Shown: piece by piece, positions 1 through 64,000 of the stretch
How the letters are laid out: each line of letters starts with the position of its first letter
Numbering within the stretch: position 1 is the first letter of the stretch
From: an uncultured delta proteobacterium
GTDB lineage: Bacteria > Desulfobacterota > Syntrophobacteria > BM002
Assembly: GCA_963712115.1 (NCBI GenBank)
Contig: CAVQGX010000031.1
Location: 128,001 to 192,000, forward strand
Length of the DNA stretch: 64,000 bases
Reading direction: 5' to 3'
Notes under the pieces: model-generated
Database searches by the model: none
What the model saw: the letters and a program-made list of their open reading frames with translations, nothing else
Told to the model about the DNA's origin: nothing
Made by a program: the position numbers and the translations under genes

Positions 1-26
1 AACCCAAGTCTAGACTGTCAAGCCAA

Positions 27-130
27 CAAAAAAAGTGCCCCACCCTTGCCGGCTCCGAGCAAGGATGGGGCGAATCCAGGGAGGTTTCAATAGGATAGGG
101 TCCATTGGGGACAATTGAAACCCTACCCGT
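27..130 (-). ncRNA. candidate small RNA (~105 nt, two hairpins)
   Basis: Minus-strand sigma70-like promoter TTTACT(164-159)-17 bp-TATACT(141-136); hairpin GGTTTCAAT/ATTGAAACC (83-122); terminator stem 37-71 followed by 7 U (A-run 28-34); no ORF in the track. Confidence 0.45.
28..71 (-). terminator. Rho-independent terminator
   Basis: GCCCCACCCTTGC (37-49) pairs with GCAAGGATGGGGC (59-71); A7 run at 28-34 gives a U-tail on the minus strand. Confidence 0.7.
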
Positions 131-314
131 CTGATAGTATAACCTGGATACTTTGGAGAGTAAACAGGTTGCCTGTCTCATCTTTCATTTCTAATCTCAC
201 ATCTATAGTTGCTCGCTGAAAGATAGAAATGATAAATATGAAATTATAAATGCAAATTGATCTGGCCTTTTGAACTTTGCATTATCTGACCACAAGTAAG
301 AGGAGGAGATAACA

Positions 315-650
315 TTGGGATGGACGATTGATGACGCAGTATCAAACAGAACATTGAGGGATGCAAAAATCTTTGTCAGCGAGGTGTCTTTCCGCTTGGG
401 CGATCTTACTCCCAAAATTAGAGTGAGGTTGTTTAGATATCCTGGGGACAGGGAAGTCTATTTTGAGCAAAGTCATTTTGTCAAAATCCCTGACCAAAGG
501 ACCTCTGACGAAGCTTTTTTGAAATCTGACAGAGATGAAGCCTATGCCTTGACTCACGCTGTGGAGGCTCTCACTCATCCCTACGAGGCTGCCCTGGCGG
601 AGGGACTAGAACCTTCCGATTCCTGGCTGATTCTTAACAATGATTATTGA
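315..650 (+). CDS. hypothetical protein
   Basis: 111-aa ORF, TTG start with AGGAGG RBS at 301-306, directly upstream of the radical SAM gene. Confidence 0.7.
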   Translation: MGWTIDDAVSNRTLRDAKIFVSEVSFRLGDLTPKIRVRLFRYPGDREVYFEQSHFVKIPDQRTSDEAFLKSDRDEAYALTHAVEALTHPYEAALAEGLEPSDSWLILNNDY

Positions 651-691
651 GCTGTTCATTGCGGGCCGGGGGGAGAGAACCTTTAAAAAAT

Positions 692-1708
692 ATGAAAAAA
701 CTAAATTTCGAGAATGATCTTCGTGAGTGCACCCTTTGTGAACACAGGTGCGGTGTTGACCGCACCTCCGGCGATCTGGGGGTATGCCGAATGGCCGGGC
801 CCTTGGTAGCATCAAGAACTCTCCATCCTGCCCCTCCTGAAAGCTACACCATCTTCGTGGCCGGCTGTAACTTTAAGTGTTTAGGTTGCCAGAACTGGAC
901 CATATCTCAGTTTCCCGACAACAGGATGGCGGTAGACGGCTATGTTGACCCTCGGTCCCTTGCTGTGGAATCCATTAGGATGCTCGAGTCAACTGCAGGA
1001 GTGCTCATGGGAGCTGACAGGATTTTCTTCTCTGGGGGCGAACCTACTATTCATCTGCCTTTCATTGAAAATGTCATGGCAGAGGTCAGACGCATTAGGC
1101 CTGGGCTCAAGGTCAATTATGATACTAACGGCTTCATGACCGAGGAATCTCTCCGTCGAGTACTAACCTTTACCACCTCCCTGACCTTTGACATTAAGGC
1201 CTATTATGACGACACCATGAGGGCCATAACCGGGGCACCTGTAGAACCAGTATTGCGAAATGCCGAAATAGTTGGCAGAACTGCTCGAGATAAGCTGTGG
1301 GAATATCGTATAGTTGCAATACCGGGGATCAACGAGGATGACATTGAACCTCTTTGCCGTTTCCTCGCCTGCATATCTCAAGAGCTGCCCGTTGCCTTTC
1401 TCGCCTTTAGGCCCAATTTCGTGCTGGACGAACACTGTGGAGCCCCGAGGGAGCTCATGAAGAGGTGTGTCGAGCAGGCAAAAGCAGTAGGCTTGAAAAA
1501 CGTCACTTACGCTGGCATGACCAACATACCGGGAAACATGGGATCCTTACTAGAAGAGGTAGAAGAGGCCTACGAAAGGTCAGGCGCCAGATTAGCCGCT
1601 TCCTATGCTCGCTCAAAGGGTTGCACTACCCATCCCCGGGACTGTGGTGACTGCCAGTCTGTGAGCAATTGCCCGATTAAAAAATACATACCTTTGCGGA
1701 ATTGTTAG
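692..1708 (+). CDS. radical SAM protein (PflX / AmmeMemoRadiSam-like activase family)
   Basis: N-terminal CxLCxHRC, CxxxCxxC motif (GCNFKCLGC), FSGGEPT, DTNG; ATG 692 in frame with track ORF 647. Confidence 0.85.
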   Translation: MKKLNFENDLRECTLCEHRCGVDRTSGDLGVCRMAGPLVASRTLHPAPPESYTIFVAGCNFKCLGCQNWTISQFPDNRMAVDGYVDPRSLAVESIRMLESTAGVLMGADRIFFSGGEPTIHLPFIENVMAEVRRIRPGLKVNYDTNGFMTEESLRRVLTFTTSLTFDIKAYYDDTMRAITGAPVEPVLRNAEIVGRTARDKLWEYRIVAIPGINEDDIEPLCRFLACISQELPVAFLAFRPNFVLDEHCGAPRELMKRCVEQAKAVGLKNVTYAGMTNIPGNMGSLLEEVEEAYERSGARLAASYARSKGCTTHPRDCGDCQSVSNCPIKKYIPLRNC

Positions 1709-1721
1709 TCCTCCCAACCTA

Positions 1722-2726
1722 TTATCCGTCCCTATCGAAAGCGCATTGTGCGGCTCCCAGCAGGGCCGCCCTATCATTTAGGATGACTCTAACGGGGATT
1801 TTCTCGATAACTTTCGCGAATCTGCCTTTGTTCTTATATGCTTGGATGAAAAGTGGCTCCTGTAATTTAGGCAGGATCTTGGGCGGGATCCCCCCTCCCA
1901 AATAAACACCTCCGGTGGTCATAGCTGTCAAGGCCAGGTTTCCTGCAGCAGCTCCCAGGACGGAAACAAACACATTCAAAGCCTCCACGCACAGTGGGTG
2001 TCCATCAGCCAAGCCAACTTCACTTATTGCCGCTGCCGGCTCCATTTCCTTAAACTTCCTAGCCAGCCAAACAGGTTCGCGGTAGCGGCCTGAATCCTTA
2101 AGCCACAAATAGATATTCACCAACCCGGGACCCGATATGACCCTTTCAATGCTCACATGACCGTACTTTTCACGCAGATATTGCCACAGTTCAATCTCTG
2201 CTTTGCTATTGGGTGCAAAATCAACATGTCCCCCCTCCGAAGAAATGGGGATGTACTTGCCATCCCAATGGATGAGAAATCCTGTTCCCAGGCCTGTTCC
2301 CGGGGCCATGATGGCAAGATTTTGACCTTTTCTTGCCTTTGCTTTGTTAAGGGGAAACAGTTCTTTTCTATTAAGGAGGGGTACTGCCAGGGCCGTGGCT
2401 GTCAAGTCATTAATCAAACAAACATGGGACAACTCGAGTTGCCGCTTCATTCGAGCTTCGGAAACATCCCAAGGCAGATTGGTGGTTTTGACTCTCCCAC
2501 CGATCACTGGACCTGCAATGCCGAAGCAAGCTTTGCTGACCCGTACTTGGTGTTTCGCCAGAAAACTCTTCACTATATGTTCGAGGCTGGGGGCCTGCCG
2601 ACTGGGATAAGTCTCCGCAACCTTCAAGACAGGGCGCTTTTCCCCCCTGCGAAAGAGCCCCAGGTTAGTCTTGGTTCCCCCTATGTCTCCAGCCAGTACG
2701 AGACTGCTCTCCCTAATGTAAGTCAT
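1722..2726 (-). CDS. glk: glucokinase
   Basis: LAGDIGGTKT, INDL, APGTGLG, SEGGHVDF, GGVYLGGGI motifs; AAGGAG RBS before ATG 2726. Confidence 0.93.
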   Translation of the reverse strand: MTYIRESSLVLAGDIGGTKTNLGLFRRGEKRPVLKVAETYPSRQAPSLEHIVKSFLAKHQVRVSKACFGIAGPVIGGRVKTTNLPWDVSEARMKRQLELSHVCLINDLTATALAVPLLNRKELFPLNKAKARKGQNLAIMAPGTGLGTGFLIHWDGKYIPISSEGGHVDFAPNSKAEIELWQYLREKYGHVSIERVISGPGLVNIYLWLKDSGRYREPVWLARKFKEMEPAAAISEVGLADGHPLCVEALNVFVSVLGAAAGNLALTAMTTGGVYLGGGIPPKILPKLQEPLFIQAYKNKGRFAKVIEKIPVRVILNDRAALLGAAQCAFDRDG

Positions 2727-2871
2727 CTGCTCCTTCTCCTTGCACACCATGGTAGCGCCCAATGAGTACTAACCACTGCTAATCGATAAAACATTTTAGC
2801 CTCAATAAGCCTACAAAAAAAGAGAGTTCCTTGTCTACTTCTCTCCTTTCTTATAATTGATGGATGAACTC

Positions 2872-2901
2872 AGCCCGGATGATTCATCAAATATCCGGAC
2901 T
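2872..2901. repeat. collapsed remnant of the 184-bp MITE
   Basis: AGCCCGGAT fused to GATTCATCAAATATCCGGACT, i.e. the two MITE ends without the interior. Confidence 0.5.
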
Positions 2902-3207
2902 CGGCTATGCTTACGATGCAGAAAAATCTTTTAGGCCGGAGTTGGTAGTTCGAGGAAATTGATAATATGGCTGGGGTGGGATAATCGATGGTTAATTTTG
3001 TTAATTTGTAGATAACTAATAGAATTATTTGATATTACAATAATTTTTTTTAACAACTTAGTCGTGATCTTGATTTATCTTACGACAGTGAGAGGGCAAA
3101 CTATTAGTATATCTTATAAAATGCAGAGTTTTTGAATTTTTGTTTTGACACTTAAAAAATTTTACGCTACAGTCACTTTATTAAATTGGGGAAAGTGTAA
3201 ACTTATT

Positions 3208-3681
3208 CTATATGTTGGCACATTTTTTCACACTATCATCTTTGACAAACACAATAGCCAGTTCTTGTTTTTCTTTAGCAACTCTCTTAATTTTACCTGA
3301 TACATTGACGATATTAATTTCCTCTCTGTCTGAAATTAATTTATTATAATACAATTTCAAATTAACCATTTCCTCTTTATTAAAATGTGTCCAATTGTCT
3401 AATTTAATAAGAGCGCCTTTTACACTTACATCGACAACAGTTCCTTCGATATTGCGTTTTGGTTTCTTGTTACTAACCACAACCCTGAAGGGTCTTGCTA
3501 TTCGGCGGTATTTTCGTTTCTCTTTGTGATAAATTTTGCACTTATCACAGGTGTCAATAGCGGCCTTGAGTTCTGAGGCCTGGATTAACTGAGGAATCAG
3601 GTAAGCTTTGTCGATGATTAACTGATCAGGGCAGCGCCGAGTACAATAATAATGACACTTTTCCCAGGTTGGCTCTTTCAT
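3208..3681 (-). CDS. PilZ domain protein with N-terminal Cys-rich segment
   Basis: RxxxR (KRKYRR) and DVSVKG motifs; CHYYCTRRC...CDKC; GGAGGT RBS before ATG 3681. Confidence 0.8.
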   Translation of the reverse strand: MKEPTWEKCHYYCTRRCPDQLIIDKAYLIPQLIQASELKAAIDTCDKCKIYHKEKRKYRRIARPFRVVVSNKKPKRNIEGTVVDVSVKGALIKLDNWTHFNKEEMVNLKLYYNKLISDREEINIVNVSGKIKRVAKEKQELAIVFVKDDSVKKCANI

Positions 3682-3954
3682 GGGCCACCTCCGCTGGGAG
3701 AGTCTAAGTTGGGTGGTCAAATTAAGAATAAAATCTTAAACTTGGAGACAAACCTGGATCACAAATATTGAGAATGCGCGACAAAACCTATTAAAGATGT
3801 ATTAAATTACGTTTTGCCCCGATTGTAAATACGAAAAATTCGTAGATTGTTTATTTTTTGTCGATTTTTTGTTAGTTTCTTGTAAAAAACTTCAAAGCGC
3901 GCATATAATTAATTTGCTTTACCACGAAGTTTCATAACTTTCGAAGAGCACAGC

Positions 3955-4278
3955 ATGGATTCATTTGAAAGAAGGAAGTATACGAGAACACTAAATAATT
4001 TCAAGATCAAGATAAAGCTTGCTCGTACATCCAAAGAAGTGGACGGAGTCACTGAGAACTTATCCCAAGGGGGAGCCTTTGTTATGAGCCGATCCTGGCC
4101 CGTCCTTCAAAAGGATGAACAGGCGGAGATGCGTCTTTTTCTACCTCCTGAGTTCACCGGACAAAACCACACTCTGACCCTCACCGGCCCGGCAGTGATC
4201 AGGAGGATTGACAAGCATAAGCAAGGCGTGGCCGTCGAGTTTTTGAAAGAGTTAAAAACCTTCAAACCCTCCCTATAG
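3955..4278 (+). CDS. single-domain PilZ protein
   Basis: ERRKYTR and NLSQGG c-di-GMP-binding motifs, GVAVEF. Confidence 0.85.
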   Translation: MDSFERRKYTRTLNNFKIKIKLARTSKEVDGVTENLSQGGAFVMSRSWPVLQKDEQAEMRLFLPPEFTGQNHTLTLTGPAVIRRIDKHKQGVAVEFLKELKTFKPSL

Positions 4279-4459
4279 CCCGGATATTTCATGAATCACC
4301 TGCTGCGATCACGGATATGGCCGTCCTCCCTGGCGTCCTCGAGTGTCGACCCCTGCGACGTACCGTTCAGGTACGCCTCGGAACCAACACTCTGCGGTTG
4401 CCAGGTGGCACGCCCATCTTCGCGGTCTCGCGACAGCAATTCATGAAATATCCGGGCTA
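4276..4459 (+). mobile_element. 184-bp MITE-like element, copy 1
   Basis: Perfect 21-bp terminal inverted repeats TAGCCCGGATATTTCATGAAT; near-identical inverted copy at 30500-30683; TA at both ends. Confidence 0.85.
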
Positions 4460-4538
4460 GCCCCTACATCAATAAACTTTCTCCGCTGTGACAGCCCACC
4501 AAATCTATTCAGTTGAAATCTATCGCATTGTTACCTCT

Positions 4539-4554
4539 TGGCATCACTATTGCT
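4539..4554 (+). promoter_or_regulatory. sigma54-type -24/-12 promoter
   Basis: TGGCATCACTATTGCT = GG-N10-GC, upstream of the secreted beta-propeller gene. Confidence 0.55.
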
Positions 4555-4717
4555 AATGAAAATTGATTACATGGGCGAGGTATAAACCAGGTGAAGAGTG
4601 AAGACAAATCAGCTCAACTCGCTCTCTGTGGTTTGGTGCACTGTTTAGACTTGTAAATGTTTTCGCTTGGCCCTGAGTAAGACCTCCTCATGGTGTGAAG
4701 AATGAAGGAGAAAACCA

Positions 4718-6100
4718 GTGGGTATGAGGCGCAAAGCTCTGCTTTTACTCAGCCTTGGACTCCTTTTTCTGCGTCAGGCGGGGGGAATCTGTTGGTCCCA
4801 GACCACTGAGCGCGTGAGTGTGGACACGGCCGGCGTCGAAGGAGACGGTCCTAGCTTTGCCCCCTCCATCACTGCCGATGGCAGATACGTAGCCTTCCAG
4901 TCTGAAGCCACCGACCTGGTGCCAGTTGGTAGCAATGGTTTAATCCAAATTTTCGTCCACGACCGGCAGACAAAACGGGCAACCACTGCACCCAGGAATC
5001 TAGAGTAGTAAACTCAGGCGGCGAACGAAGGAGACATCCGTAGCAATTCCCCCTCCATCTCTGGAGATGGCTGTTACGTGGCCTTCGAGTCCTGGGCCAC
5101 CAACCTGGTGGATATCTGGTGATGGTATATTTCCTGACATCTTTGTCCACAATCGCAGACCGGAACCACCATCAGGGTGAGTGTGGACTCGGCGGGCTAT
5201 CGAAGGAAGCGGCCACTAGCTCTTCCCCCTCCATCTCTGCCGATGGCAGATACGTGACCTTCGAGTCTGATGCCGACCTGGTGGCTACTGATAGCGGTGA
5301 TTACTATGACATCTTTGTCCACGACCGCGATGCAGATGAAAACGGGACATACGACGAACCCGCACCCGTTGGAATCTCTACTATACGCGTAAGTGTGGCC
5401 GCAGGGGGCAACGAAGCAAACGGCGAATAGCTATTCCCCCTCCATTTCTGGAGATGGCAGATACGTGGCCTTCGAGTCTGACTCCACCGACCTACTGGCA
5501 GGTGGCACCAACGGCAACGCTCACGTCTTTGTCCGCGACCTCCAGACAGGAATCACTACAATAGTGAGTGTCGACTCAGGCGGCACCGAAGGAAACGGCG
5601 ACAGTTCGGCCCCCTCAATTTCTTCTTTGGATGGCAAATTCGTGGCCTTTGAGTCCATCGCCAGCAACCTTGTGGCTGTTGATACCAATGGATTTTCTGA
5701 CATCTTCGTATACGAACGCGAGTCCCTGCCACCCAATGTCGACTCGACCAGTCCAGCCGATAGTGCCAATGGTGTGGCCGTAGGGTCTTCTATCACCGCC
5801 ACCTTCTCTGAACCAATGAATGGATCAACCATCGATACCAATACATTCACCCTGGACAACGGTGTCACCGGTACAGTCAGCTATGATGCGAACAGCATCA
5901 CAGCTAGGTTCACTCCCACGAGCAACCTCGATTACGATACCACTTATATCGCCACCATCACCAACGCCGCCGAGGACTTAGCCGGCAATCCCATGCTGGC
6001 TGACCATACCTGGTCCTTTACTACTAAGTCTGAACAAAAAAATAGTGGCGGAAGCGGTCCGTGCTTCATCGCCACCGCCGCGAGTGACCGGAGCTCTTAG
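4718..6100 (+). pseudogene. secreted TolB-like (PD40) beta-propeller + Ig-like (Big_5) domain + CFI-box tail, split by several frameshifts
   Basis: Signal peptide; repeated PSISxDGRYVAFES...DIFVHD units spread over ORFs 4718, 5119 and 5393; ITATFSEPM/FTPTSNL Ig-like domain; ends in CFIATAA. Confidence 0.75.
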
Positions 6101-6140
6101 TTTATCACCCACCCAAACAGCTCCAAGATTGTGCTTTTGC

Positions 6141-6170
6141 TTGACACCAAGCGCTTCCCTCGCCTAATCT
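6141..6170 (+). promoter_or_regulatory. putative sigma70 promoter
   Basis: TTGACA-18 bp-TAATCT upstream of the adenylate cyclase gene. Confidence 0.4.
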
Positions 6171-6301
6171 AAAAACAGTTCGAACTCCCCGTTCCAAGAG
6201 CATTCTCAAGCGATCACATCTGAACCTCAAGTACTCGTGCCAGGCTCAATCCCACCTCATTCCATAGCTTACCTTCTCTATCCCTTAAAGGAGGTATTGG
6301 C

Positions 6302-8196
6302 ATGGCTACAGAAGAATTTAAACGCAAGCTCACCGCTATCCTCAGCGCAGATGTCAAGGGCTACAGCCGCCTCATGGGCGAAGATGAGGAAGCCACGGTC
6401 CGCACCATAACCGCCCACCGGAAGGTGATAACCTCGGTGGTCGAGAAGTACCGGGGCCGGGTGGTGGACTCGCCAGGAGACAACATACTGGCTGAGTTTG
6501 TCAGTGTGGTGGATGCAGTGCAGAGTGCGGTGGAGATTCAGGAGGTGATCCGAGCTAAGAATGCTGAACTGCCTGAAGACCGCAGGATGGAGTTTCGCAT
6601 CGGCATCAACCTCGGTGATGTGATCCAGGAGGGTGAGCGCATCTATGGTGATGGGGTCAACATCGCTGCCCGGGTGGAGGGTCTGGCCGATCCGGGAGGC
6701 ATCTGCATCTCAGGGAGCGCCTACGAGCAGATCGAGAACAAGCTGGCCTTAGGCTATGATTACATAGGCGAACACACCGTAAAAAACATCGTCAAACCCA
6801 TACGGGTATACAGGGTGCCAACAGGGCCAGAAAAACTCCAAAAGGTTACTGAAGAGAAAAAGCCCGCCCCGAATTGGCAACGAGCGTCTCTCGCAGTGGT
6901 GATTGCACTCGTTGTGGTGGCAGGCGGCGTAGCGATTTGGAAATCTTACCGACCTTCTACTCCGCCAAGGGAGGTTGCCTCCGTGGAGAAGATGGGATTT
7001 CCTTTGCCTGACAAGCCTTCCATTGCGGTACTGCCTTTTAGTAACCTGAGCGGCGACCCATCTCAAGACTATCTGAGCGACGGGACCACCGAGAACATCA
7101 TCACGGCGCTTTCCAAGATCTCAAACCTGTTTGTCATTGCCCGGAACTCGTGCTTTCACCTACAAGGGCAAGACGGTGAAGATACAGCAGGTAGCCGAGG
7201 ATCTCGGGGTGCGCTATGTGCTGGAGGGCAGCGTTCAGAAGGCTGGCGAGCGCGTGCGGATCAACGCACAGCTGGTCGACGGTCTCACGGGGCGTCACCT
7301 TTGGGCCGAGCGCTACGACCGCCAGATTAGCGACATCTTCGCCCTGCAGGATGACATTACCAACCAGGTGGTTACGGCTCTCGAGGTTAAGCTCACCGAA
7401 GGTGAAGCAGCCCGCATATCACGAAGGCAGACAGATAACAACGAAGCGTATGAACTTTTCCGGCAGGGCCTGGAGATTTTCCGGCGCTATACCAAGACTG
7501 ATAACGATCAGGCACGGCGGCTCTTTGAGAAAGCCGTTGCCTTAGACCCCGGTTTTGCAGACGCGTGGTGTTTTCTAGGGCTATACTTACCAGATAGATT
7601 GGTACTTTGGCTGGAGCGAGAATGCGGCGCAATCTCTTGAGCGGGCTACTGAACTGGCGCAGAAAGCCATAACCCTCGACGACTCCTCTCCCTACCCTTA
7701 TATGCTCTTGGAGATCATTAGCCTTTTGAGGCGGGAGTATGACAAGGCGATCGCCTACGGTGAGAAAGCAGTCGCCCTCGAGCCCAACCACGCCGAAGCC
7801 ACGTTGGAGTTGGCTCGCACGCTGACATACGCCGGGAGACCTGAGGAAACCATCGAACTGACCAAAAAGGCGATGCGTCTTAGCCCCTATTACCCCGACT
7901 GGTACTTGGGCGTTTTGGGCACTGCTTATCGTTTGGCGGGGAACTACGACGAAGCGATTGCCGCCTATGATAAGCGGCGCGAGCGCAACCCCCATTCGAC
8001 CATGCCCTATCTTGGACTGGCTCTAGTATACACGGAGGTGGGTCGAGACGAAGAAGCCCGAGCTGCGTCTGCTGAGGTACTCAAGAGAAACCCCAAGATC
8101 TCTTTGAAACAGTTGACGAATAGACTTCCCTATAAAGACCCAGCCGAGGTCGATCGGATTATTGCTGCGCTCCGCAAGGCGGGCCTGCCCGATTAG
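6302..8196 (+). pseudogene. class III adenylate/guanylate cyclase with TM helix, TolB-like and TPR domains; two +1 frameshifts (~7150, ~7580), possibly sequencing errors
   Basis: ILSADVKGYS, GDNILAEF, RIGINLGDV, GDGVNIAARVE; PSIAVLPF; continues in ORFs 7131 and 7702 (TPR) to LRKAGLPD. Confidence 0.85.
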
Positions 8197-8249
8197 ATAA
8201 GAAAACTTGCAACGAATCCTGCCTCTATAAGGATAAGGAGGGAAAAGCC

Positions 8250-8807
8250 ATGATTATGTTGCCGACCGTCAAAGCGCGCCAGCGTGTTACGGGCCTTTTC
8301 TCGGCCATGTTCTTGGTTGCCTTTCTCATGTTACCTTTGGCATGTGCATCATTCGGCCAGAAGAGAAAACTCAATGAAGTCAAGGCAAAAGTTGAAGCGA
8401 CTTGGATTTTGGAGGAGTGGTATATGAAAGGGGAAGCTGTGAGCCCTCCGAAGGTGGAAGGTCGCTTCATTATCCATGACAATGCTTTCGTGTTGATCCT
8501 GCTCAATCGGGCAGGTGAGTTGCCTTGGTCGTACTATGGCTATGGGAAGTATACATTAGACGGTTCTACCTTCTCGATGAAATTTGACGAAGTCGAATTC
8601 TTCAAAGAGTCGACTTCTGGGATTACTGTTTCTCGCAAGCTTTTGTGGGACGGAAAGATGAAGTATTTTACAATTCGTACAGATAACAGCAAGTTGCACA
8701 TGCGGTGTGACGATATTGATTTTGACCTAATCGTTGATGGGGATACCCTCACACTCAAGCAAGCTGGCAAAGTAACCAGAACCTATCGGCGGGCGGGGGC
8801 CATGTGA
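8250..8807 (+). CDS. hypothetical exported protein (beta-barrel/lipocalin-like, inferred)
   Basis: 185-aa ORF, AGGAGG RBS, N-terminal hydrophobic signal, TW motif. Confidence 0.7.
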   Translation: MIMLPTVKARQRVTGLFSAMFLVAFLMLPLACASFGQKRKLNEVKAKVEATWILEEWYMKGEAVSPPKVEGRFIIHDNAFVLILLNRAGELPWSYYGYGKYTLDGSTFSMKFDEVEFFKESTSGITVSRKLLWDGKMKYFTIRTDNSKLHMRCDDIDFDLIVDGDTLTLKQAGKVTRTYRRAGAM

Positions 8808-8921
8808 AGGCATCCTCATCAAGGAGCCAATAGAGTTGTCTAATAGGGGCTGCACGCGGCCTGGAATTTCTCTTTGGAGTTGCAGCTACCAAATATAGTC
8901 CTTACTCGGCAGCAAATGTGA

Positions 8922-8958
8922 AAGCCCCTGTCAGCTCGCAGTGACAGGGGCTTGTTTT
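8922..8958. terminator. terminator between convergent genes
   Basis: AAGCCCCTGTCA / TGACAGGGGCTT 12-bp stem followed by GTTTT. Confidence 0.75.
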
Positions 8959-8993
8959 ATCTCAACTATGGGGCCACTTTGAATGTAGATTTT

Positions 8994-9755
8994 TTACTCT
9001 TCAGCCTTAATCTTTTTAATTATTTTCGGAATGAAAAATGAGAAGACAAACAACCCTATGGAGAAGAAGACTTTAAAGGACAGGAGCTCTCCCCAGTTTC
9101 CGGAAACCCAGACATCCTTGAGCGTCCCTATGAAGAAGGTGAAGATAAAAGTCCCCACGATGATGCCCAACCCTGTACCAAAAAAGTAATCCCAAAAACG
9201 CACTTTGGTGAGGCCCATGCCAAAATTCATCGGGGTGAAGGGAAAATAGACGAGCCGCAGATAGAGAGTCGTGGCAAAGCCGTTCCGCTCGATGGCATCG
9301 TCATATTTTTTGAGCTTATCTCCGATCAGAGAGGCGGCAAATTCTCTTCCAAGGGTGCGACCAATCCAAAAAGCTCCACTGGCCCCGGCCATGGCCCCAA
9401 ACCAGACATAGACAAAGCCCCAATAAGCCCCGAAAATGGCAGCGCCCAGCCCGGTTAGTAAAGTTCCAGGTAGGAAAAGACAAACCCCTGCGGCATAAAC
9501 AAAGACAAAAGCCAGAGGGGCCCAAAATCCGGCCGAATTAAGAAAATTTCCCAAGGCTTCGGCATTGAGATAACCTTTGGCCGGAGTGAATTTGACCAGG
9601 CAAATAGCTATTATAATAAAAGCCACAAATATAGATGCTTTTATCATGGCTTTTTTGCGATCTACCGTTGCAGACTCTATTGCTTGTTCCATGTTCTCTT
9701 TTCGAACTTCCATTGCTGTAGTTTGCGGTTTGTTTTCTTTTTCAGTACTCTTCAT
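8994..9755 (-). CDS. TVP38/TMEM64 (DedA/VTT) family membrane protein
   Basis: PGTLLTGLGAAIFG, FWIGRTLGR, YLRLVYFPF motifs, multiple TM helices. Confidence 0.88.
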   Translation of the reverse strand: MKSTEKENKPQTTAMEVRKENMEQAIESATVDRKKAMIKASIFVAFIIIAICLVKFTPAKGYLNAEALGNFLNSAGFWAPLAFVFVYAAGVCLFLPGTLLTGLGAAIFGAYWGFVYVWFGAMAGASGAFWIGRTLGREFAASLIGDKLKKYDDAIERNGFATTLYLRLVYFPFTPMNFGMGLTKVRFWDYFFGTGLGIIVGTFIFTFFIGTLKDVWVSGNWGELLSFKVFFSIGLFVFSFFIPKIIKKIKAEE

Positions 9756-9804
9756 TTTCTCTTTGCTCTATGTCGTAACCACAGCAGATAGATTACATTC
9801 AAAC

Positions 9805-10717
9805 CTAGCTCTCCTTGGCAGCCACCACTGCATGCCCACCGAATTCCCGCCGAAGGGCGGCGAGAACCCTATCCTCGAAGGCATCTTCCTTCCTCGATCT
9901 GAACCTGCTGAAAAGTGAAAGAGCTATAACCGGGGCTGATACTCCGCTCTCCACAGCCTGCTGCACGGTCCAACGCCCCTCCCCAGAGTCTTCCACGTAG
10001 CCACGTATCTTGGTCAGCCTTTCGTCCTTGCCAAAGGCTGCTTCCAGCAATTCCAGGAGCCAGGATCTAATAACGCTACCCTGGTTCCAGAGGTGAGCAA
10101 CCTGAGCATAGTTTAAGAAATTCACCGTAGGGCGAGCCCTCCAAAATGGCAAATCCTTCACCATAAGCCTGCATCATGCCGTACTCGATGCCATTGTGGA
10201 CCATCTTGACAAAATGGCCGGCACCAGTGGGACCACAATAAAGATAGCCTTCCTGGGGTGCAAGTGTTTTGAAAATGGGTTCCAGATAGTCGTAGACCTG
10301 CCGGTCCCCACCGGCCATGAGGCAATAGCCCACTTTAAGACCCCAGATGCCTCCACTCACTCCAACATCCACGAACTTGATTTTTTTCTCAGCGAGGAAC
10401 TCTCCGCGACGAATGTCATCCTTATAGTAAGTGTTACCCCCGTCGATTACGATGTCGTCAGGAGCAAGGAGCTCTTTGAGTTGTTCTAGATGGTCGTCAA
10501 CAGGTTTACCTGCGGGGAGCATGAGCCATACCGCCCGTGGCGGGGTCAGTTTTTCAACCAGTTCGGCGAGGGAAAAGCTACCTGTTGCTCCCTCTTTGAC
10601 AATCTCTTCTGTTTTTTCTGGGGTTCGGTTGTAGGCCACAACCTCATGGCCCCCCTGGAGAATCCTTTTCGCCATGTTCATTCCCATACGCCCCAATCCG
10701 ATCATTCCTACTTGCAT
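9805..10717 (-). pseudogene. gnd: decarboxylating 6-phosphogluconate dehydrogenase (short type), single +1 frameshift near 10115, possibly a sequencing error
   Basis: IGLGRMG, IDGGNT, GVSGG, GHFVKMVHNGIEYG in ORF 10076-10726; GSVIRSWLL, DSGEGRWT, ALRREFGGH in ORF 9805-10164. Confidence 0.88.
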
Positions 10718-10821
10718 ATCCCTCACTCCTTATTTGCCACTAGGCAGTAGGCACAACCTCCGAATATTTGGGCCTCGCCTTGTGCCTTGCGTTCTGAGCC
10801 CTATGCCCCATGCCCTATGCG

Positions 10822-12279
10822 CTATGCCTCTTCCCCACAGGCCCTACCTTTTAGATTAAAGAAAAACTTCAACCCTTTCCTCACCCTCTCCGAGAAGATT
10901 TTAGGGGAGAAAAAATTCCCCACTACTCTCTTGTTGATCTCACCAAGTGTGGGATAGGGGTGTACTGCAGAAGCCAAAGTAGAGAGTTTCATCTTGCCGT
11001 TCAAAACCGCTACCCATTCACTCAAGAGTTCACCAGCCTGAGGCCCCAGGATTTGTACTCCTATTGGCTTTTCTTTGCCGTCGAGAATCATTTTTATCTT
11101 TCCGACTCTCTCGCCCTCCGCCAGACTTCTGTCGTTGCCTTTGAACTCTTCGGTCCAGACCGAATACTTTACCCCGGCGGCCTCTGCCAACCTTTCGTTC
11201 ATGCCGATGCTCGCCAGCTCGGGATCTGTATAGGTACACCAAGGCAGAAAGGTATAGTCCACTTTTCTTGGCAGATGAAAAATGGCATTAGTAAAGACAA
11301 CGCCACCTTCATAACCCGCTGCATGGGTAAACTGATATTGTCCGGTAACATCTCCTGCGGCATAAATATGTTTTTGTTTGGTCCTCAACCTGTTGTCCAC
11401 CTGGATACCTTTACTACTGAACTCTATCCCCAGCCCTTCTAAACCTAAACCCTCAACATTAGCTACTCTGCCAAGAGCAACCAAAATCTTTTCCCCTCTA
11501 AGCTTGGTGATCTTGTTGCTGCCATTATTGATGGTCACCTCTCTCTCGTGACCCAGATCGTCAACCCTCAATATTGAGGAGTTTAGGTAGAATGTCACTC
11601 CCTCAGACTGCAAAACCTCCATGACCATGTCGGCCATGTCCCTGTCTTCTTTAGTCAAGATCTGATTGCTGCGCTGGACCACCGAAACCTTTGATCCCAA
11701 CCGGCAGAAGGCCTGTGCCATTTCTATACCAATTGGACCCCCACCCAAAATGATTAAGGATTTGGGTAATTGTTCTAAAGAGAAAATTTCTTTATTGGTG
11801 AGATATGGGGCTTGATCAAGCCCTTCTATGGGAGGGGCGGCCGGAGAAGAGCCGGTGGACAGAACCCAATTCTTTGCGCTAATGGTCTTTCCATTTAACC
11901 GAATGGAGTGTTCATCCACAAAGGTGGGATCGCCGAATTCCACCCTGGCCCCGAGATTACAGAATCTTTCCTCGGAATCATGCTCTTGAATAGTATCGAT
12001 AACCGACTGAATTCTCTTGGCCACTTGGCGAAAATCCACTGGAGGCGGATTCACCCCGGGAAGACCATAATCCTTGGAGTTCTTCATCAAGTGATAAACA
12101 TGAGCAGTTTTGATCAGAGTTTTGCTCGGTACGCAACCATAATGGAGACAGTCCCCACCAAGATTTTTCTCTTTTTCAATTAAAATAGTCTTGGCACCGG
12201 CCTGGGCCGCCCCGGCGGTGACGGTGAGACCAGCTGCGCCTCCCCCGATTACCCCGATGTCAAAATCATAACTAGCCAT
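10822..12279 (-). CDS. class I pyridine nucleotide-disulfide oxidoreductase (mercuric reductase/LpdA-like, no MerA Cys pair)
   Basis: GGGAAG, GGDCLHYGCVPSK redox-active Cys pair, GGGPIG, HPYPT. Confidence 0.9.
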   Translation of the reverse strand: MASYDFDIGVIGGGAAGLTVTAGAAQAGAKTILIEKEKNLGGDCLHYGCVPSKTLIKTAHVYHLMKNSKDYGLPGVNPPPVDFRQVAKRIQSVIDTIQEHDSEERFCNLGARVEFGDPTFVDEHSIRLNGKTISAKNWVLSTGSSPAAPPIEGLDQAPYLTNKEIFSLEQLPKSLIILGGGPIGIEMAQAFCRLGSKVSVVQRSNQILTKEDRDMADMVMEVLQSEGVTFYLNSSILRVDDLGHEREVTINNGSNKITKLRGEKILVALGRVANVEGLGLEGLGIEFSSKGIQVDNRLRTKQKHIYAAGDVTGQYQFTHAAGYEGGVVFTNAIFHLPRKVDYTFLPWCTYTDPELASIGMNERLAEAAGVKYSVWTEEFKGNDRSLAEGERVGKIKMILDGKEKPIGVQILGPQAGELLSEWVAVLNGKMKLSTLASAVHPYPTLGEINKRVVGNFFSPKIFSERVRKGLKFFFNLKGRACGEEA

Positions 12280-12304
12280 TGAATCCCCCTTCTCCCTGGC
12301 GCGA

Positions 12305-13060
12305 TTATGCACCATTCAAGGACCAATCATAGCTAAGATAAACTATCTTTAACTTGTCCTTTTGCGCCTGCAGCTCTTTTTTGAAATCCCCCTCACCGTA
12401 TTTCAAGAAAAAGCCAACAATGTCATCGTTGAAATCCTCGGCAAACCATTTAAATATCCTGCTCGCGTACAGCTTGCTGCCCTTTAGGTAATTGCTCTTG
12501 GGATCGTTTATGAATGCTCGCGCGGCATTATCAAGTTGCCGGTTTAGAGTGCTCCCCTCGTAGGGTTCAGAAATGAGAGGAGGACAGCTTTTGGATGCAC
12601 AATTGACGGCAAAATGAACCCGGGGATCCTTAAACTGGGCCCGCAGCTTCTTGTGCTCCACATCGTCTAGAGTTATGACATCACCCTTTATCCGCACTAT
12701 CTTCTTTTCCCAGGGAGTTTTGAAAATATTCCCTAAATCCTTGATCGATTTGATTCCTGGATAAGCACCGAGGATCAGTTTTATGGTCCAGGCATTGTAG
12801 GCGTTTACGTAAAAGGCAAACTGTTCATCTCGAGACAAGCTATTTACCTCGATATTCTCCAGGGCCTCCAGGTATTGGTCTAGCAGAGGTTCATCATTTT
12901 TGAAACCCTGATAATCCACCACCCCATCTTTTACGTATTTATTGAGGAGCTCGCCGTACAAGCTGTGATCCACCGCTTCCCCGGACCAGCCTGAGGGAGC
13001 CAAGTTAAACAATATACAAAATCCCAAAATAAATACTAAAATTGACTTGATGATTCTCAT
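12305..13060 (-). CDS. DUF547 domain protein
   Basis: Signal peptide, AFYVNAYNA, DPRVHFAVNCASKSCP, YDWSLN. Confidence 0.9.
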   Translation of the reverse strand: MRIIKSILVFILGFCILFNLAPSGWSGEAVDHSLYGELLNKYVKDGVVDYQGFKNDEPLLDQYLEALENIEVNSLSRDEQFAFYVNAYNAWTIKLILGAYPGIKSIKDLGNIFKTPWEKKIVRIKGDVITLDDVEHKKLRAQFKDPRVHFAVNCASKSCPPLISEPYEGSTLNRQLDNAARAFINDPKSNYLKGSKLYASRIFKWFAEDFNDDIVGFFLKYGEGDFKKELQAQKDKLKIVYLSYDWSLNGA

Positions 13061-13195
13061 TTATAGCCTCACTCTCAACACCAATCCTAATTATCTCTTT
13101 GCCAAGCAAATTAAGACCTTTATCCGAAAGATCAATGGGGAGGTCCGAATCCCGCCTACGGTTGCTGCCAATTCCACAGCAATTTCTCCCGCTTT

Positions 13196-13366
13196 TCAGT
13201 GATGCTTGCCAGCAATGGCCTTTTCAAATATGGTGGGATTTGAGGTGACTCCCCTCAACCATTTATCTACAAGCTTTTTGAGTTCGCCGGACGCAATAAA
13301 TGATCGGCCCATATAGTCAAGCCAGGTAGACTGGCCTAAATTTGCCAGTTCTTGCAATTTCGTCAT
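13196..13366 (-). pseudogene. tal: transaldolase N-terminal fragment (56 aa, not in ORF track)
   Basis: Manual translation [56 protein letters not shown]; GQSxWLD and GVTSNPTIF are transaldolase signatures; GGAGG RBS. Confidence 0.8.
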
Positions 13367-13603
13367 GTCGTCCTCCCATGAAACTAAATGTAATCTTAAA
13401 GAGTATATCCAACAATCAATATTGGTAGGTTTTTAGTCGATGTTTGGACGATTTTTTTACAGGAGACCAAATAGAGGCTAAAAGTTTCTCCCACAAATAT
13501 TATTTTTGCATCGATCTTCCAAGTTCAAAGCCGAAAACTGCTTGACACTCTTAAAAATAACGCAGAAATTGAGGAGAAAAAGTTGGAATGATGGAATAAT
13601 CGT

Positions 13604-15265
13604 ATGTTTGATAACCCCGAAAAGATGAAATGGTGGGGCTGGGGTCGTGAAGGAGAAAGTTACCCTATCCCAAACCCGCAGGGATTCTGGTCTTTTCTCG
13701 AACAAAAACTGGGCCCCCTTGAGCAATCGCCACGAGTTTCCTCCCTGAACGACATTTCACTGCCACCCTCTCGACTGACCTCAAAGGACCTGGAGGACTT
13801 AAGAGAATTATTCGGTGAGAGCGGTGTTACTACCGACGACGCAGACCGGATAATGCACTCTTTTGGTAAATCCTATGTTGATCTACTGCGAATTCGTCGA
13901 GGCACGGTGGAGAGTGGACCTGATGTCGTGGTCTTTCCCCAGAGTCAGGAGGAAATTCAGGACTTGCTTGGTCTGGCCTCCCATAGGCCTTGGGCTGTTG
14001 TACCCTTCGGCGGTGGGACTTCAGTGGTAGGTGGAGTGGAGGTTACAGGAACTGGTAAACCGTCGGTAACCCTTGATCTTAGGCGGATGAATCGCGTTCT
14101 GCACATCGATCGCACTTCCCACACTGCCGTGGTCCAGAGTGGAATTCTGGGACCGGCTCTGGAGAGAGAACTCAATGCTAATGGTTTTACCCTCGGCCAC
14201 TTTCCCCAATCTTTTGAATTCTCCACCCTGGGAGGGTGGGTTGCCACCCGCTCGGCTGGGCAGAACTCAACCAAGTATGGCAAGATTGAACATATGGTGG
14301 TTAGCCTTCGCCTTGTGAGTCCAACCGGTGTGTTGGACTCTCCCATAGTGCCGGCGGATGCTGCGGGGCCTTCTTTACTTCAATGTTTGATCGGCTCCGA
14401 AGGAGCATTGGGGGTTATTACGCAGGTTGTGGTACGAATTCACCCCTTGCCCCAAAATCGGGCCTTTGCCGCCTACCTGTTTCCTGATTTCGCCACCGGC
14501 GTGGATGCTGTAAAGAAGATGCTGCAAGCAGATCTTCGCCCGGCAGTGCTGAGGCTTTCCGATCCCCAGGAAACTGCCATGGCTCTATTGCTCACTCAAT
14601 CTCCCCGGCCATCACTCAAGGAACGACTGGGCCATTTTTATGTAAGGCTCAGGGGCTTTGATCTGCAAAATAGTGCACTTCTGTTGTTGATTTTTGAGGG
14701 ACCTGACAGCCTTGTCTCAGTGGCAAAAAGAGAGGCCCATAGACATGCTCGCTCAGGGCTTCATTTGGGCAGTCTTCCTGCCCGAAACTGGATGAAGGAA
14801 CGTTTTCGCCACCCTTATCTCCGCGATGATCTTCTGGACCGCTCTATTATGGTCGACACTCTGGAGACAGCTGCTCCTTGGCAAAAGCTTCCGGAATTAT
14901 ATGCAGCCGTGCGCCAGGCGCTCTCCGATGCACTCCTCTCCACTGCCCCTGGAGCGTTGGTCTTCAGCCATCTTTCTCACGGTTACCCTGATGGCGCTTC
15001 TTTGTATTTCACCTTTATGGCCAGGCAGCAACCTGGGCAAGAATTTGAACAATGGCAGAGCGTCAAAACCGCAGCCACCGAGGCAATCCTTAAACATGGA
15101 GGAGCCCTTAGCCATCACCATGGGATCGGCACTATGCATAGACTCTGGACAGCCGCCTATCTTGGAAAGGAAGGGTTGTCACTCCTGGCCGAACTGAAAA
15201 AGAAGATTGATCCCCAGAACATTATGAACCCGGGAAAATTGTTAAATGCTTCGTTTCAAAGCTAA
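13604..15265 (+). CDS. FAD-binding oxidoreductase, alkyl-dihydroxyacetonephosphate synthase (AGPS)-like
   Basis: KWWGWG, PFGGGTSVVG, GHFPQSFEFSTLGGW, GSEG, SHHHGIG. Confidence 0.88.
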   Translation: MFDNPEKMKWWGWGREGESYPIPNPQGFWSFLEQKLGPLEQSPRVSSLNDISLPPSRLTSKDLEDLRELFGESGVTTDDADRIMHSFGKSYVDLLRIRRGTVESGPDVVVFPQSQEEIQDLLGLASHRPWAVVPFGGGTSVVGGVEVTGTGKPSVTLDLRRMNRVLHIDRTSHTAVVQSGILGPALERELNANGFTLGHFPQSFEFSTLGGWVATRSAGQNSTKYGKIEHMVVSLRLVSPTGVLDSPIVPADAAGPSLLQCLIGSEGALGVITQVVVRIHPLPQNRAFAAYLFPDFATGVDAVKKMLQADLRPAVLRLSDPQETAMALLLTQSPRPSLKERLGHFYVRLRGFDLQNSALLLLIFEGPDSLVSVAKREAHRHARSGLHLGSLPARNWMKERFRHPYLRDDLLDRSIMVDTLETAAPWQKLPELYAAVRQALSDALLSTAPGALVFSHLSHGYPDGASLYFTFMARQQPGQEFEQWQSVKTAATEAILKHGGALSHHHGIGTMHRLWTAAYLGKEGLSLLAELKKKIDPQNIMNPGKLLNASFQS

Positions 15266-16922
15266 ATACTATCAGGGGTCTTTTTCCCACAGAACAAGGG
15301 CGATTAACCTCCACAGAATGCAACGGGAGGAATTTGATCTTGCCGTGATTGGCGGTGGAGTCACTGGCACTGCTATAGCTCGAGACGGTGCCTTGCGAGG
15401 CATGAAAGTAGCTCTAATTGAAAAGGGTGACTTTGCCAGCGGCACTAGCAGCAAGTCTTCCAAAATGATCCACGGCGGCTTGCGTTACTTGAAACAGTTG
15501 GACATCGGTCTGGTAAAGGAATCGCTATCCGAAAGGGAGAGACTCCTTCACCTGGCACCCCACCTGGTTCATGCAGCTCCCTATTTGATACCTATGTATT
15601 CAGGTTGGAAAGGACGGCTTGAACACCAGATTGGCCTCTTTGGCTATGACCTCTTGGCAGGCGGCAGTTCCCTTCCTCGCCATAGCGACCTGTCCAGGGA
15701 AAAAACCTTAGAAGAAGAGCCACTGTTGAGGGAAGAGAATTTATCCGGCGGATTTATCTACTACGACTGTTTGGTGAATGATGCCCGGCTCACCTTGGCC
15801 TTAATAAAGTCCGCCCACGAACACGGAGCTTTGGTGGCAAATTATACTCAAGCCATCGGATTGAACACAGACAATGAGTCCTACAAGGAAGTTCGCTTTC
15901 GAGAGGTGATCACAGGGGGAGAAGGGATCATTCGGGCCCGAGTGATAGTGGCTGCTGTGGGTCCTTGGACCAGCGAACTCTTTGAACTACACCGCCTCTC
16001 AGGCCCTACTATACGTCCAACTAAGGGTGTCCATTTGGTCTTTCCCAGAGATCGACTGCAGGTGAATAAAATTGTGGTTTTGCCCACTGCAGACAAACGT
16101 ATGATTTTCGTTGTGCCTTTGGGCCAGTTTACCTACGTTGGCACCACGGATACCGACTACTCGGGTCCACTTGATAATGTTCTGGTGGAATCTGATGACG
16201 TATCCTACCTTCTGGCTGCTTTGAACAAGTGCTTCCCATCGCTGAATCTTGGCCCAGGAGACATCTTATCCACTTGGGCCGGACTCAGACCCTTGATAAT
16301 GGAAGAGGGAGACCCCTCCAAGGTAAGCCGTGACTATTATATTGGACTGTACGACGAGGGGATCGCGGTCATAGCCGGGGGCAAACTAACTACTCATCGC
16401 ACCATGGCAGAAAGCATCATCGATCAAGTGCTGGAGCGCTATGACCATCTTTTTGACGGTGACTTCAGGCCCTGCTCCACCGGTGAAGTGCCTCTAACGG
16501 GGGGGGAGATGAAAGATTTTCCGTCCTATCTCAGGGCCCAATCTCTGGGTCTCGAAGCTGGATGGGGCCTATCTCCAACCAACGTCGAGCACCTGATCCA
16601 CAGTTACGGCAGAAATCACATGCAAATACTGGCTCTAGGCCTCCAGGACCAAAAGCTTTTAAAACCACTCGGCCCTAACTGCCGTGTGGTTAGAGCCCAG
16701 GTAATCTATGGGGTGGAGGACGAGATGGCTCTTACCCTGGAAGACTTCATGAGCAGACGAACTGACCTGCTACATTTCAACGGTGAGGCAAAGTTGGAGA
16801 AGGTGGTGGCCAAGCTTATGGCAAAACCGTTGGGGTGGAGTCGCGCCCGTCGCAGAGCTGAAATTAAAAGATATCGACAACGAGTTCATGAGATGTTCCA
16901 TTTCAGGCGAGGCTTGTCATAG
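15246..16922 (+). CDS. glpD: FAD-dependent glycerol-3-phosphate dehydrogenase/oxidase
   Basis: IGGGVTG, DFASGTSSKSSKMIHGGLRYL, KGVHL, GTTD, WAGLRPL, GGKLTT. Confidence 0.9.
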   Translation: MLRFKAKYYQGSFSHRTRAINLHRMQREEFDLAVIGGGVTGTAIARDGALRGMKVALIEKGDFASGTSSKSSKMIHGGLRYLKQLDIGLVKESLSERERLLHLAPHLVHAAPYLIPMYSGWKGRLEHQIGLFGYDLLAGGSSLPRHSDLSREKTLEEEPLLREENLSGGFIYYDCLVNDARLTLALIKSAHEHGALVANYTQAIGLNTDNESYKEVRFREVITGGEGIIRARVIVAAVGPWTSELFELHRLSGPTIRPTKGVHLVFPRDRLQVNKIVVLPTADKRMIFVVPLGQFTYVGTTDTDYSGPLDNVLVESDDVSYLLAALNKCFPSLNLGPGDILSTWAGLRPLIMEEGDPSKVSRDYYIGLYDEGIAVIAGGKLTTHRTMAESIIDQVLERYDHLFDGDFRPCSTGEVPLTGGEMKDFPSYLRAQSLGLEAGWGLSPTNVEHLIHSYGRNHMQILALGLQDQKLLKPLGPNCRVVRAQVIYGVEDEMALTLEDFMSRRTDLLHFNGEAKLEKVVAKLMAKPLGWSRARRRAEIKRYRQRVHEMFHFRRGLS

Positions 16923-17024
16923 GTTCTACTATACAGTCTACTATATCACTTTTATCTCTCGCAGAGTTCACAGAGCCACAGAGTCTAAATCTCGAAGTAA
17001 GAGGAGACAGTGGTCGACACGGTA

Positions 17025-17159
17025 GGATCACTCAAAGGCTTAGTGAGAATCCCTTGTGGCTTGGAATAAGCAAATTTATCCCATTCCACAAGGGATCCCC
17101 ACAACTACCGATGCGTTCGCATCGGTAGCCCCTGCTGCGCAGGGAACTTTGATCGATTT
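17025..17159 (+). ncRNA. ~135-nt four-way-junction structure upstream of GxxExxY (copy A)
   Basis: Outer stem GATC..CAAAG/CTTTG..GATT; CCCTTGTGG/CCACAAGGG; CTACCGATGC-GTTC-GCATCGGTAG; CCCTG-CTGCG-CAGGG. Confidence 0.6.
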
Positions 17160-17223
17160 AGGGCGCACGCTATATTATTTTTTGGGAGCTCACCGAGGAT
17201 TCTGGAGAGCACAGGGGGCACAT

Positions 17224-17601
17224 ATGGAACTGAACCAGTTGTCGTCAAAAACCATCCAAGCTGCTATAGCAGTGCATAAGGAACTTGGACCAGGTTTACT
17301 GGAGTCTGTCTATCAAGCGTGCATGCTGATAGAACTGGAGAATATGGGGATTGAAGTCGAGTCCGAAGTTTATTTACCAATTATTTACCGCGGTAAGACG
17401 ATAGAAGGCCAAGCATTCCGTTTGGATCTCGTGGTAGAGGAAAAGGTTGTCTTGGAATTAAAATCAGTAAATAAAGTGGAACCAGTACACAAGAAACAGC
17501 TTCTAACCTATTTGCGTTTAGCAAACAAGCCACTTGGGTTGTTGATAAATTTTAACGAGCCTTTGCTAAAAGAAGGGATTACAAGAATAATCAATACCTA
17601 G
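17224..17601 (+). CDS. GxxExxY protein (PD-(D/E)XK nuclease-like)
   Basis: VHKELGPGLLESVY, RLDLVVE, ELKSV, QLLTYL, GLLINFN. Confidence 0.93.
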   Translation: MELNQLSSKTIQAAIAVHKELGPGLLESVYQACMLIELENMGIEVESEVYLPIIYRGKTIEGQAFRLDLVVEEKVVLELKSVNKVEPVHKKQLLTYLRLANKPLGLLINFNEPLLKEGITRIINT

Positions 17602-17739
17602 GATTGAACCTACTAGGCGGTCATACGGTTAATATATCACTCAGAGAACTCTCTTGAACTCTGTGGGCTCTAGCGAGTGGAACGAGCGGGCGAGAGATAT
17701 ATAAATCCCAAACTAATTAAGACAGGTTGATCTAGTATT

Positions 17740-18717
17740 ATGAACAGCCGAGAAAGATTTCTGCAGACCATGCGCTATGGCAAACCCGACCGTGTGCCTT
17801 ACTTCGAGGAAGGTATTCGCAGAGAAGTTCTCAGGTCCTGGCGGAAGCAGGGTCTACCAAGGGACGCTGATATTGCCCAGATGTTTCCCTCGGACCACCG
17901 CGAAGTGATAGAATTAGACCTCGAACCCCGTCCAAAATTCAGCAAGTGGCCCACATCGCGGTCCGATTTGAAGGAACTATTTCAACGGTTGATACCCTAC
18001 GGCCGTGGCCGTTTACCCAGGGGGTGGGCAAAAAGAGTCCAAAATTGGAAAAACCGAGATCATGTGCTGATGCTAAGGATTCACCGGGGCTTTTTCCTGT
18101 CCATGGGCGTTTACGACTGGCGCAGGTTTTCAGAATTGATGGATCTGCTTCTTGATGATCCTGAATTTGTCCGCGAGGCCATGGCGATCCAAGGTAAGTT
18201 TGCAGCAGGGTTGGCGGAACGGGTGCTGAAGGATGTTGCTGTGGACGCAGTCTTGTTCAGTGAGCCCATCGGCGGCAATTACGGCCCCCTGATATCACCC
18301 CAGATGTACGAGGACATGGTACTCAGGAGCTACGAGCCGGTTCTAAATGTCCTCAATGAGTATGGGGTAGAAACCATAGTTTTTGTGACATATGCGAATG
18401 CCCGGGTGCTGGTTCCAAGTATTCTTAAGTGGGGATTTAATTGCTTGTGGGCTTGCGAGGTTAACGTTGAAACGATGGATTATCGCGATCTTCGTAAGGA
18501 GTTCGGCCGTGATTTGCGCCTGATTGGCGGTATCGATCTTGACTCCCTCAGGCGGGATAAGGAAGCAATACGGAGGGAGGTGGAGGAAAAGGTTCCACCC
18601 CTGGTTGCCGCTGGGGGCTACGTGCCCCTGGCAGACGGACGGGTCCGCTCCGATGTCCCATATGAGAATTATGTGTATTATAGGGAGCTATTGCAGAAAG
18701 TCACACATGGTCAATAG
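17740..18717 (+). CDS. uroporphyrinogen decarboxylase (URO-D/MtaA) family protein
   Basis: MNSRERF..PDRVP, GPLISP, LIGGID, GGYVP..D motifs. Confidence 0.8.
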   Translation: MNSRERFLQTMRYGKPDRVPYFEEGIRREVLRSWRKQGLPRDADIAQMFPSDHREVIELDLEPRPKFSKWPTSRSDLKELFQRLIPYGRGRLPRGWAKRVQNWKNRDHVLMLRIHRGFFLSMGVYDWRRFSELMDLLLDDPEFVREAMAIQGKFAAGLAERVLKDVAVDAVLFSEPIGGNYGPLISPQMYEDMVLRSYEPVLNVLNEYGVETIVFVTYANARVLVPSILKWGFNCLWACEVNVETMDYRDLRKEFGRDLRLIGGIDLDSLRRDKEAIRREVEEKVPPLVAAGGYVPLADGRVRSDVPYENYVYYRELLQKVTHGQ

Positions 18718-18858
18718 GTCAATACGCTGCGCTGTCACTTGTTGTCGCTAGGTCGTTATTAATGGTGATAATGAATAGCACAATTAACTACAAATGACCA
18801 TAAATGACGGGCGCAGCCCAACTGACAACGAAGCGCCCTGGCGCAAAGTGTTATGACT
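18713..18858. repeat. GTCATT/AATGAC-type imperfect inverted-repeat element, copy 1
   Basis: ACTACAAATGACCATAAATGACGGGCGC matches the reverse complement of GCGCCCGTCATTTATTGTCATTTGTAGT at ~32522-32549. Confidence 0.6.
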
Positions 18859-18895
18859 TTTGTCTGCTCCTCCGATTGATAAATTAGAGACCCAT

Positions 18896-19705
18896 ATGAG
18901 TACCAAAGGTAGTTTGTTGACAGAGGATTCTTATATCGTTGCGGCGGGCCGCAGGCTCAGAGTGAGGAAGCTCACACACCCTAATTCCGACGGTGAGGGC
19001 TCTCGACCCACTTTGGTATTTCTCCATGAGGGTTTGGGTTCTATTGAAATGTGGCATGACTTTCCGGCAATCCTGGCAGAGACCACTGCATGCGATTGTC
19101 TAATTTATGACCGCTGGGGCCACGGGAGATCCGACGCACTAGATGTACAAAGAACACTCCGCTATGTTCATCATGAGGCCTTGGACAGCTTGCCTGAGGT
19201 TCTTAACCACTCCAATGTAGATGACGCAATCCTTATCGGTCATAGCGATGGCGGTTCTATTGCTTTGATATTTGCAGCAGAATATCCCGAAATATTGCGA
19301 GGAATAATTACTGAAGCAGCCCATGTTTTTGTAGAAGAGATAACCTTGGAAGGTATCCGGGAAGCATTAGATATTTACAATAATACAGATCTCAAACAAA
19401 AGCTGGCCCGTTATCACGGAGACAAAACAGAAAAGATCTTCAGGGCCTGGCATGAGATCTGGATGCAGCCAGAGTTTAAGAGTTGGGATATTCAGGACTG
19501 CCTGCCGAAAATTAAGTGCCCCGTTTTGGTGATACAGGGAGAAGATGATCAATATGGAACTGCCGCCCAAGTAGAAGCGATAACCAATCAGGTAACTGGC
19601 CCGTCTAAGGTTCTGCTCATCCCAAATTGTGCTCATATACCTCATAGGGAGGCTAAAGACAGAGTTGCCCAGGAGATGACGGAGTTTATATTAGGGCTCC
19701 TGTAG
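18896..19705 (+). CDS. alpha/beta hydrolase
   Basis: FLHEGLGS, GHSDGG nucleophile elbow, IQGEDD, AHIPH. Confidence 0.9.
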   Translation: MSTKGSLLTEDSYIVAAGRRLRVRKLTHPNSDGEGSRPTLVFLHEGLGSIEMWHDFPAILAETTACDCLIYDRWGHGRSDALDVQRTLRYVHHEALDSLPEVLNHSNVDDAILIGHSDGGSIALIFAAEYPEILRGIITEAAHVFVEEITLEGIREALDIYNNTDLKQKLARYHGDKTEKIFRAWHEIWMQPEFKSWDIQDCLPKIKCPVLVIQGEDDQYGTAAQVEAITNQVTGPSKVLLIPNCAHIPHREAKDRVAQEMTEFILGLL

Positions 19706-19930
19706 GAATAATTCTAAACTGATTAAGACCATTGAATATCGAATGTAGAACAAGGAACCGCAGAATCATGAAGTAATCACTTCGATCCGCCTGAGGCGGA
19801 TTCGATATTCTACGGTTTAAAATAGTTTCTATAAAACCCACACTCCCCTCGGTGTTATGTGTGTGCCAAGGTCACCCGCTGGCGAGGGGATTGGGGGATT
19901 GAGTAATTGAGGGAATAAGAAGGGGAAACC

Positions 19931-20935
19931 ATGAGAAATACAAGAATTCTCGGCGTAGGAATGTATTTACCTGAGCGAGAAATCACCAACCAGAAACTCG
20001 AGGCCATGGAAGAGTTGCAAACCTCTGACGAATGGATCAGGCAGCGAACCGGCATTCTGACTCGACGCTTTGTTTCTGAAGGCCAATCAGGCACTGATCT
20101 TGCTGTGCAAGCTTCGAAGGAAGCTATCGAAAACGCTAATTTAAGCCCTGATGATATCGACTTCATCATCTATGCTACCCTCAGTCCAGACTACTTCTTC
20201 CCAGGTAATGGCTGCTTTCTGCAGGACAGGCTTTTTGGCGACCGAACAATTGGCGCTCTAGACGTCCGCACTCAATGCTCGGGCTTTATTTACAGTCTTT
20301 CCCTGGCCGACAGTTTGATCAAGACCGGCCAGTATGAACGTATACTCATTGTCGGTGCTGAGGTTCACTCCACAGCTCTGGACTTTACCTTTGCAGGTCG
20401 CGACCTAACTGTACTTTTCGGGGACGGAGCTGGGGCTGTAGTAGTGGGCCCTGCCCCCGAGGGTCACTCAGGCATTCTTGCCCACGCTCTGCATTCAGAG
20501 GGTAAGTATGCCAAGGAACTTTGGACCGAGTATCCTGCCAGCGCTCACAATCCTAGAGTCAGTCATGAAGTCCTCGATCAAGGGAGACACTATCCGCAGA
20601 TGAACGGGAGAATGGTCTTCAAACACGCGGTTACCCGCATGGTAGAGGTAAGTCACGAAGTCCTGGCTAAAGCAGGTAAAAGCATTGAGGAGGTCGATCT
20701 GTTACTTCCCCACCAGGCCAACATCCGCATCAATCAGATGGTGGCATCCCACCTGGGTATTCCCGAAGATAGGATGGTGAATACCATTTCATGGACCGGC
20801 AATACCACGGCAGCCACTATCCCCATTTGTATGTACGAAGCCCTCAGACAAGAAAAACTAAAGGACAACGATCTAGTGCTCCTCACCGCCTTCGGAGCTG
20901 GGTTTACTTGGGCAGCCTCGTTGTTGCACTGGTAG
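19931..20935 (+). CDS. fabH: 3-oxoacyl-ACP synthase III
   Basis: TSDEWIRQRTGI, QCSGF, LFGDGAGA, PHQAN, GNTTAAT, FGAGFTW. Confidence 0.92.
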   Translation: MRNTRILGVGMYLPEREITNQKLEAMEELQTSDEWIRQRTGILTRRFVSEGQSGTDLAVQASKEAIENANLSPDDIDFIIYATLSPDYFFPGNGCFLQDRLFGDRTIGALDVRTQCSGFIYSLSLADSLIKTGQYERILIVGAEVHSTALDFTFAGRDLTVLFGDGAGAVVVGPAPEGHSGILAHALHSEGKYAKELWTEYPASAHNPRVSHEVLDQGRHYPQMNGRMVFKHAVTRMVEVSHEVLAKAGKSIEEVDLLLPHQANIRINQMVASHLGIPEDRMVNTISWTGNTTAATIPICMYEALRQEKLKDNDLVLLTAFGAGFTWAASLLHW

Positions 20936-20944
20936 CAATTCTTA

Positions 20945-21020
20945 CTAGGCACTAAACACTAAGCACTAGGCACCAATAAGTACAAGAAGTAGTGCATAGT
21001 CCCTAGTGCTTAGTGCCTAG
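20945..21020. repeat. 7-bp-period inverted repeat (CACTAAG/CTTAGTG)
   Basis: CTAGGCACTAAACACTAAGCACTAGGCAC ... CTAGTGCTTAGTGCCTAG. Confidence 0.7.
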
Positions 21021-21037
21021 TTCACCGGAGTGACCTG

Positions 21038-23167
21038 ATGAGCGTTCGCTATAAATTTTTGATATTCTTCATGATATTTAGTCTTGCGCCTCTTGTCGTT
21101 GTTACCATAGTAGGCCAACGGGGAATTCTACGAATGGGTGAGACCATATCCGGTTTCGCAAAAAAGAACCGGACAGAAATCGTCAGCAAAGAACTTCAGC
21201 AAACGGCAACGGACTATGCCAAAATACTTGGCCGTGAGAAAGAAGTGCTGGAACTCACACTGAGAATCATTGCCAGAGATGCACAGCGCTTTTTGTCCGA
21301 ACCTCCGAAGGGTGCGGCGAAAGTCTATTTTGCTGACGACTACGACAACCCCGCAAAAGCTCCCAGAGATCTTGTCACTTCTCATAAGCATATCAGAGGT
21401 GCCGCTGGGGAGGGAACCGAACCAATGGTTGTGAGCTTCGGTCACCAGGTCTTTTTGGTCCGACCGGGAGCTGACTGGCGGCATGTGGCAACCGACATTG
21501 GTCGCCTGAGAAGGCTTCTTCCCTTGCACAGTGAGTTTGAGAGCCAATTGGACGACATCCTCTATTGGCAGTATGTCAGCCTGGAGAGCGGCGTTCACGC
21601 AGCCTACCCCGGCCATGGCGGCTATCCTACCGGCTACAACCCACAAACTCGTCCGTGGTATATCTTGGCCAGAGAAAGGGGTGAGTTGGCCTGGAGTACC
21701 CCGTACATAGATGCCTCCACACGTCAGGTCATCATGACTGCCTCTATGCCCATCCGTCACTCTGACGGTTCATTTGCAGGAGTAGCGGCCATCGATGTAC
21801 TTCTTTCAGAGGTTTTACAGGTCCATGAATTATCTTCTCAGTGGTCAACGGCCATGCGCTCCTTTCTCGTCTGGTCAGGGATAAAACAAGAGACCGGTGA
21901 ATACGGCCTCTGGATAATAGCTCGAAAAGACTATGTGGAACATGCCTCTGCCTGGAGCGGCGCGATGGGGGTGGAACGACTAGCATCTTCAGATGTGGAG
22001 ATCATGGAACTGATGGAGGGGGAAATAAAAGCCAGACAAGCCGGCTACATCGATATGCCTTATTTCGGCGTGGATTCTGTCTGGGCCTATGGTCACGCCG
22101 GTGATGACTTGAATCTTATACTCATCGTACCCAAAAGAATCATTTTGGAGGAGTTTGAACGGATACGAGAGTCCTTACATTCAATGGTTAAGGAACAGTG
22201 GCTGGTTACAGGGGTTGTCGCCATTGGAGTGATTCTTTTGCTTATTGTGGTTGGTCTGTGGTTCGCCCACGCCATGATCAGGCCTCTCTTCGTAATGGTT
22301 GAGGGGGTCAAGCGTCTGGCAAAGGGCGATTTCTCTGCACGAATCAATATAAACACAGGCGATGAACGCGATCTGCTGGCCAAGAGCTTCAATGAAATGG
22401 TTCCTCAGCTTGAAGACAGGATACAAATCCGTAAGTCTCTGGAAGTGGCCAAGGAAGTGCAACAAAATCTCCTGCCACAGGAGATACCAAACCTACGGGG
22501 CTTCGACATTGCTGCCAAGAGCGTCTATTGCGACGAGACTGGTGGGGATTACTTCGATTTTTTCCCGTGTGAGGACGAGCATTGCTCCCGCTTTGGCATT
22601 GTAGTCGGTGATGTCACAGGCCATGGAGTTGGAGCGGCCCTACTCATGGCCACTGCTAGAGCGCTCATCAGGGGCTTGGTAACCAGACCAGAGAACCTGG
22701 CCGAGTGTCTAACCCAGGTGAACCGTCTTCTCTCTGCCGATGTGAGGGATAGCGGCAGGTTCATGAGCCTCTTTTTTCTTATGATAGAGGAAGGCTCACC
22801 CACCATTAGCTGGGTGAGAGCCGGACACGATCCGGCTATACTCTTTGATCCCGCCAGGGAGAAAGTGGAGGAACTTGTGGGGCCAGGAATGGTCCTAGGA
22901 GTGGAGGAAGACTATTGTTACGAACAGGTTGACAAGGCTATAGAGACGGACGGAGCAGTTATTCTCATCGGCACCGACGGCATCTGGGAGGCCCACAACT
23001 CTGAGGGAGAGCTGTTCGGCAAAGACCGTCTGCACCAAATAATCCGTGACCATGCTGATAAGTCCGCCGCGGCAATCCAGGGAGCCGTCTTAGATGAAGT
23101 CAGCAAATTTCGCGGCAAACTACCTCAAGAGGATGACATTACAATTGTAGTGATCAAGACCGTGTAA
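21038..23167 (+). CDS. membrane sensor PP2C/SpoIIE phosphatase with Cache and HAMP domains
   Basis: Two TM helices, RPWY/WSTPYID Cache motif, HAMP, GGDYFD, GDVTGHG, GTDGIWE, DDITIV. Confidence 0.9.
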   Translation: MSVRYKFLIFFMIFSLAPLVVVTIVGQRGILRMGETISGFAKKNRTEIVSKELQQTATDYAKILGREKEVLELTLRIIARDAQRFLSEPPKGAAKVYFADDYDNPAKAPRDLVTSHKHIRGAAGEGTEPMVVSFGHQVFLVRPGADWRHVATDIGRLRRLLPLHSEFESQLDDILYWQYVSLESGVHAAYPGHGGYPTGYNPQTRPWYILARERGELAWSTPYIDASTRQVIMTASMPIRHSDGSFAGVAAIDVLLSEVLQVHELSSQWSTAMRSFLVWSGIKQETGEYGLWIIARKDYVEHASAWSGAMGVERLASSDVEIMELMEGEIKARQAGYIDMPYFGVDSVWAYGHAGDDLNLILIVPKRIILEEFERIRESLHSMVKEQWLVTGVVAIGVILLLIVVGLWFAHAMIRPLFVMVEGVKRLAKGDFSARININTGDERDLLAKSFNEMVPQLEDRIQIRKSLEVAKEVQQNLLPQEIPNLRGFDIAAKSVYCDETGGDYFDFFPCEDEHCSRFGIVVGDVTGHGVGAALLMATARALIRGLVTRPENLAECLTQVNRLLSADVRDSGRFMSLFFLMIEEGSPTISWVRAGHDPAILFDPAREKVEELVGPGMVLGVEEDYCYEQVDKAIETDGAVILIGTDGIWEAHNSEGELFGKDRLHQIIRDHADKSAAAIQGAVLDEVSKFRGKLPQEDDITIVVIKTV

Positions 23168-23229
23168 AACTGCCACTTGCTTGAAATTCCCCCTACTTAG
23201 GCAAACCACGAAGACAATAAATGGACAAG

Positions 23230-23303
23230 AGATGTGCGAAGTGAGATGTGGGATCACACAACTTTGCCTTTTCTTGCATCTCATATCCCACATCACATAT
23301 CCC
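23230..23303. repeat. 7-bp-period inverted repeat (GATGTG/CACATC)
   Basis: GATGTGCGAAGTGAGATGTGGGAT ... ATCTCATATCCCACATCACATATC; related tract at 60087-60158. Confidence 0.6.
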
Positions 23304-23404
23304 AAAATTATTGGATGACTGGTTGACTTGCATAGGTGAATTCGGGTATTCATCAGGGGATTGTGACCTCGGTCATGATTTTTTATTTGATAGGAAGAGA
23401 TACC

Positions 23405-24688
23405 ATGGATATCAGCACAGCTGCAAAAGCCGCAAAGGCGGCTGCAATTCAATTGGCCGCCAGCGGAACTGATTTAAAAAACAAGGCACTTGAGGCAATC
23501 GCGGCCGAAATGTGGGCGCACAAAGAAAAAATCCTTGAAGCCAATGACAAGGACCTTGCCTTTAGCCGGGAAAACAACCTCGCGCAACCTCTTTTGAAGA
23601 GGCTAAAATTTGACCAGACAAAGCTTGCTGAGACGATCAGCGGGATTGAGAGCCTCATCGGCTTGCCGGACCCGGTTGGCGTGAGCCTCAGCGCCCGGGA
23701 ACTGGATGAGGGACTGGAGCTTTACCAGGTAACCTGTCCAATTGGGGTGATCGGCGTGATATTTGAATCGCGGCCTGATGCCCTGGTCCAGATTTCAACT
23801 CTTTGTCTGAAGAGCGGCAATGGAGTGCTGCTCAAGGGAGGAAGTGAGGCTGCTCACACCAATCGTGCTCTGGCTGATGTCATTGTCGCAGCGAGCGAAT
23901 CGGCAGGAATACCTGTGGGCTGGCTGCAACTGCTCGAAACCCGGGAGGACGTCAAGGAAATGCTCAAGATGGACGAGAGTATTGATCTCCTAGTTCCCCG
24001 GGGGTCAAACGAGTTTGTCAAGTTTATCATGGACAATTCCAACATTCCTGTCCTTGGGCACGCCGACGGTATCTGCCACGTCTACGTGGATAAAGAAGCA
24101 GATCTGACCATGGCAAGTAACATAGTGGTGGATTCGAAATGTCAGTACGTTGCCGTCTGCAACGCCGCAGAGACACTCCTCGTCCACGAAGCAGTGGCTC
24201 GCGACTTTCTGCCCATGCTGCAGAAAGCCCTTTCCCCCTACAAAGTGGAACTAAGAGGTTGCCCGAAAACGAGGGCGATTATCAAGGTGAAGCCCGCCAC
24301 AGAGGAGGACTGGCGCACCGAATACCTTGATACCATCATGTCAGTCAAGATTGTCACTAGCACGGATGAGGCCATAGAGCACATCAACACCTATGGTTCA
24401 GCTCACACGGATGCGATCGTCACTGCCAACCAAAATACTGCAAACCACTTCACGAACCTGGTAGATTCAGGCAATGTGTTTTGGAACTGCAGTACTCGTT
24501 TTAGTGACGGCTATCGCTACGGGCTAGGCGCCGAGGTGGGCATCAGTACCAGTAAGATCCACGCCCGCGGCCCGGTGGGATTGGAAGGTCTGGTGATCTA
24601 CAAGTGGCAAATCAGGGGTTCCGGACAAATTGTTGCGGACTATGCAGACGGGAGGCGCAAATTCACTCATCGTCCCCTTAAGAAGTAG
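23405..24688 (+). CDS. proA: gamma-glutamyl phosphate reductase
   Basis: PIGVIGVIFESRP, LKGGSEA, GICHVYVD, CNAAETLL, GAEVGISTSKIHARGP. Confidence 0.95.
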   Translation: MDISTAAKAAKAAAIQLAASGTDLKNKALEAIAAEMWAHKEKILEANDKDLAFSRENNLAQPLLKRLKFDQTKLAETISGIESLIGLPDPVGVSLSARELDEGLELYQVTCPIGVIGVIFESRPDALVQISTLCLKSGNGVLLKGGSEAAHTNRALADVIVAASESAGIPVGWLQLLETREDVKEMLKMDESIDLLVPRGSNEFVKFIMDNSNIPVLGHADGICHVYVDKEADLTMASNIVVDSKCQYVAVCNAAETLLVHEAVARDFLPMLQKALSPYKVELRGCPKTRAIIKVKPATEEDWRTEYLDTIMSVKIVTSTDEAIEHINTYGSAHTDAIVTANQNTANHFTNLVDSGNVFWNCSTRFSDGYRYGLGAEVGISTSKIHARGPVGLEGLVIYKWQIRGSGQIVADYADGRRKFTHRPLKK

Positions 24689-24694
24689 TTTGCC

Positions 24695-24742
24695 GTCCGG
24701 ATGTTTCATCAATTGAGGTCGCGAGACCATGAAATTCGGCGC
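24695..24742 (-). repeat. degenerate partial copy of the 184-bp MITE
   Basis: GTCCGGATGTTTCATCAATTGAGGTCGCGAGACCATGAA aligns to the left end of 30500-30683. Confidence 0.55.
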
Positions 24743-25014
24743 TAATATCTGCTTCTACGCCGCGGACGTTTACCTCGTGGTTCAGCTTGGTTAACCTTTA
24801 TACTGCGACCATTCAAAACCTTACCATTCAAAGCTTTGATCGCCTGGTCAGCTTCCGAGTTGTCTGGCATTTCCACAAAGCCAAACCCCTTAGGTCGTCC
24901 TGAGAACTTATCAGTGATGATTTTAACACTTGACACTTCGCCGAACTCAGAAAAGGCATTTTTCAGATCATTCTCTGTGACGTCATAGGCCAAGTTGCCA
25001 ATATACATATTCAT
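24742..25014 (-). CDS. RRM RNA-binding protein
   Basis: RNP2 MYIGNL and RNP1 KGFGFVEM. Confidence 0.95.
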   Translation of the reverse strand: MNMYIGNLAYDVTENDLKNAFSEFGEVSSVKIITDKFSGRPKGFGFVEMPDNSEADQAIKALNGKVLNGRSIKVNQAEPRGKRPRRRSRY

Positions 25015-25082
25015 AGATGCAATCCTCCATTAACACCCGTTGATTTAATTTGCACTATCAAATAATCAACGGCCCAAAAGGG

Positions 25083-25116
25083 AAAGGGCATCTCGTCTAA
25101 TCTCGGCGAGATGCCC
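25083..25116 (-). terminator. hairpin/terminator after the cold-shock gene
   Basis: GGGCATCTCGTC / GGCGAGATGCCC stem with a short T tail on the minus strand. Confidence 0.6.
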
Positions 25117-25138
25117 CCATTAAGCGTCTTACCGCCAA

Positions 25139-25339
25139 CTAAATCTTGGTGACGTTCACGGCAGCAGGACCTTTTTGGCCCTGCTCCACATTAAAAGTCA
25201 CACTGTCGCCTTCACTGAGAGATTTGAAACCCGTTGCGTTGATCCCCGAATGGTGAACGAATACATCCGGGCCATCTTCCTGCTCTATGAAGCCGTAGCC
25301 TTTGTGGTCATTAAACCACTTGACAATTCCATTAGCCAT
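25139..25339 (-). CDS. csp: cold-shock protein (CspA family)
   Basis: [27 protein letters not shown]. Confidence 0.95.
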
Positions 25340-25589
25340 AGTGACACCCTCCTTTCTAAAAAATTCTCATGGTCCCAAACTTGAGGTTGCCACTTTTGAC
25401 AGATGGATCTTCCCCCAGAACGAAACCGGGCCGCCAATAAAGACGGCCCTTTATTGATTGCTTGACGATAACCTACTTCTTCGATGGAAGTCAAATCATT
25501 TATTACTATTTCCTTCTGGAGGTAGCCATGGAAGGAGTTAATTCAGAAGTGCAGTGAGTGAGGAGAACTGGAAATTCAGTTCGATCATT

Positions 25590-25700
25590 GTGGGAGTTTA
25601 TATCCCTTAATCCACACTTCATTCCCCAAAAACCTGGCGCAACATGTAGTGCATTTCTCCAAATAGCAAGAAGTGTAGATTAAAGTATGTAATCTTCAGT
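25590..25700. repeat. recombination-site-like unit R1 (two inverted 29-bp sites around a 53-bp linker)
   Basis: GTGGGAGTTTA-TATCCCT-TAATCCACACT ... GCGCAACATGTAGTGC (25637-25652) ... AGTGTAGATTA-AAGTATG-TAATCTTCAGT. Confidence 0.8.
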
Positions 25701-26016
25701 CCGAGGGCCGATTAAGGCCTTAGATACTACCGACCTAAAAGGTAGTCATCCGAGTGTACATATGACGAGCATATGTCGAATATTCACGGATGATCAAGAC
25801 TTAACCTAAATAGCAGATATTGGAAGTCATAGATCGTAAGACTCATATACAAGAGTTAGAAATGATGGATCTAGATCTGATGAACGGAAATGGTATGGTG
25901 GGGCATTTTAAAATAATACACTGTATGTAATAGAAAAGCTGTTATCATTGGTTGCGCCACTTCTGGATCTCATTCGAATAAACACGCTAGGCTAAGTAGT
26001 AGCTGTCTGCCATCTA

Positions 26017-26721
26017 CTATTTGTATATGTCCGACAAAGGTCGCCGTCGCCTGCCACCCATGATAAGCCCCACGATCCAGCCAAACGTCATAACCCCAGC
26101 ACCGTAGAGAAACCAACGCATATTGCTGGAGGATTGCAGCTTGTCGTAAGTACTCTGCGCTTCCGCGAGCTTCGTCTTCAACTCGGGTAGCTCTGAAGCG
26201 AGCTTTTCTTGAGCTTTCTGCAGTCCCAAGTAATTTGCAGCGCCCTTTTTGAGAGCCTCGTACTTCTTGCTAGTTGCCTCTAGATTCTGCTTGAGTGAGG
26301 CCAACTCTTTCTCGATCCTTTCATTCTCTTGCCCGAGTTCTCGACTACTAGTCTCAATTTCGCTTATTTGTAACTCGAGCCGTTCTTTTTCCTTTGCTAG
26401 TTTTTCGGCAGTGAATTTCCAGGGAGGCCTGTCAGAGATATACCTCTCAAGGGTCCAACCAGTTCGACCATCAGGTAGGCTTACCTGCGCCCAACCGTTC
26501 TCTATTCCGATCATGGTTACCGTTGTACCTATTGGCAATGCAGCTATAATACGATGACTGACATCCGGCCCACTTCGAAGGATAACCTCCAGGGTGGTAT
26601 CTGAGACATAAAGTGTCTCGGCCCAGGCTTTGACGCTGAACAACCATACAGTGAGTAATACTACATGGGCAACAAGTTGAATCGCTTTTCTCAATAGTCG
26701 TCTTTTTCGATGTGTTGTCAT
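26017..26721 (-). CDS. TIGR04211/YgiM-like SH3 domain protein with coiled coil and C-terminal TM
   Basis: ETLYVSD, LRSGP, GRTGW, coiled coil, WFLYGAGV...GLI. Confidence 0.88.
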   Translation of the reverse strand: MTTHRKRRLLRKAIQLVAHVVLLTVWLFSVKAWAETLYVSDTTLEVILRSGPDVSHRIIAALPIGTTVTMIGIENGWAQVSLPDGRTGWTLERYISDRPPWKFTAEKLAKEKERLELQISEIETSSRELGQENERIEKELASLKQNLEATSKKYEALKKGAANYLGLQKAQEKLASELPELKTKLAEAQSTYDKLQSSSNMRWFLYGAGVMTFGWIVGLIMGGRRRRPLSDIYK

Positions 26722-26942
26722 TACCCTCTCACATTTCGATGACATCGCAGGCAGCACTATCCAATGACAGAACTTGATCCATTTGGAGTATGACCATAAC
26801 TCTGTAAATCGCACTATGTCAATAGCTTTAAGGATAGCGAATGAAAATCTTAAACCTTTTGTATTTCACTAATTCCTACGTTTACTTATCTTTTTGAGTC
26901 TTGACCTCATGGGTGGGCAGCATGGAGGGGTGGTGGATGCGG

Positions 26943-27053
26943 ACTTTTTATTACATCCCTTAATTCACATTTACAGTTCTAGGGAGCATAGTACTACATC
27001 TTGCGACGGGTCAAAACGGGCGTGAGTGTGGATTAAAGTAATTACTTCTTGGA
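26943..27053. repeat. recombination-site-like unit R2
   Basis: ACTTTTTATTA-CATCCCT-TAATTCACATT, 53-bp linker with GTACTACATCTTGCGA (26991-27006), AGTGTGGATTA-AAGTAAT-TACTTCTTGGA. Confidence 0.8.
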
Positions 27054-27227
27054 GGGCGGTGCGACTTTAGAGATTGTGGGAAAGTTATTACGCTAGGTAC
27101 ATCATAGTAGGTTTAGTCTTCAGAGATATGGGATACTTCAACCTCCCTTTCCTCTTTATCAGAGATGCAACATTTGCTTTGGCCGACCCATGATTAACTT
27201 GTCATCTACGCAAAACTAGTAAGAACC

Positions 27228-27863
27228 TTATTTATTGATTAGTAGGATAAGCTGATCAGCCAAATCTGGGTCAAGATCTCTTAAAATTTTATATTCTTCC
27301 AGCGCTGATGCCCGGTCACCCTTCCTCAAGTAACACAGCGCCAGAGCATGGCGCGCCTGAGCAAATCCAGGGTTGATAAAGACCGCCTTCTTTAGCACCT
27401 CCATAGCCTTATCGTTAAAGCCAAGTATATTGTATGCTATTCCTAGTCCCAGGTAACCTTGTGCAGAGGTGGGACTTAACTCGATCGTTTTCTTAAAGTA
27501 CGTCAGTGCTTCCTCCCAGTTTTCGAGCCGGGCATAGATAACACCTAAAAAAAAATGGGGCGCTGAAAAATTTGGTTTGATTGCAATAGCATCACTGAAA
27601 GCAACGATAGCTTCCTGCCAACGCCCGAGACTATAATATTTCAATCCCTGATCAACATTTATTGAGGCGAGATAAGGCAGCGTGGGAACTTCCTGCTTGG
27701 CAATCTCATGCTTTTCGCGGATCTTATGGCGTTCGGGATGAGGCGCTATAGCCTCGCAAAATGCTTCTGTAATTGAGGACTGCCAAGTAAAAAGGACAAT
27801 TAAGAGCAATAAAACTGTCTTTGTAACCCCTAAACGCGATGTTATTTGCTTTCCTGGTAACAT
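27228..27863 (-). CDS. exported tetratricopeptide repeat protein
   Basis: Signal/TM segment, then ~4 TPRs (LGVIYARL, LGIAYNIL, LALCYLRK), ending LRDLDPDLADQL. Confidence 0.85.
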   Translation of the reverse strand: MLPGKQITSRLGVTKTVLLLLIVLFTWQSSITEAFCEAIAPHPERHKIREKHEIAKQEVPTLPYLASINVDQGLKYYSLGRWQEAIVAFSDAIAIKPNFSAPHFFLGVIYARLENWEEALTYFKKTIELSPTSAQGYLGLGIAYNILGFNDKAMEVLKKAVFINPGFAQARHALALCYLRKGDRASALEEYKILRDLDPDLADQLILLINK

Positions 27864-28169
27864 TAGACCTTCTAGATTAAAACGGTGATATCACTCTTCT
27901 TGATTAGACAAAAACCATACCAATTCAAGACCGCGAATAAATTACTTGTTTTCTCCTATACTTAAGAATAATTAGGATGGCAAAAGGGTCTCAAAACCAA
28001 AGTAACTAAGTTCATAGATTTGGCATATTAGTTCCAACATTTAGAAATTTTAGGGATAGGACAGAGCAGGAAAGCTTGGACTGGCACAGGAGGGTACTCG
28101 CTAAGAATAAGAGTGGAAGAGATAGCAAATAAAGGTCATAAATGGAAACCTTATCTCACCCACTTAAAA

Positions 28170-28419
28170 ACTGAAGATTACATCCCTTAATTCACACTAT
28201 TGGCTCTAAAGACCCTAGCACAGAATGTGGTACGTGCCCCCGAAGGGGCAAAGTGTAGATTAAAGTATGTTATATGAAGTCCCACTGGAATCGTAGGAGA
28301 GTTTACATTATAACGCTGAAACTTGAATCCAAGGTAAGCTGGTCCATAGCGAGAGAATACAATATGTAGTAGTAAGGTCTCGGACGCTAAAGTTTAGATT
28401 AAAGTATGTAATGTTCACT
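28170..28419. repeat. tandem recombination-site-like units R3+R4
   Basis: R3 28170-28280: ACTGAAGATTA-CATCCCT-TAATTCACACT, 53 bp, AGTGTAGATTA-AAGTATG-TTATATGAAGT. R4 ~28295-28419: degenerate left site, ATACAATATGTAGTAG (28357-28372), AGTTTAGATTA-AAGTATG-TAATGTTCACT. Confidence 0.8.
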
Positions 28420-28625
28420 CACCACTGAAAAACCAACGAAGTTGTTAACCCCGTCCGACTGCAGCGAGTTGTTGGGCGCCAATCTACATGGCACGAATAA
28501 ATTGCGTTTTTTTATCGCTAGTTCTCAGCATGTCGTGCGTATGCTTTCTCAATAATTCAAACAAGGATGTTCCCTACCGCTTACTTACGGCAGCACGACA
28601 CTTCTAATCGCGCGAACTCATTCTG

Positions 28626-29888
28626 CTAAACAGAACTGGCGAATTTCGCCAACTTTCGCACAACCTCCAGGTCTTCAGGAATTTCTAGCACATTTTCTGC
28701 TCTAGCAAGTGCCAAGCGGGAATGGTGTATCGCGGCGTTCCGCATCTCGGCATCTCCGATCGCTGCCAGCGACTCAAACGCCTTTTGTAGCCGCCCCGCG
28801 ACTTCAATGGCACCAGCCCCGTCACGAGCAATCGCTGTGAAGGCATCATCAAACATGTCCCGCAAAGATATTTTGGGCACCTCCACGCGATCACATTCAG
28901 AAATTCGTGTGTCGCCTTCTTCGATAGGCTCACTCCAGAGCGCAAAAAGTCGCACGAACGTTCCAATAATGACGATTGCCGTACCGGGATCATTGACAGC
29001 AGGTGACAACGCTCGACTTGCGATTTCAGAAAGAACGATAAGACCGAATCGAGGATCTTCGTCGAATTGTCTGTCATTACCGAGCACAAATGCCTGTGCT
29101 ATCTGACTTGCATCGATATCAGAAAAATCACCTGAGTCTGCGGTCACATAGGCAAGAGCCCGGCCCGGCGCAGAAAAAGTACCGGGCAAGGCTGCTACCG
29201 TGATTCGTACCCGCGATTTTTCCGCATACGTCTGTAGCGCAGTGACATCTACGCGCTGTACATATCCGATCGACCCGCTGTAAATGGCGTGACCCCTATT
29301 CTGACGCCACCCCGCAGGGACGCCGCAAAGGGTAGGTGCGCATCGCCTTCGCTGTAAAGCAGCAGCAGTCGCTGCCTCAACCTTATCGATGGTTCCCCTG
29401 AGGCGCCCAAGGCGTGCGATGCGATCCACCCAACTCACGAACGTAATAATAACCATGGCAAGAATCATTAACGTTAGAGCAAATAACGCGAAACGGCCTG
29501 CTCTATCGTAATAGCCATTCTTTAAGGCGATAAGCGCGACGATGCTGAAGATGAAGGCACCAATAAAGGTCGAGAGAGCGTTCTGGGAAACGTCGTCGGA
29601 GATGACCAGAGAAAAAGAGCGCGGCGTTGCGGTGCTGCTGGCCGAAGCATAGGCGGAAACCATCGATGCGACAGCAAAGGTGGCGATCACCAACATGCTT
29701 GCGGAAATAATGGTAAGCAGGGTCTCTATTGAGTCTGGAGTAATCGCCGGAACAAGCTGACCGATTTCGGTATTGTCCACCGTCTTCGCAAGGAACACTA
29801 AGCCCGTTGACAGCACGCACATCGCGAGAGGCCTGACCCATAGCCGCTCTCTGATGCGGTTTAGAAGGAACCTCAATCGATCACCCAT
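28626..29888 (-). CDS. DUF2254 family membrane protein
   Basis: ATPRSF, FIGAFIFS, DPRFGLIVLSEIASRALSPAVNDPGTA, IARDGAG. Confidence 0.9.
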   Translation of the reverse strand: MGDRLRFLLNRIRERLWVRPLAMCVLSTGLVFLAKTVDNTEIGQLVPAITPDSIETLLTIISASMLVIATFAVASMVSAYASASSTATPRSFSLVISDDVSQNALSTFIGAFIFSIVALIALKNGYYDRAGRFALFALTLMILAMVIITFVSWVDRIARLGRLRGTIDKVEAATAAALQRRRCAPTLCGVPAGWRQNRGHAIYSGSIGYVQRVDVTALQTYAEKSRVRITVAALPGTFSAPGRALAYVTADSGDFSDIDASQIAQAFVLGNDRQFDEDPRFGLIVLSEIASRALSPAVNDPGTAIVIIGTFVRLFALWSEPIEEGDTRISECDRVEVPKISLRDMFDDAFTAIARDGAGAIEVAGRLQKAFESLAAIGDAEMRNAAIHHSRLALARAENVLEIPEDLEVVRKLAKFASSV

Positions 29889-30250
29889 TACTCCACTTCC
29901 CGTAGTTCGGTATGACGGTCCGCTACAGATCTCTTTTCCGGTGGTCAAATTAGTCGGCAGGAATCCTTTTCGCATGTAGAGTTCTACAGTGCATGTTGAT
30001 TATTACTAACATCTGTTTAGGTAGAAAGCAAACGTTTACCACTCTTGACGCCCAACCTTGAATTATACGGCGTATTATCCGCTTTATAATGCGGAAAGTC
30101 TCATACGCATATCGTAAATTGTGAAAAAATACAGCTACTTGTTTGATAACACTCACGATATTGAAAACGAAAAATATCGAAACCGACATCCGCTCTGATC
30201 ACAACCAAAAATACCCGGACAGACTTCCGCAAGAAAAGGGCCATTGCAAA

Positions 30251-30490
30251 ACTATAAATTACATCCCTTAATTCCCACTCCCGGCGTTGACGAGTCTAGC
30301 ACGAAATATGGGGGTCGTTCAACAAGGGGCCCACTTACGTGTGGATCGAGTTATATAAAGTTTCCTATTGGTTTGCTAGGAGTAAACATAACATCCCTTA
30401 ATTTAAACTTGACCGGAGGTTCATTCTACACAATATGTTGAGAGTAGTAATGTCCGGACACTTTAGGGGGATTAACTGCTGATTTAATAA
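30251..30490. repeat. tandem recombination-site-like units R5+R6
   Basis: R5: ACTATAAATTA-CATCCCT-TAATTCCCACT ... CGTGTGGATCG-AGTTATA-TAAAG. R6: AGTAAACATAA-CATCCCT-TAATTTAAACT, ACACAATATGTTGAGA (30428-30443), degenerate right site GGGGGATTAA. Confidence 0.75.
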
Positions 30491-30499
30491 ATATGTACT

Positions 30500-30683
30500 T
30501 AGCCCGGATATTTCATGAATTGCTGTTGCGAGACCGTGAAGATGGGCGTGCCACCTGGCAACCGCAGCGTGTTGGTTCCGAGGCGTACCTGAAAGGTACG
30601 TCGCAGGGACCGACACCCGAGGACGCCAGGAAGGACGGCCATATCCGCGGTCGCAGCAGGTGATTCATGAAATATCCGGGCTA
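30500..30683 (-). mobile_element. 184-bp MITE-like element, copy 2 (inverted relative to copy 1)
   Basis: Same 21-bp TIRs and length as 4276-4459; interior is its reverse complement with scattered substitutions. Confidence 0.85.
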
Positions 30684-30740
30684 GTGTTTAGTGCCAGGTT
30701 GAAATAGCTGCCCGCTGTCTGCTGCCTGCTGGGTGAGTGC

Positions 30741-31337
30741 CTAGTGTTCTCCAAACCCCGCCCTTTGCACCAACGCACTTACCACGGACTCATACAGCTC
30801 TCTGCTGCCAGTGAGAAGCTGTTCTAGTCTGTCTTGATACTCATTCCTCTCGGGAGATGCTTCCATGAGACTGAGATTGGCTTGAGCAATTCGATGAGCA
30901 CCACTTATCGTGGCCCTTAGGAGCTCACAGACAACCAAAAGATCTGAAAGTAGATGGCCCTTACAGTGCACCCCCGCCCTGGCCACGAAATTGACGGCTT
31001 CATTGGCCTCTTCCATTATGCTAATGGGGCATTCGATTGCCTGCTGCAGCGCCTCCAAGACCTCTGTCTTGCCTTTTCCGAAGGTCTTGGCCTGGGCAAA
31101 ACGCGCATAGGCCCTGCCGTCTTCATCACGGAGATGGAGAAGAGTACTCAATGATTTTTTCACCTCCTGGAGCAAATTCCTCCATTCAGCTTCAGAGGAG
31201 TCGCGGCTACGCTGAAGTTCCACCTGAACGATTTTTTCTAGCAGCGCCAAACCCACACATGCCCCATGGGCTGCTGCGGCACCGCCTCCGGGCACAGGAT
31301 ACGGTCTGGCAAGAGCGTCTATGAACGAATCAACCAT
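30741..31337 (-). CDS. cyclodeaminase/cyclohydrolase (FTCD C-terminal) family protein
   Basis: FIDALA..PVPGGGAAAA, DEDGRAY, AIECP, LLSDL. Confidence 0.85.
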   Translation of the reverse strand: MVDSFIDALARPYPVPGGGAAAAHGACVGLALLEKIVQVELQRSRDSSEAEWRNLLQEVKKSLSTLLHLRDEDGRAYARFAQAKTFGKGKTEVLEALQQAIECPISIMEEANEAVNFVARAGVHCKGHLLSDLLVVCELLRATISGAHRIAQANLSLMEASPERNEYQDRLEQLLTGSRELYESVVSALVQRAGFGEH

Positions 31338-31505
31338 AATTTCCTTCCCGGGCCATCACCTATGATGTTTGACTGCATTGTTGTTAATGCTTATCAGAGA
31401 TTAACTTATGGATACAGCAAAATATTAATTATTGGTGATTCTCTTTGATTGCCAGAGAATACAAAATACCGGGTAAAATATCATATCGAAAAAGGAGTCT
31501 CGAAT

Positions 31506-32453
31506 ATGAAAGCCTTAGCAATCAACGAGTTCGGCGGACTAGATAAATTGCAACTCATGGATCTACCCGTGCCGGAAATCAGACCAGGGGAGATTTTAGT
31601 TAAAGTGAGAGCGGCCGGGGTCAATCCTGTAGACTGGAAGATTCGGGAGGGCTATCTCAAAGATCTTTTTAGCCATCAGTTTCCCGTTATTCTGGGGTGG
31701 GATGCGGCTGGCGTTGTGGAAGGGGTAGGCAAGAACGTAACGAGATTTAAGTCAGGGGATGAGATTTTTGCCTACTGCCGCAAGCCCATTGTCCACGGGG
31801 GAGCATACGCGGAATACATTTTGCTGGAAGAAGAGCATGCCGCTATAAAACCGAAAAATATTACCTTTGAGGAGGCAGCCTCAATTCCACTTGCTGCACT
31901 AACTGCTTACCAGTCACTATTCGATGCGGCAAATCTCCAGCCAGGAGAAACCATTTTAATCCATGCTGCTGCAGGAGGAGTAGGAGGCTTCGGGGTACAG
32001 CTGGCTAAAGATCACGGTGCTGTCGTGTGGGCGACGGCTAGTGGTCGCAACAAAAAATACGTCCAAGATCTAGGGGCATCTCAGGTAGTAGACTATACCC
32101 AAGTAAACTTTGGCGACGCGGTCTTTTCAAAGTATCCTCATGGGGTTGATGTGGTTTTCGATTGCGTTGGAGGAGAAGTTCTTCAAAAGAGCGCCGAGAT
32201 AGTCAAAGAAGGCGGGAGGCTCATAACAATTGTGGATGACCCCACGGGTTTGGCAAGAAACGATATACATAAGGAGTTTGTTTTCGTGGCCCCCAAAAGT
32301 ACACAATTAACTGAGCTGGCCCGGATGGTAGAGCAAGGACGTCTTAAGACTCACCTCTCGCAGGTTTTTCCTTTCGGCCTGGAGAAAGCAAGAAAAGCCC
32401 ATGAACTGAGCGAATCCATGCATACCCGAGGCAAAATGGTCCTTGTTATTTGA
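31506..32453 (+). CDS. NADP-dependent oxidoreductase (quinone reductase/MDR family)
   Basis: AAGVNPVDWK, ILGWDAAG, HAAAGGVG, HTRGKMVL; AAGGAG RBS. Confidence 0.9.
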   Translation: MKALAINEFGGLDKLQLMDLPVPEIRPGEILVKVRAAGVNPVDWKIREGYLKDLFSHQFPVILGWDAAGVVEGVGKNVTRFKSGDEIFAYCRKPIVHGGAYAEYILLEEEHAAIKPKNITFEEAASIPLAALTAYQSLFDAANLQPGETILIHAAAGGVGGFGVQLAKDHGAVVWATASGRNKKYVQDLGASQVVDYTQVNFGDAVFSKYPHGVDVVFDCVGGEVLQKSAEIVKEGGRLITIVDDPTGLARNDIHKEFVFVAPKSTQLTELARMVEQGRLKTHLSQVFPFGLEKARKAHELSESMHTRGKMVLVI

Positions 32454-32477
32454 TCACCTAGGTAGTAGACACCGTTT

Positions 32478-32652
32478 AGTCATATGCTCCGCGTCATTTG
32501 GCTGCGCCGTCATTAGGGCTAGCGCCCGTCATTTATTGTCATTTGTAGTCATGTGCCTTCGGCGTCATGCATAGTCACTCATCGTTTAACGTCAATAAAT
32601 GACAGTGAAGCGTAATGACCTGATGGTAAAATAGTCAAAGGCGTACATGACC
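32478..32652. repeat. GTCATT/AATGAC-type imperfect inverted-repeat element, copy 2
   Basis: Run of GTCAT units followed by ATGAC units; shares a ~30-bp block (inverted) with 18787-18820. Confidence 0.6.
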
Positions 32653-32663
32653 AACGAGACAAT

Positions 32664-33566
32664 ATGTCAACCAACTTCGACCATATCCTTATAATCTCCG
32701 ACATCGAGGGGAGTTCCGGGTGTTGGGACTACCGGGCCTCGAAATTTATGACTGATGAGTGGAGTCGTGCCTGTGTAGAAATGACCCTGGATGTTAACGC
32801 TGTGGTCAGGGGACTATTTGATGCGGGAGTGAAACAGGTCACCGTAAAGGACTTCCACCGGACTGGCTACAATCTCCTTCCGGAAATGATCGATCCCATG
32901 GCCCGGGTTGTCCTGGGTTACCAACAGGGTCCGGTGCCAGGCTTAGGAAATCCAGGCAAGGCCGAAGCTGTTATGTTCTTGGGGATGCATGCCGCTTCCG
33001 GCACCGAAGGATTCATGGCCCACACCCTTACCTCACGCATAATCTGGTTGGAGGTGAATAGAAAACCTTTAGCTGAAGTAGAGCTTTTTTCTGCATCCCT
33101 AGCCCCATATGGGATAAGGCCCATTTTCTTCTCGGGTTGTCCTACCGCCTGTGCGCAGGCGCAAGCGGCAATTACCAGGATAAACTCTTATCCTATTGAC
33201 AAGTCTGACGGACCCGCACTGTTTGATGTCCATTTGTGGAGATCGGGCCTGGTGAATGCTGCATTGGAATCCCTCAACAATCTAGACACTGATCCGTATG
33301 CGATGTCCGGCCCCTTTAGGGCAGAAGTAACAATGTGGGATGGTGAAAGCTCGGCTCGAAAACTTGCTCAAAGGTGGGGCTTTGCCCAGGAGGGTGGTCG
33401 AATCTTTATTGAGGCTGCAGACATCCATGAACTTTATAGAGACTTAATTAGACTTTGCTATCTAACTCCCTTGACCGAGAAGACGCTCCCCTTGGGGCTA
33501 TTTCTCTATAACTTGACCGGCCGGCTTGGGCTCGAATGGGTGCGGTGGCGCCGGCGGATCAAATAG
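32664..33566 (+). CDS. M55 family (DppA-like D-aminopeptidase) metallopeptidase
   Basis: ISDIEG, VKDFH..G.N, LGMHA, MAHT motifs. Confidence 0.82.
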   Translation: MSTNFDHILIISDIEGSSGCWDYRASKFMTDEWSRACVEMTLDVNAVVRGLFDAGVKQVTVKDFHRTGYNLLPEMIDPMARVVLGYQQGPVPGLGNPGKAEAVMFLGMHAASGTEGFMAHTLTSRIIWLEVNRKPLAEVELFSASLAPYGIRPIFFSGCPTACAQAQAAITRINSYPIDKSDGPALFDVHLWRSGLVNAALESLNNLDTDPYAMSGPFRAEVTMWDGESSARKLAQRWGFAQEGGRIFIEAADIHELYRDLIRLCYLTPLTEKTLPLGLFLYNLTGRLGLEWVRWRRRIK

Positions 33567-33583
33567 GAAAGAGAGCAAACATA

Positions 33584-34435
33584 ATGTTCACAGGTCATGA
33601 CGTTTCCGCCTTGGATAGGCCGGAGGTGTTGCAGTACTTATTTCACCCGAGGAAGGAGGACATTCAAGCCCCACCCCAGGGTGCCATTGATTTTTTCATA
33701 CCCGTGGAAGAAGGGGAAAAACTTGGTGCTCGTTTCTACCCTGCGGCACCCAAAGAACCCCACCTTCTCTTTTTTCACGGCAACGGTGAGATCGCAAGCG
33801 ACTACGACACCATCGGGCCGGCCTACAACCGCTACTCCATCAATTTTCTAGTGGTAGATTACCGCGGCTACGGACAGAGCACTGGATTACCCACCGCCAG
33901 CAACCTGATCTCCGATTCTCACACGATTTTCAGGGAAGTATCCACTTGGCTCAAGAAGCAAGATCGAACTGGACTCCTAATCATTATGGGTAGATCTTTG
34001 GGTAGTGTACCAGCTCTCGAGGTAGCATCTTCATACCAGGATGAAATTTCCGGGCTGATTTTAGACAGCGGTTTTGCCAGGACAGTACCGCTACTAGATC
34101 GTCTTGGGGTAGCAACCGAAACCCTTGGAATTTCGGAGGCAGACGGTTTTGCCAACTTTGGCAAAATAAGGGATATTGGTAAGCCCACTCTCATTATCCA
34201 CGGCCAGAACGATGACATTATTCCACCTAAGGAGGCTGATATTCTCCTGGCGAACTCAGGGACCATGAGAAAGCAGCTCATGCTCGCTGCTGGCTGCGGC
34301 CACAATGACATCCTGCAACGCTGCGGTGACCTGTATTTTCAGACAATTAGCCAATTTGTCGAGATGGCGAAAAGGATAAAAAGAAGGAATTCCATGCCAA
34401 GAGGCTTCGACAGAAGATATCCGCGACGACGCTAG
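33584..34435 (+). CDS. alpha/beta hydrolase (ABHD/BEM46-like)
   Basis: FFHGNGE, DYRGYG, GRSLGS, IIHGQND, GHND. Confidence 0.88.
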   Translation: MFTGHDVSALDRPEVLQYLFHPRKEDIQAPPQGAIDFFIPVEEGEKLGARFYPAAPKEPHLLFFHGNGEIASDYDTIGPAYNRYSINFLVVDYRGYGQSTGLPTASNLISDSHTIFREVSTWLKKQDRTGLLIIMGRSLGSVPALEVASSYQDEISGLILDSGFARTVPLLDRLGVATETLGISEADGFANFGKIRDIGKPTLIIHGQNDDIIPPKEADILLANSGTMRKQLMLAAGCGHNDILQRCGDLYFQTISQFVEMAKRIKRRNSMPRGFDRRYPRRR

Positions 34436-34541
34436 CTCTGAGGCATTAACCCGCCTAGATACTTCTATAGCTCTCACAGAGACCACAGAGTACTCAGAGA
34501 ACTAAAACCAGTCAGAATGAGGGACAGCAGTGATTAGGTAG

Positions 34542-34675
34542 GGATCGCTCAAAAGCTCATTGGAGATCCCTTGAAGACTAGAATAAACAAGCCCATTCTC
34601 GTCCTCAAGGTATCTCCAATGGTACGATGCATTCGCATCAGCAGCCCCTGCTGCACAGGGGACTTTGAGCGATCC
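34542..34675 (+). ncRNA. ~135-nt four-way-junction structure (upstream type, copy B)
   Basis: GGATCGCTCAAA/TTTGAGCGATCC; CATTGGAGAT/ATCTCCAATG; GATGC-ATTC-GCATC; CCCCTG-CTGCA-CAGGGG. Confidence 0.65.
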
Positions 34676-34897
34676 AGGCGCACACCATAATATTTTTTTG
34701 GGGAGCTCACCGAGGATTTTAGAGACCACAGGGGACGGTCGGAACTTTCCTGAAAGACTGGATTACTAGGATAATCATTGCCCCGAAGGTAACCGACTAG
34801 ATTATTACACTATTGATCTATCGCTTAGAGGGCTCAATGAAACTCTGAGGTCTCGTACATCAAGTCGGATGAAGGTCGAGTTACTCATAGAGAGAAC

Positions 34898-35032
34898 GGA
34901 GCGCTTATAGGCAAAGTGGGGAGGGCTGGATGTCCGGAATGAGCTTGCTTGTTCTGGACATCAAGGTCTCCCCACGTGTCCCGACGCTGTAGCGTCGGGA
35001 CCGCCCGCTTTGCGGGTGCCGATAAACGATCC
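34898..35032 (+). ncRNA. ~135-nt four-way-junction structure (downstream type, copy B)
   Basis: GTGGGGAG/CTCCCCAC with GATGTCCGG/CTGGACATC; GTCCCGACGCT/AGCGTCGGGAC; CCCGC-TTT-GCGGG; homologous to 47596-47730. Confidence 0.6.
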
Positions 35033-35127
35033 CAACACTTTCACCTGCACAGTTTTCTCTGCGTTCTCTGTGGGCTCTAGCGAGCCCTGAGCCTGCCGAA
35101 GGGGGAGCGGGCGAGAGCTCAACAGCT

Positions 35128-38100
35128 TTACGCTGTAGCGCGTGAAGTGAGCTTAGCTTTCAGCTTCGCCACCAGATTATGCACATCTTCCAAAATCATG
35201 TAACCGCAAGGGATCAGCAGCAGGGTTATGAGGGTGGCAAAGAGTACGCCAAATCCGAGGCTCACTGCCATTGGGATAAGGAACTGAGCCTGCAGGCTAC
35301 GCTCCAATATCATTGGTGTCAGACCGGCAAAGGTGGTTAGGGATGTGAGAATAATGGCCCTAAACCTCAGGGCCCCTCCCTGGGTGATGGCCTCACGAGG
35401 ACTGACTCCCTGCTCCCGTATCCTGTTGGTGGCATGTACCAGCACCAAGGAGTCATTCACCACCACACCTGCCAGACCCACTATGCCGAATAGGCTTAAT
35501 AGGCTGAGGTTAAGTCCCATGATCAGGTGTCCTATAACAGCTCCCACCATGCCAAAGGGGATGGCAGACATCACCACAAAGGGTTGAGTAAATGACCTGA
35601 AGGGAATAGCCAGCAAAGCATATATGAGAAAGAGGGCTATGACAAAACCATTTACTACGTCTGACAGTGATTGCTTCTGTTCTTTTCCTTCACCCTCCAT
35701 TGCGTATCGCAGACCCGGGTAGTTGAGTTCCAGTTCTGGCAGGAAGCGCTTTTCCAAATCCGTGCGCAGTTCATTGGCATTGGTAACCGTCTCATCCACA
35801 TCGGCAGTCACAACGATTACCCGGCGACGTTGAGCCCGTTCTATTGCTGCATAGCCCTCCTCCATATTCACTTCAGCCACTTGGTTGAAGGGAACCTCGG
35901 AGCCGTCCGGTGCGCGGATACGCATGTCCTCTACGTGACCCAGTGATTTGCGTTCAGACTCAGGGTAGCGAACCATAACCTTAACCTCGTCCTGATCCCG
36001 CTGAAGACGCAAAGCTTCGGCGCCGTAGAATGCGTGCCGCACTTGCTGGGCTAGATCATCTAAGGTTAGTCCTAGACTGCGAGCCGCCGGTTTCAATTTG
36101 AGCTGCATCTCATCTTTGCCCGGCATGAAGCTGTCGCTAACATCAAACACGCCGGGATAGCCTTTAATTTCATTCTTCAACTCTTCCGCTGCGGCAATTA
36201 GCAAGTTGTGATCATCCAGAGAAAGATGGACCTCAATGGGATTGCCCGCGCTGAAAAGTACACTCTGAAAGGTAATGGACTCGGCATCGGGAATACTGCC
36301 TACCTTTTTACGCCATTGGTTGGCAAGTTGACTTGCAGTCACCTCCCTCTCTTCGCCTTCCAAGAGTTCCAGAGTTATCTGAGCCAAATGTCCACCAAAC
36401 TGGGGGCCTGATGCCATGGGGCCAGCCCCTCCTAAATGTTGACCTATTCGGGTGATTATACTTTTCAACATAGGGGGGCCATTACCCGATATTTCTCCCT
36501 CAGCTTCTGCCAGAGTTTCTTTTCCCGATTGCTCCAAATGGGCTGCAATCTCCAAAGTACGTTCAACCGGTGTGCCTGCGGGCATGGTCACTGTACAAAT
36601 GAGAAAGTCACTTTCAACCTTCGGAAACAAGGTGAATTTGATCCACCCCGCTTTCCACACTCCCACGGTTATCAATAATACCGCTATCCCTAGAGATACT
36701 GTGGCATAACGCCACTTTACACAAAAATCCACCGCCTTAGCATAGGGTCCTTTGATAAACCATTTCAGCCATCTAGAGGTGCGCTTTTCCTCCATGCTGC
36801 GCTTTGTTCGTTGTTTGGATCCAACCAAGTGGGCGGGAAGAACAAGTAAACACTCCACCAGAGAGCCCAGCAGCACCAGAATAACTACAATGGGTATGGT
36901 GCGCATGATTTTTCCCATAGTGCCGGTTCCCAGAAGCAGAGGCCAAAAGGCAGCCACTGTGGTCAGGACCGCAAAAACCACTGGACGACCCACCTCCAGA
37001 GTGCCTCGCACTGCTCCATCAAGAGACTCTAGCCCCTCTTCATGCCTGCGAAAAATATTCTCGCCCACCACTATGGCGTCATCCACCACAATGCCCAGAA
37101 CCATAATAAAGGCGAAAAGGGAAACCATATTGATAGAAACGTCAAATCTGGGAAGGAGCATCAACCCTGCCATAAAGGAAATAGGTATTCCCAGGGTCAC
37201 CCAGAAGGCTAGTCGCGCATTTAGAAATATCCCCAGAAGGATGCTCACCAGAACCAATCCCAGGGCCATGTTTTTGAGCAACAGACGGATACGGCTCTTT
37301 AATATTGATGATCTGTCGCGAAAATAGGAGATGTCTACGCCTTCGGGCAGACTCGGTCGGATCTTTTCTATGTAACCCTTGACTGTGCTTGCCACATGCA
37401 AGGCATTCTGATCGGCCACTCTGTATACTTCAATAATCCCCGCCGGCTTTCCTTGGAATCGGTTGAAAAGATCCACATCCTCGTAACCGTCTTTAAGATT
37501 TGCAATCTGCCCTAAAGTAACTTTGCTACCATCTGTCCTGGTAATTACCGCAATATCTCGGTAGTCTGCGGCATAGTAACGACGGCCCTTGGTCCTGACC
37601 AGTATTTCACCACCCTCAGTTTTGACGCTGCCTGCCGGCAGATCCAAGCTCGCTCGTCTTACCGCCTCAGCAATTTTGCCCAATGTAAGACCGTAACGAC
37701 GGAGGGTTTCCTCTGATATTTCGACATGAATTTCTCCCTGGCGCACACCCCCAAGCTCCGCCAGAGTAATGCCTTGCAGGTTAGTAATGTCGTCTTTTAT
37801 TCGTTCTGTCAGGTGCTTGATGGTGGACTCTGGTGCATCACCGTAAACGGCAACATTAAGAACCTGAACCCGCCTGGTCATTTCCCTAACGACTGGTTGT
37901 TCCGCCTCTTTAGGAAAGGTGGTAATGCGATCTACCTCTGCCTTCACCTCATCGAGCAGTTCCTGCAGATCCCAATCATTCATAACCTCGATGGTAATCG
38001 AGGCGACCCCCTCCCTGGCTACAGAATCTATGCGCTTGATACCGGCCAGACCAGCTATCTTTTCTTCGATTCTCCGGACAATGGCCTCTTCCACCTCGGC

Positions 38101-38271
38101 TGGCGAAGCACCGAGATACTCCATGGTGATTGAGATTCGGTCCAGAGATGTCTCGGGGAAGATCTCCAGCTTAGTGGTCAAGCCCGTAACCAACCCAGCT
38201 AGTAGAAGGAACAACATCAATAAATTGGCGGCAACGTGGTTATCAGCAAACCAGGCAATGATACTCCGCAT
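35128..38271 (-). CDS. RND efflux transporter permease (AcrB/AcrD/AcrF family)
   Basis: 1047 aa; LGIVVDDAIVVGENI, GVVVNDS, RFRAIILTSLTT, PMAVSLGFG. Confidence 0.95.
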   Translation of the reverse strand: MRSIIAWFADNHVAANLLMLFLLLAGLVTGLTTKLEIFPETSLDRISITMEYLGASPAEVEEAIVRRIEEKIAGLAGIKRIDSVAREGVASITIEVMNDWDLQELLDEVKAEVDRITTFPKEAEQPVVREMTRRVQVLNVAVYGDAPESTIKHLTERIKDDITNLQGITLAELGGVRQGEIHVEISEETLRRYGLTLGKIAEAVRRASLDLPAGSVKTEGGEILVRTKGRRYYAADYRDIAVITRTDGSKVTLGQIANLKDGYEDVDLFNRFQGKPAGIIEVYRVADQNALHVASTVKGYIEKIRPSLPEGVDISYFRDRSSILKSRIRLLLKNMALGLVLVSILLGIFLNARLAFWVTLGIPISFMAGLMLLPRFDVSINMVSLFAFIMVLGIVVDDAIVVGENIFRRHEEGLESLDGAVRGTLEVGRPVVFAVLTTVAAFWPLLLGTGTMGKIMRTIPIVVILVLLGSLVECLLVLPAHLVGSKQRTKRSMEEKRTSRWLKWFIKGPYAKAVDFCVKWRYATVSLGIAVLLITVGVWKAGWIKFTLFPKVESDFLICTVTMPAGTPVERTLEIAAHLEQSGKETLAEAEGEISGNGPPMLKSIITRIGQHLGGAGPMASGPQFGGHLAQITLELLEGEEREVTASQLANQWRKKVGSIPDAESITFQSVLFSAGNPIEVHLSLDDHNLLIAAAEELKNEIKGYPGVFDVSDSFMPGKDEMQLKLKPAARSLGLTLDDLAQQVRHAFYGAEALRLQRDQDEVKVMVRYPESERKSLGHVEDMRIRAPDGSEVPFNQVAEVNMEEGYAAIERAQRRRVIVVTADVDETVTNANELRTDLEKRFLPELELNYPGLRYAMEGEGKEQKQSLSDVVNGFVIALFLIYALLAIPFRSFTQPFVVMSAIPFGMVGAVIGHLIMGLNLSLLSLFGIVGLAGVVVNDSLVLVHATNRIREQGVSPREAITQGGALRFRAIILTSLTTFAGLTPMILERSLQAQFLIPMAVSLGFGVLFATLITLLLIPCGYMILEDVHNLVAKLKAKLTSRATA

Positions 38272-38460
38272 AAGTCTTCGATCCTTATTATTAAAAGCAA
38301 GTAGTCAGTAGTCGGTAGCCAGTAGCCAGAGTGGCGCATAGGGCATGTAGCAAGGAGTCAGAGTCCAGAATTAAGGAGAAAAGCAATCACAATTTAGTTC
38401 CTCTCAACTGCTTGCTTCTTCGCCGCGTCTCCGTCTCGCCGATTCACCGCGTCGCCCTGC

Positions 38461-38495
38461 AGTTCCTAGTGCCTAGTTGCAACGGCTGCCCGCTG
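38461..38495. repeat. 35-bp dispersed repeat in a low-complexity intergenic element
   Basis: AGTTCCTAGTGCCTAGTTGCAACGGCTGCCCGCTG is identical at 60309-60343; variants at ~30682-30717 and ~48895-48924. Confidence 0.8.
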
Positions 38496-38520
38496 CTGCT
38501 GCTAGCTGACCTCTGAACCC

Positions 38521-39735
38521 TCAGCGCTTATTGCTCACCACCGGTGGCTCTTTACCTGCCCCTTGTCCTTCAGCAACAATGCGTACGGTCATGCCATCGG
38601 TGACAGCCTTCAAGGGGGTGGTGACCAACTTTTCTTCATCCTCCAGGCCGCCGGTAATCACAACTTCATCGCCCTGAATTCTGCCTACCTCTACTTGGCG
38701 GAATTGAAGCCGACTGTCCTCCCCAATTACCCAGACGATATCTCCTTGGTGCAGTGCTGCTCGCGGTATGACCGCTCCGTTTGGTATCACTCGGCCTTCG
38801 ATTTTCACCTCCACAAAGAGGCCAAAAACGAGCGGCGGCTTTTTTGCGTAAGGCTGCTCAACTAGGACAACCACATTGATCATCCGAGTCCGCTCGTCCA
38901 ACTTGCCTTCGGTGCGTACCACTTTGCCGGTCCAGCTCAACTCACGGCCTGCAATGCTGGCCTTAATCAGTGCGGGAGAACCTCGTCCGTCTCTGGAGGT
39001 AAAACCTGGGACATCAAACCAGAAGAGAGCTTCTCCTTCCAGAGGAACAACAATTTCCGCAGCTTCGGTCGAGTAGAAACTCCCCAGACTCTGGCCTGGG
39101 GAAACATATTGACCTATGTCCACCCTTTCTTCTCCCACCCGCCCGTCAAAAGGTGCTTTGAGTTCTGTCCGCTCTAAATGAAGTAGGGCTTTGCGAAGAT
39201 CGGCCTCATTAGCTTCCAACTCAGCCTTCGCCGCTGCCAGCTGTGGTTCTTTGGCCACCAGTGGCGGCGGCTTGCTGTTATCATTGGAACCCCCTTCATA
39301 GAGCAAGCGCCACTCATCTCTTGCTGCGGCAGCCTCTTCCTCAGCCAGTTGAAGACGACTCTCCGCGTCTTTCACTTTGGCTCTAGCCAAGGTGGCGGCC
39401 AACTGGTAATCCTCTGGGTCGATTCGCAACAAAAGATCATCTTTTTTAAAGACGCCTCCGTTTACCAGTGAGGGGGATGCATACACCACCTTACCGTTCA
39501 CTTCGGGTACGAGATTGATTTCCCGCAAAGGCCTCACCGTCCCCTCACCCTGGATGTAAACCTTTTGGGGTCCAGTCTTAACTGCCATAGTTCGGACCAT
39601 AGGCACGGGGATGGGAGGTTTGCGCCTCTCCATTTCAGGCTTGCTCGCCGTCAGTGCCCAAAAGCCCAAAACACCCAAGGCTACAAAGGTTATGCTGATA
39701 ACAAGCTGAACAACTCTTTTTTTCCTATTACTCAT
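38521..39735 (-). CDS. RND efflux periplasmic adaptor subunit
   Basis: N-terminal TM, GTVRP..PEVNGKV, alpha-hairpin, LKAPFDG, IPRAAL, GGLEDEE. Confidence 0.92.
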   Translation of the reverse strand: MSNRKKRVVQLVISITFVALGVLGFWALTASKPEMERRKPPIPVPMVRTMAVKTGPQKVYIQGEGTVRPLREINLVPEVNGKVVYASPSLVNGGVFKKDDLLLRIDPEDYQLAATLARAKVKDAESRLQLAEEEAAAARDEWRLLYEGGSNDNSKPPPLVAKEPQLAAAKAELEANEADLRKALLHLERTELKAPFDGRVGEERVDIGQYVSPGQSLGSFYSTEAAEIVVPLEGEALFWFDVPGFTSRDGRGSPALIKASIAGRELSWTGKVVRTEGKLDERTRMINVVVLVEQPYAKKPPLVFGLFVEVKIEGRVIPNGAVIPRAALHQGDIVWVIGEDSRLQFRQVEVGRIQGDEVVITGGLEDEEKLVTTPLKAVTDGMTVRIVAEGQGAGKEPPVVSNKR

Positions 39736-39770
39736 GGTTATCAATTCCCCAGTTAGTTTGGTCAATTCTC

Positions 39771-40199
39771 ACCACGAAGATCACGAAGACAGAAGCCGTT
39801 ATAATACCATTCGTTTAATTCCATGTTTCATGTACTTCACATTAAAATTCATCAAAAGCCCGATTGATATACCAGACAACTTCATATATGTAAGTAACTG
39901 GGCTTGGTGAACTGGCAGAACTTTATCCACGCTCTTAAGTTCAACTATAATGGTTTTGTCTATAAACAAGTCGACACGATAACCGCAGTCGAGCTTTATA
40001 CCCTTGTATTCTACAGGCAAAGGGTGTTGTAGTTTGAACGGTATCCCCGCATTTGTCAGCTCATGAGCAAGGCACTGCTCATACGTGGATTCAAGTAATC
40101 CAGGGGCCAGATGCCTATGGACCTCTAGAGCACAGCCAATAACTTGGTTTGACAGTTTATCGAACTTCATTCTTCGTGCCCCTTCGTGTCCTTCGTGGT
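39771..40199 (-). mobile_element. minimal GxxExxY cassette with 9-bp-period inverted repeats, inserted in the RND operon
   Basis: ACCACGAAGATCACGAAG (39771-39788) and CTTCGTGTCCTTCGTGGT (40182-40199) are 16/18 inverted matches flanking the gene. Confidence 0.7.
39799..40170 (-). CDS. GxxExxY protein
   Basis: VHRHLAPGLLESTY, YRVDLFI, VELKSV, QLLTYM, GLLMNFN. Confidence 0.93.
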   Translation of the reverse strand: MKFDKLSNQVIGCALEVHRHLAPGLLESTYEQCLAHELTNAGIPFKLQHPLPVEYKGIKLDCGYRVDLFIDKTIIVELKSVDKVLPVHQAQLLTYMKLSGISIGLLMNFNVKYMKHGIKRMVL

Positions 40200-41636
40200 T
40201 TGATCTTTTTGCCCAAGCATAACCGGTCCTGGATCTCCCCAGCCTCCTCCAAGAGCCCGGTGGAGATTGACACGGTTGTTCAGAAGGGTGAAGTCCACCT
40301 GCAAGAGGTCACGTTCGGCCTCAAAGCGGGTTCTCTGTGTGTCCAGCACCGTGAGAAAATCAGTAAGACCCTTTTCGTATCGACTCTCAGCAAGCCTTTG
40401 CGCCTCCCTGGCCTCGTGCAGAAAAGTAACTACATATTCCCGACGTTTCAACTGTTCTTCCCGTGTCAAAAACGCTCCTTCCACTTCGGCAAAAGCGGTG
40501 AGCACTGTCTTGGCGTATTCGGCCACACCCTGTTGATATCTGGCCTCGGCCGCGCGTTGAGCAGCCTGCAATTTACCCGCGTCAAACAATGGCTGTGCAA
40601 TCCCGGCGGCAATACTCCACAACTCATTTTCGGGCTTGAAAAGCCGGTCTAGATCATCGCTGGTGTAACCGTAAGTGGAGGTCAAAACAATCCGGGGAAA
40701 GCGGCTGGCCTTGGCCGCGCCTACTAAGGCATTCAGCGCCACCAGTTGTTCCTCCGCCGCTCTGATGTCCGGCCGCCGAAGCAGCAGCTCGGAGGGAAGG
40801 CCTGGCGGGACTGGGTCTAACCGTTTGTAATAGTCTTCCGGTTGGAGCCTTGGAGGCCTAGTCTCTGGATAGCTTCCAAGAAGGACGGACAATGCCTGCT
40901 GCGTTGTACCCAAGTCCTGTCGCAGGGATGGCAGAGTTGCTTCAGCCCCGGCCAGAACCCTGCGAGCCTGTCTAACATCCAAGACCGAGGTCAGACCTCT
41001 TTTATATCTACTTTCCACCAGATTTAAGCTGCGACGAAAGGACTCGATGAGCTTTATGTCAATATCGATTGCCCGCTCAAACGTCTCCATTTGTAAATAT
41101 AGGGTGACAGTCTCCGCCACCACGGTCTGGGCCACGGTGCGGCGGTTCTCCTCTGCCTGCAGGAGATTGGCCCGCGCCGCCTCTTCTGCCCGGGCAAGAC
41201 GACCCCACAGGTCAATCTCGAAGGAAGCAGGCAAAGCCAAATCATATGTCGTACTTGTTCTATCGATGGAAACTGAATTCGGCTTGGGTATTTGCCGCCG
41301 CTCCACTCCAGCCTCAACGCCCACCTGGGGAAAACGCTCCGCTCGCGTCGAAACCAGTTGCGCTCGCACCTCCAGCACCGCCGCTGTAGCCCTCTTTATA
41401 TCCAGGTTGTTCTTCAGCACCTGTTCCACCAATTGGTTCAACTCGGGGTCATTGAACACACGCCACCATTGGTCGTCGGGCGCCGGCATGACTAGTTCGG
41501 TGGGAGTGTACTGGTAATCAGCAGGCACTTGGAAGCCAACGTCTGGTCGATGGTAGTCTGGACCCATTTTGAAGCAGCCACTTATAGTCAAAGAGATAGC
41601 TAGTACCGCACTTAAATATAGAAATAGTCTCTTCAC
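40167..41636 (-). CDS. efflux outer-membrane lipoprotein (NodT/OprM family)
   Basis: Lipobox ISGC, GPDYHRP, WWRVFNDP, FEIDLWG, LLRRPDI, RALGGGW. Confidence 0.93.
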   Translation of the reverse strand: MKRLFLYLSAVLAISLTISGCFKMGPDYHRPDVGFQVPADYQYTPTELVMPAPDDQWWRVFNDPELNQLVEQVLKNNLDIKRATAAVLEVRAQLVSTRAERFPQVGVEAGVERRQIPKPNSVSIDRTSTTYDLALPASFEIDLWGRLARAEEAARANLLQAEENRRTVAQTVVAETVTLYLQMETFERAIDIDIKLIESFRRSLNLVESRYKRGLTSVLDVRQARRVLAGAEATLPSLRQDLGTTQQALSVLLGSYPETRPPRLQPEDYYKRLDPVPPGLPSELLLRRPDIRAAEEQLVALNALVGAAKASRFPRIVLTSTYGYTSDDLDRLFKPENELWSIAAGIAQPLFDAGKLQAAQRAAEARYQQGVAEYAKTVLTAFAEVEGAFLTREEQLKRREYVVTFLHEAREAQRLAESRYEKGLTDFLTVLDTQRTRFEAERDLLQVDFTLLNNRVNLHRALGGGWGDPGPVMLGQKDQTTKDTKGHEE

Positions 41637-42286
41637 CCCTGCTCCTCCATCTTCCCCACTCCCAAACCTCTCAGGGAGAACTGAGTGATCTGCTCCACCA
41701 AGCGAGCCCTAAAAGCGGTGTCATACTTTCGTCCAGTAAGACGACTGACCGCCACCCTGGCAAAATTGAAGTAAAGCACCATAGCGAAGATGCTGAAAAT
41801 GTTGAGTAACATCTGTTCTTCGCCCACCTTATCGGTGAGAACCGAATTTAACTGCTCTGATACCTCTTTAAAGAAAGGCTGAATCACCTGCTCGGCTACA
41901 TGCTCAAAAGCTTTGGTGGGTTGAGTCATTTCCCTGGTCATTAATTGACTGTGGCGAAGACGCTCATCATCTGACAGCGGCCCCTCCACAAAGGCCTGTG
42001 CTAAGGCCCGCACCACAGTGGCCTCAGACAGAGAGTCTTGGCTGGCCAGATACTTGCTGAAACTCTCCCGCAAGCGCATGGCCCGAGGTACCCAGCGAGA
42101 GCGAAAAACTTCAAGATAGAGGTTCTCTTTATTGCCAAAATGATAGTTCACTGCTGCCAGGTTGCATTCTGCCGCCGAGGTGATTTCGCGGACGCTCACA
42201 GCTCGATAACCCTTTTGGGCAAACAGGATCTCGGCTGTGTCCAGAATACGTTCTGTGGTAAGGTCTTCTCCGTTTTTTTGATTCAT
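41633..42286 (-). CDS. TetR/AcrR family regulator (CecR-like)
   Basis: ILDTAEILFAQKGY...VSVREIT...AVNYHFGNKENLY HTH; GTG start of the next gene overlaps its stop. Confidence 0.92.
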   Translation of the reverse strand: MNQKNGEDLTTERILDTAEILFAQKGYRAVSVREITSAAECNLAAVNYHFGNKENLYLEVFRSRWVPRAMRLRESFSKYLASQDSLSEATVVRALAQAFVEGPLSDDERLRHSQLMTREMTQPTKAFEHVAEQVIQPFFKEVSEQLNSVLTDKVGEEQMLLNIFSIFAMVLYFNFARVAVSRLTGRKYDTAFRARLVEQITQFSLRGLGVGKMEEQG

Positions 42287-42305
42287 CGGCTACCTCCGCT
42301 ATTCT

Positions 42306-42342
42306 TACAAACGTTTGTATCAAACGATCGTTTGAATGTCAA
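42306..42342 (-). promoter_or_regulatory. promoter with tandem palindromic operators of the TetR-RND operon
   Basis: TTGACA(42342-42337)-17 bp-TACAAA(42319-42314); perfect palindromes TCAAACGATCGTTTGA (42320-42335) and TACAAACGTTTGTA (42306-42319). Confidence 0.75.
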
Positions 42343-42533
42343 ACATTTTTCTCTTTTCATAGAATCAAACTCTACTCAACCAGTTCTCATATTTTTCTGT
42401 AAAAACCTTATATGCCTAATAAAAAAGATGGGCAAGAGATTGACACATGCTTAAAGTTTCATAAAACAACGATTTGCAGAAGTAGTGTTTATTGGGGATT
42501 TAACACTGTAAGGTAAGCAGACAAGGCAGTAAG

Positions 42534-42565
42534 AAAAGAGCAGGGCCATTGCTGACCCTGCCCTT
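42534..42565 (-). terminator. putative terminator downstream of the ompA-like gene
   Basis: GCAGGGCCA/TGACCCTGC stem preceded by an A-run. Confidence 0.5.
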
Positions 42566-42619
42566 GCTTTCAGGTTGGACTATTGGCGTCAGGTACGTGA
42601 GACTCTGCTCAAAACCCGG

Positions 42620-43765
42620 TTACTCTATATTGCCTACCGTTAGCCGAACACGTCGATTCAATTGGCGTCCCTCTGCTGTGTCATTACTGGCCACAGGAAG
42701 GTCTTTGCCATACCACAGCGTCACCAGCCGTTTCTCAGCAATAGCGTTGATATTTGCCTCTCCTGCTGAGAAAATCTCTGTCTGCATCAAGAAATTCTTA
42801 ACGCTTTCAGCCCTTCGCCGTGACAAGTCTAAATTGTATTTCGGATCACCTGTGCTGTCAGAGAAACCTTCGATGACCACGTATGATTCAGGGTTTCCCT
42901 CCAAAAACTTTGCCAGTGCATCCAACTCGTCCTGATACTCGGAACGGATATCAGCCTTGTTAAAATCAAACAGGATGTTATCCAGTTCGACGCCCACCAC
43001 TTTACTAATAAGCTCGGTCTCAAAAATGGCCCTATCTCTGACCATATAGAGCGCTGCAATCGTATATTCCGGCCTGCTCAGCACTGCGTCAAAAGATGCG
43101 ACCCGTGAGCAGGTGTTCACCGAAGCGAGATCATTCACCAGTTTTTCGCTTTCTGGAGTCTGTGCCGAACTGATGATATAAAAGCAGACATCGTATTTGG
43201 AGGCTATCTCCCTCGCTGCCGGTACAGGCCATATCTTTGGCTGACTCAAGGTATATTGGCCGTCTGAAAAAATAAACACCGCCGTTGTACCAGATACCTT
43301 AGCAAGGATGGGATCAAGGTTCTTGATCGCATTTCCCAATGGTGACGGCTGATTCTTATAACTAATTGAAGGCTGATAAGCCGCCAGTTGGTCAAGTGCC
43401 TCAATAAATGGTTCCTTGTTAAAAGGCTGCATTTCGTAGAAGCTTTTCCACGGGGTGTATAAATACAAGCCGGCGTTCCAATCTAGGTCCGGAAGTCGGG
43501 CGACTCTCCCCTCGTAAATTTGCTTGGCAAGGTCAATCTTCTTCTGCCCGGTATATCCATACTGATCCTGCATGGAACCTGAGGCATCAAATAAAACGAT
43601 GAAGTTATCCGCTACCTTCACAACCTCCTCTACTACCCGAACCCGTTCCACAGGTATTTGTTTAACGATAACTTCTGCCGCTAAAACATTGGTCACAATC
43701 AGACCTGGCATGATCAATCCGAGAATCATCGCCAGCCCTACTAGTCTAATTTTGCTTGTCCTCAT
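42620..43765 (-). CDS. OmpA family protein with vWA-like N-terminal domain
   Basis: LFDASGSM (MIDAS-like), FSDG, ILFDFNK, GFSDSTG..YN..LS.RRA, NRRV; GGAGGT RBS. Confidence 0.9.
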   Translation of the reverse strand: MRTSKIRLVGLAMILGLIMPGLIVTNVLAAEVIVKQIPVERVRVVEEVVKVADNFIVLFDASGSMQDQYGYTGQKKIDLAKQIYEGRVARLPDLDWNAGLYLYTPWKSFYEMQPFNKEPFIEALDQLAAYQPSISYKNQPSPLGNAIKNLDPILAKVSGTTAVFIFSDGQYTLSQPKIWPVPAAREIASKYDVCFYIISSAQTPESEKLVNDLASVNTCSRVASFDAVLSRPEYTIAALYMVRDRAIFETELISKVVGVELDNILFDFNKADIRSEYQDELDALAKFLEGNPESYVVIEGFSDSTGDPKYNLDLSRRRAESVKNFLMQTEIFSAGEANINAIAEKRLVTLWYGKDLPVASNDTAEGRQLNRRVRLTVGNIE

Positions 43766-44016
43766 GATTGTACCTCCGCATAATGCTGGTTCACTAAGTA
43801 AACAAATTAGGGATAACATAACAAGTCTACCCCTTCTCACTTTAAACACCCCAAATGACCTGCAATTGCTCCTCTCCACTTTTGCTTGTGGTTAACTGCA
43901 TATATTATTCGTTTGATCTTGCGAGAATGAATAGATCACTCCATCCTATTCATCTAAATGGTATGTCAAAGATATTGTTGAGTCTTTGGGGAAAGGTAAG
44001 TTTCAAAGATAAATTG

Positions 44017-46299
44017 TCAATAGGAGAAAAATCCAATCGTTAAATAAAAGCTTAATCGAAAAAAAGATCCAAGTGTAGATCTTGGTGGAGAATTTATATT
44101 AAAAAAGAACGGAGTATCTGTGTTGCTTTTAAAACCGCTTCCCTCTATTTTGATAGAAGGGTCCTTATTTTGAACAAAAATAGGGGCCGCCAAAAGAATG
44201 AACAAGGGAAGAATCCAGACTGCCTTCAAGGCGGCTCCCACCTCCTTCGAGGATCCCCTTCCAAAAAACCTCAAGAATGAACTCACGGCAACAAAGGCCA
44301 GAATCCAGCCGTAGTAAGAGGCCAATTTAGTATTCCTCTCTAGAGCAGGAAAGATGGAATTCTCTATTAGAGGATGAAGCAGTTGGGCAACTTTTCCCTC
44401 TAGCAGGGAATAGCTGAGCAGGTAAACCCCACTCAGTGATAAGGCAAGGACACCGTATACGGCTAAGCCGCGGAACCGATCTGACGATAGGGATGTTTCG
44501 CTTTTTAGCTGTGCAGTGGAGAATAAGGCGCAGATGAAGAATATGCACAGGTGACAAGCGAAGACGGCAGAAAGAATTCCGGGCTTGGTTTTAGAGAAAC
44601 ATAGGTAATCAAAAGTTACCGTAGAGATAACCAGTCCGGCTAAGAAGGCAGGGATAACAATGGAAGGAGAAAAGGCTGACTTCTGCCCTGTCAGGCCTGC
44701 GGGGACACTGTAACTCACATCGGCACTTTTGCCAGCGGCAATAGTGAGAGCCGCGAAAGCCCAGAAATAAAGCTTGGTAGCGGTAATACTGAAAGAAAGC
44801 TGGATTTCAACGAAGTGACCAACAAGACCAGCCAGAAGAATACAGAGAAGCAGACCGTTGGGATGCAAGGAACAAAATGGTTTTCTTGTCATTGCCAGGG
44901 AAAAGTAAAAAAGATACGAAAATAACCCAAAAATCAAACCAAGCCCTAACCCGAGAGCAAAGAAGGTGACATTTCCACTTGCAAGGTAAAGGATTAGCAC
45001 ACCCAAAATACCACCCAGAGACAAAAGCCCATAAAATGCTATGTCTTGCTTCGTCGAGCGGATAAATCCCAGTTGCCGCAGAACAAAGCGACTGAGTAAA
45101 AAGAAAAAGAAGACAAAAGCGGCCAATCCCAAAACGCCCTGCGTTGCCAACAGATCCAAGATCTCGTTGTGAGCGCGATCCACAATGGCCGTTGGTTTCT
45201 CGATATATTGCAGAATCGGCGGATTATGCCTTGGATAAACGAGGGATAAGGTTTCGGGACCGTATCCTGTCAAGAGTCTTATGGGGTCTGATGCTATCAA
45301 TCCGCACACGCCCTTCCATATAGTTGCTCTGACAAGTCCAGTGCCGGACTGGAAAGCGCTTTCTGGTCCGAACCATTGGCTCACTAGCGAAACCTCAGCA
45401 AACGGTTGATCGAGGAGATTCACAAGCAGGAGCAGGCCCAGAAAAACCCCGCCACCGACGAAAAATGCTGATACTATTCTTGCACGTCCACGCCGCAATA
45501 ACTCTAAGGCTGCGAATAAAACCAGTCCTACCATCAAGCCCACAATGGGACCGCGGCTTTGAGCAAAACCGATGGCCGTAAGATTCAGCACAAGAAAAAG
45601 TAGCATCAATCCAAAAAAGACTTGTTCGGTGCCGGTGTTCTTCAGAGAGATTCCTTGTCGGCGGTATTGCCGCAATCTTTTGAAAGATTCGCCAAAAAAA
45701 TAGAAGTGGAGAGGCGTGGTCATGATCAGAAAGGCGGAAAGAAAAATCGGGTTTCCAAGGGTGCTCCAAACCCTCCTGTCCGAGAAAGGTGCGATCCTAA
45801 CATGGGGGTCAATGCCTAACCGTTGCAGGATAGCCCATACGGCGACGGTGAAACTAGTCAACAACATTGTAAAGATGAGGCGGTCTATCTGTCTCCGGCT
45901 GTGAGTCGTGTTGAGAATGACAAAGAAGAAATAGAGGTAGCAAAGACTGGTGTAAGTTCCTTGGCGACGGAGGTACATCCCGAGAAAGGAGCCAGATGGA
46001 AAGACGCTGAAAACAGTCGAAATTATTAAAGCATACGCGATAATGAGCACTGGCACGGCCAGACCCGGATGCCACACACTGACATTTTTTGATTGTTCAT
46101 TCTTACTGCGTTTTTCTTCAACCAACACAAATATCAGGAAGGGCAGAGATAAGATCGCGATCGAGCGCAGCAACAGTACCTTGGCTTCTTCGAAGGGAAG
46201 GGCGCTGTAAGGGTTGGTAAATAAAGGCGCAATAACAAGTGCTGAAAGAACGAAAAACTCAAGAACGTTCTCTGCGAGTTGAAGCTTCCTGTCCGGCAT
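44017..46299 (-). CDS. O-antigen ligase (Wzy_C) family polytopic membrane protein, probably C-terminally truncated
   Basis: STLGNPIF, QSRG, R..IW, GYGPET, DRAHNEILD, GLVGHFVE motifs. Confidence 0.8.
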   Translation of the reverse strand: MPDRKLQLAENVLEFFVLSALVIAPLFTNPYSALPFEEAKVLLLRSIAILSLPFLIFVLVEEKRSKNEQSKNVSVWHPGLAVPVLIIAYALIISTVFSVFPSGSFLGMYLRRQGTYTSLCYLYFFFVILNTTHSRRQIDRLIFTMLLTSFTVAVWAILQRLGIDPHVRIAPFSDRRVWSTLGNPIFLSAFLIMTTPLHFYFFGESFKRLRQYRRQGISLKNTGTEQVFFGLMLLFLVLNLTAIGFAQSRGPIVGLMVGLVLFAALELLRRGRARIVSAFFVGGGVFLGLLLLVNLLDQPFAEVSLVSQWFGPESAFQSGTGLVRATIWKGVCGLIASDPIRLLTGYGPETLSLVYPRHNPPILQYIEKPTAIVDRAHNEILDLLATQGVLGLAAFVFFFFLLSRFVLRQLGFIRSTKQDIAFYGLLSLGGILGVLILYLASGNVTFFALGLGLGLIFGLFSYLFYFSLAMTRKPFCSLHPNGLLLCILLAGLVGHFVEIQLSFSITATKLYFWAFAALTIAAGKSADVSYSVPAGLTGQKSAFSPSIVIPAFLAGLVISTVTFDYLCFSKTKPGILSAVFACHLCIFFICALFSTAQLKSETSLSSDRFRGLAVYGVLALSLSGVYLLSYSLLEGKVAQLLHPLIENSIFPALERNTKLASYYGWILAFVAVSSFLRFFGRGSSKEVGAALKAVWILPLFILLAAPIFVQNKDPSIKIEGSGFKSNTDTPFFFNINSPPRSTLGSFFRLSFYLTIGFFSY

Positions 46300-46620
46300 A
46301 TTCCTCAATCATCCTACAATACTTGGACTCTATTGGGTCTCATGCTAAGCTACTTTACTGGATGCTAAACATATTAGAATCTCAGTCTTCTAACGAGTAT
46401 GTGTGGCCGGAGAATCTGAGCATATGAAACACATTAAGAGGACAAATGTAAAGAATTATTGTGTTTTAATATAACGCGGCTTTACGCGGAGATAGTGCAT
46501 CGCAAGGGTACGTGTTCTCATCGCCGGATTGAATCGTATTGCTTTTACAACTGACTCCCTCCATCTTGATAAAAGGGTGCAGTTAGCCAAAAGGGTACTG
46601 ATGAGAGATGGCAAAGCAGG

Positions 46621-46803
46621 GTGAAGGCCAAAAAGAGTGGCAGGCTCAGGTGGAGGCCGTTTGCTGGTCAGGGGCGAATCTATGTCGGCACCCTGGAGGG
46701 AAAGCTCGTTTGCTTGAGACTAAAAACAGAACTGGACGAACAAGGAGCCACACAGGTTCTCAAGGAGTTTCTCGACCCTGAACCGGAACAGGAATCCGAA
46801 TAG
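46621..46803 (+). pseudogene. possible C-terminal remnant of a PQQ-like beta-propeller protein
   Basis: GRIYVGTLEGKLVCL resembles a terminal PQQ-repeat blade. Confidence 0.35.
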
Positions 46804-46904
46804 TTATTCAGACTCTTAGTTAAATGCATATATCTCTCACAGAGCTCACAGAGTTCTCAGAGTCCTGACGCACATCAAATAAAAAAATTTAAAGGAAACA
46901 TTGA

Positions 46905-47040
46905 AAGATCACTGATAGCTAAACGGGGATACCTTGAGGACCGGCACAAGCGAGCTTATACCCTCCCACAAGGTATCCCCGCATCTACCGATGCATTCGC
47001 ATCGGTAGGTCCTGCAGCGCATGAGACTTTCAGCGATCTT
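46905..47040 (+). ncRNA. ~135-nt four-way-junction structure (upstream type, copy C)
   Basis: AAGATCACTGA/TCAGCGATCTT; CGGGGATACCTTG/CAAGGTATCCCCG; CTACCGATGC-ATTC-GCATCGGTAG; third short stem. Confidence 0.65.
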
Positions 47041-47103
47041 GGTGCACACTTCATTGGTTTTTTGGGAGCTCACGGAGGATTAAGAAGATCACAGGGGGCG
47101 CAC

Positions 47104-47496
47104 ATGGATTTAAACCAACTATCCTCACAAATCATCCAAGCTGCTACAGCAGTTCATAAAGAGCTTGGCCCTGGCCTGCTGGAATCTGTCTACCAAGCAT
47201 GCATTACGATTGAACTTGAAAAAATGGGGATAGAGTTCAAAGCTGAGGCTTCCCTGCCTATCTCTTACCGCGGCAAGAAATTAGATAAGCTGTTATTCCG
47301 CTTGGATCTACTGGTAGAAGACACGGTTATTGTGGAATTGAAATCAGTAGAAAAAGTGGAACCAGTGCATAAGAAACAGCTTCTCACCTATTTACGTCTG
47401 GCGCAGAAGCCACTTGGTCTGTTGATAAATTTCAACGAGTCTTTACTGAAGGACGGGATCACTAGAATAATCAACACCCCAGAGAGAAACGAATAA
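47104..47496 (+). CDS. GxxExxY protein
   Basis: VHKELGPGLLESVY, RLDLLVE, VELKSV, QLLTYL; close paralog of 17224-17601. Confidence 0.93.
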   Translation: MDLNQLSSQIIQAATAVHKELGPGLLESVYQACITIELEKMGIEFKAEASLPISYRGKKLDKLLFRLDLLVEDTVIVELKSVEKVEPVHKKQLLTYLRLAQKPLGLLINFNESLLKDGITRIINTPERNE

Positions 47497-47595
47497 GAGT
47501 CGTCGGGTGCGACGTGATCACTCAGTGGACTCAAAAAAATTCTGGGAGCTCTTAATCCAACAAGACGAGTGAGAGGAGTAGAGATTCCTCAGGAA

Positions 47596-47730
47596 GGATC
47601 GCCTAGAGGCCAAGTGGGCAGCGCTTGGAGGACAGTAATAAGCTTGCTTATTCTGGCCACCAAGAGCTGTCCACTGTCACGATGCGTCAGCATCGGGGCC
47701 GTCCACTGTGCGGCAGTCTCTAGGCGATCC
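47596..47730 (+). ncRNA. ~135-nt four-way-junction structure (downstream type, copy C)
   Basis: GGATCGCCTAGAG/CTCTAGGCGATCC perfect 13-bp outer stem; GTGGGCAGC/GCTGTCCAC; AATAAGC-TT-GCTTATT; CGATGC-GTCA-GCATCG. Confidence 0.6.
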
Positions 47731-47833
47731 CGATACTTTGACCGACACATATTTCTCTGCGTTCTCTGTGAGCTCTAGCGAACCCTGAGCTTCGGCGAAG
47801 GGTGAGCGGGCGAGAGATCTATCAATTGAAATA

Positions 47834-48628
47834 TTACTTGTACTGGAACTCGGGTTTGCGCTTCTCTAAGAAGGCAGTAACCCCTTCCATGGCATCCGCT
47901 GTATCTGCTGCCAGGCCAAGCAAATTGGCTTCCTTACTCAACGCCTCTCTTTGAGACATCTCTAACCCTTGCAAGACTGCGTCTAAGCACAACCGCACCG
48001 CCTCCGACGATTTCTCTGCCAGCTTTTGCGCCAATTGCTCGGCAGTTTGCATTAGTTCAGACAGGGGTACCACAGCATTCACCAAACCAATTCTGTGTGC
48101 TTCGTGGGCATCAACCATCTCTCCTGTCAAGATCATCTCGAGAGCCTTTCTTTTGCCCACCTGGCGGGGCAAGCGCACAGTTCCGCCCCAACAGGGATTG
48201 AAGGCTAAGTTAATTTCCGGCTGGCCTATATGGGCGTTCTCAGCGGCAATTGCCATGTGGCAGGCCTGAATGATTTCCGAGCCTCCTCCCAGAGCATAGC
48301 CGTTAACCGCAGCAATAACAGGTTTTCCCAACCGCTCAATAGTGGTGGTCAGCCCTTGCCCTGGCAACGAGAATTCCTCTCTAGCGGCCATTGGTCCCTT
48401 GGTGAAACTAGCCTTGATCTCCTTTATATCTGCACCGGCAATGAAAGCCTTTTCTCCGCTTCCTGTGATAATTACCACCCTGACTGAGCCGTCGCTTTTT
48501 GCCTCCTTCAAAGCATGGCTCAATTCCTTGACAGTATCTGCATTAAGAGCATTCATTACCTTTGGTCGATTTATTGTGATTTTTGCGATCCCATCCGCCT
48601 TTTCATAAATGATATTAGCGTACTCCAT
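47834..48628 (-). CDS. enoyl-CoA hydratase/crotonase
   Basis: INRPKVMNAL, AFIAGADI, NGYALGGG.E, GQPEINL, FLEKRKP. Confidence 0.93.
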   Translation of the reverse strand: MEYANIIYEKADGIAKITINRPKVMNALNADTVKELSHALKEAKSDGSVRVVIITGSGEKAFIAGADIKEIKASFTKGPMAAREEFSLPGQGLTTTIERLGKPVIAAVNGYALGGGSEIIQACHMAIAAENAHIGQPEINLAFNPCWGGTVRLPRQVGKRKALEMILTGEMVDAHEAHRIGLVNAVVPLSELMQTAEQLAQKLAEKSSEAVRLCLDAVLQGLEMSQREALSKEANLLGLAADTADAMEGVTAFLEKRKPEFQYK

Positions 48629-48724
48629 ACTTACCTCCCCTTTCAGTTAGACCATTCAAACATATTAAGTCTAAGCTACTCAGTTTGCCCTTTCAATCCA
48701 TAGTAAGTAATTGTTACAGGTTTT

Positions 48725-48940
48725 GGTAGCCAGTAGTCGGTAAGATAGCATGGGGCATGGAGTAAGTAGTCAGAGGTCAGAAGTCAGAGGTCAGAAGTCG
48801 AAATTAAGAACCCAAAATCCGGTATCCCTGATCTTTTGTCCTCTGATCTCCGACCTCTGATTTCTCAGCGCCTTGGTGCCTAGTGCTTACTGCTTAGTGC
48901 CTAGTTGAAATTGGCTGCATACTGTTAGCTGTGAGCTAGC
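48725..48940. repeat. 7-bp-period inverted-repeat tract
   Basis: GTCAGAGGTCAGAAGTCAGAGGTCAGAAGTC ... CCTCTGATCTCCGACCTCTGA plus TAGTGC units; related tract at ~63100-63200. Confidence 0.7.
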
Positions 48941-49178
48941 ATTTATTTCCTCTTGCTCCTGACCCGATGCTATGTTATCCAATACCCACTACTATTATTG
49001 ACTGAAAAAGTTTCTTCTTTGGCCCATGCTATCTTCACCTTCTCTAGTCTGGCAAGATTAATTAAATTGCATCTACAAGTTAAATGGTGTTTACCCCAGA
49101 CCTTCTTAGCCACCTTGATTAAAGGAATGCATGGAACATCACAAAGCCCTTTAGCGACAAGTGACAATAGGAGGCAAA

Positions 49179-50189
49179 ATGGCTCTGAAAAACGATGAAA
49201 AGCTAAAAGAGGTCCTGGCGTCCATTGAAGGCCATGCTTCTTCCATTACCGCTTACGTGGATTCATTTAAGCAACGGATAGAAGACTTGGAGAAACTAAA
49301 GGCTGAAGCAGAGGAAAAGGTTGCCAAGGCCGAAGAAAGGGCTAGAAATGCAGAGGAGCAGCATGCAGAAACTCTAAAGAAACTGGGGCAAGTGGAGGCA
49401 AGGGAAAGCACTAATTATGCTCCTCTGATCAAGGAATTATTCAAAGAGCCCCAGCAGGAACTTCAAAAACAGTTGAAGAGCCAGAGCCTTTGGTTCGTGG
49501 GTGTAGCTCTGGCGGTTGCGGTTCTTTCAGTTATCGTTGGCGTATCGGTAATTTCCTTCTATTCAGTTAGAAATATTAGAAACACAACTACTAACATAAA
49601 CCCCATAGCACCGACTCAGATCGAAGCCACCCTTACCCAAGCCCTCGCCCATCTAGATACAAAGACCCAGAAGTCTATCGAGAGAATTTCCTCGGAGACG
49701 TCTAAGATTGCTGAAGATATTGCCTATATTACCCAAGAACGACGGCTGGTTGAGCAAATCGTATTGGAGATCGAAAAGTTTCAAAAAGAATTCGCCCCGT
49801 TGAGAAGCAGAAACGACGTCCGTCTTATGTATAAAATGCGATTGTCCCCACACCATCAGTCAAAGTACGTCTCGTTTTATGAGGCCTTAAAAGCGAGTAA
49901 CATAGCCGCTGATCTCATTCCCACAGATCTCAATGATTTTTACATCTGGGACAAGCAGATGTTACACATTTTTTCAAGACTTCTTCAGAAAGTTAACTCA
50001 GTCAAATATGAGTATGATCAGTTACCCAATGAGATTTTGAGGTTCAGCAATTATAAAGACCAGATTGACGCGACCAAATATGGAGTCTGGAGCATTGAAA
50101 TAGAGGATCCCTCACAACTGCTTGCCTACCTGGAAAAGCAAGTCGAACTCTATAAAAAACAAATCCTGCTCAACAACAGGGAATTGTGA
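49179..50189 (+). CDS. hypothetical coiled-coil membrane-anchored protein
   Basis: AGGAGG RBS; N-terminal coiled coil, central TM helix. Confidence 0.75.
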   Translation: MALKNDEKLKEVLASIEGHASSITAYVDSFKQRIEDLEKLKAEAEEKVAKAEERARNAEEQHAETLKKLGQVEARESTNYAPLIKELFKEPQQELQKQLKSQSLWFVGVALAVAVLSVIVGVSVISFYSVRNIRNTTTNINPIAPTQIEATLTQALAHLDTKTQKSIERISSETSKIAEDIAYITQERRLVEQIVLEIEKFQKEFAPLRSRNDVRLMYKMRLSPHHQSKYVSFYEALKASNIAADLIPTDLNDFYIWDKQMLHIFSRLLQKVNSVKYEYDQLPNEILRFSNYKDQIDATKYGVWSIEIEDPSQLLAYLEKQVELYKKQILLNNREL

Positions 50190-50348
50190 TTTTGGCTAGC
50201 CCTCGGCTTGCAGCCACCTCAGATTACTGTCTGGAGAGCACGAAGATATCTTTAGATTAAACCCCGTGCTGCCAACTCTCAAGGAACCTGCCTTCTTTGG
50301 GCAAGTAAATGACACTGACCTGCCGAGACACGACTTTTTTGGGAAAAA

Positions 50349-50966
50349 GTGATCAGAAGACGCAAAAAATACAGACAGGCATACGGGGTGCGACTCCTAT
50401 TGTCGCAGCACCCCGAGATAAGGAAACTCAAGCGGTTTAACGCTCCCTCGGTTCACGGCAACAGGCTTTGGAAGTCAACCTGGGTATTGATGGATTACTT
50501 GCACCGTCGAGGTTTATCGGAGGGTGTGCGGGTTATGGAGATCGGTTGCGGCTGGGGATTGCTGGGCATATATTGCGCAAAAAAGTATGGTGCCAGAGTA
50601 ATTTCCGTTGACCTCGATACCGAGATTTTTCCATACCTAGAGTTGCACGCCAAGGTAAACGAGGTTGAGATTTCCACTTTGAAAAAGGACTTTGACGGCC
50701 TAAGAACCAAGCATCTAAAGGAAGTAGATCTTTTGATCGGTGCTGATGTTTGCTTCTGGCACACCCTGGCAAAACCACTAAAGAACCTTGTTCTTCGGGC
50801 TCTCCGGGCAGGCGTTCAACAGGTGCTCATATCTGATCCTGGACGGCCACCTTTCGAAGAGATAGGTGAGTACTTTGCTAGTAGAAAAGGAGGCGAGATT
50901 CTGGATTGGACGGCGCAGCGACCGCGACGGAGTGAGGGTAGAATACTCAAAATCAACAGAATGTAG
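50349..50966 (+). CDS. class I SAM-dependent methyltransferase (family 16-like)
   Basis: G..LW.S, VMEIGCGWG, LLIGADV, SDPGR. Confidence 0.85.
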   Translation: MIRRRKKYRQAYGVRLLLSQHPEIRKLKRFNAPSVHGNRLWKSTWVLMDYLHRRGLSEGVRVMEIGCGWGLLGIYCAKKYGARVISVDLDTEIFPYLELHAKVNEVEISTLKKDFDGLRTKHLKEVDLLIGADVCFWHTLAKPLKNLVLRALRAGVQQVLISDPGRPPFEEIGEYFASRKGGEILDWTAQRPRRSEGRILKINRM

Positions 50967-51075
50967 ATTCTAGATTGCAGATTTCAGATTGAGGAGCTGC
51001 ATGGTTCCGATTTGTCTCAATCCTATGTCTTAGATTTCCAGTCTAAAATCCGCAATCCGCAATCCGAAATTCCTA

Positions 51076-51786
51076 ATGGACCTATACTCCATAACAGATT
51101 CCTTTTTGGCAGAACTGCAGCTTTTGCGTTTCGGCCCTCCAGTCAGCCACGTTTACAATCCCCTTGAATATGCTCGAGCACCTTATGATCAATACTTGGA
51201 CCTTTATTCTAGACGCCCCATAGAGATACTCCTCCTCGGGATGAATCCCGGTCCGTGGGGAATGGCCCAGACCGGCGTCCCTTTCGGTGAGGTGGCAGCC
51301 GTCAGAGAGTGGCTGCGTATAGAGGCACCCGTGGGCTCTCCCGCTGAATTGCACCCCAAGCGGTCGGTAGAGGGTTTCGCCTGTCCAAAAAGTGAGGTTA
51401 GTGGCAGGAGATTGTGGGGGTGGGCTAAAAAGCGGTTCAGAACGCCGGAGGGATTTTTCGCTCGTTTCTTTGTAGTCAACTACTGCCCATTGCTTTTCAT
51501 TGAATCCAGTGGCCGCAACAGGACTCCAAATAACCTCCAAGCTGTTGAAAAGAAACCTTTGCTTGAAACATGTGACAGGATTCTTCGTCGTACCGTCCAG
51601 TGGCTTAAACCACGTTATGTCGTGGGAGTGGGACAATTTGCTGCAGAACGAGCCGAAATTGCCCTGGCAGGGCTTGAGTTAACCATAGGTCGTATCACCC
51701 ATCCAAGTCCTGCAAATCCCAAAGCGAATCGAGGCTGGGAGAATATAGTCACCAAAGAATTTAGAGATTTGGGGATAAAAGTCTAG
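51076..51786 (+). CDS. SMUG1-type (family 3) uracil-DNA glycosylase
   Basis: GMNPGPWGMAQTGVPFG, SEVSG.RLW, NYCP, HPSP. Confidence 0.93.
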   Translation: MDLYSITDSFLAELQLLRFGPPVSHVYNPLEYARAPYDQYLDLYSRRPIEILLLGMNPGPWGMAQTGVPFGEVAAVREWLRIEAPVGSPAELHPKRSVEGFACPKSEVSGRRLWGWAKKRFRTPEGFFARFFVVNYCPLLFIESSGRNRTPNNLQAVEKKPLLETCDRILRRTVQWLKPRYVVGVGQFAAERAEIALAGLELTIGRITHPSPANPKANRGWENIVTKEFRDLGIKV

Positions 51787-51973
51787 TTATTTTATGATTG
51801 TAGATTTAAGATTGCAGATATAGAGTTTCGGATTGCGTGAATTTCACAGTTTCGATGTTGCCTCAATCTGAAACCCGCAATTCGAAACTCGAAACCTTAG
51901 TCGTGGAAGAGACAGTTTCCTTGCTAGTAACCCGCAGGACGTCGTTTGAAACTTAAGCCATGAGGTAGTTATT

Positions 51974-52621
51974 ATGAGTCGTTACATTGACCTAACTCAC
52001 AGGATCGAGGAAGACATGGTCGTCTTTCCCGGGGATCCCCCACCTGAAATCAGGGAAGTCATGACTCTCGGACAAGACATTTACACAGTGCAGTCTATCC
52101 GCTTTAATAACCATATCGGCACTCACCTGGACGCGCCGTCACACTTCATTGAAGGTGGAATGACCGTTGACAAGATTCCACTGGAATCCCTCATTGGCAA
52201 GGCAGTCATTCTGGACTTCACTAACAAGGGGAAAAATGACCTTATCACCAAAGAGGACCTCCAAACCCACAATTATCGTATCCTTCCCGGCTCTCGAGTG
52301 CTCATAAAAACGGGCTGGGATCTCCGTTTCACCTCGGATGCTTTCTATGAGCATTTCCCTTGCCTAACCCAGGAGGCGGCTGAGTATCTGGTGCAACTAA
52401 AAATAAGATTGCTCGGCATGGACACACCCTCACCCAGCCCCATTGATGACCCCGGTCAGACTATTCACAAAACACTTCTTGGTGCCGGGATAGTTATTCT
52501 CGAATCCGTTAAGAATCTGACCTTAATCTACCGGAATCAATGCCAAATCATTGTCCTCCCTCCACTCATAAAAGACTTCAGTGGGGCACCTTGTCGTGTA
52601 GTCGCAGTGCTGGAAGAATAG
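51974..52621 (+). CDS. cyclase family metal-dependent hydrolase (KynB-like)
   Basis: HIGTHLDAPSHF, GMDTPS, GAPCRV. Confidence 0.9.
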   Translation: MSRYIDLTHRIEEDMVVFPGDPPPEIREVMTLGQDIYTVQSIRFNNHIGTHLDAPSHFIEGGMTVDKIPLESLIGKAVILDFTNKGKNDLITKEDLQTHNYRILPGSRVLIKTGWDLRFTSDAFYEHFPCLTQEAAEYLVQLKIRLLGMDTPSPSPIDDPGQTIHKTLLGAGIVILESVKNLTLIYRNQCQIIVLPPLIKDFSGAPCRVVAVLEE

Positions 52622-52773
52622 TTCGGGTATTCAAACACAGCTCTTGACATCCAACAGAATCCAGCTCTATGCTGAGCACCGTGAAAAAGAGGATTCTACA
52701 GTATTTTTGCGCTCCGCAATTTGACAATATTCTTTAGTGGATAATTGGCTTTAGGTTGAGATGGAGGTGATAA

Positions 52774-54084
52774 ATGAAAAACCATATCTACATTGCCCTA
52801 TCTTGCGCCATCCTGATGTCATGCATAAGCTGCCAAGCCGCTGGCGAGAAAAGAGTTGTTCAAGAACCTACAATGAAAAGCGTCTTTTACCTGCCCGCTG
52901 AGGTAATCGAAGTTCAGCAAAATTCTGTGACTTTGAGAGTCGAGAAACCTCCCTTGCTTGAAGAAGAGGCTAAACTGGCACTGCAACTTGCTCAAGAGCT
53001 AATAGAAAAAACTTATCTCCTAGAAGGACAGAAAACCAGTGTAAACCAGTCGAGAGTTGAAGTTGTAAGGATCATAGGAAGCGATATATTGCTCCAGATT
53101 CTCGATAAGTCGCATAGTTTCAAACCTGCTGACCGGGTTCAAATCTTGCTTGCAAAGAAAATCATAGCCATTAAAGATTTCGAAGTAATAATGGGAACAA
53201 ATAAACAGGCTGCCAAGTATGTTCAGGAAGATGTGACTACGGCTCTGGTAAATTCAGGCCAATTCAACGTGGTGGAACGGTCAAAGTTGCAGTCTGTTTT
53301 GGACGAATTTAAATTGGCCCAAGCAGGGCTGATAGATCCTGCCGGCGCCAAACAGATCGGTAAACTCCTCGGTGCAGACCTCATACTGACGGGCACACTC
53401 GCAGCCACAGGAGATGAATGGAATGTTAACTTAAGAGTTATAAACACAGAAACCGGTCTGATTATCGCGGCCCTCAGCAAGAAAGGGCGTCTGCACGAGC
53501 TTAAACCTGAGGCTTTCAGGGAGATGAAAAACATTGATGGAAGTTTTGAAGACAAGACTTCGGATATGGCCGGATGGATCCTCGGTGAATTCAAAAAAGG
53601 TAGAACCGGTGTAGGAGGCTATCAAACAGTTTACGTCGACGAGACTCAGGGTGCAGCTGGCACACAAAAATCTCTGGCCCTGGATTTCAACTTGGGTACC
53701 AAGAGAGTTGAGAAGTTCAAGAACCTGCCAATTCACGCCAGTATAACTAATCGACTCAAGCGTGATCTTGCCAACTATTCGGGGATAAAGTTCTATATGA
53801 AGGCCGATAGAGACCTTACGGTCTGGTTTCAAGTCGCCGACAGCCAAGAAGGCTCCGAGTTTGAGGAGAATTGGTTTCGCAGTATATCAGTGACAAAAGA
53901 CTGGAAAGAAACGCGCATCCCTTTTAATTCACTGTCAATTCAAAAAAAACGCGCTCAGGGGCAAGGCACAAATCAAATCCTTCAACTCAATTATATTGAA
54001 AGAATCAATTGGCTAGTCCATGAGGGTAGTTTTGGGCGTGGCGAAGAGGCCAAAATCTGGCTTGACGAGGTTACTTTCTATTAA
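52774..54084 (+). CDS. lipoprotein with CsgG/FlgO-like domain and C-terminal carbohydrate-binding (CBM11/CIA30-like) domain
   Basis: Lipobox, FNVVERS.L..VLDE, IGKLLGAD, RIPF..L, IWLDEV.FY. Confidence 0.75.
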   Translation: MKNHIYIALSCAILMSCISCQAAGEKRVVQEPTMKSVFYLPAEVIEVQQNSVTLRVEKPPLLEEEAKLALQLAQELIEKTYLLEGQKTSVNQSRVEVVRIIGSDILLQILDKSHSFKPADRVQILLAKKIIAIKDFEVIMGTNKQAAKYVQEDVTTALVNSGQFNVVERSKLQSVLDEFKLAQAGLIDPAGAKQIGKLLGADLILTGTLAATGDEWNVNLRVINTETGLIIAALSKKGRLHELKPEAFREMKNIDGSFEDKTSDMAGWILGEFKKGRTGVGGYQTVYVDETQGAAGTQKSLALDFNLGTKRVEKFKNLPIHASITNRLKRDLANYSGIKFYMKADRDLTVWFQVADSQEGSEFEENWFRSISVTKDWKETRIPFNSLSIQKKRAQGQGTNQILQLNYIERINWLVHEGSFGRGEEAKIWLDEVTFY

Positions 54085-54130
54085 ATCCCAGCTCTTCCCA
54101 AGTGGTTCAAAAAGCCAAAGGATCAATCAC

Positions 54131-55039
54131 ATGCAAGAAGACATGAGAGACATCCCTTACCTGAATGAAGAAGATGTATTAAGACTGAATTTTATTAGGG
54201 ATCCTGGTGCTTATATCTACCGCAGGCATTACCGGCAAGGACTACGCTCCCACATCCTGGAAGTGCTGAGCCATGAGGATGTGGAAAACGAGAAAAATGG
54301 GGTGATCATCGACGGTGCCAAGTGGTACCCCAGGGCAGAGCCTCTGAAGATGCTGAGGATATTCCGAACGAGATTCCAGGACTTGCAGGAGGCTAAAGAG
54401 GAAGTTGAAAGAGTAAAGATGATTGAGTCCTACCTGGGCCCGGACAATTTTGCCAAATCCGACGAATTTCTGGTGGACTATGAACTGAATGGAAAACGGG
54501 AAATCCTCTTGTGCGGCCTACAAGAGTATATAAAGGGCGCCATATTGGACCCCTGGGACCGGCTGGACGACAGCCATTTGATTTCTATCCTCCGGCGTAT
54601 CAGTTTTGAAACATTTGAGGATGCAGAGGAAATTGGCGATCAGTGGACAAGTGAAGTCCGGGTCAAGGCAAAGGAGTTTATTACAAAAATTAAGAAAATG
54701 ATCTCGGAGGCAAATCATGTCCCGGACCTCGCCGGCATAGGCAATCTGCTGCTTACTAGGGAGGGAGACATTAAGCTTGTGGATATCAACAACATATCCC
54801 ATGTGTCCTTTGATCCACAGGTCAGAATAGATGACAGGGGTTATCCGGTCTGCGACAAATCCATCGAATCTTTATCACTCCTTGAACAAGGATTGCTCAA
54901 GAAACCCCTGCCGGAAGATGATGTCATTTATAAAGCATACCTTGAACCTGGCAGGATGGAAGAAGTTAAAGCCATAGAGAAAGAATTCCTCCTTGCCATG
55001 GAAGAAGAGACCGCTGATGTTGAAATTTCCCCATCCTAG
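54131..55039 (+). CDS. hypothetical protein with kinase-like catalytic motifs
   Basis: LQEYIKG ... PDLAGIGNLLL ... IKLVDINN. Confidence 0.7.
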   Translation: MQEDMRDIPYLNEEDVLRLNFIRDPGAYIYRRHYRQGLRSHILEVLSHEDVENEKNGVIIDGAKWYPRAEPLKMLRIFRTRFQDLQEAKEEVERVKMIESYLGPDNFAKSDEFLVDYELNGKREILLCGLQEYIKGAILDPWDRLDDSHLISILRRISFETFEDAEEIGDQWTSEVRVKAKEFITKIKKMISEANHVPDLAGIGNLLLTREGDIKLVDINNISHVSFDPQVRIDDRGYPVCDKSIESLSLLEQGLLKKPLPEDDVIYKAYLEPGRMEEVKAIEKEFLLAMEEETADVEISPS

Positions 55040-55052
55040 CCCCCGAAAATAA

Positions 55053-55910
55053 ATGCTTACAACAGTTCCCGCTGCAAAATCTCCCCCAACCATACCGCCG
55101 GTTCAGTCGGCGGATTACCAAAGTGCAAAGAGCACAAAGATCCGCCTGAATTGGAGTCTGACTGTTCTGGCTTTAGCAATCATCCTGTGGTGCATGGGCT
55201 GCGGAGGTGCCACTTACCTGTCACCCGAGCCAAGGCCCGTTGCTCAGAAGGAAACACTTGCCCAGCTGGGTTATTCTGTTCAGGTGGGAGCATTTGCCAA
55301 TCTGGACAATGCTGTCCGACTCAGTGAGGCATTAGAGCGCTATGGCCTGGACGCCTACTATTTTGTCCACGAAACAGGGCTCTACAGAGTTCGTTTCGGT
55401 GATTTTCCCACCAAAGAGGCTGCCCGCAGGAAGGCAGAGTATGTTCGTGCTGCAGGAATAATAGAAGAATATTGGATAGTTAGCCCCGCGGACTATGCAG
55501 TGCGAAAACAGAGAAAATACGGCGGCAGAATCGATCTCAGAAATGAGATCGTCGGAACCGCAAAGAGATTCATCGGGACTCCTTACAGATGGGGGGGAAC
55601 CTCACCCGACGAAGGGTTCGATTGCAGCGGTTTGACCATGGTAGTTTATCAACTGAATGGATTGAAGTTGCCTCGCTCATCGCGACAACAATATGGGGCA
55701 GGAATTCCAATCGGCCGAAATGAACTATTGCAGGGTGACTTGGTCTTTTTTGCCACTTCCGGCGGCAGAAGAATTTCTCATGTGGGCATCTATGTTGGCA
55801 AAGGGAGATTCATTCACGCCCCGGGGAGGGGCAAGAAAATCCGAACTAGTCTGCTCACAAGAAGATATTACAAAACTCGGTACATGGGAGCTAGGAGTTA
55901 TTTGAGGTGA
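55053..55910 (+). CDS. SPOR-domain NlpC/P60 peptidoglycan peptidase
   Basis: YSVQVGAF/YRVRFG SPOR; GTPYRWGG, FDCSG, GDLVFF, HVGIY, FIHAP; true start uncertain. Confidence 0.9.
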   Translation: MLTTVPAAKSPPTIPPVQSADYQSAKSTKIRLNWSLTVLALAIILWCMGCGGATYLSPEPRPVAQKETLAQLGYSVQVGAFANLDNAVRLSEALERYGLDAYYFVHETGLYRVRFGDFPTKEAARRKAEYVRAAGIIEEYWIVSPADYAVRKQRKYGGRIDLRNEIVGTAKRFIGTPYRWGGTSPDEGFDCSGLTMVVYQLNGLKLPRSSRQQYGAGIPIGRNELLQGDLVFFATSGGRRISHVGIYVGKGRFIHAPGRGKKIRTSLLTRRYYKTRYMGARSYLR

Positions 55911-56036
55911 AATGGTCTTGCTGAGCTCACTGGATACCGGATCTCTCCTTCGGCTCGTCCGGTATGACGATTGGCTATATTTGTGCGCTCTCTCAACAGA
56001 CTGCTCATGGCTTCAGTCATAGCCTGGCGTTAAATA

Positions 56037-56870
56037 ATGCCTCTTATGCGACCTCTATCTGACCATATTTATTTTGCCCAGGATGAAGGCCGTCCACTAG
56101 TGATGGCTCATCGAGGCGGTGGCGGTCTTTGGCCGGAAAATACCCTTTACGCATTTGAACGTGCGGCAGAGATGGGGGCAGATGTAATAGAGACAGAGAT
56201 TCATTCCACCTCAGATAACAACCTGGTTTTCATTCATGATGAAACCGTTGATAGAACTACCAACGGCACAGGCAAGGTTAACTCACTTACTCTTAAGGAA
56301 TTAAAAGAATTTGATGCGGGCCATAACTGGACAGCAGACGGGGGGCGGACTTTTCCTTTTCGGGGGAAGGGGATCACCGTGCCCACCTTAGAAGAGGTTT
56401 TCACTGCCCTTCCGAACATACGAATAAATATAGATATGAAACAGATTAATCCCCCTTTGGCCGCAAAGCTCTGCGAGATGGTCCATTCCTTCAATATGGC
56501 GAAGAAAGTAATGGTCGCTTCCTTTAGCACCAGAGCTCTACACGATTTTAGGCGAATTTGCTCCGAGGTCGCCACCTCCGCCAGCAGACGAGAGGTGACT
56601 CTGTTTTTCTTTATGAACCTGATCTTCCTTGGAGCGGCTTATGGACCACCCTGTCATGCCCTCCAAATCCCTGAATACAGCAGCGGACTGCATGTGCTCA
56701 CCAAAAGATTTCTGCAAACAGCACACAGTAGCAACCTTAAGGTTCATGTTTGGACCGTCAACCAGGTGGAAGATATGAAACGATTGCTCGAACTGGGCGT
56801 GGATGGCATTATCACAGACTATCCCGACCAGTTAATTTCTTTGCTGATTGACATGAAGGGCAGGCCTTAA
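56037..56870 (+). CDS. glycerophosphodiester phosphodiesterase
   Basis: AHRGG, PENT, IHD.TVDRTT, VWTVN, GVDGIITDYP. Confidence 0.92.
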   Translation: MPLMRPLSDHIYFAQDEGRPLVMAHRGGGGLWPENTLYAFERAAEMGADVIETEIHSTSDNNLVFIHDETVDRTTNGTGKVNSLTLKELKEFDAGHNWTADGGRTFPFRGKGITVPTLEEVFTALPNIRINIDMKQINPPLAAKLCEMVHSFNMAKKVMVASFSTRALHDFRRICSEVATSASRREVTLFFFMNLIFLGAAYGPPCHALQIPEYSSGLHVLTKRFLQTAHSSNLKVHVWTVNQVEDMKRLLELGVDGIITDYPDQLISLLIDMKGRP

Positions 56871-56886
56871 ATTAGAATGGACCTCC

Positions 56887-57078
56887 TCACTCTTCCACTT
56901 CTTCCTCTATCGCCTTCTGCTCCTCAGCCTTTTCTTGCTCGGCTCGTTCTTTTTCGGCTTTTTTTCTTATCGCTTCCTCTTTCTTAGCCTGCTCCTTCAT
57001 CACTTTTGCCCAGTATTGCTCCCTCTCCTTCCTCTTCTCTTTCCGTTTCTCTTTGCCGCTTCTGGGGTTCTTCGCCAT
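56887..57078 (-). CDS. small Lys/Glu-rich hypothetical protein
   Basis: 63-aa ORF with GAGGTG RBS, charged coiled-coil composition. Confidence 0.55.
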   Translation of the reverse strand: MAKNPRSGKEKRKEKRKEREQYWAKVMKEQAKKEEAIRKKAEKERAEQEKAEEQKAIEEEVEE

Positions 57079-57144
57079 CGATCACCTCTCTTTCTCCAAC
57101 TGCAGTCGACCTAGCTCATGAATTCAGCTGCCAAAAATTTACAG

Positions 57145-57480
57145 TCAGTCCTTTAGCCACGGCTTTGCTAATTCAGACAGGAGGACACTAAGCACACAAC
57201 CGCTCACAAAGAACCAGACAGAGGCATGGACAGACAACATTCCTTGAACAAATTCCTTTAATCCCAACAGCCCCCCTTCTCTTGTGGCAGCCCATTGAAC
57301 CAATCCCACCGGCACAAACTGGGCAAAAGGCGCTCCCTGCCATTCTCCAGTCTGGAACCACTTCCAATATTGAATCAGAAAAATAAGAATCGCCATAAAT
57401 GTCCCAGCCCCGGCTGGGAATAAGGTGACAAACTTGAACTGCTTGGCCACACCCTCTTGGTTGGTCTCTTTTCTCGCCAT
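57145..57480 (-). CDS. hypothetical two-TM membrane protein
   Basis: GAGGTG RBS, two hydrophobic segments. Confidence 0.65.
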   Translation of the reverse strand: MARKETNQEGVAKQFKFVTLFPAGAGTFMAILIFLIQYWKWFQTGEWQGAPFAQFVPVGLVQWAATREGGLLGLKEFVQGMLSVHASVWFFVSGCVLSVLLSELAKPWLKD

Positions 57481-57761
57481 TCAAATCACCTCATTTAGCC
57501 CGGATGGTAAACTGTGGATCTAACCAGCCTAAAATTTTAACAGAGCTGACATTACCACGAAACACCTTCCATATTAAATGATTTAAGCCAACATAGGAAA
57601 TCCGGCAACGCTAAACCTATGGCAATCTTGTCTTATTAGCATGAATCTTGCTTCCACTATGAAGCAACATCCAGATTGGAAATAGCTGTTCAGGTTGCAC
57701 TGGAGTGACTTTCCAGCCGATATCAATGAAGTTGAATCAGTTATAAATAAGAGAGGACTTT

Positions 57762-58394
57762 ATGTGGTGCAATGACGCTACAATCTTGGCCGAGATGAAG
57801 ATATTGATCGTTGACGATATTCCCGAAAATATAAGTGCATTGGCCATAGCCCTTGAGTCTGAAGGTTTCGACATAAAAACGGCAGCAGGTGGCGAACAAG
57901 CCTTGCAAATCGTTCACCATGATTCTCCCGACCTGATCTTACTTGATATCAATATGAATGGAATGAACGGTTTCGACACATGCCTTGCCCTCAAGAAAAG
58001 TGATGCTACCAAAGATATCCCGGTTATCTTCCTGACTGTAAGCAAGGAAACTGAAGCCGTAGTTAAGGCTTTTGCCTGTGGGGGAGTGGATTATATTGCC
58101 AAACCTTTTCGCCAAGAGGAAGTTTGTGCTAGAGTTCGCACCCATCTTTACCTTCGCGCCTTGGTTAAAGAGAAAGAGAAATTGATTGGCGAACTTAAGG
58201 AAGCTTTGGCAAAGGTGAAAACCCTGAGCGGCCTCCTACCCATATGCTCTTCATGCAAAAAGATACGCGACGATAAAGGGTACTGGAATCAAATCGAAAC
58301 ATACATTCGGGAACGCTCCGAAGCTGATTTCACCCATGGCATTTGCCCTAAATGCGCAAAGATGCTTTATCCTGGACTACTCAAGGACAAATAG
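57762..58394 (+). CDS. response regulator with C-terminal Cys/His domain
   Basis: ILIVDD, LILLDI, DYIAKP receiver; LPICSSCKKIR...THGICPKC tail. Confidence 0.9.
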   Translation: MWCNDATILAEMKILIVDDIPENISALAIALESEGFDIKTAAGGEQALQIVHHDSPDLILLDINMNGMNGFDTCLALKKSDATKDIPVIFLTVSKETEAVVKAFACGGVDYIAKPFRQEEVCARVRTHLYLRALVKEKEKLIGELKEALAKVKTLSGLLPICSSCKKIRDDKGYWNQIETYIRERSEADFTHGICPKCAKMLYPGLLKDK

Positions 58395-58472
58395 TTTATT
58401 ATTCCAAGACTATCTACCGCCCATTGGCGAATACCAGACAAGTAATTCTGCACCTGACAAAAATAACCTACC

Positions 58473-58916
58473 ATGGATTCCCTTCCAGAGCCTTTTTGGA
58501 AAACCAAATCTCTTGCTGAAATGGCGCCGGACGAGTGGGAATTGTTGTGCGACGGATGCGCCCGATGCTGTTTACACAAAGTTGAGTACAAGGATACGGG
58601 TGAGGTCTTCTACACCAACGTGGCATGTCGCCTCTTGGATACCTATCACTGTCGCTGCACTGCCTATGAAGAGCGGTTAAATCTGGTCCCCACTTGCCTG
58701 GTCATGACACCCGCCAAGGCGGCCGAATTAGAGTGGTTACCTCGAACCTGCGGTTACCGCCGCCTAGCTCTGGGAATGGATCTCGACTGGTGGCATCCCC
58801 TAGTGTCAGGCAACCCCAATACCGTCCACCAAGCCTCTATTTCAGTGCGGGGAATAGTTGTACCTGAAGAAATTGTGCCCCCTGATCAGCTGGAAGACCA
58901 TATCATAGAATTTTAA
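58473..58916 (+). CDS. YcgN (UPF0260) cysteine-cluster protein
   Basis: FWKTKSL, WELLCDGCARCCLHK, WLPRTCGYR, WWHPL. Confidence 0.92.
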   Translation: MDSLPEPFWKTKSLAEMAPDEWELLCDGCARCCLHKVEYKDTGEVFYTNVACRLLDTYHCRCTAYEERLNLVPTCLVMTPAKAAELEWLPRTCGYRRLALGMDLDWWHPLVSGNPNTVHQASISVRGIVVPEEIVPPDQLEDHIIEF

Positions 58917-58955
58917 CAAAAGTGGAACGCAGAAAGGGGGACGTTCTTGTTAGAG

Positions 58956-60065
58956 CTAGGCGGAGAAACCTTCCAATTCCTCTGCTGATAGGCGTCTCCC
59001 AGCGGGAAGTTTTGGTAGGACTGCGGTCTTGGGCGGAGCTTTTCCTTCTCTCATCTCCCGCAGAACTTCCGGCAAATCAAAGAGTGACCTTCCTTCTCTC
59101 ACCAGAGTAAAAGCCGGTACCTGTGAGGTCTTAACAAACTCCAAGGCTTTTCGCACTGTCTCTGGGGTGTGGTGAAAGGAGGCATATATGCGAATCTCAT
59201 CGTAATGGAGGCGGGTGGTATCAACCCGCAGCTCTGTTCCACGAGGGCAGCCGCCAAAGAGGTTCACCCTGCCACCCGGCCGCACCAACTCCACCGCATG
59301 ATTCCAGGTTTCGGGCTTTCCTACGGCTTCAATTACGCAGTCAAATCCAAGTTTGTAGGGGGTGAAATCATGACGCAAGCGCTCAACCAACTGGAGCGAG
59401 AGCCTTTCTGCAACGATATTGGTCACGCCGAGTTCAGCAGCCACGGCGAGGCGATCTGACTGGTCATCAACGGTGGTGACTTCCGCGCCGGCCAGAACTG
59501 AAAGCCGTGCAAGCATCAAGCCCAAGGGGCCCGCACCTATTACCAGCACTTTTTCACCTGACTTTATATCTACATCCTCCACACCCTTGACTGCGCAGGC
59601 CAATGGTTCGACCAGTGCGGCTTTAGCCGCCGGAAGATCAGGGGGAAGGGGAAGGCAGTTCTCCTCCACAATCCTCGCCGGAATCCTGACATATTCAGCG
59701 TAGGCGCCATTGGCAAAGAGGAGATCACTGCATAGATTTGGCTTGCCCAACCCACAGAAATAGCAATCCCGGCAAGGGGCTGAATTGGCGGCGACTATCC
59801 TGGTCCCGGTTGGAAAACGTCCGTTCTCGCTAACCACGACTTTACCCGCAAACTCGTGGCCGAAAACTGATGGAGGTTGGATCATGCGTTCATGATAGCC
59901 CCGGAGAAAAACTTTCAAATCAGTACCACAGGTCAAGGCCGCCTCTACCCGCACTAGCAGTTCCCCCGGCTGCAACTTGGGCACAGGTATCTTTTCCAAC
60001 CTGGCGTCTTCCTTGCCGTGAAGAACGCAGGCCAACATTTTCTCCGGCACGGTTTCAGTCATCAT
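58956..60065 (-). CDS. zinc-dependent alcohol/polyol dehydrogenase
   Basis: CGTD, GHE, CxxCxxC..C, EPLAC, GAGPLG. Confidence 0.9.
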   Translation of the reverse strand: MMTETVPEKMLACVLHGKEDARLEKIPVPKLQPGELLVRVEAALTCGTDLKVFLRGYHERMIQPPSVFGHEFAGKVVVSENGRFPTGTRIVAANSAPCRDCYFCGLGKPNLCSDLLFANGAYAEYVRIPARIVEENCLPLPPDLPAAKAALVEPLACAVKGVEDVDIKSGEKVLVIGAGPLGLMLARLSVLAGAEVTTVDDQSDRLAVAAELGVTNIVAERLSLQLVERLRHDFTPYKLGFDCVIEAVGKPETWNHAVELVRPGGRVNLFGGCPRGTELRVDTTRLHYDEIRIYASFHHTPETVRKALEFVKTSQVPAFTLVREGRSLFDLPEVLREMREGKAPPKTAVLPKLPAGRRLSAEELEGFSA

Positions 60066-60086
60066 CAGCGACTGCCTTTGTAATTC

Positions 60087-60392
60087 GATGTGGGATGTGT
60101 GATGTGCGATAGAAGAGTTTTTCTAACATTTCATATCCCAGATCTCATATCTCACATCGACTATATTCCAACATTCCTCTCTCTTGCCTCTAACCTCTAT
60201 CCTCCAACTTCTTCTCTCCCTGCTGTCCTCTTCCCTCCGCCCTCTGGTTTTTTTCTCCTTCTCGCCGTCTCTCCCTGTCCCCGCGTTGTCCTGGAGTGCC
60301 TAGTGCTTAGTTCCTAGTGCCTAGTTGCAACGGCTGCCCGCTGTCTGCTGCAAGCTGCCTGCTGGCTTTTCCCTATGCTCTATGCTCCACGC
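60087..60392. repeat. composite short-period repeat tract between the two dehydrogenases
   Basis: GATGTG/CACATC units, pyrimidine-rich 7-8-mers, and the 35-bp block shared with 38461-38495. Confidence 0.65.
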
Positions 60393-60393
60393 C

Positions 60394-61473
60394 CTATGCT
60401 TTCCCTGGATTGGGGGCCACGGCGACTTTCAATGAACCACCTTCAGGGCGTCTTGCCAGGGCGAGGGCCCTATTGATTTCGTTCAAAGGAAACACGTGAG
60501 TAACAAACTCTCCCCAAGGAAAGCGATTGTCAAGTAGAATTTCTTTTGTTAAAGAGTTCAGCTCGATGGAGGATGAATAACTGCCGACAATCTGCTTTTC
60601 AGCCATGCCAATTTGCCCTGCATCGATCTTGAGTTCTTGTCCCATGCGGGTATGGGCAAAAAGGATCATTGTCCCACCCGGCCTCAGAGCCAGAAGGCTA
60701 CCATTTATTGCTTCCTCAGATTCGGTCGCAGCAATGACAGCATCATGACCTAAGGGTGCAGCAACCTCCTGAAGCCTGCCAGCAAGGTCCTCATTAGGGT
60801 GAAAAACCGCTTTTGCCCCAAAACTGAGAGATTTTTCCTGTCGCTCCGGCAGCGGCTCCACCGCAAAAACCTCCCAGCCATCCCTGCTCGTCAAAGCTGT
60901 GAGCATAAGTCCGACAGGGCCTTGCCCCAGAATAACCAAAGTACCTTTGCATTCAGGAAGGGCGCTCACACATTTTAGACAAGTATTGAGAGGTTCCATT
61001 AAAATGGCGATCTTAACCGGTAGCAATTCCGGAATCTCCACCACTCCGCCACCGCTAACAATCCAGGGAGCAACAGCGACGTATTCAGCCCACCCACCTC
61101 CAGCAGGTGAAAACCCGGCACTCGTGCCCGTTTTTTTGTAACCTGGACACTGGCTGTATCGACCAAGTTCACATAGTCGACAGTTCCTACACGGCACATG
61201 ATGATAGACGGCCACTCGCTTGCCGAGGAACTCTTTTGCGCCTTGTCCCGCTGCCACCACCTTGCCGGCCATTTCATGTCCAAGTATTACAGGCGGCTTT
61301 GTCAGCCCCATGTCTACTTTTTTGATGTCAGTGGGGCACAGTCCGCAAGCCTCAACCCGAACTAGAAGCTCACCCTCGCTGATTTCAGGTACCGGTACGG
61401 TTTCGACCTCTACCCTGGGCTCTCCCCGCCATACACAGGCGGTCATTTCAGCAGGAACATGTGGTTGTTTCAT
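60394..61473 (-). CDS. zinc-dependent alcohol/polyol dehydrogenase
   Basis: CPTD, GHE, CRNCRLC..C, EPLNT, GQGPVG. Confidence 0.9.
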   Translation of the reverse strand: MKQPHVPAEMTACVWRGEPRVEVETVPVPEISEGELLVRVEACGLCPTDIKKVDMGLTKPPVILGHEMAGKVVAAGQGAKEFLGKRVAVYHHVPCRNCRLCELGRYSQCPGYKKTGTSAGFSPAGGGWAEYVAVAPWIVSGGGVVEIPELLPVKIAILMEPLNTCLKCVSALPECKGTLVILGQGPVGLMLTALTSRDGWEVFAVEPLPERQEKSLSFGAKAVFHPNEDLAGRLQEVAAPLGHDAVIAATESEEAINGSLLALRPGGTMILFAHTRMGQELKIDAGQIGMAEKQIVGSYSSSIELNSLTKEILLDNRFPWGEFVTHVFPLNEINRALALARRPEGGSLKVAVAPNPGKA

Positions 61474-61481
61474 TTATTTCC

Positions 61482-62294
61482 TCAACCAAAAGCTACATCC
61501 AATATCATCATCACAGTAAATCCCATCATCAGGCCCATGGTGGCCAGATCGGCATTACCTCCTCGCTGTGACTCAGGTATCACCTCCTCCACCACTACAA
61601 ATATCATGGCACCTGCGGCAAAGGCCAAAGCATAAGGCAGGATCGGCTGGAAAACTAAAACTGCTGCTGCCCCGACAACCCCGGCAACAGGCTCCACCAC
61701 AGCGGAGAGCTGCCCGTACCAGAAACTCTTGAGCCTGGATACACCTTCCCGCCGGAGAGGCAGGGCCACTGCCATCCCCTCCGGAAAGTTCTGAATACCA
61801 ATACCAACTGCCAAAGCAATGGCAGCGGGGAGCGTGGCAGCGGGCAGACCCGCAGCAACAGCTCCAAAGGCAACGCCCACTGCCAGGCCTTCCGGAATAT
61901 TGTGCAAGGTGATGGCGAGAACGAGCAAGGTTGTTCGCCGCCAGGTTGTTGACACCCCCTCAGCCTCATCCATGGGAGCATAGAGGTGGAGATGTGGCAG
62001 TATCTTGTCAACAACCCTCAAACACGCTCCACCCAAGAGAAAGCCCACAGCAGCAGGAAGCCAGGCGGGCACTCCCTGCTGTTCCGCCATTTCGAGAGCC
62101 GGGGCTAGGAGAGACCAGTAACTGGCAGCAATCATTACCCCGCCGGCGAAACCAAGCATGGGGTCGAGCAACTTCTTACTTACACTCCTGGTGAAAAAAA
62201 CCCCTGAAGCTCCAAGAGCTGTTAAAAACCAGGTAAAACAAGTAGCAATCAGAGCCTGAAGCACAGGATGCAGATTCTGGAAATATTCAATCAT
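61482..62294 (-). CDS. ZIP family metal transporter (GufA/ZupT-like)
   Basis: [24 protein letters not shown]. Confidence 0.93.
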
Positions 62295-62326
62295 TACTGG
62301 CGTCCCCCGATATCCGCCATGCTATT

Positions 62327-63034
62327 TTATTCATGCCACGCATCTTCATTGTCAAAATTACGAAAGTGAGTGTCTTCATCCCGGGCGAACATCTTAATCC
62401 ACCCATCTACACGCTCCTTTCCATAAGCTTCATGCCATGCTGCTACGATGGTTTCAACCGGTATATCACTATAAGTCCCATGATATTTAACGTATTCCAT
62501 GTACTTTTTGTTTTGCTGGTTGTATGGGTGAAATAGGGAGTCCTCACGACCATTGAATTCCAGCGGCTCCACCTGGTGCTTTTCGCAGAGCTCCCGGTTG
62601 AAGGCAGGAGTTGCCTTCACCCACTTCCCTTCTAAGTGAAACTCCACAAATCCATGGTAGACGAAGACATTACTCCCCAGAAAATCGATGAGTTGCTTGG
62701 TGGCCAGATGATTCTTGACGGTGGCGAAGCCCACTCTCGACGGGATGCTGCAGGCCCGTCCTAGAGCGCAGAGCAATGACACCTTGGGTACACAGAAACT
62801 TCGCCCCCTTTGAAGAACTAGGCTTGCTCGATAGTGCTCCGGGCGGTGGAAGGGAGTATAGGGGTCGTAACGAATCCCGTCGCGCACAGCCAGATAGAGC
62901 TTTACCGCTCGTTCCACTTGATCACTACTGGTTCCCACCACTTCCATGGCGTAATTCCGGATCTTTGGATGGGTGCTATCCACAATTTCGGTTGGAGCCA
63001 AGTAAAGAGGATTGTGGTGGTCCATTATGCCCAT
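62327..63034 (-). CDS. transglutaminase-like protein
   Basis: VRDGIRYDPY, FCVPK, IPSR, HG..E...W. Confidence 0.88.
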   Translation of the reverse strand: MGIMDHHNPLYLAPTEIVDSTHPKIRNYAMEVVGTSSDQVERAVKLYLAVRDGIRYDPYTPFHRPEHYRASLVLQRGRSFCVPKVSLLCALGRACSIPSRVGFATVKNHLATKQLIDFLGSNVFVYHGFVEFHLEGKWVKATPAFNRELCEKHQVEPLEFNGREDSLFHPYNQQNKKYMEYVKYHGTYSDIPVETIVAAWHEAYGKERVDGWIKMFARDEDTHFRNFDNEDAWHE

Positions 63035-63241
63035 GCTCTGTTTTCAAGTTTCAATGCCGCATATCCTAATGGATAACTACGTTGAATTCCAGCTTCTCTC
63101 AGAAGTCAGAAGTCAGTGGGATCTATTCATTTGCAAATCCGAAATCATGAAAGTGCATAGTGTCTAGTAGAACTGACCTCCGACTTCTGACCTCTGTCAC
63201 TGTCTGCATTTCTTACCCTATCGCTCTATGATGCCGTTAGG

Positions 63242-63318
63242 CGCCTCGGGACACCTGCGGCCGGTTGCACGCCCATCTTCGCGGTCTCGCGACAGCAATG
63301 CATGAAACATCCGGGCTA
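63242..63318 (+). repeat. partial (right-end) copy of the 184-bp MITE
   Basis: GCACGCCCATCTTCGCGGTCTCGCGACAGCAATGCATGAAACATCCGGGCTA matches ~4408-4459; its CTA is the stop codon of the adjacent gene. Confidence 0.75.
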
Positions 63319-64000
63319 GCCGATAAGGTTCCTTTTCAAGATGACCAGGAAATCCTGGATGTTCGTCACAATCGAGGTGACACCCAAGGTTCCCCTGTCT
63401 CTGAGTTTGTTAACAGCAAACTCTGAGATATCCACAGCGTAGACATACACGGGCCTCACCCGCCCCTCTAACACCTGGTACGACGGCGTCATGTTGCCGG
63501 CGGCGATTGTGTGTAGCTGAGTAGCCAGTCCTATGAGCGTTGTAGCCTTTCGGGTATGAGCTCTCATGGCATCCTGGGCTTTACAGGCGTCCACGATTAC
63601 CCCAGGCAGAGGACCATCATCTCTTATCGAGCCCGCCAGGACCATTGGAACGTTCATCTCCAAACAACCGTGAATGACTCCATTATCAATTTTTTCCCCC
63701 TCCACCAAAGCCTCTATGGAACCGGCGGCTCGCGCCATGTTCATTATATCCAGGTGGTGGTAATGACCGTGTAACAGAGGACTCTGTGTGTATATATCCT
63801 GTCCAAGGGCAGTTCTGAATATGGCAGCTTCCAGATCGTGCGCAGCGAGGGCATTTCCAGCCAAAAGTGCGTGGACATATCCGCTTCGAATGAGAGCTAC
63901 CATGGAATCTCGGGCATCCGAATCAAAAGCTACCGCCGGGCCAAGTACCCAAACAACATATCCCTGCTCTTTTTCATGCCTGAGAAGATCATAGAGCTTA
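63316..64000 (-). CDS. TIGR00300-like / LOR-SDH C-terminal region (ornithine cyclodeaminase-related), 5' end outside the window
   Basis: WVLGPA, AGNALAAHDLE, LAGSIRDDGPLP, LHTIAAGN, KLRDRG; frame stays open to the window edge. Confidence 0.8.
   Translation of the reverse strand, partial: KLYDLLRHEKEQGYVVWVLGPAVAFDSDARDSMVALIRSGYVHALLAGNALAAHDLEAAIFRTALGQDIYTQSPLLHGHYHHLDIMNMARAAGSIEALVEGEKIDNGVIHGCLEMNVPMVLAGSIRDDGPLPGVIVDACKAQDAMRAHTRKATTLIGLATQLHTIAAGNMTPSYQVLEGRVRPVYVYAVDISEFAVNKLRDRGTLGVTSIVTNIQDFLVILKRNLIG

Follow-up and report, generated by a model that had tools for sequence, protein, structure and literature searches.

Inverted Xer-like core sites of two spacer classes mark module joints in a marine-sediment deltaproteobacterium and suggest a chromosomal dif-module-like system

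The 64,000-nt window analysed here, from the genome of an uncultured marine-sediment 'Deltaproteobacteria' lineage, contains a small array of repeat units whose ends are inverted sites built like the cores of tyrosine recombinases. The sites fall into two spacer classes, the DNA around them is mosaic with its joints at the sites, and in sister genomes a recombinase gene lies between the same ends. On balance, these comparisons make it probable that the units belong to a dif-module-like system of the chromosome, with two classes of spacer, in which they are modules bounded by inverted Xer-like core sites and a XerA-like enzyme is the most likely catalyst. That the joints were made by site-specific recombination, and by which enzyme, we infer from the patterns described below.

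A genome-wide family of sites

Each site spans 29 bp in an 11-7-11 layout, with two near-identical arms around a 7-bp spacer; the inner arm, AGTGTGAATTA, is conserved and the outer one, TAATnnnnAnT, is so more loosely. The genome holds approximately 96 'B' sites, AGTGTGAATTA-AGGGATG-TAATnnnnAnT, and approximately 55 'A' sites, which have the same arms, the spacer AAGTATG and the opposite orientation, for a total of about 150 per genome, mainly in co-oriented arrays. A and B ends are distinguished by the spacer alone, which differs at two of seven positions. In a logo built from 95 B sites and 55 A sites, conservation ended directly past GTAAT, with an A and a T retained at outer-arm positions +5 and +7, and the outer arm of the A sites mirrored the B pattern; covariation of the outer arms with either partner was not found. 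A spacer-agnostic scan of the genome returned 202 matches, against 40 with a reversed-arm control, and the spacer classes were sharply bimodal, with 72 occurrences of AGGGATG and 33 of AAGTATG, 13 and 15 of their respective reverse-strand readings, and at most three of each hybrid. An 18-nt core was present in 86 copies (reversed control, 0), and the abundance of the repeat is far above chance expectation. The logo and the scan support the tyrosine-recombinase core architecture proposed in the sequence-only reading, with two spacer classes, and the position-fixed spacers described there hold across the whole genome.

That reading had seen a platform specific to one locus; the array is instead one small member of a family whose roughly 150 sites are spread across 38 of 70 contigs, and sites were present in all 18 genomes of the genus. 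There were 24 paired units, the majority of sites standing single without a partner, and lone A and lone B sites were both retained. The non-coding unit modules were mostly 85-140 bp long. Their flanks are inverted (A.T....ATTA / TAAT....A.T) rather than direct, and therefore no target duplication was seen around the unit copies. As a separate observation, a site-specific insertion sequence of the IS110 family targets the sites.

The array in the window

All six repeat units lie at their claimed positions. Scanning with a 22-nt pattern at up to four mismatches (window coordinates equal those of contig C31 minus 128000), we could recognise nine of the twelve sites claimed within them, the left site of R4 and the right sites of R5 and R6 being unrecognisable. 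The sites, B-type (CATCCCT on the plus strand) and A-type (AAGTATG), are listed with the other features in Table 1. The 53-bp linker of R1-R3 was correctly described, the 22-mers measuring 97 nt from outer edge to outer edge, as was the single minus-strand gene between units (SH3_3, TPR and DUF2254). The DNA of the best copy, R3, was predicted to form an imperfect hairpin (-15.1 kcal/mol, z -2.7), and the supposed left half of R4 proved to be flanking sequence that is found again upstream of a different unit.

Table 1. Features of the array, in window coordinates
Feature	Position	Strand	Details
Genome-specific segment between conserved aldehyde dehydrogenase and FTCD genes	24684..30749	.	Comparison with relatives' loci
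Unit R1	25590..25700	-	B site 25597-25618 (3 mismatches, spacer ATATCCCT variant); 53-bp linker; A site 25672-25693
Gene module 1, SH3_3-domain protein with coiled-coil region	26017..26814	-	
Unit R2	26943..27053	-	B site 26950-26971 (1 mismatch); A site 27025-27046 (3 mismatches, degenerate spacer)
Gene module 2, TPR protein	27228..27863	-	
Unit R3, best copy	28170..28280	-	B site 28177-28198 (0 mismatches); A site 28252-28273 (2 mismatches)
Lone A site, right half of 'R4'	28391..28419	-	Outer arm formed by the loop of a truncated canonical attC; no B partner
Half canonical attC (R''-L''-loop)	28413..28477	-	R'' GCCCAAC at 28471-28477; L'-R' half missing
DUF2254 membrane protein gene	28626..29975	-	Integron-type cassette ~28471-30056
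attI-like remnant and part of intI-attI spacer	30030..30250	-	Core ..ACGCCGTATAATTCAAG|GTTGGGC
Unit R5	30251..30366	-	B site 30258-30279 (1 mismatch); claimed right site unrecognisable
Unit R6	30381..30490	-	B site 30388-30409 (3 mismatches); claimed right site unrecognisable

Comparison with relatives showed that the cargo at the FTCD locus varies between species, as the sequence-only reading had proposed checking. In G006 and G016 the array was absent and 433 bp with a different small ORF lay between the conserved flanking genes, and in G012 an orthologous R6-like B site adjoined the FTCD gene, the only site kept beside a different cargo. Elsewhere, module 1 had paralogues followed by the same unit downstream on contig C9 of G000 (83.5% identity) and contig C238 of G005, and a homologue of module 2 in G006 (82.6% identity) was also preceded by a B site, while several cargo homologues in other genomes had no sites nearby.

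The DUF2254 gene is a genuine integron cassette sitting at an attI remnant, with its attC halved by a unit. At its start the cassette reads GTTGGGC, the complement of its R'', and next to the attI remnant the intI gene itself is missing, with unit R5 in its place. The earlier statement that the array is not an integron was correct for the units, which are not attC sites, and incorrect in that an integron fragment (attI remnant, DUF2254 cassette and half attC) lies inside the array. A 1648-nt unitig spanning this cassette (28443-30091) broke at both ends in three runs. In the Logan contigs neither a recombination product nor a circle or inversion was seen, and where these contigs show joints at units, the cause is the repeats.

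Mosaicism with joints at the sites

In all one-sided pairs of paralogous array segments that we found, homology ended at or near an A or B site. There were 20 pairs of B sites whose surroundings exceeded 80% identity on at least one side; 10 were shared on the downstream side only, six on the upstream side only and four on both; the one-sided pairs represented six and six independent groups. In the upstream-shared pairs the identity continued through the variable linker. Fourteen B-site pairs were read base by base, and in every one the break fell within the 22-mer or at its end. All seven A-site pairs found were one-sided (four upstream, three downstream), and five of these broke inside the 22-mer, for example at ..ATTACATACTT|TAAT.., the others being C13/C3 and C34/C36, in which near-identity resumed only some 30-50 nt into the unit. 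Thus 19 of the 21 inspected breaks lay within the 22-mer and the other two inside the unit, at most some 50 nt in; no break fell in the sub-terminal motif close to the other end, although its conservation is similar. The ends of self-BLAST segments likewise clustered between -3 and +1 from the last T of GTAAT. A 772-nt module occurred at three locations at 98-99% identity over its full length with different upstream neighbours, and other module matches began or stopped exactly at module ends. The one-sided homology of 16 B and seven A pairs, with breaks at or near like sites, bears out by comparison the earlier proposal that the units mark the joints of reshuffled modules, although breaks inside conserved 22-mers are also compatible with homologous recombination between the repeats.

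A small XerA-like recombinase between the same ends

The sequence-only reading had postulated a recombinase encoded elsewhere, and a candidate was found in two sister genomes, where, on three contigs, a gene for a XerA-like tyrosine recombinase of 262-278 aa is flanked by the A and B ends of units. In G006 the B end comes first, 180 nt before the recombinase gene, and the A end follows 66 nt after it, the inner arms pointing toward the gene, and G005 carries two distinct copies arranged in the same way; all three elements have the sub-terminal motifs of units as well as their ends. In G011 and G018 an A end lies 190-196 nt downstream of the gene. The protein has the R..HxxR..H..Y residues, a Phage_integrase domain and a weak SAM-like N-terminal domain. 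Among family models recomb_XerA_Arch matched best, with 119 bits against a cut-off of 220, the XerC and XerD models also scoring below their cut-offs (58 against 335 and 55 against 330), and its best match among solved structures was XerA 4a8e.

The family behaves as a mobile element. Of 122 genomes in the class, 31 contained it. One genome had seven copies of the element, and the six examined had ~0.96-1.10 kb in common at identities of 82-94%, one pair being 99.96% identical over 2.4 kb. Many copies were broken. Metagenomic homologues numbered 4249, and many of these were on contigs 1.0-1.2 kb long. Because the A and B ends around the recombinase gene are those of the units, the latter seem to be miniatures derived from the ~1.1-kb recombinase element. 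Relative to spacer type, the interior motif of the recombinase-carrying elements points the opposite way from that of the units, the copy in the window genome has degenerate flanks, and around more distant copies of the family inverted flanking sites were not found. The gene was present in seven of the 18 genus genomes and had no match in the other 11, all of which bear sites, nor was it found in two closed genomes with 12-16 sites.

Proposed mechanism

Under the reading that we favour, a unit would be a short non-coding module between two inverted 29-bp sites of a simple, Xer-like tyrosine recombinase. Exchange would be allowed between copies of A sites and between copies of B sites, and prevented between A and B because their spacers differ; recombination of like sites would swap, excise or insert the intervening DNA. 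Gene modules, with outer arms inward, would alternate with unit modules, with inner arms inward, in the manner of the C and D modules of dif-module plasmids. Where an A site is missing, the gene lies between two directly repeated B sites and could exit as a circle. The XerA-like recombinase, acting in trans, would be the most likely catalyst. A more ambitious version, which we advance tentatively and think somewhat less than probable, is a cassette system independent of integrons, in which an element of about 1.1 kb carries a homodimeric Xer-like recombinase between heterospecific inverted sites and its ~100-bp miniatures provide about 150 docking sites. Single genes between like sites would then be excised, inserted and exchanged across arrays and species, and the system would invade integron arrays, cutting attC loops and replacing intI beside attI, while itself being parasitised by a site-specific IS110-family element.

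Alternative explanations

Two other recombination systems in the genome could be invoked. It is unlikely, in our estimation, that this is a true dif-module system in which the housekeeping XerC and XerD act on A and B as extra dif-like sites, the small XerA-like gene being cargo. XerC- and XerD-like genes are present, the architecture fits the alternation of C and D modules, and sites persist in the 11 genomes with no match to the small recombinase. Set against the host dif candidate, AGTCTGATAA-TGTATA-TTATGTAAACT, the consensus unit arm agrees with its XerD-side arm at seven of 11 positions and variants such as TAATCTAAACT at nine, so that the resemblance to a XerD arm noted earlier stands as a modest one and does not extend to the spacer, which is 7 bp and not 6 bp. 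The host dif candidate is 11-6-11 with asymmetric arms and single-copy in 16 of 18 genomes, whereas the 7-bp spacer and near-identical arms of the units suggest a homodimeric enzyme, and on three contigs the small recombinase gene occupies the unit position between the inner arms, where cargo genes do not lie. We give very little credence to the units being variant attC sites used by the genome's IntI, with the arrays as CALINs (attC clusters without integrase). There is a bona fide IntI on another contig (487 bits, cut-off 265), array genes are mostly single and co-oriented with a repeat 3' of each, paired units are imperfect palindromes, and half attC sites are fused to units. However, IntI-adjacent arrays in this genome and two relatives contain canonical attC exclusively, with ends CCTAAC../..GTTAGG, while the unit ends in the logo are ATTAC/GTAAT and lack the AAC/GTT triplets; array sites have no linkage to intI or attI; most sites are single; and IntI occurs in four of 18 genus genomes against 18 of 18 for the sites.

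The units might instead be selfish MITE- or REPIN-like repeats spread by a transposase (Y1/RAYT, DDE or other), the arrays reflecting accumulation in a flexible region and the mosaic homologous recombination, which also predicts breaks within conserved 22-mers. We regard this as improbable. The elements are indeed short, non-coding, multi-copy and genus-specific with inverted ends, and the genome has four Y1_Tnp genes, but none of the four is a Y1 (RAYT) gene flanked by the repeats: two lie on contigs without unit sites and two are non-adjacent, with the nearest site (up to four mismatches) 2.2 kb away on C48 and a weak match ~12 kb away on C20. The inverted flanks without visible target duplication, the retention of lone A and lone B sites, the two discrete spacer classes and the position of all 21 inspected breaks at or near an A or B site, none being in the sub-terminal motif, also argue against it. 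A regulatory function between genes, in which the units act as terminators or invertible switches instead of mobility sites, is in our view highly improbable. The class of about 150 bp contains a bidirectional intrinsic terminator, units lie 3' of ORFs, and their ends are inverted repeats like those of invertible promoters; against this, no terminator was found in the 97-nt class, the orientation of the interior motif is near-fixed (15 of 17 motif matches the same way), the difference between A and B spacers should hinder inversion, and the module mosaicism is left unexplained. A regulatory role may nevertheless exist alongside mobility.

Comparison with known systems

The suggested analogy to pdif modules fits the rules for dif modules given in PMC13141974, where inversely oriented sites alternate, two module types result and only sites whose spacers match take part in rearrangement. 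In Acinetobacter Rep_3 plasmids, dif modules are described as discrete single-gene modules in varied contexts, some without an ORF, and an insertion sequence targets the pdif sites (PMC13141974; PMC10132070). Our array shares the alternation of inverted sites (gene modules with outer arms inside, units with inner arms inside), the modules in different contexts with joints at matching-spacer sites, here seen by sequence comparison, the modules without an ORF and the insertion sequence. It differs in being chromosomal, at about 150 sites per genome, and not on plasmids; in its near-symmetric 11-7-11 sites, the host dif being 11-6-11; in having just two spacer classes, each tied to orientation; in that most 'D-like' modules are non-coding units of 85-140 bp; and in the dedicated small recombinase gene that takes the 'D-like' position in sister genomes.

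Like integron cassettes and CALINs, the arrays present mostly co-oriented single genes, each with a ~100-bp repeat at its 3' end that in paired units is an imperfect palindrome, joints at one end of the repeat and cargo from a variable accessory gene pool. Unlike them, they lack the AAC/GTT core and linkage to intI or attI, the attC sites of the genome's real integron belong to a different family, and many sites are of a simple double-strand type without a palindromic partner. With MITEs and REPINs the units share short, non-coding, multi-copy structure and both inverted ends in common with a ~1.1-kb gene-carrying element; in contrast to these, the ends are complete tyrosine-recombinase core sites, target duplication was not seen, the partner gene encodes a tyrosine recombinase and not a DDE or Y1 transposase, and the copies mark module joints. 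In laboratory cassette exchange with Cre/lox or Flp/FRT, a segment is flanked by a pair of sites with variant spacers, and like recombines with like without inversion or loss of the segment. The units likewise have two site variants, differing in the spacer only, around a segment; here, with the exchange putative, the arrangement is a natural one, repeated about a hundredfold.

Repeat units and the genes between them

Sequence reading and a repeat finder together placed six related units in window 25400-30700, confirming the positions that a sequence-only reading had assigned to them (R1 to R6, 25590-30490). A unit is a pair of sites whose inner arms face a common linker, the B site being an inner arm, the spacer AGGGATG and an outer arm, and the A site having similar arms around AAGTATG in the opposite orientation. 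That reading had counted twelve sites. When 22-nt half-site strings (22-mers) were scanned at up to 4 mismatches over the whole genome, in which the window is C31:128001-192000, 9 of the 12 were found, but R4-left, R5-right and R6-right were unrecognisable. R1, R2 and R3 are full units measuring 97 nt from outer edge to outer edge of the 22-mers, and on the gene-sense (minus) strand a unit runs from the A site (outer arm, CATACTT, TAATCCACACT) through the linker to the B site (AGTGTGAATTA, AGGGATG, outer arm). The genes said to separate the units are indeed all on the minus strand, and their products are of the SH3_3, TPR and DUF2254 (membrane protein) types. A search of the whole window against Rfam had no match at the gathering threshold, and one of window 25500-30750 had none at E up to 1.

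Positions of features in the window and elsewhere in the genome under study (C, contig)
Feature	Location	Strand or reading	Remark
B sites (n = 5)	window 25597, 26950, 28177, 30258, 30388	+ strand, ..ATTA-CATCCCT-TAATTCACACT	22-nt scan
A sites (n = 4)	window 25672, 27025, 28252, 28391	AGTGTAGATTA-AAGTATG-TAAT..	22-nt scan
RRM-protein gene	window 24742-25014		
csp region	window 25083-25537		
Half canonical attC	window 28413-28477	R''-L''-loop	
intI-attI spacer match	window 30030-30285		alignment to C27, near-identical around attI core
185-bp miniature element	window 30500-30684		
Co-oriented arrays (examples)	C3:106-128 kb; C36:7-30 kb; C42:2-18 kb		
~150-bp unit (example)	C36:25982-26134		
278-aa recombinase gene	C3:1094-1927		
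411-aa integrase genes	C39:10742-11977; C11:84757-85995		C11 copy contains stop
Integron locus	C27:1-3303	intI (+)	attI region ~2085-2230; contig begins within attC
Integron integrase gene	C27:2350-3303	+	
B site abutting attI-like region	C27:119 kb; C54:8.6 kb		
dif candidate; same-arm second site	C43:75937-75963; C49:23172		
IS110-family element	C36:18372-19663; ~C42:17052-18343; ~C41:2040-3328		

A genus-wide family of sites

The left-half motif has 39 exact copies in the 4.9-Mb assembly and 155 at up to 4 mismatches, and an iterated nhmmer profile gave 328 matches, both strands counted, over 38 of the 70 contigs. At up to 4 mismatches the genome holds 96 B and 55 A sites, many of them a lone B or a lone A, with most lying in co-oriented arrays that are frequently found at contig ends. 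The 24 paired units span 96-97 nt (15 units) or 151-154 nt (9 units); in the ~150-bp class a bidirectional intrinsic terminator (AAAATGCGGAG..CTCCGCTTTTTT) stands between two CAAYATCTTG motifs, and the 97-nt class, R1-R3 included, is without it. The 18-nt core was matched in all 18 genus genomes, at 1 to 86 matches per genome, and outside the genus in one further genus of the same family, with 0-1 matches for the reversed control. The sequencing runs containing the stretch are marine-sediment and estuary metagenomes.

Logos built from 95 B and 55 A sites revealed a strongly conserved inner arm and spacer and an outer arm that opens with TAAT, followed by four variable bases and a conserved A.T, the A outer arm mirroring that of B. 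This makes every site a near-palindrome of 11-7-11 layout, as core sites of tyrosine recombinases are. A spacer-agnostic scan returned 202 sites, compared with 40 for a reversed-arm control, and the spacers were AGGGATG in 72 and AAGTATG in 33, with 13 and 15 reverse-strand readings and hybrids each at 3 or fewer, so that there are two discrete spacer classes, one orientation apiece. In a comparison for covariation over 7 nt, the outer arm is like that of the unit's own partner at a mean of 3.40 positions (n=20) and like that of the upstream neighbour at 3.27 (n=37), against an all-against-all baseline of 3.24. R3 folds into an imperfect hairpin (-15.1 kcal/mol, z -2.7), but the abundance of single sites argues against an obligatory folded substrate.

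A candidate recombinase

The Phage_integrase matches listed number 12. Two types near arrays were rejected as the dedicated enzyme: a 337-aa integrase on C46, present in 1 of 18 genus genomes, and the 411-aa phage-type paralogues on C39 and C11, whose presence in only 4 of 18 suggests that they are probably part of a separate integrated element. A small ribbon-helix-helix-like ORF precedes each 411-aa integrase, and the genes are found in divergent orientation at the upstream ends of unit arrays.

A simple recombinase of 278 aa belongs to a family present in 7 of 18 genus genomes. It has the R..HxxR..H..Y residues, its best family model is recomb_XerA_Arch (119 bits, below the cut-off of 220) and its best solved-structure match is XerA 4a8e. 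In the sister genome G006 the gene strand reads outer arm, CATCCCT, TAATTCACAT, ~180 nt, recombinase gene, ~66 nt, AGTGGGGATTA, AAGTATG, outer arm; two distinct copies in G005 have the same ends, and in G011 and G018 the A end lies 190-196 nt downstream of the gene. Because the gene takes the position of the unit linker, between the two inner arms, and the sub-terminal motifs are common to both, the units look like miniature versions of a ~1.1-kb recombinase element.

Distribution of the recombinase family is patchy (31 of the 122 genomes in the class), and the family is multi-copy, broken copies being numerous. Of the seven copies in one genome, the six compared have ~0.96-1.10 kb in common at 82-94% identity, except for one pair that is 99.96% identical over 2.4 kb. 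Many of the 4,249 metagenomic homologues lie on contigs of 1.0-1.2 kb, and their only names are 'integrase/recombinase XerD' and 'site-specific integrase'. In a plasmid collection the 1.09-kb element had no DNA match, and the protein matches were all below 30% identity. The literature searches brought up no account of this repeat, nor of any element that pairs one recombinase with miniature copies of this kind; the PMC8138268 datasets may name the recombinase subgroup.

Several observations count against the link between this recombinase and the units. The flanks of the copies in the genome under study and in G018 are degenerate, and the small recombinase was not found in 11 genus genomes that have sites. 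The motif order is also opposite: in units the sub-terminal motif stands ahead of the B spacer (15 of 17 matches to it), and in the three gene-carrying elements ahead of the A spacer. Among distant recombinase copies, 20 further loci had no A or B sites and 6 loci had no convincing flanking inverted repeats.

Joints between modules

Twenty pairs of B sites were more than 80% identical on at least one side, of which 10 shared the downstream side only, 6 the upstream side only and 4 both; several one-sided pairs involve the same loci, which reduces them to 6 and 6 independent groups. Fourteen of the 16 one-sided pairs were inspected base by base. In upstream-shared pairs identity runs through the gene, a variable linker and the B site as far as ..GGGATGT.AT and diverges thereafter, and in downstream-shared pairs it begins inside the 22-mer. 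Relative to the last T of GTAAT, the 'end' positions of self-BLAST segments cluster at -3 to +1 and the 'start' positions at -28 to -3. All seven informative A-site pairs were one-sided, with the break inside the 22-mer, at or near ATTACATACTT|TAAT.., in 5 of them; in the C13/C3 and C34/C36 pairs near-identity resumes only ~30-50 nt into the unit. The unit at C4:8698 has its upstream side in common with C2:94994 and its linker and downstream side in common with C3:106031.

Taking a module as the interval between consecutive B sites, we measured 55 modules, whose lengths range from 495 to 5,745 nt (median 1,608). One of 772 nt occurs in three places at 98-99% identity end to end with different upstream neighbours, and several other module matches start at base 1-5 or end on the module's last base. 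The 21 sequencing runs listed exist as Logan contigs, and four of them were aligned over window 24500-31500. At the joints seen at units (e.g. 25603>30395, 26972>28389) the shorter side measures 22-44 nt; these joints arise from other copies of the repeat and were counted neither for nor against excision.

Homologous recombination between copies would also yield crossovers confined to the conserved 22-mers. The case for site-specific exchange draws on three features: how the sites are built, the lack of breaks near the opposite unit end and in its sub-terminal motif, and the discreteness of the spacer classes. We judge it slightly the better bet that A and B serve site-specific recombination and that exchange at them would shuffle modules.

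The XerA-like enzyme as the putative catalyst of such exchange is less certain than the exchange itself, and the host XerC/XerD may act on the unit sites in its place. A candidate for the classical dif, AGTCTGATAA-TGTATA-TTATGTAAACT, has a single copy in 16 of the 18 genomes of the genus. Its XerD-side arm agrees with the unit arms at 7 of 11 positions, and with some variants at 9 of 11, but the unit site differs from it in spacer length and symmetry.

Variation and cargo at the locus

Variation of cargo at the FTCD locus, raised by the sequence-only reading, was checked across species and found. In the window, homology of the aldehyde dehydrogenase gene stops at 24683 and that of the FTCD gene starts at 30750. 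Just 433 bp, with a different small ORF, separate the two genes in G006 and G016, and in G012 an R6-like B site adjoins the FTCD gene with a thiolase-like gene beyond it. The csp and RRM-protein genes fall within the segment specific to the genome under study; the csp region recurs many times at 80-91% identity, both here and in the other genomes of the genus, one copy (G005:C143) lying ~150 nt from a B site.

Homologues of the SH3 and TPR cargo were inspected at nine loci, four with adjoining sites at up to 5 mismatches, four with none and one (C66) whose sole site is a weak B at a distance of 1.8 kb. A survey of 20 larger array ORFs revealed signalling proteins (GGDEF-PAS, PilZ, FHA, cyclase-TPR, LuxR-type regulators), envelope proteins (OmpA, LysM, AMIN, PKD), enzymes (aminotransferase, KAS III, GDSL lipase, sulfatase, caspase-like and HtrA-like peptidases) and two transposases. 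Of mechanically called ORFs of at least 70 aa at six array loci, 61 run along the array and 23 are opposed.

The integron and its fragments

The genome also carries an integron integrase, IntI (TIGR02249, 487 bits against a cut-off of 265), whose closest named relatives are 'MAG: Deltaproteobacteria bacterium' records. Upstream of it lie minus-strand small membrane-protein cassettes separated by canonical attC of ~118 bp with ends CCTAAC...GTTAGG, three complete copies and one half being proximal to IntI. Relatives with IntI at 93% and 85% identity have the same attC alongside and no units there. The units themselves end in ATTAC and GTAAT and occur in 18 of 18 genus genomes, compared with 4 of 18 for IntI, so the earlier statement that they are not integron attC stands.

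The DUF2254 cassette has GTTGGGC at its start and the complementary R'' GCCCAAC at its end, marking it as a true integron cassette seated at what remains of an attI. The attC of this cassette is broken within the loop and fused to the outer arm of a lone A site ('R4'), and unit R5 stands in place of the intI gene. Each of the seven orphan attC halves in the genome is fused to an A site, the loop position being the same in every case, and no orphan L'-R' half was found in the genome.

Comparison with known systems

To our knowledge, natural stockpiling and shuffling of single genes by site-specific recombination is well known only from integrons and from the dif modules of Acinetobacter plasmids, the latter still poorly understood. 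If the reading is right, the unit family would be a third such system. It lies on the chromosome in many copies, a plausible dedicated recombinase goes with it, and its host is an uncultured sediment lineage that is abundant in the environment.

The earlier observation of the unit array was largely right. For its interpretation as a shuffling platform, the pdif-like, non-integron part is the best supported; it must be amended in that the family is dispersed, three of the sites do not hold up and the array includes a fragment of an integron. In the dif-module system as described in PMC13141974, pdif sites are inversely oriented, C and D modules alternate, and two successive recombinations replace a single module. 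The unit family follows the same logic, but its sites are unlike chromosomal dif and a plasmid context is absent. We found in it neither the attC core of integrons, nor the target duplication of MITEs, nor the RAYT of REPINs, and the family is thus best described as a variant of the dif-module kind that belongs to none of these families.

If true, the family would offer a natural case of cassette exchange with heterospecific spacers, and it provides a compact candidate pair of recombinase (about 270 aa) and site (29 bp). The fusions of attC and attI with units would represent a collision of two cassette systems in one genome. For annotation, the unit arrays explain the assembly breaks at them in this genus, and attC-like repeat arrays should not be labelled integron remnants by default.

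Other elements at the sites and in the window

A second site with the dif arms but the spacer TTAATC occurs in the genome under study, G016 and G002, in the last of which it lies inverted 8.6 kb from dif; it may be a Xer-dependent integrated element. An IS110-family element (DEDD_Tnp_IS110 and Transposase_20) has the identical insertion point in three different units, in the B-site inner arm (..AAGTG | IS | GTGTGAATTAAGGG..). This insertion sequence targets the unit sites, in the manner of certain IS families that target attC or pdif sites.

Beside R6 lies a miniature element 185 bp long, whose 21-bp terminal inverted repeats are perfect and which has TA at both ends; all 18 genus genomes have dozens of copies per genome at 92-95% identity. 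In one run (X1) its unitig depth was 16,000-23,000, compared with ~68 for adjoining sequence. The element is missing from the corresponding spot in G012, and in contigs of three of four runs position 30498 is joined to 30681 without it.

Follow-up and report, generated by a model that had tools for sequence, protein, structure and literature searches.

Within the window, by which we mean the whole stretch of 64,000 nucleotides that was analysed, three intergenic loci (A, 16953-17699; B, 34469-35119; C, 46832-47818) lie between genes that are unrelated from copy to copy. As established by three-way alignment, they have in common a left end reading TCTCTC[A/G]CAGAG-nn-CACAGAG-nn-C(T)CAGAG with a period of 9 bp, a right end composed of CTCTG.G..CTCT, the insert AGCGA...GAGCGG and GCGAGAG(A), and a leader of about 270 bp terminating in TTTTTTGGGAGCTCAC.GAGGATT...CACAGGGG, which in A and C is followed directly by an ATG. 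Chance falls far short of explaining this sharing of features; a genome-wide search with a degenerate 20-mer of the left end gave 13 matches, and with its reversed control 0. The first-pass annotation had described common ends, inverted and with an asymmetric insert on the right, a leader running straight into the start codon in A and C, unrelated neighbours and a GxxExxY nuclease-like frame as the sole gene, and all of this holds: apart from GxxExxY, no ORF of at least 40 aa common to the copies was found. The "leader" of that annotation and the "tail" of the element are one and the same module of about 135 nt, predicted to fold as a four-way junction. Heptamers of the form C[A/G]CAGAG, repeated with a 9-bp period and in inverted arrays, make up the outer arms, which are closed by TCTCTC...GAGAGA; on the right side there is in addition an AGCGA..GAGCGGGCGAGAG extension conserved in sequence. 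One or two modules are enclosed by the arms, and full-length copies add the GxxExxY gene with inner inverted arms of its own. The features are as follows.

16953..17699, + strand: copy A, with left arm from 16955 and one module at 17022-17162, the second module being absent
17224-17601, + strand: GxxExxY ORF of copy A, 125 aa
17658-17698, + strand: right arm, insert and end of copy A
34469..35119, + strand: copy B, a two-module derivative without the ORF, left arm at 34470-34499
34539-34678 and 34895-35035, + strand: the two modules of copy B
34736-34740 (approximate), + strand: deletion junction of copy B, with the ORF 3′ remnant at about 34740-34790 and the right end at 35056-35117
39760..40205, - strand: a separate, simpler GxxExxY cassette (ORF 39799-40170) with arms of CACGAAG units and no module
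46832..47818, + strand: copy C, a full-length composite, in the order outer arms, module, inner arms with the ORF, second module, right end
46833..46862, + strand: left outer arm of C, heptamers TCTCTCACAGAG CTCACAGAG TTCTCAGAG with 9-bp period
46903..47042, + strand: module 1 of C (the former "leader"), putative four-way junction, 104.4 bits to model R1
47058..47103, + strand: inner left arm and pre-ATG segment of C, TTTTTTGGGAGCTCACGGAGGATT..CACAGGGGGCGCAC
47104..47496, + strand: GxxExxY ORF of C, 130 aa, by profile matches
47515..47539, + strand: inner right arm of C, GTGATCACTCAGTGGACTCAAAAAAA, inverted partner of 47058-47080 as read by eye
47593..47733, + strand: module 2 of C (the former "tail"), four-way junction as module 1 and in identical orientation, 108.7 bits
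47753..47818, + strand: right outer arm of C (CTCTGCG..CTCTGTG..CTCT), insert and terminal GCGAGAGA
47777-47809, + strand: the AGCGA...GAGCGG insert within the right end of C

Copy B has lost its ORF from the start codon up to around codon 105. The cassette at 39760..40205 sits between two genes of an efflux operon and shows the basic architecture without the extras of A, B and C. A AAGGGGCAC motif before the ATG looked cassette-specific at first sight; since it also stands upstream of intI, it is probably a general ribosome-binding context.

The ORFs of A and C match PF13366 with 142 bits (cut-off 22, E 1e-41) and TIGR04256 with 145-146 bits (cut-off 35, E 1e-43). An alignment of 34 sequences shows G24-L-L-E27-S-V-Y30, D68 and E78-L-K80 without variation, and we read E27/D68/E78-x-K80 as the putative PD-(D/E)XK catalytic core. 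With a dN/dS of 0.10 between A and C the frame is under purifying selection, and the low ratio together with the invariant residues implies that the ORF is functional. An AF2 model (pLDDT 72.6) yields PD-(D/E)XK matches of a generic kind: VIA-align gave Z of 6.6 for R.SwaI, 5.8 for tRNA splicing endonuclease, 5.6 for Hjc and 5.1 for Cas4 SSO0001, all lower than the value of 8 that the tool regards as clear. Foldseek of the same model against the PDB returned no match at E 0.001 or better, and the search of the PDB by sequence nothing meaningful (one match at E 0.52). The GxxExxY/PDDEXK_3 family is very large, one search alone collecting 8000 proteins at E ≤1e-10, and its function is listed as unknown in PMC3424549. 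A full-text literature search on GxxExxY found no paper treating its repeat context.

The module is real, and its pairing has been kept through compensatory changes. On the alignment fitted to the model, double changes occur in 34 of the 38 pairs, 90.6% of the cells are paired (78.5% in shuffles, 32-47% with partners slid), and the covariation score of 0.385 against 0.168 was reached by 0/500 shuffles; on a plain MAFFT alignment RNAalifold still counts 28 of 38 pairs with double changes. A single-module element of 293 nt reaches z = -6.8 as folded ssDNA, versus z = -1.8 for an arms-only element (8/200 shuffles fold as well) and z of about 0, hence no fold support, for the right-end insert folded alone. 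The structured flanks proposed earlier are thereby substantiated as far as the module is concerned. Non-coding parts of the element are constrained as well: the module (74% identity between A and C) and the pre-ATG segment (79%) are more alike than the third codon positions (54%). Scanning the 64-kb window with Rfam gave 0 matches at gathering scores; relaxing the limit to E 10 brought up nothing but miRNA-hairpin and lncRNA models, spurious and all well short of their gathering scores. About 29 full copies of the module are present in this genome; 18 of 21 genomes of the family have it, and none of 19 genomes representing other families in the class. With a single exception among the copies its polarity towards the arms is fixed, one strand scoring 79-124 bits and the opposite strand no more than 51. 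Most copies reside in elements without the ORF and with no GxxExxY nearby, and 41 of 100 sit between other kinds of arms. This structured flank does not accompany GxxExxY proteins generally: the module is absent from all 80 GxxExxY loci of other species and from the three other GxxExxY genes of this genome. At C14:33-82 kb, twelve modules are found amid toxin-antitoxin genes, together with nested arrays.

The repeat described in the earlier reading as three-copied is indeed repeated, yet 17 elements with such ends were counted in the genome, besides one that a contig end truncates; they range from 68 to 985 bp, and only A and C among them carry an intact ORF. The genome is 94% complete, and ends were paired over distances of up to 2.5 kb; in agreement with the earlier claim, no copy encloses a transposase, nor does any pair of ends within that distance enclose another gene, every element being shorter than 1 kb. 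Elements tightly fill the spaces between genes, and the flanks adjoining their ends are AT-rich. Of 301 genomes of the phylum, 24 have the left-end pattern and none has its reversed control. Among the closest ORF loci from other Desulfobacterota lineages (65-76% identity), the CAGAG left arm is present in 6/6 and the GAGCGGGCGAGAG right end in 4 of the 5 with a readable 3′ flank; other hairpins stand where the module would be, and head-to-tail copies are present too. In other lineages, no gene but the GxxExxY clade travels with the ends. In this genome the arm type tracks the protein clade (78% and 96% identity within type, 44-55% between types); such a match is expected from co-inheritance of the whole cassette and is therefore no proof of recognition. 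All 14 matches to the IVS-protein family (PF05635) in the genome have arms of the same kind.

As to the history of the sites, B and four further copies (C1:18625-19267, C9:52367-52949, C31:345548-346176 and C31:208594-209071) lack the ORF through one deletion junction and keep its last ~20 codons. One common junction at five loci means that a non-autonomous derivative was spread in trans, and the family has reached many loci as full-length and as internally deleted, gene-less forms. A near full-length copy in G009, with 73% identity, is matched without the flanking genes of the window. The first-pass annotation had inferred a selfish element and had suggested comparing filled and empty sites in relatives. 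Past spread is borne out by the shared deletion and by the same ends in other lineages; recent mobility is not seen, since no clean empty site appeared in any of 19 orthologous site comparisons, an outcome that the annotation itself had named as counting against its proposal, no target-site duplication was found at the elements examined, and no near-identical copies exist in the element set. The copies are old residents of their sites in this genus. Between G000 and its relative G010 (flanks 72-80% identical), elements persist at four of five orthologous sites, closer relatives have quite different arrays at the same sites, and remnants of left or right ends are left beside start codons after replacement of the rest. 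Conservation at orthologous sites throughout the genus would be equally compatible with a role at the host level. What emerges is an old, once-spread family of hairpin-shaped elements of sediment bacteria without an ordinary transposase of its own.

Whether the pairing is exerted in DNA or in RNA was addressed through mismatch statistics. Among 226 transition-type mismatches in module stems, 109 are of G·U type and 117 of A·C type, and among 180 in the arms of 75 cassettes the figures are 86 and 94. The lack of G·U excess favours pairing at the DNA level and argues against the RNA version of the earlier nuclease-flank idea, although such symmetry could also arise from transcription of both strands or from neutral decay. 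In two metatranscriptomic RNA runs, three contigs of 151 nt were found, two within the ORF and one over the right end; they are compatible with transcription of both, weakly so because DNA can occur in such libraries, and they are uninformative as to transcript ends. Outside these contigs the element is without RNA cover, a lack that carries no weight. In DNA runs, the joints at which 890-933 bases are skipped are flanked by 21-29 letters on a side and probably derive from other, shorter copies. Copy A has a promoter-like TTGATC-N16-18-TATATT at the 3′ edge of its module; neither this motif nor the promoter and terminator scans as a whole exceed shuffles.

Taken together, these data are read here, tentatively and with somewhat less than an even chance, as a nested quasi-palindromic selfish element, a kind of heptamer-armed hairpin cassette, paired at the DNA level and served by a nuclease in trans. 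The main competitor, unlikely but to be taken seriously, is an RNA-level cassette similar to rRNA intervening sequences (IVS), transcribed and cut by RNase III at the arm stem, in which the module would be a structured non-coding RNA or an mRNA end-protector and GxxExxY would merely be expressed from the element RNA or act on it. The layout of the Coxiella IVS is alike in the account of PMC4990558, the arms abut the ribosome-binding region and ATG, the polarity of the module is fixed with a single exception, and the short metatranscriptome contigs (weakly) and the promoter-like motif of A, itself not above shuffles, point the same way; against it stand the balanced mismatches in both module stems and arms, the mixed orientation towards neighbours (4 sense and 5 antisense within co-directional gene pairs), the silence of Rfam and of the promoter and terminator scans, and the fact that RNA processing leaves the arrival of copies at new loci unexplained. 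The occupation of tight intergenic spaces, persistence at most orthologous sites between G000 and G010, end remnants retained beside start codons and a module more conserved than third codon positions would all suit a domesticated repeat of the REP/BIME, ERIC or Correia type, serving the host as stabiliser, terminator, insulator or protein-binding site with GxxExxY as an occasional hitch-hiker. We consider this rather improbable: quite different arrays at the same sites in closer relatives imply that no particular sequence is needed there, orientation is mixed, the ends are conserved along with one ORF clade across lineages, and modules pile up amid toxin-antitoxin genes and nested arrays as in a dump of mobile DNA.

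Very unlikely is an ordinary MITE, whose ends would come from an insertion sequence with its transposase encoded elsewhere and GxxExxY as cargo. Terminal inverted repeats, numerous gene-less copies, internal deletion derivatives and AT-rich flanks agree with it, while the size of all elements in this genome (<1 kb), the failure of any end pair up to 2.5 kb apart to enclose another gene, the lack of target-site duplications found and the exclusive travel of the GxxExxY clade with the ends in other lineages do not. That the module is an attC-type site and the elements are integron cassettes is scarcely credible. The genome does encode an integron integrase (TIGR02249, 487 bits, cut-off 265) and has the twelve modules among toxin-antitoxin genes, but attC is defined as an imperfect palindrome with RYYYAAC...GTTRRRY cores beside an intI array, whereas the module has the ends GGATCGCTTAA...TTAAGCGATCC without a GTT core and lies inside heptamer arms instead of at cassette boundaries; this reading was rejected since the genome's own integron by intI uses canonical attC sites (..CTAAC...GTTAG..) unrelated to the module.

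For the favoured DNA-level selfish element, pairing would matter in DNA, single-stranded or extruded as a cruciform, and not in the sense RNA. The nuclease, produced by the few ORF-bearing copies and acting in trans, would recognise heptamer arrays or junction DNA and cut, after which host replication or repair may copy or keep the element, in a mode akin to the nuclease-plus-repeat systems REP/RAYT or Ssn/NTS. We infer that the nuclease moves the elements. Against this, no way is known by which a 125-aa nuclease would join DNA. The module would be a lineage-specific cis-acting or passenger structure at hairpin tips, and no universal partner of the nuclease. A bolder version, decidedly improbable when taken as one joint claim, makes GxxExxY proteins the enzymes of an unrecognised class of mobile DNA: small structure-specific PD-(D/E)XK nucleases would recognise periodic heptamer arrays in DNA hairpins or cruciforms and cleave junctions, host replication and repair would copy the whole palindrome into other hairpin tips and so produce the observed nesting, the 135-nt module would be a Holliday-junction-like substrate or decoy, a hyper-parasite of cassettes, and the ORF 3′ end retained by every gene-less derivative would be a required cis site.

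New in any case is a strongly covarying module of about 135 nt, shaped as a four-way junction, which has tens of copies in a genome and matches no Rfam family. The locus offers an unusually complete natural series for experiments, with full-length, ORF-deleted, single-module and arms-only copies and conserved asymmetric ends. If the nuclease acts on these structures, a gene family that is widespread and multicopy would find its explanation, as would the way in which rRNA intervening sequences with an ORF arose, and a nuclease with a new structure or sequence specificity could be gained. Should the nuclease not act on them, the elements still explain much of the rapid intergenic turnover, and assembly breaks, in these sediment bacteria.

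Several known systems invite comparison. MITEs with structured cores are represented by Correia/NEMIS, RUP and ERIC, and are similar in having non-autonomous copies, terminal inverted repeats, internal deletion derivatives and intergenic location; unlike them, the present elements show no target-site duplication and no matching transposase in the genome, have arms of tandem heptamers and are nested. In REP/BIME (REPIN) systems, REPs are hairpins of 20-40 nt and the RAYT (TnpA-REP) is a Y1 HUH transposase. One small enzyme gene flanked by palindromic repeats that are also dispersed without the gene, intergenic and lineage-specific, is common to both; the only gene here, however, is a PF13366 PD-(D/E)XK nuclease of ~125 aa and not a Y1 HUH enzyme, and the elements are nested palindromes of 68-985 bp with periodic heptamer arrays and the 135-nt junction module. 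The layout of the element is also that of ORF-bearing 23S rRNA intervening sequences, in which a small ORF likewise lies in the loop of a long terminal inverted-repeat stem with heptamers before the ATG. As described in PMC4990558, the Coxiella burnetii IVS with S23p has a 28-bp terminal inverted-repeat stem, with GACAGAT heptamers in tandem ahead of the ORF; RNase III cuts it at the first repeat, and it is termed a selfish genetic element. Distinct from it, all copies studied here stand between protein-coding ORFs with no rRNA match in the window. The gene of the family codes for a predicted PD-(D/E)XK nuclease instead of a four-helix-bundle protein, the right end is conserved and asymmetric, four-way-junction modules are present once or twice, gene-less derivatives are many, and the pairing statistics are not RNA-like. 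The gene of the GIY-YIG nuclease Ssn, according to the findings presented by Chenal et al. (2025, PMC11893778), often has on either side the hairpin repeat NTS/SRM that the nuclease recognises and that is present in many copies genome-wide; Ssn acts on single-stranded DNA, and the role reported there is in transformation, not in element mobility. A small nuclease gene flanked by hairpin-forming repeats that have many copies in the genome is what the two systems share, the difference being a predicted PD-(D/E)XK fold and nested arrays here versus GIY-YIG and short single hairpins there (PMC11893778).

Copies A, B and C can be aligned from end to end and share the left end TCTCTC[A/G]CAGAG, continued by further ..CAGAG heptamers at 9-bp spacing, and the right end, in which complementary CTCTG.G units pass into AGCGA..(variable)..GAGCGG and then GCGAGAG(A). 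In A and C the shared leader of ~270 bp runs directly into the ORF of a GxxExxY protein (small PD-(D/E)XK nuclease-like family), both ORFs matching PF13366 (142 bits) and TIGR04256 (145-146 bits), and in B only its last ~20 codons are left. The observation made in the first-pass annotation, of common ends and leader in the three copies and of GxxExxY, is confirmed by full-length alignment and profile matches. What had been described as “leader” and “tail” are copies of one ~135-nt module.

Features of the three copies (window positions)
16953-17699: copy A
17224-17601: GxxExxY ORF of copy A, 125 aa
34469-35119: copy B, ORF-less
46832-47818: copy C
46903-47042: module of copy C, on one side of the ORF
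47104-47496: GxxExxY ORF of copy C, 130 aa
47593-47733: module of copy C in the same orientation, on the other side of the ORF

The module is closed by the stem GGATCGCTTAA..TTAAGCGATCC around three hairpins (a long one with the tip AATAAGC-nn-GCTTATT, CCGAT..ATCGG and CCCGC..GCGGG), which together make a four-way junction. Searching this genome with an nhmmer profile and with R1, a covariance model based on 29 copies, gave 29 full-length modules and 5 partial ones, which score 79-124 bits on one strand and no more than 51 bits on the opposite strand. RNAalifold predicted 38 pairs from a plain MAFFT alignment, 28 of them with compensatory double changes. A second test took 102 copies, 100 of them distinct, from this genome plus 17 relatives, in an alignment fitted to the model. 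Double changes were seen in 34 of the 38 pairs, 90.6% of cells were paired (78.5% for shuffles, 32-47% when partners were slid), and the covariation score of 0.385 versus 0.168 was matched in none of 500 shuffles, showing the module to be a covarying junction. It matched no Rfam family. Among further genomes of the genus it was detected in 16 of 17, among those of the family's other genera in 2 of 4, and among 19 genomes drawn from five other families of the class in none.

Scanning all 4.9 Mb of the genome (70 contigs; 94% complete) for motifs revealed 17 elements with these ends and one more truncated by a contig end. The degenerate left-end 20-mer occurs 13 times in this genome versus 0 for its reversed control. 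Across the phylum, 24 of the 301 genomes sampled, belonging to 16 of 200 genera, show the left-end pattern, in up to 15 copies per genome.

Classes of elements (C with a number before the colon denotes a contig of this genome)
With ORF: 2 (A and C)
Two modules, ORF-less: 4 (B, C1:18625-19267, C9:52367-52949, C31:345548-346176)
Further deleted: 1 (C31:208594-209071)
Single module, ~270-320 bp: 8 (one with an inverted, one with a partial module)
Decayed: 1 (246 bp)
Arms only: 1 (68 bp, C47:5338-5405)

Outside TCTCTC...GAGAGA (e.g., 16948-16954 and 17698-17708) the sequence is AT-rich and roughly inverted, TTTTAT / ATAAAA-like, so that the true termini may lie a few bases further out or AT-rich palindromes may be preferred for insertion.

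The ORF bears the sequence signature of purifying selection (dN/dS 0.10 between A and C over 122 codons, with dS of 1.37 close to saturation), and 34 aligned sequences all share E27 (part of the GxxExxY motif), D68 and E78-x-K80. Identity between A and C amounts to 54% at third codon positions, 74% in the module and 79% in the segment from module to ATG, which argues that the non-coding parts are constrained as well. No solved structural relative was found by sequence search; the AlphaFold2 model (pLDDT 72.6) gave generic PD-(D/E)XK matches, the best being R.SwaI (Z 6.6), tRNA splicing endonuclease (5.8), the Holliday-junction resolvase Hjc (5.6) and a Cas4 (5.1), compatible with the superfamily without naming a specific activity. 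A promoter-like TTGATC/TTGAGC, 16-18 nt, TATATT/CATAAT at 17149-17178, similar by eye in B (~34664-34695), covers the closing stem's 3′ half together with AT-rich sequence preceding a T-run; it might drive the ORF, and in a promoter scan it scored no higher than shuffles.

That a nested palindromic repeat family has spread both as full-length and as deleted copies is shown by several observations. Five ORF-less copies at five loci have an identical deletion junction, which joins sequence immediately ahead of the ATG to ..NE.LLKDGITRI..; the deletion therefore arose once, and the gene-less derivative was copied afterwards. In a distant MAG (locus L117, ~1880-2130) an ORF-less copy lies beside a full-length one, with its junction within a few bases of that found here; in both genomes the ORF is lost from the start codon and its last ~20 codons are kept, implying either an ancient derivative lineage or a need for the ORF 3′ end in cis. 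The relative G009 carries a near full-length copy (73% identity), the match being confined to the element without the window's flanking genes. The six closest ORF relatives from other lineages (65-76% identity; Desulfobacteraceae, Desulfatiglandales, Deltaproteobacteria UBA6106 and others by record titles) all have the CAGAG left arm, and of the five whose 3′ flank can be read, four carry ..AGCGA..GAGCGGGCGAGAGA as their right end, showing that the ends are conserved together with one ORF clade; at the module's position they carry other hairpins, and head-to-tail copies are present. Of 80 GxxExxY loci of other species, two had flanks too short for use; in 59 of the remaining 78 the two flanks share inverted repeats, mostly of C[A/G]CA[A/G]AG-like units.

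Arms, module and ORF cassette are separable layers. This follows from modules residing in other arm types (a CAGAG arm or GGGCGAGAG end lies within 200 nt of 59 of 100 copies examined, the other 41 being placed between CACGAAG, ACAGGAT, CGCAGAC or CACGGA arms, often several arrays deep) and from one orthologous site, C31:215017, where the relative G007 has arms only and this genome and the relative G010 have arms plus module, the difference being bounded by a 4-bp CTCT repeat. At this site (C31:215017-215302) the G010 module has lost its long hairpin exactly at the base, so that the closing stem and two hairpins remain. The ORF of copy C is flanked by inner inverted arms of its own, TTTTTTGGGAGCTCACCGAGGA ... 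TCACTCAGAGGGCTCAATAAAA, and the genome's three further GxxExxY genes lie without module directly between simple CACGAAG or CGCAGAG inverted arrays inside operons. GxxExxY proteins of this genome are more alike when their arms are of one type (identities of 78% and 96%) than across types (44-55%), as would also be expected from inheritance of whole cassettes. All 14 matches to PF05635, the 23S-IVS protein family, likewise sit between inverted tandem arrays whose 7-9-bp unit is particular to the locus (GCATAGG, GTCATTA, CTAAAATG and CGAGACG among others); three have in-frame stop codons.

One such simple cassette occupies 39760-40205 of the window, its gene (39799-40170, minus strand, 123 aa) having CACGAAG-unit arms and sitting in an efflux operon between outer-membrane and membrane-fusion genes; the ORF upstream continues across the arm, ends in ..TTKDTKGHEE and overlaps the nuclease start in ATGA. 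A paralogue of 96% identity is found at C31:229316-229666 between two cobalamin-pathway-like genes. Nested heptamer arrays crowd the region C14:33000-83000 (72 TRF rows in 20 kb), which also contains 12 copies of the module together with toxin-antitoxin genes (three PIN, two ParE, MazF, DUF5615) and looks like a sink for such cassettes. Within it, at C14:38441-39043 (8442-9044 of locus L021), a PF05635 four-helix-bundle gene is interrupted by a GIY-YIG ORF (84 aa; PF01541, E 3e-15), which adds another type of small nuclease to those found inside cassettes of this sort.

No recent mobility was seen on comparing sites A, B, C, C31:215017 and C38:75971 with up to five relatives: none of the 19 site-genome pairs with both flanks found was a clean empty site, some hairpin array being present in all. 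A lack of empty orthologous sites is one of the outcomes that the first-pass annotation had named as speaking against its idea. In G010, with the most diverged flanks (72-80% identity), a CAGAG element is retained at four of five sites, with a single module at C, arms with remnants at A, the module without long hairpin at C31:215017 and a complete copy at C38:75971. Closer relatives (83-94%) mostly have other arrays with remnants of CAGAG ends (ATCTCTCACAGAGATC; GGGCGAGAG), and no target duplication was seen at the elements examined; the copies are therefore old residents overwritten over time. Contigs from two environmental DNA runs track the left flank to window position 46788 and continue into different array-like sequence, suggesting that a second allele of this intergenic site exists in the population.

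Transition-type mismatches in module stems comprise 109 of G·U type and 117 of A·C type, and the arms of 75 of 93 cassettes gave 86 and 94. Since sense-strand RNA normally tolerates G·U much better than A·C, this symmetry points to Watson-Crick pairing of DNA or to usage of both strands. Folded as ssDNA, a single-module element of 293 nt forms the arms, the junction and a 3′ hairpin (z = -6.8); the right-end insert alone has no fold support and is conserved as sequence. We tentatively favor a nested palindromic element in which the few ORF-bearing copies would supply in trans a structure- or repeat-specific nuclease cutting on hairpin or cruciform DNA, copying would be done by host machinery, and the module would be a lineage-specific rider at hairpin tips. 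The first-pass idea of a selfish element with its own nuclease is thus partly supported: past spread is shown, and the enzyme's role is a candidate one.

An IVS-like cassette acting at the RNA level is possible but rather doubtful. The layout in common with the Coxiella IVS speaks for it, and the RNA evidence consists of three 151-nt metatranscriptome contigs; against it, within co-directional gene pairs (crude stop-to-stop ORFs) elements lie in sense four times and in antisense five. Old residence and constrained non-coding parts would suit a domesticated intergenic repeat, which we deem unlikely, closer relatives having other arrays at the same sites. A MITE of an unseen transposase, with which inverted ends and internally deleted copies would agree and the lack of target duplications would not, is improbable, and there is hardly any case for an integron site. 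The genome does encode an integron integrase (C27:2356-3300; TIGR02249, 487 bits, over cut-off), and C27:1-3300 contains at least four canonical attC-like repeats (..CTAACGG..GTTAGG), unlike the module, with small cassettes up to the contig end.

No description of the repeat context of the GxxExxY/PDDEXK_3 family was found in the freely accessible full-text literature; PDDEXK_3 is listed with function “Unknown” (PMC3424549) and the GxxExxY domain is mentioned in passing (PMC8934634). The new aspects are the composite with conserved asymmetric ends, the series of deletion derivatives, the junction module and the pairing statistics. The closest working analogue is Ssn/NTS, in which copies of a dispersed repeat border the gene of the small nuclease they belong to (PMC11893778). 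The ground plan is common with the Coxiella IVS, which differs by its rRNA setting; its terminal inverted-repeat stem measures 28 bp, GACAGAT heptamers stand in tandem ahead of the ORF start, and RNase III cuts at the first repeat (PMC4990558). The element, with a putative role for its enzyme, is akin to known palindromic repeat elements and IVS-like cassettes.

Follow-up and report, generated by a model that had tools for sequence, protein, structure and literature searches.

A four-way-junction element with conserved pairing, probably a module of mosaic palindromic repeats, beside and apart from GxxExxY nuclease genes in an uncultured delta proteobacterium

In the 64-kb stretch of an uncultured delta proteobacterium genome that was analysed here (the window; contig CAVQGX010000031.1, positions 128,001 to 192,000), a fold of about 135 nt with a four-way junction (4WJ) recurs around a small gene for a GxxExxY protein. 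The question raised by this locus is whether the fold belongs to an undescribed RNA, to recognition sites bracketing the gene or to repeated DNA of another kind. In single-sequence folding all five window copies shared one fold with a closing stem P1, a long P2, P3 and P4; each copy on its own adopted the order that a first-pass annotation had read from the letters, and the stem sequences quoted there, including the exceptional P3, are legible in the window sequence. Folding energies ranged from -60.5 to -84.7 kcal/mol, compared with about -33 to -48 kcal/mol for shuffled sequences (z of -7.25 to -9.36; 0 of 200 shuffles equally good). Covariance-model matches within the window were exactly these five copies, located on the + strand at the places claimed for them, with the correction that the copy given as 46905-47040 had been drawn 1 nt too wide at both ends (Table 1).

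The preservation of pairing by compensatory changes, also claimed at the outset, lies far above chance. In alignments fitted to the covariance model's own structure, which therefore lean towards pairing, 88.2% of the cells were paired among the copies of this genome (n = 28; 38.5-46.3% with partners slid) and 89.8% in a larger set of 104 copies, 103 of them distinct (38.7-45.7% with partners slid), and two-sided changes were present in 46 of 54 and 49 of 54 pairs, respectively; for the 28 copies this was reached by 0 of 500 shuffles. In a structure-blind MAFFT alignment, 28 of 38 predicted pairs still showed two-sided changes. The information content was 1.10 bits in paired and 0.65 bits in unpaired columns, which places conservation in the stems and not in the loops; it is lowest in loops and junctions, and P2 is hypervariable, with variants lacking P2 altogether.

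Every 4WJ is embedded centrally in a larger palindrome whose arms are built of CACAGAG-type repeats. The basic unit of about 290-350 bp consists of a left CACAGAG-type arm, a spacer, the 4WJ, a second spacer and, in inverted form, a right arm that ends in GCGGGCGAGAGAT, and it is bounded by terminal inverted repeats (left ATCTCTC.., right ..GAGAGAT). In the full-size form two such units stand in direct order around a gene of 125-130 aa for a GxxExxY PD-(D/E)XK nuclease; the 'upstream' (U-type) and 'downstream' (D-type) copies are thus two palindromic units flanking the nuclease gene. The commonest form is the single unit, most copies standing alone within their own inverted-repeat arms, and at least one 4WJ was found inside 9 of the 10 paired CACAGAG-arm elements of the genome. 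The arm repeats of any one element all share one variant, and short-repeat arms of different kinds nest in layers around the 4WJ core. The left arm of the type seen in composite 3 also precedes other 4WJ copies, and the GGGAGCTCAC-GAGGA motif in the leader of this composite looks like a right arm.

Table 1. Coordinates of the three composites in the window, with the basis of each assignment
Feature	Position	Strand	Basis and details
Composite 1, left arm	16954..16983	+	ATCTCTCGCAGAG...
Composite 1, U-type 4WJ	17025..17158	+	Fold; covariance model 129.9 bits
Composite 1, GxxExxY nuclease gene, 125 aa	17224..17601	+	TIGR04256 and PF13366 profile matches
Composite 1, arm-only D-unit remnant	17634..17698	+	Left-arm-like segment and right arm; no 4WJ found by the covariance model; end = GCGGGCGAGAGAT
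Composite 2, left arm	34468..34502	+	Read in sequence
Composite 2, U-type 4WJ	34542..34675	+	Fold; covariance model
Composite 2, leader and last ~50 nt of deleted GxxExxY gene	34676..34897	+	ORF-less derivative; breakpoint comparison
Composite 2, D-type 4WJ	34898..35032	+	Fold; covariance model 131.7 bits
Composite 2, right spacer and right arm	35033..35117	+	Read in sequence
Composite 3, left arm	46832..46862	+	Starts ATCTCTCACAGAG; three CACAGAG-type repeats ~9-10 nt apart; read in sequence
Composite 3, U-type 4WJ	46906..47039	+	Fold; covariance model 120.7 bits, R2 110 bits
Composite 3, leader, U copy to start codon	47040..47103	+	T-run; GGGAGCTCAC-GAGGA motif; GGGGGCGCAC ahead of ATG; leader alignment
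Composite 3, GxxExxY PD-(D/E)XK nuclease gene, 130 aa	47104..47496	+	TIGR04256 146.5 bits; PF13366 142.2 bits
Composite 3, left-arm-like segment of the D unit	47516..47552	+	ATCACTCAG...CTCTGGGAGCTC
Composite 3, D-type 4WJ	47596..47730	+	-81.2 kcal/mol, z -8.77; 117.8 bits
Composite 3, right spacer and right arm	47731..47818	+	CTCTG-type repeats, CTCTAGCGA, small hairpin; end = GCGGGCGAGAGAT

The bracketed ORFs were assigned to the GxxExxY proteins by TIGR04256 (146.5 and 145.2 bits, cut-off 35) and PF13366 (142 bits, cut-off 22). The residues D68, E78, K80, G24, E27 and Y30 were invariant across 35 aligned sequences, and with the D...ExK motif present the protein is a predicted nuclease. The description of the fold as lying on both sides of GxxExxY applies to one sub-family and fails as a general rule: the window holds one intact bracketed gene (47104-47496), the gene at 17224-17601 has a copy upstream only, and between the two copies of composite 2 only a gene remnant is left. 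When 80 metagenome loci encoding GxxExxY relatives at 51-91% identity were surveyed, a 4WJ was present at 5 of 5 loci with at least 78% identity and at one more with 74%; both U and D copies were present at 4 loci, and the 74 remaining loci had no 4WJ. A 4WJ on both sides is a trait of one GxxExxY sub-clade. Nor does the fold belong to the nuclease gene alone, since the genome encodes 5 GxxExxY genes, 3 of them without any 4WJ, against 29 full-length copies, most of which do not lie beside a GxxExxY gene. In this genome short repeats in inverted arrays enclose both the GxxExxY genes and the TIGR02436 four-helix-bundle genes, the latter from a family with a link to 23S rRNA intervening sequences, and on unrelated metagenome contigs the same arms stand beside GxxExxY relatives with simple hairpins in place of the 4WJ. 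At least 8000 GxxExxY relatives were found at E <= 1e-10, mostly on contigs of about 1 kb. A literature search, with supplements outside it, met no description of the 4WJ element and no assigned function for the GxxExxY family beyond Pfam 'unknown'; for GxxExxY/TIGR02436 cassettes it returned protein-family annotation only, with repeat arms or a structured non-coding module nowhere described. In the accessible part of one survey that mentions the family, GxxExxY is listed by Pfam as 'unknown' (PMC3424549).

Besides the 29 full-length copies, which are scattered in mixed orientations, the covariance-model search of the genome found 4 truncated ones. Model matches were obtained in 16 of 17 congeneric genomes (1-40 matches each, both strands counted) and in 2 of 4 from other genera of the family, while none was obtained in the 19 genomes that represented five further families of this class. 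A search of 150 further genomes across the phylum returned matches only in a congener and one weak match of 40.7 bits, the single match outside the family among some 165 other genomes from this phylum; this relative folds alike and keeps the order and sizes of P1-P4 with different stem sequences.

Three loci were compared with the orthologous positions in up to 5 relatives. At the window locus the whole composite of about 1 kb is absent in two close relatives (flank identity 88-89%), and another relative holds a single unit. At the second locus one relative has both arms without the core of about 196 nt and another lacks P2 alone; at the third just the extreme ends of the element are left. The ORF-less U-D composites have the same deletion breakpoints in 6 of 8 compared, from two genomes, and their sequences have since diverged; deletion of the nuclease gene gave rise to a non-autonomous derivative that was later multiplied. 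Since neither a target-site duplication nor a clean empty site was recognised at the compared orthologous loci, insertion is a step that we infer. The 'empty' orthologous spacers hold other short repeats or resemble internal deletions at microhomology, and deletion alone could be sufficient for some of the polymorphisms.

Known RNA classes offered no match. Rfam 15 gave 0 matches at gathering thresholds over the whole window, and an E-value scan of 14 loci returned only sub-threshold chance matches to hairpin-like entries (miRNA, CRISPR-repeat, IRES); in the sense that no described family matches the window copies, the motif is undescribed, as had been suspected. ARAGORN found 0 tRNA or tmRNA genes in the window. 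Of the further proposal that selection acts on structure and that the fold may be an ncRNA, the preservation of pairing held up; mobile repeat DNA fits better than a discrete ncRNA gene because of the insertion polymorphism, the amplified deletion derivative, the conservation of stems and not loops, and the lack of an overall G-U excess.

We consider it probable, with appreciable doubt, that the 4WJ is the central module of a lineage-specific family of repeated DNA, mosaic and palindromic in build and akin to REP/BIME elements or MITEs. Multi-copy, lineage-restricted spread, presence and absence at orthologous loci, the deletion derivative, nesting in inverted arms and kept pairing are all observed. 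Pairing would be kept as the element must fold single-stranded, be it as DNA during copying, by cruciform extrusion or in a read-through transcript; GATCGC, CCGAT, CC-GC and AAGC, palindromic sequences conserved in the stems, are candidate protein recognition sites, the likeliest enzyme for mobilising the element or cutting its structure would be the GxxExxY nuclease acting in trans, and the copy downstream of the nuclease may also serve as a folded 3'UTR of the nuclease mRNA. The element would then not be a free-standing trans-acting RNA gene. Several observations weigh against this account: no clean empty site or target-site duplication was seen, about 30 copies face 5 GxxExxY genes of which 3 are without 4WJ, and orthologous copies have been retained in species that share only about 78-83% identity in the flanking genes, a retention that could reflect a function for the host instead of selfish persistence. 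The wobble pairs are a further point. Overall, G-U and A-C mismatches are balanced (59:72 in 28 copies, about 185:198 in 103 copies); on the sense strand of D-type copies their ratio is 44:8 (19 versus 6 distinct positions), which would amount to a strand-specific, possibly RNA-level, constraint in that sub-family and, since the excess is confined to these copies, hints at folding as nuclease 3'UTR RNA. That a cis-acting UTR structure came first and DNA spread is secondary, with the fold acting in read-through transcripts of neighbouring genes and in the nuclease mRNA as a 3' end stabiliser, a bidirectional insulator or a processing site, for example of a double-strand RNase, is nonetheless unlikely. 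Such roles have been described for REP and ERIC elements, and the gene context agrees with them: the copies lie tight against gene ends directly after stop codons, a converging gene points its 3' end at the right end of 22 of the 29 copies, 15 of the 29 have an upstream gene oriented towards them, and only 3 of 29 copies lie between divergent genes. The reverse strands of the window copies also fold well (z -7.9 to -9.8), as any bidirectional element would need, and the D-type bias and the retention across species point the same way. Against it stand the overall G-U balance, a reversed bias in U-type copies (20:48), promoter- and terminator-like signals around the copies that are no commoner than in shuffles, and close relatives that manage without the element at the same loci.

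A neutral origin, in which nested palindromes are kept perfect by mechanisms such as template switching or hairpin mismatch correction and the four-way shape is simply three small palindromes within a larger one, appears quite improbable. Quasi-palindrome correction could mimic compensatory changes, and the layering of repeat arms around the core, the single repeat variant in each element's arms, the G-U/A-C balance and the freely varying loops and junctions would all agree with it; however, the order and sizes of P1-P4 are constant in 103 distinct copies from many genomes, both recur in the distant relative with other stem sequences, and specific stem sequences are more than 90% conserved, which argues for recognition. 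Independently transcribed trans-acting small RNAs of an undescribed class, for which the stable fold, the strong covariation and the lack of a known family could speak, are very unlikely: a scan found neither a conserved promoter before the 4WJ nor a terminator after it, wobble pairs are without overall strand asymmetry, conservation is weakest in loops and junctions, P2 is hypervariable and sometimes missing, and matches range from 0 to about 40 across congeners. A -35/-10 pair of sigma-70-like sequence at the 3' edge of some copies counts in their favour. Integron attC sites carry end boxes of the RYYYAAC / GTTRRRY type, and the notion that the 4WJ copies are such sites and the U-gene-D composite a gene cassette has next to no chance of being right. 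The 4WJ length of about 135 nt, the imperfect palindrome and the direct repeats around a small ORF resemble attC, and an integron integrase (intI) is encoded in this genome, but the P1 consensus, GGATCGCTTAAAG / CTTTAAGCGATCC, is without such boxes, the genome's own cassette repeats beside intI are about 110 nt long, have CTAAC...GTTAGG-type end boxes and bear no relation to the 4WJ, no 4WJ match lies in that array, of 18 genomes in the genus 4 have intI and 17 have the 4WJ, and the copies, each equipped with arms of its own, are dispersed and face either way. End boxes, array and intI occurrence likewise rule out attC sites as the bracketing single-strand recognition sites; for the bracketing sub-family, single-strand recognition sites around the gene are possible. 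Turning back to mobile palindromic repeats, it is conceivable, although doubtful as a whole, that 4WJ units, CACAGAG-type arms and the GxxExxY gene together constitute an undescribed mobile class in which the PD-(D/E)XK nuclease of about 125 aa recognises the element's own branched or hairpin DNA, or RNA, that the 4WJ is the recognition and copying module of elements that use the tips of palindromes already present as insertion sites, so that repeat layers would come to nest like the skins of an onion, and that the same holds for thousands of GxxExxY / four-helix-bundle cassettes across bacterial phyla.

The 4WJ units share features with several known systems. REP/BIME and REPIN-RAYT sequences of enterobacteria and pseudomonads are short intergenic palindromes with hairpins of about 35 nt in tens to hundreds of copies; they form mosaic modules at gene ends and are often co-transcribed with neighbours, and a dedicated enzyme encoded in single copy presumably moves them in trans. 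The 4WJ units are likewise intergenic, palindromic and mosaic and lie at gene ends. RNA derived from REP sequences is the subject of PMC4550694, as far as its accessible part goes. Whereas the REP unit is a single hairpin of about 35 nt, a 135-nt four-way junction within repeat arms is present here, and in place of the Y1/HUH transposase of REPIN-RAYT there is a PD-(D/E)XK nuclease; the flanks of the genome's four Y1_Tnp genes show no relation to either the 4WJ or the arms around it. Bacterial MITEs, ERIC (about 127 bp), Correia and BOX elements have terminal inverted repeats, non-autonomous derivatives, insertion polymorphism and folding transcripts. The 4WJ units resemble them in size class, terminal inverted repeats, gene-less derivatives and insertion polymorphism, and in MITE-like terms terminal inverted repeats, orthologous presence/absence and an amplified internal-deletion derivative were all found. 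For the 4WJ element, in contrast to MITEs, neither a parent with a classical transposase nor a target-site duplication was recognised, and instead of the one long hairpin of a MITE-type interior it holds a conserved multi-helix junction with heavy covariation. It resembles attC sites, which are about 60-140 nt long, act as folded single strands, directly bracket small ORFs and conserve structure more than sequence, and differs from them in lacking end boxes, arrays and IntI linkage and from the true attC repeats of this genome. With the GxxExxY (TIGR04256) and four-helix-bundle (TIGR02436) selfish cassettes the 4WJ units have their arm system in common. In this sediment bacterium the element thus has the look of a structured selfish repeat of a new kind, not of an ordinary RNA gene. 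As a covarying junction that flanks one nuclease clade and has spread on its own, this locus family is a testable candidate substrate for GxxExxY; if the nuclease acts on the junction, this would reveal how tiny gene cassettes and repeat arms move, and a structured branched repeat would join the short list of bacterial repeat types. Such repeats also break metagenome assemblies and risk being taken for ncRNA genes.

Four sets of assembled metatranscriptome contigs covered the flanking genes in the region 45800-48900 and left 46944-47671 without a contig, the covering contigs apparently being derived from strains with other spacer repeats. A role of P2 as a guide matching nearby target DNA was rejected, as 9-mers of a copy's own P2 occurred 17 times in the flanks of +-500 nt compared with about 26 expected from the P2 of other copies, and the observed matches were mainly due to neighbouring 4WJ copies. 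An exact pattern scan of genome contigs for the P1 ends returned at least 120 stretches; among the 80 matches listed, the covariance model upheld 4 and the others were chance matches. The four come from records that bear the titles uncultured Desulfobacteraceae and uncultured Syntrophobacterales.

The first-pass annotation had described five stretches with one common shape in the window, and all five were found at the described places on the plus strand (see table). Folded alone, each copy gave a four-way junction of about 135 nt (4WJ): P1 closes the structure, P2 is long and interrupted, and P3 and a short P4 complete it. The stem variants quoted earlier were present. The free energies ranged from -60.5 to -84.7 kcal/mol (z -7.25 to -9.36), none of 200 dinucleotide shuffles was equally good, and the reverse complements folded about equally. 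Copies upstream and downstream of a gene for a GxxExxY nuclease of the PD-(D/E)XK type are termed U and D, a 4WJ within its own inverted repeat arms is termed a solo unit, and U followed by the gene or an ORF-less spacer and then by D is termed a composite. In the mechanical ORF list (17056-17601) one nuclease frame starts at a GTG 56 codons further 5′ and runs through the 4WJ; the ATG at 17224 is the start favoured by the family match and by relatives. The Rfam search of the whole window gave no match at gathering thresholds; an E-value scan of 14 loci returned chance hairpin-type matches only, and no tRNA or tmRNA was found with ARAGORN. The 4WJ finding is real and lies outside the described RNA families.

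Coordinates of the 4WJ copies and related features (window positions unless a contig of the window's own genome, G000, is named)
Feature	Position	Strand	Remark
4WJ copy U	17025-17158	+	own fold
4WJ copy U	34542-34675	+	own fold
4WJ copy U	46906-47039	+	own fold
4WJ copy D	34898-35032	+	own fold
4WJ copy D	47596-47730	+	own fold
P2-less truncated variant, 80-90 nt	G000:C52:3574-3663		P1, P3, P4 kept
P2-less truncated variant, 80-90 nt	G000:C59:12637-12716		P1, P3, P4 kept
P2-less truncated variant, 80-90 nt	G000:C14:33182-33271		P1, P3, P4 kept
GxxExxY gene without 4WJ	39805-40155	-	in window
GxxExxY gene without 4WJ	G000:C31:229313-229663		
GxxExxY gene without 4WJ	G000:C46:9413-9763		
TIGR02436 example	G000:C46:138694		
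TIGR02436 example	G000:C30:124490		
TIGR02436 example	G000:C18:8275		
TIGR02436 example	G000:C52:9176		
Chromosomal integron	G000:C27:1-3300		outside window; intI and at least 4 cassette repeats upstream of intI

The compensatory changes claimed for the five copies were found far above the slid-partner and shuffle controls in alignments of 28 and 104 copies. In these alignments, which were fitted to the model's structure and are thereby biased towards pairing, standard pairs filled 88.2% of cells among 28 own-genome copies, falling to 38.5-46.3% when the 3′ partners were slid by 1-3 columns, and 89.8% versus 38.7-45.7% when copies of relatives were added to those of the own genome (104 in all, 103 distinct). 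Two-sided changes occurred in 46 of 54 pairs with 28 copies, the observed values being reached by none of 500 shuffles, and in 49 of 54 pairs (749 cells) with 104 copies. When 29 copies were aligned with MAFFT, which took no account of structure, 28 of 38 predicted pairs still had two-sided changes. The pairing of the 4WJ is clearly maintained.

A first covariance model, built from the five window copies, was used for the search of the own genome (4.9-Mb draft), where 29 full-length and 4 truncated copies were found; the near-palindromic sequence gives many of them a second, weak match on the other strand. A 50-kb region (G000:C14:33000-83000) holds 11 copies in both orientations with few long ORFs between them. 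With a second model, for which 28 own-genome copies were used, matches were found in 16 of the 17 other genomes of the genus (1-40 matches each, both strands counted) and in two of four other genera of the family. Five further families of the class, represented by 19 genomes, gave no match. Among 150 more genomes, sampled evenly across the phylum, one congener and one distant genome were matched, the latter at 40.7 bits with the same four-helix arrangement and different stem sequences. As all these sets are samples with many incomplete genomes, an absence applies only to the genomes searched. An exact-pattern scan covered genomes of 185,579 species; among the matches listed, mostly chance matches, four of 80 loci were real, in records titled uncultured Desulfobacteraceae and Syntrophobacterales.

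All copies sit within a larger palindromic unit, most commonly of about 290-350 bp and five parts: left arm, spacer of about 45 nt, 4WJ, spacer of about 25 nt and inverted right arm. The left arm begins with ATCTCTCACAGAG and carries a CACAGAG-type word 2-3 times at 9-10-nt spacing; the right arm consists of CTCTGAG-type words, CTCGAG/CTCTAGCGA and a small hairpin, and ends with GCGGGCGAGAGAT. Nine of ten paired CACAGAG-type arm sets in the own genome enclose at least one 4WJ, and the tenth is a 68-nt element of arms only. The eleven copies of one contig have arms of CCGCAGAC, CACGAAG, CACGGAT and ACAGGAT types, frequently several layers deep. Genus intergenic spacers are packed with many different short-period repeat families, for example of CATAGAG, AGTGCCT, GCTGTC and ATCCGAA types, which often form empty inverted pairs; two relatives' orthologous spacers (L166, L167) and many other flanks are instances.

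The earlier view of U and D types bracketing a gene holds in that two units in direct order lie round the nuclease gene, but most copies lie elsewhere, the own genome having 29 copies and just five GxxExxY genes. Of its seven U-type copies, two precede an intact gene (at 17224-17601 and 47104-47496); after the other five comes an ORF-less spacer, or a truncated D copy for one of them. A left-arm-like segment belongs to the D unit itself, and a short right-arm-like segment of the U unit precedes the gene's leader. Both bracketed ORFs are clear GxxExxY/PF13366 members by profile searches, with D68, E78, K80 and the G-E-Y motif invariant across 35 aligned relatives. The family is very large (at least 8000 relatives at E <= 1e-10, mostly on contigs of about 1 kb). 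The metagenome loci examined, 80 in number, encode relatives at 51-91% identity; the 4WJ was present in all five at >=78% identity and in one at 74%; four of these six have both U and D, one contig ends too early for D, and in one the 4WJ is part of a separate adjacent solo unit. The remaining 74 had no 4WJ, and many of the 12 inspected carry CACAGAG/GCGGGCGAGAGAT arms and simple hairpins at the 4WJ position. Arms and gene are therefore widespread, and the 4WJ is the central module specific to a single clade and lineage. In one metagenome copy (L235:440-470) a leader of about 65 nt is absent between two GGCGCACA direct repeats, so that the U 4WJ lies 9 nt from the nuclease start codon.

Three further own-genome GxxExxY genes have no 4WJ. 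They carry three direct short repeats of CACGAAG or CGCAGAG type just 5′ of the ATG (spacing about 10 nt), and inverted copies directly 3′ of the stop. Two of the three are near-identical copies at different loci, and one is enclosed by an inverted repeat, GGGTGGG/CCCACCC. The 14 own-genome matches to TIGR02436 (four-helix-bundle proteins) are built alike; all eight inspected have arms, whose inverted short-repeat arrays use a separate word for each gene. Both gene families have a leader of GGGGC(A/G)C type before the ATG. Both kinds of cassette carry arms, which places the 4WJ units within a broader set of very small cassettes delimited by inverted short-repeat arrays.

The window locus between a gene ending at 46803 and a converging gene ending at 47834 was compared with that of relatives. 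In two relatives with 88-89% identical flanks, spacers of 95 and 184 nt with other short repeats replace the composite of about 1 kb, and a third has a single unit with exactly equal boundaries. At a second locus, the core of about 196 nt is missing from one relative, in which both arms remain, another has a 4WJ without P2 (59-nt gap), and two have unrelated repeats. At a third locus, just the outermost element bases are left in one relative, joined at CTCT microhomology. P2 loss of the same kind as in the 80-90-nt variants was seen at an orthologous locus of a relative (L188). In two genomes, six of eight ORF-less composites have identical breakpoints, with the leader joined to the gene's last 50 nt or so, and have diverged considerably since, a pattern that a single deletion derivative, once formed and then amplified, would leave. 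As neither a target-site duplication nor a clean empty site was seen at the loci compared, the direction, insertion or deletion, is assigned only indirectly; the sequence comparisons are evidence that 4WJ units behave as mobile or unstable DNA.

The reading that fits best is a lineage-specific mosaic repeat of the REP/MITE kind with the 4WJ as its structured core; common arms tie it to GxxExxY nuclease cassettes, as does direct bracketing in one clade. The undescribed non-coding RNA motif first proposed agrees with the lack of a match to described RNA families, but the repeat core is the better reading. A clear G-U excess is normal in RNA read from a single strand; helix mismatches were balanced overall, with G-U:A-C of 59:72 in 28 copies and about 185:198 in 103. 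By sub-family the ratio was 44:8 in D copies (19 versus 6 distinct positions), 20:48 in U copies (15 versus 25) and about even in solo units, counts that are not independent because sub-family members are related; transcription-linked mutation bias could be the source of this pattern. Information content was 1.10 bits in paired and 0.65 bits in unpaired columns; the stem words GATCGC, CCGAT/ATCGG, CC-GC/GC-GG and AAGC/GCTT were >90% conserved, and loops and junctions varied in sequence and length. Judged by sequence, this conservation resembles protein-recognised palindromes more closely than catalytic or ligand-binding RNA. An integron attC site was considered as well, the own genome encoding an integron integrase (486.9 bits, cut-off 265) beside cassette repeats of about 110 nt and CTAAC...GTTAGG type with canonical-looking end boxes, in an array cut by the contig end. 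It was rejected: these genuine repeats are unrelated to the 4WJ, and only 4 of the genus's 18 genomes encode intI.

For the repeat of the REP/MITE kind, the fold may be needed for copying or recognition, the nuclease would be a putative enzyme acting on the element, and the D copy might additionally serve as a 3′UTR structure. According to crude ORF calls (>=150 aa), copies directly adjoin the ends of genes; for 22 of 29 the neighbour on the right is a converging gene whose 3′ end points at the element, and only 3 of 29 lie between divergent genes. Scans of the copies gave no outstanding promoter or terminator signals, a sigma-70-like pair being listed for one copy only. Such a pair facing outwards (TTGAGC or TTAAGC, 17-nt spacer, TAATAT or TACCAT) was seen in many copies, solo units included, spanning the P1 3′ strand and the right spacer (e.g. 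34663-34697).
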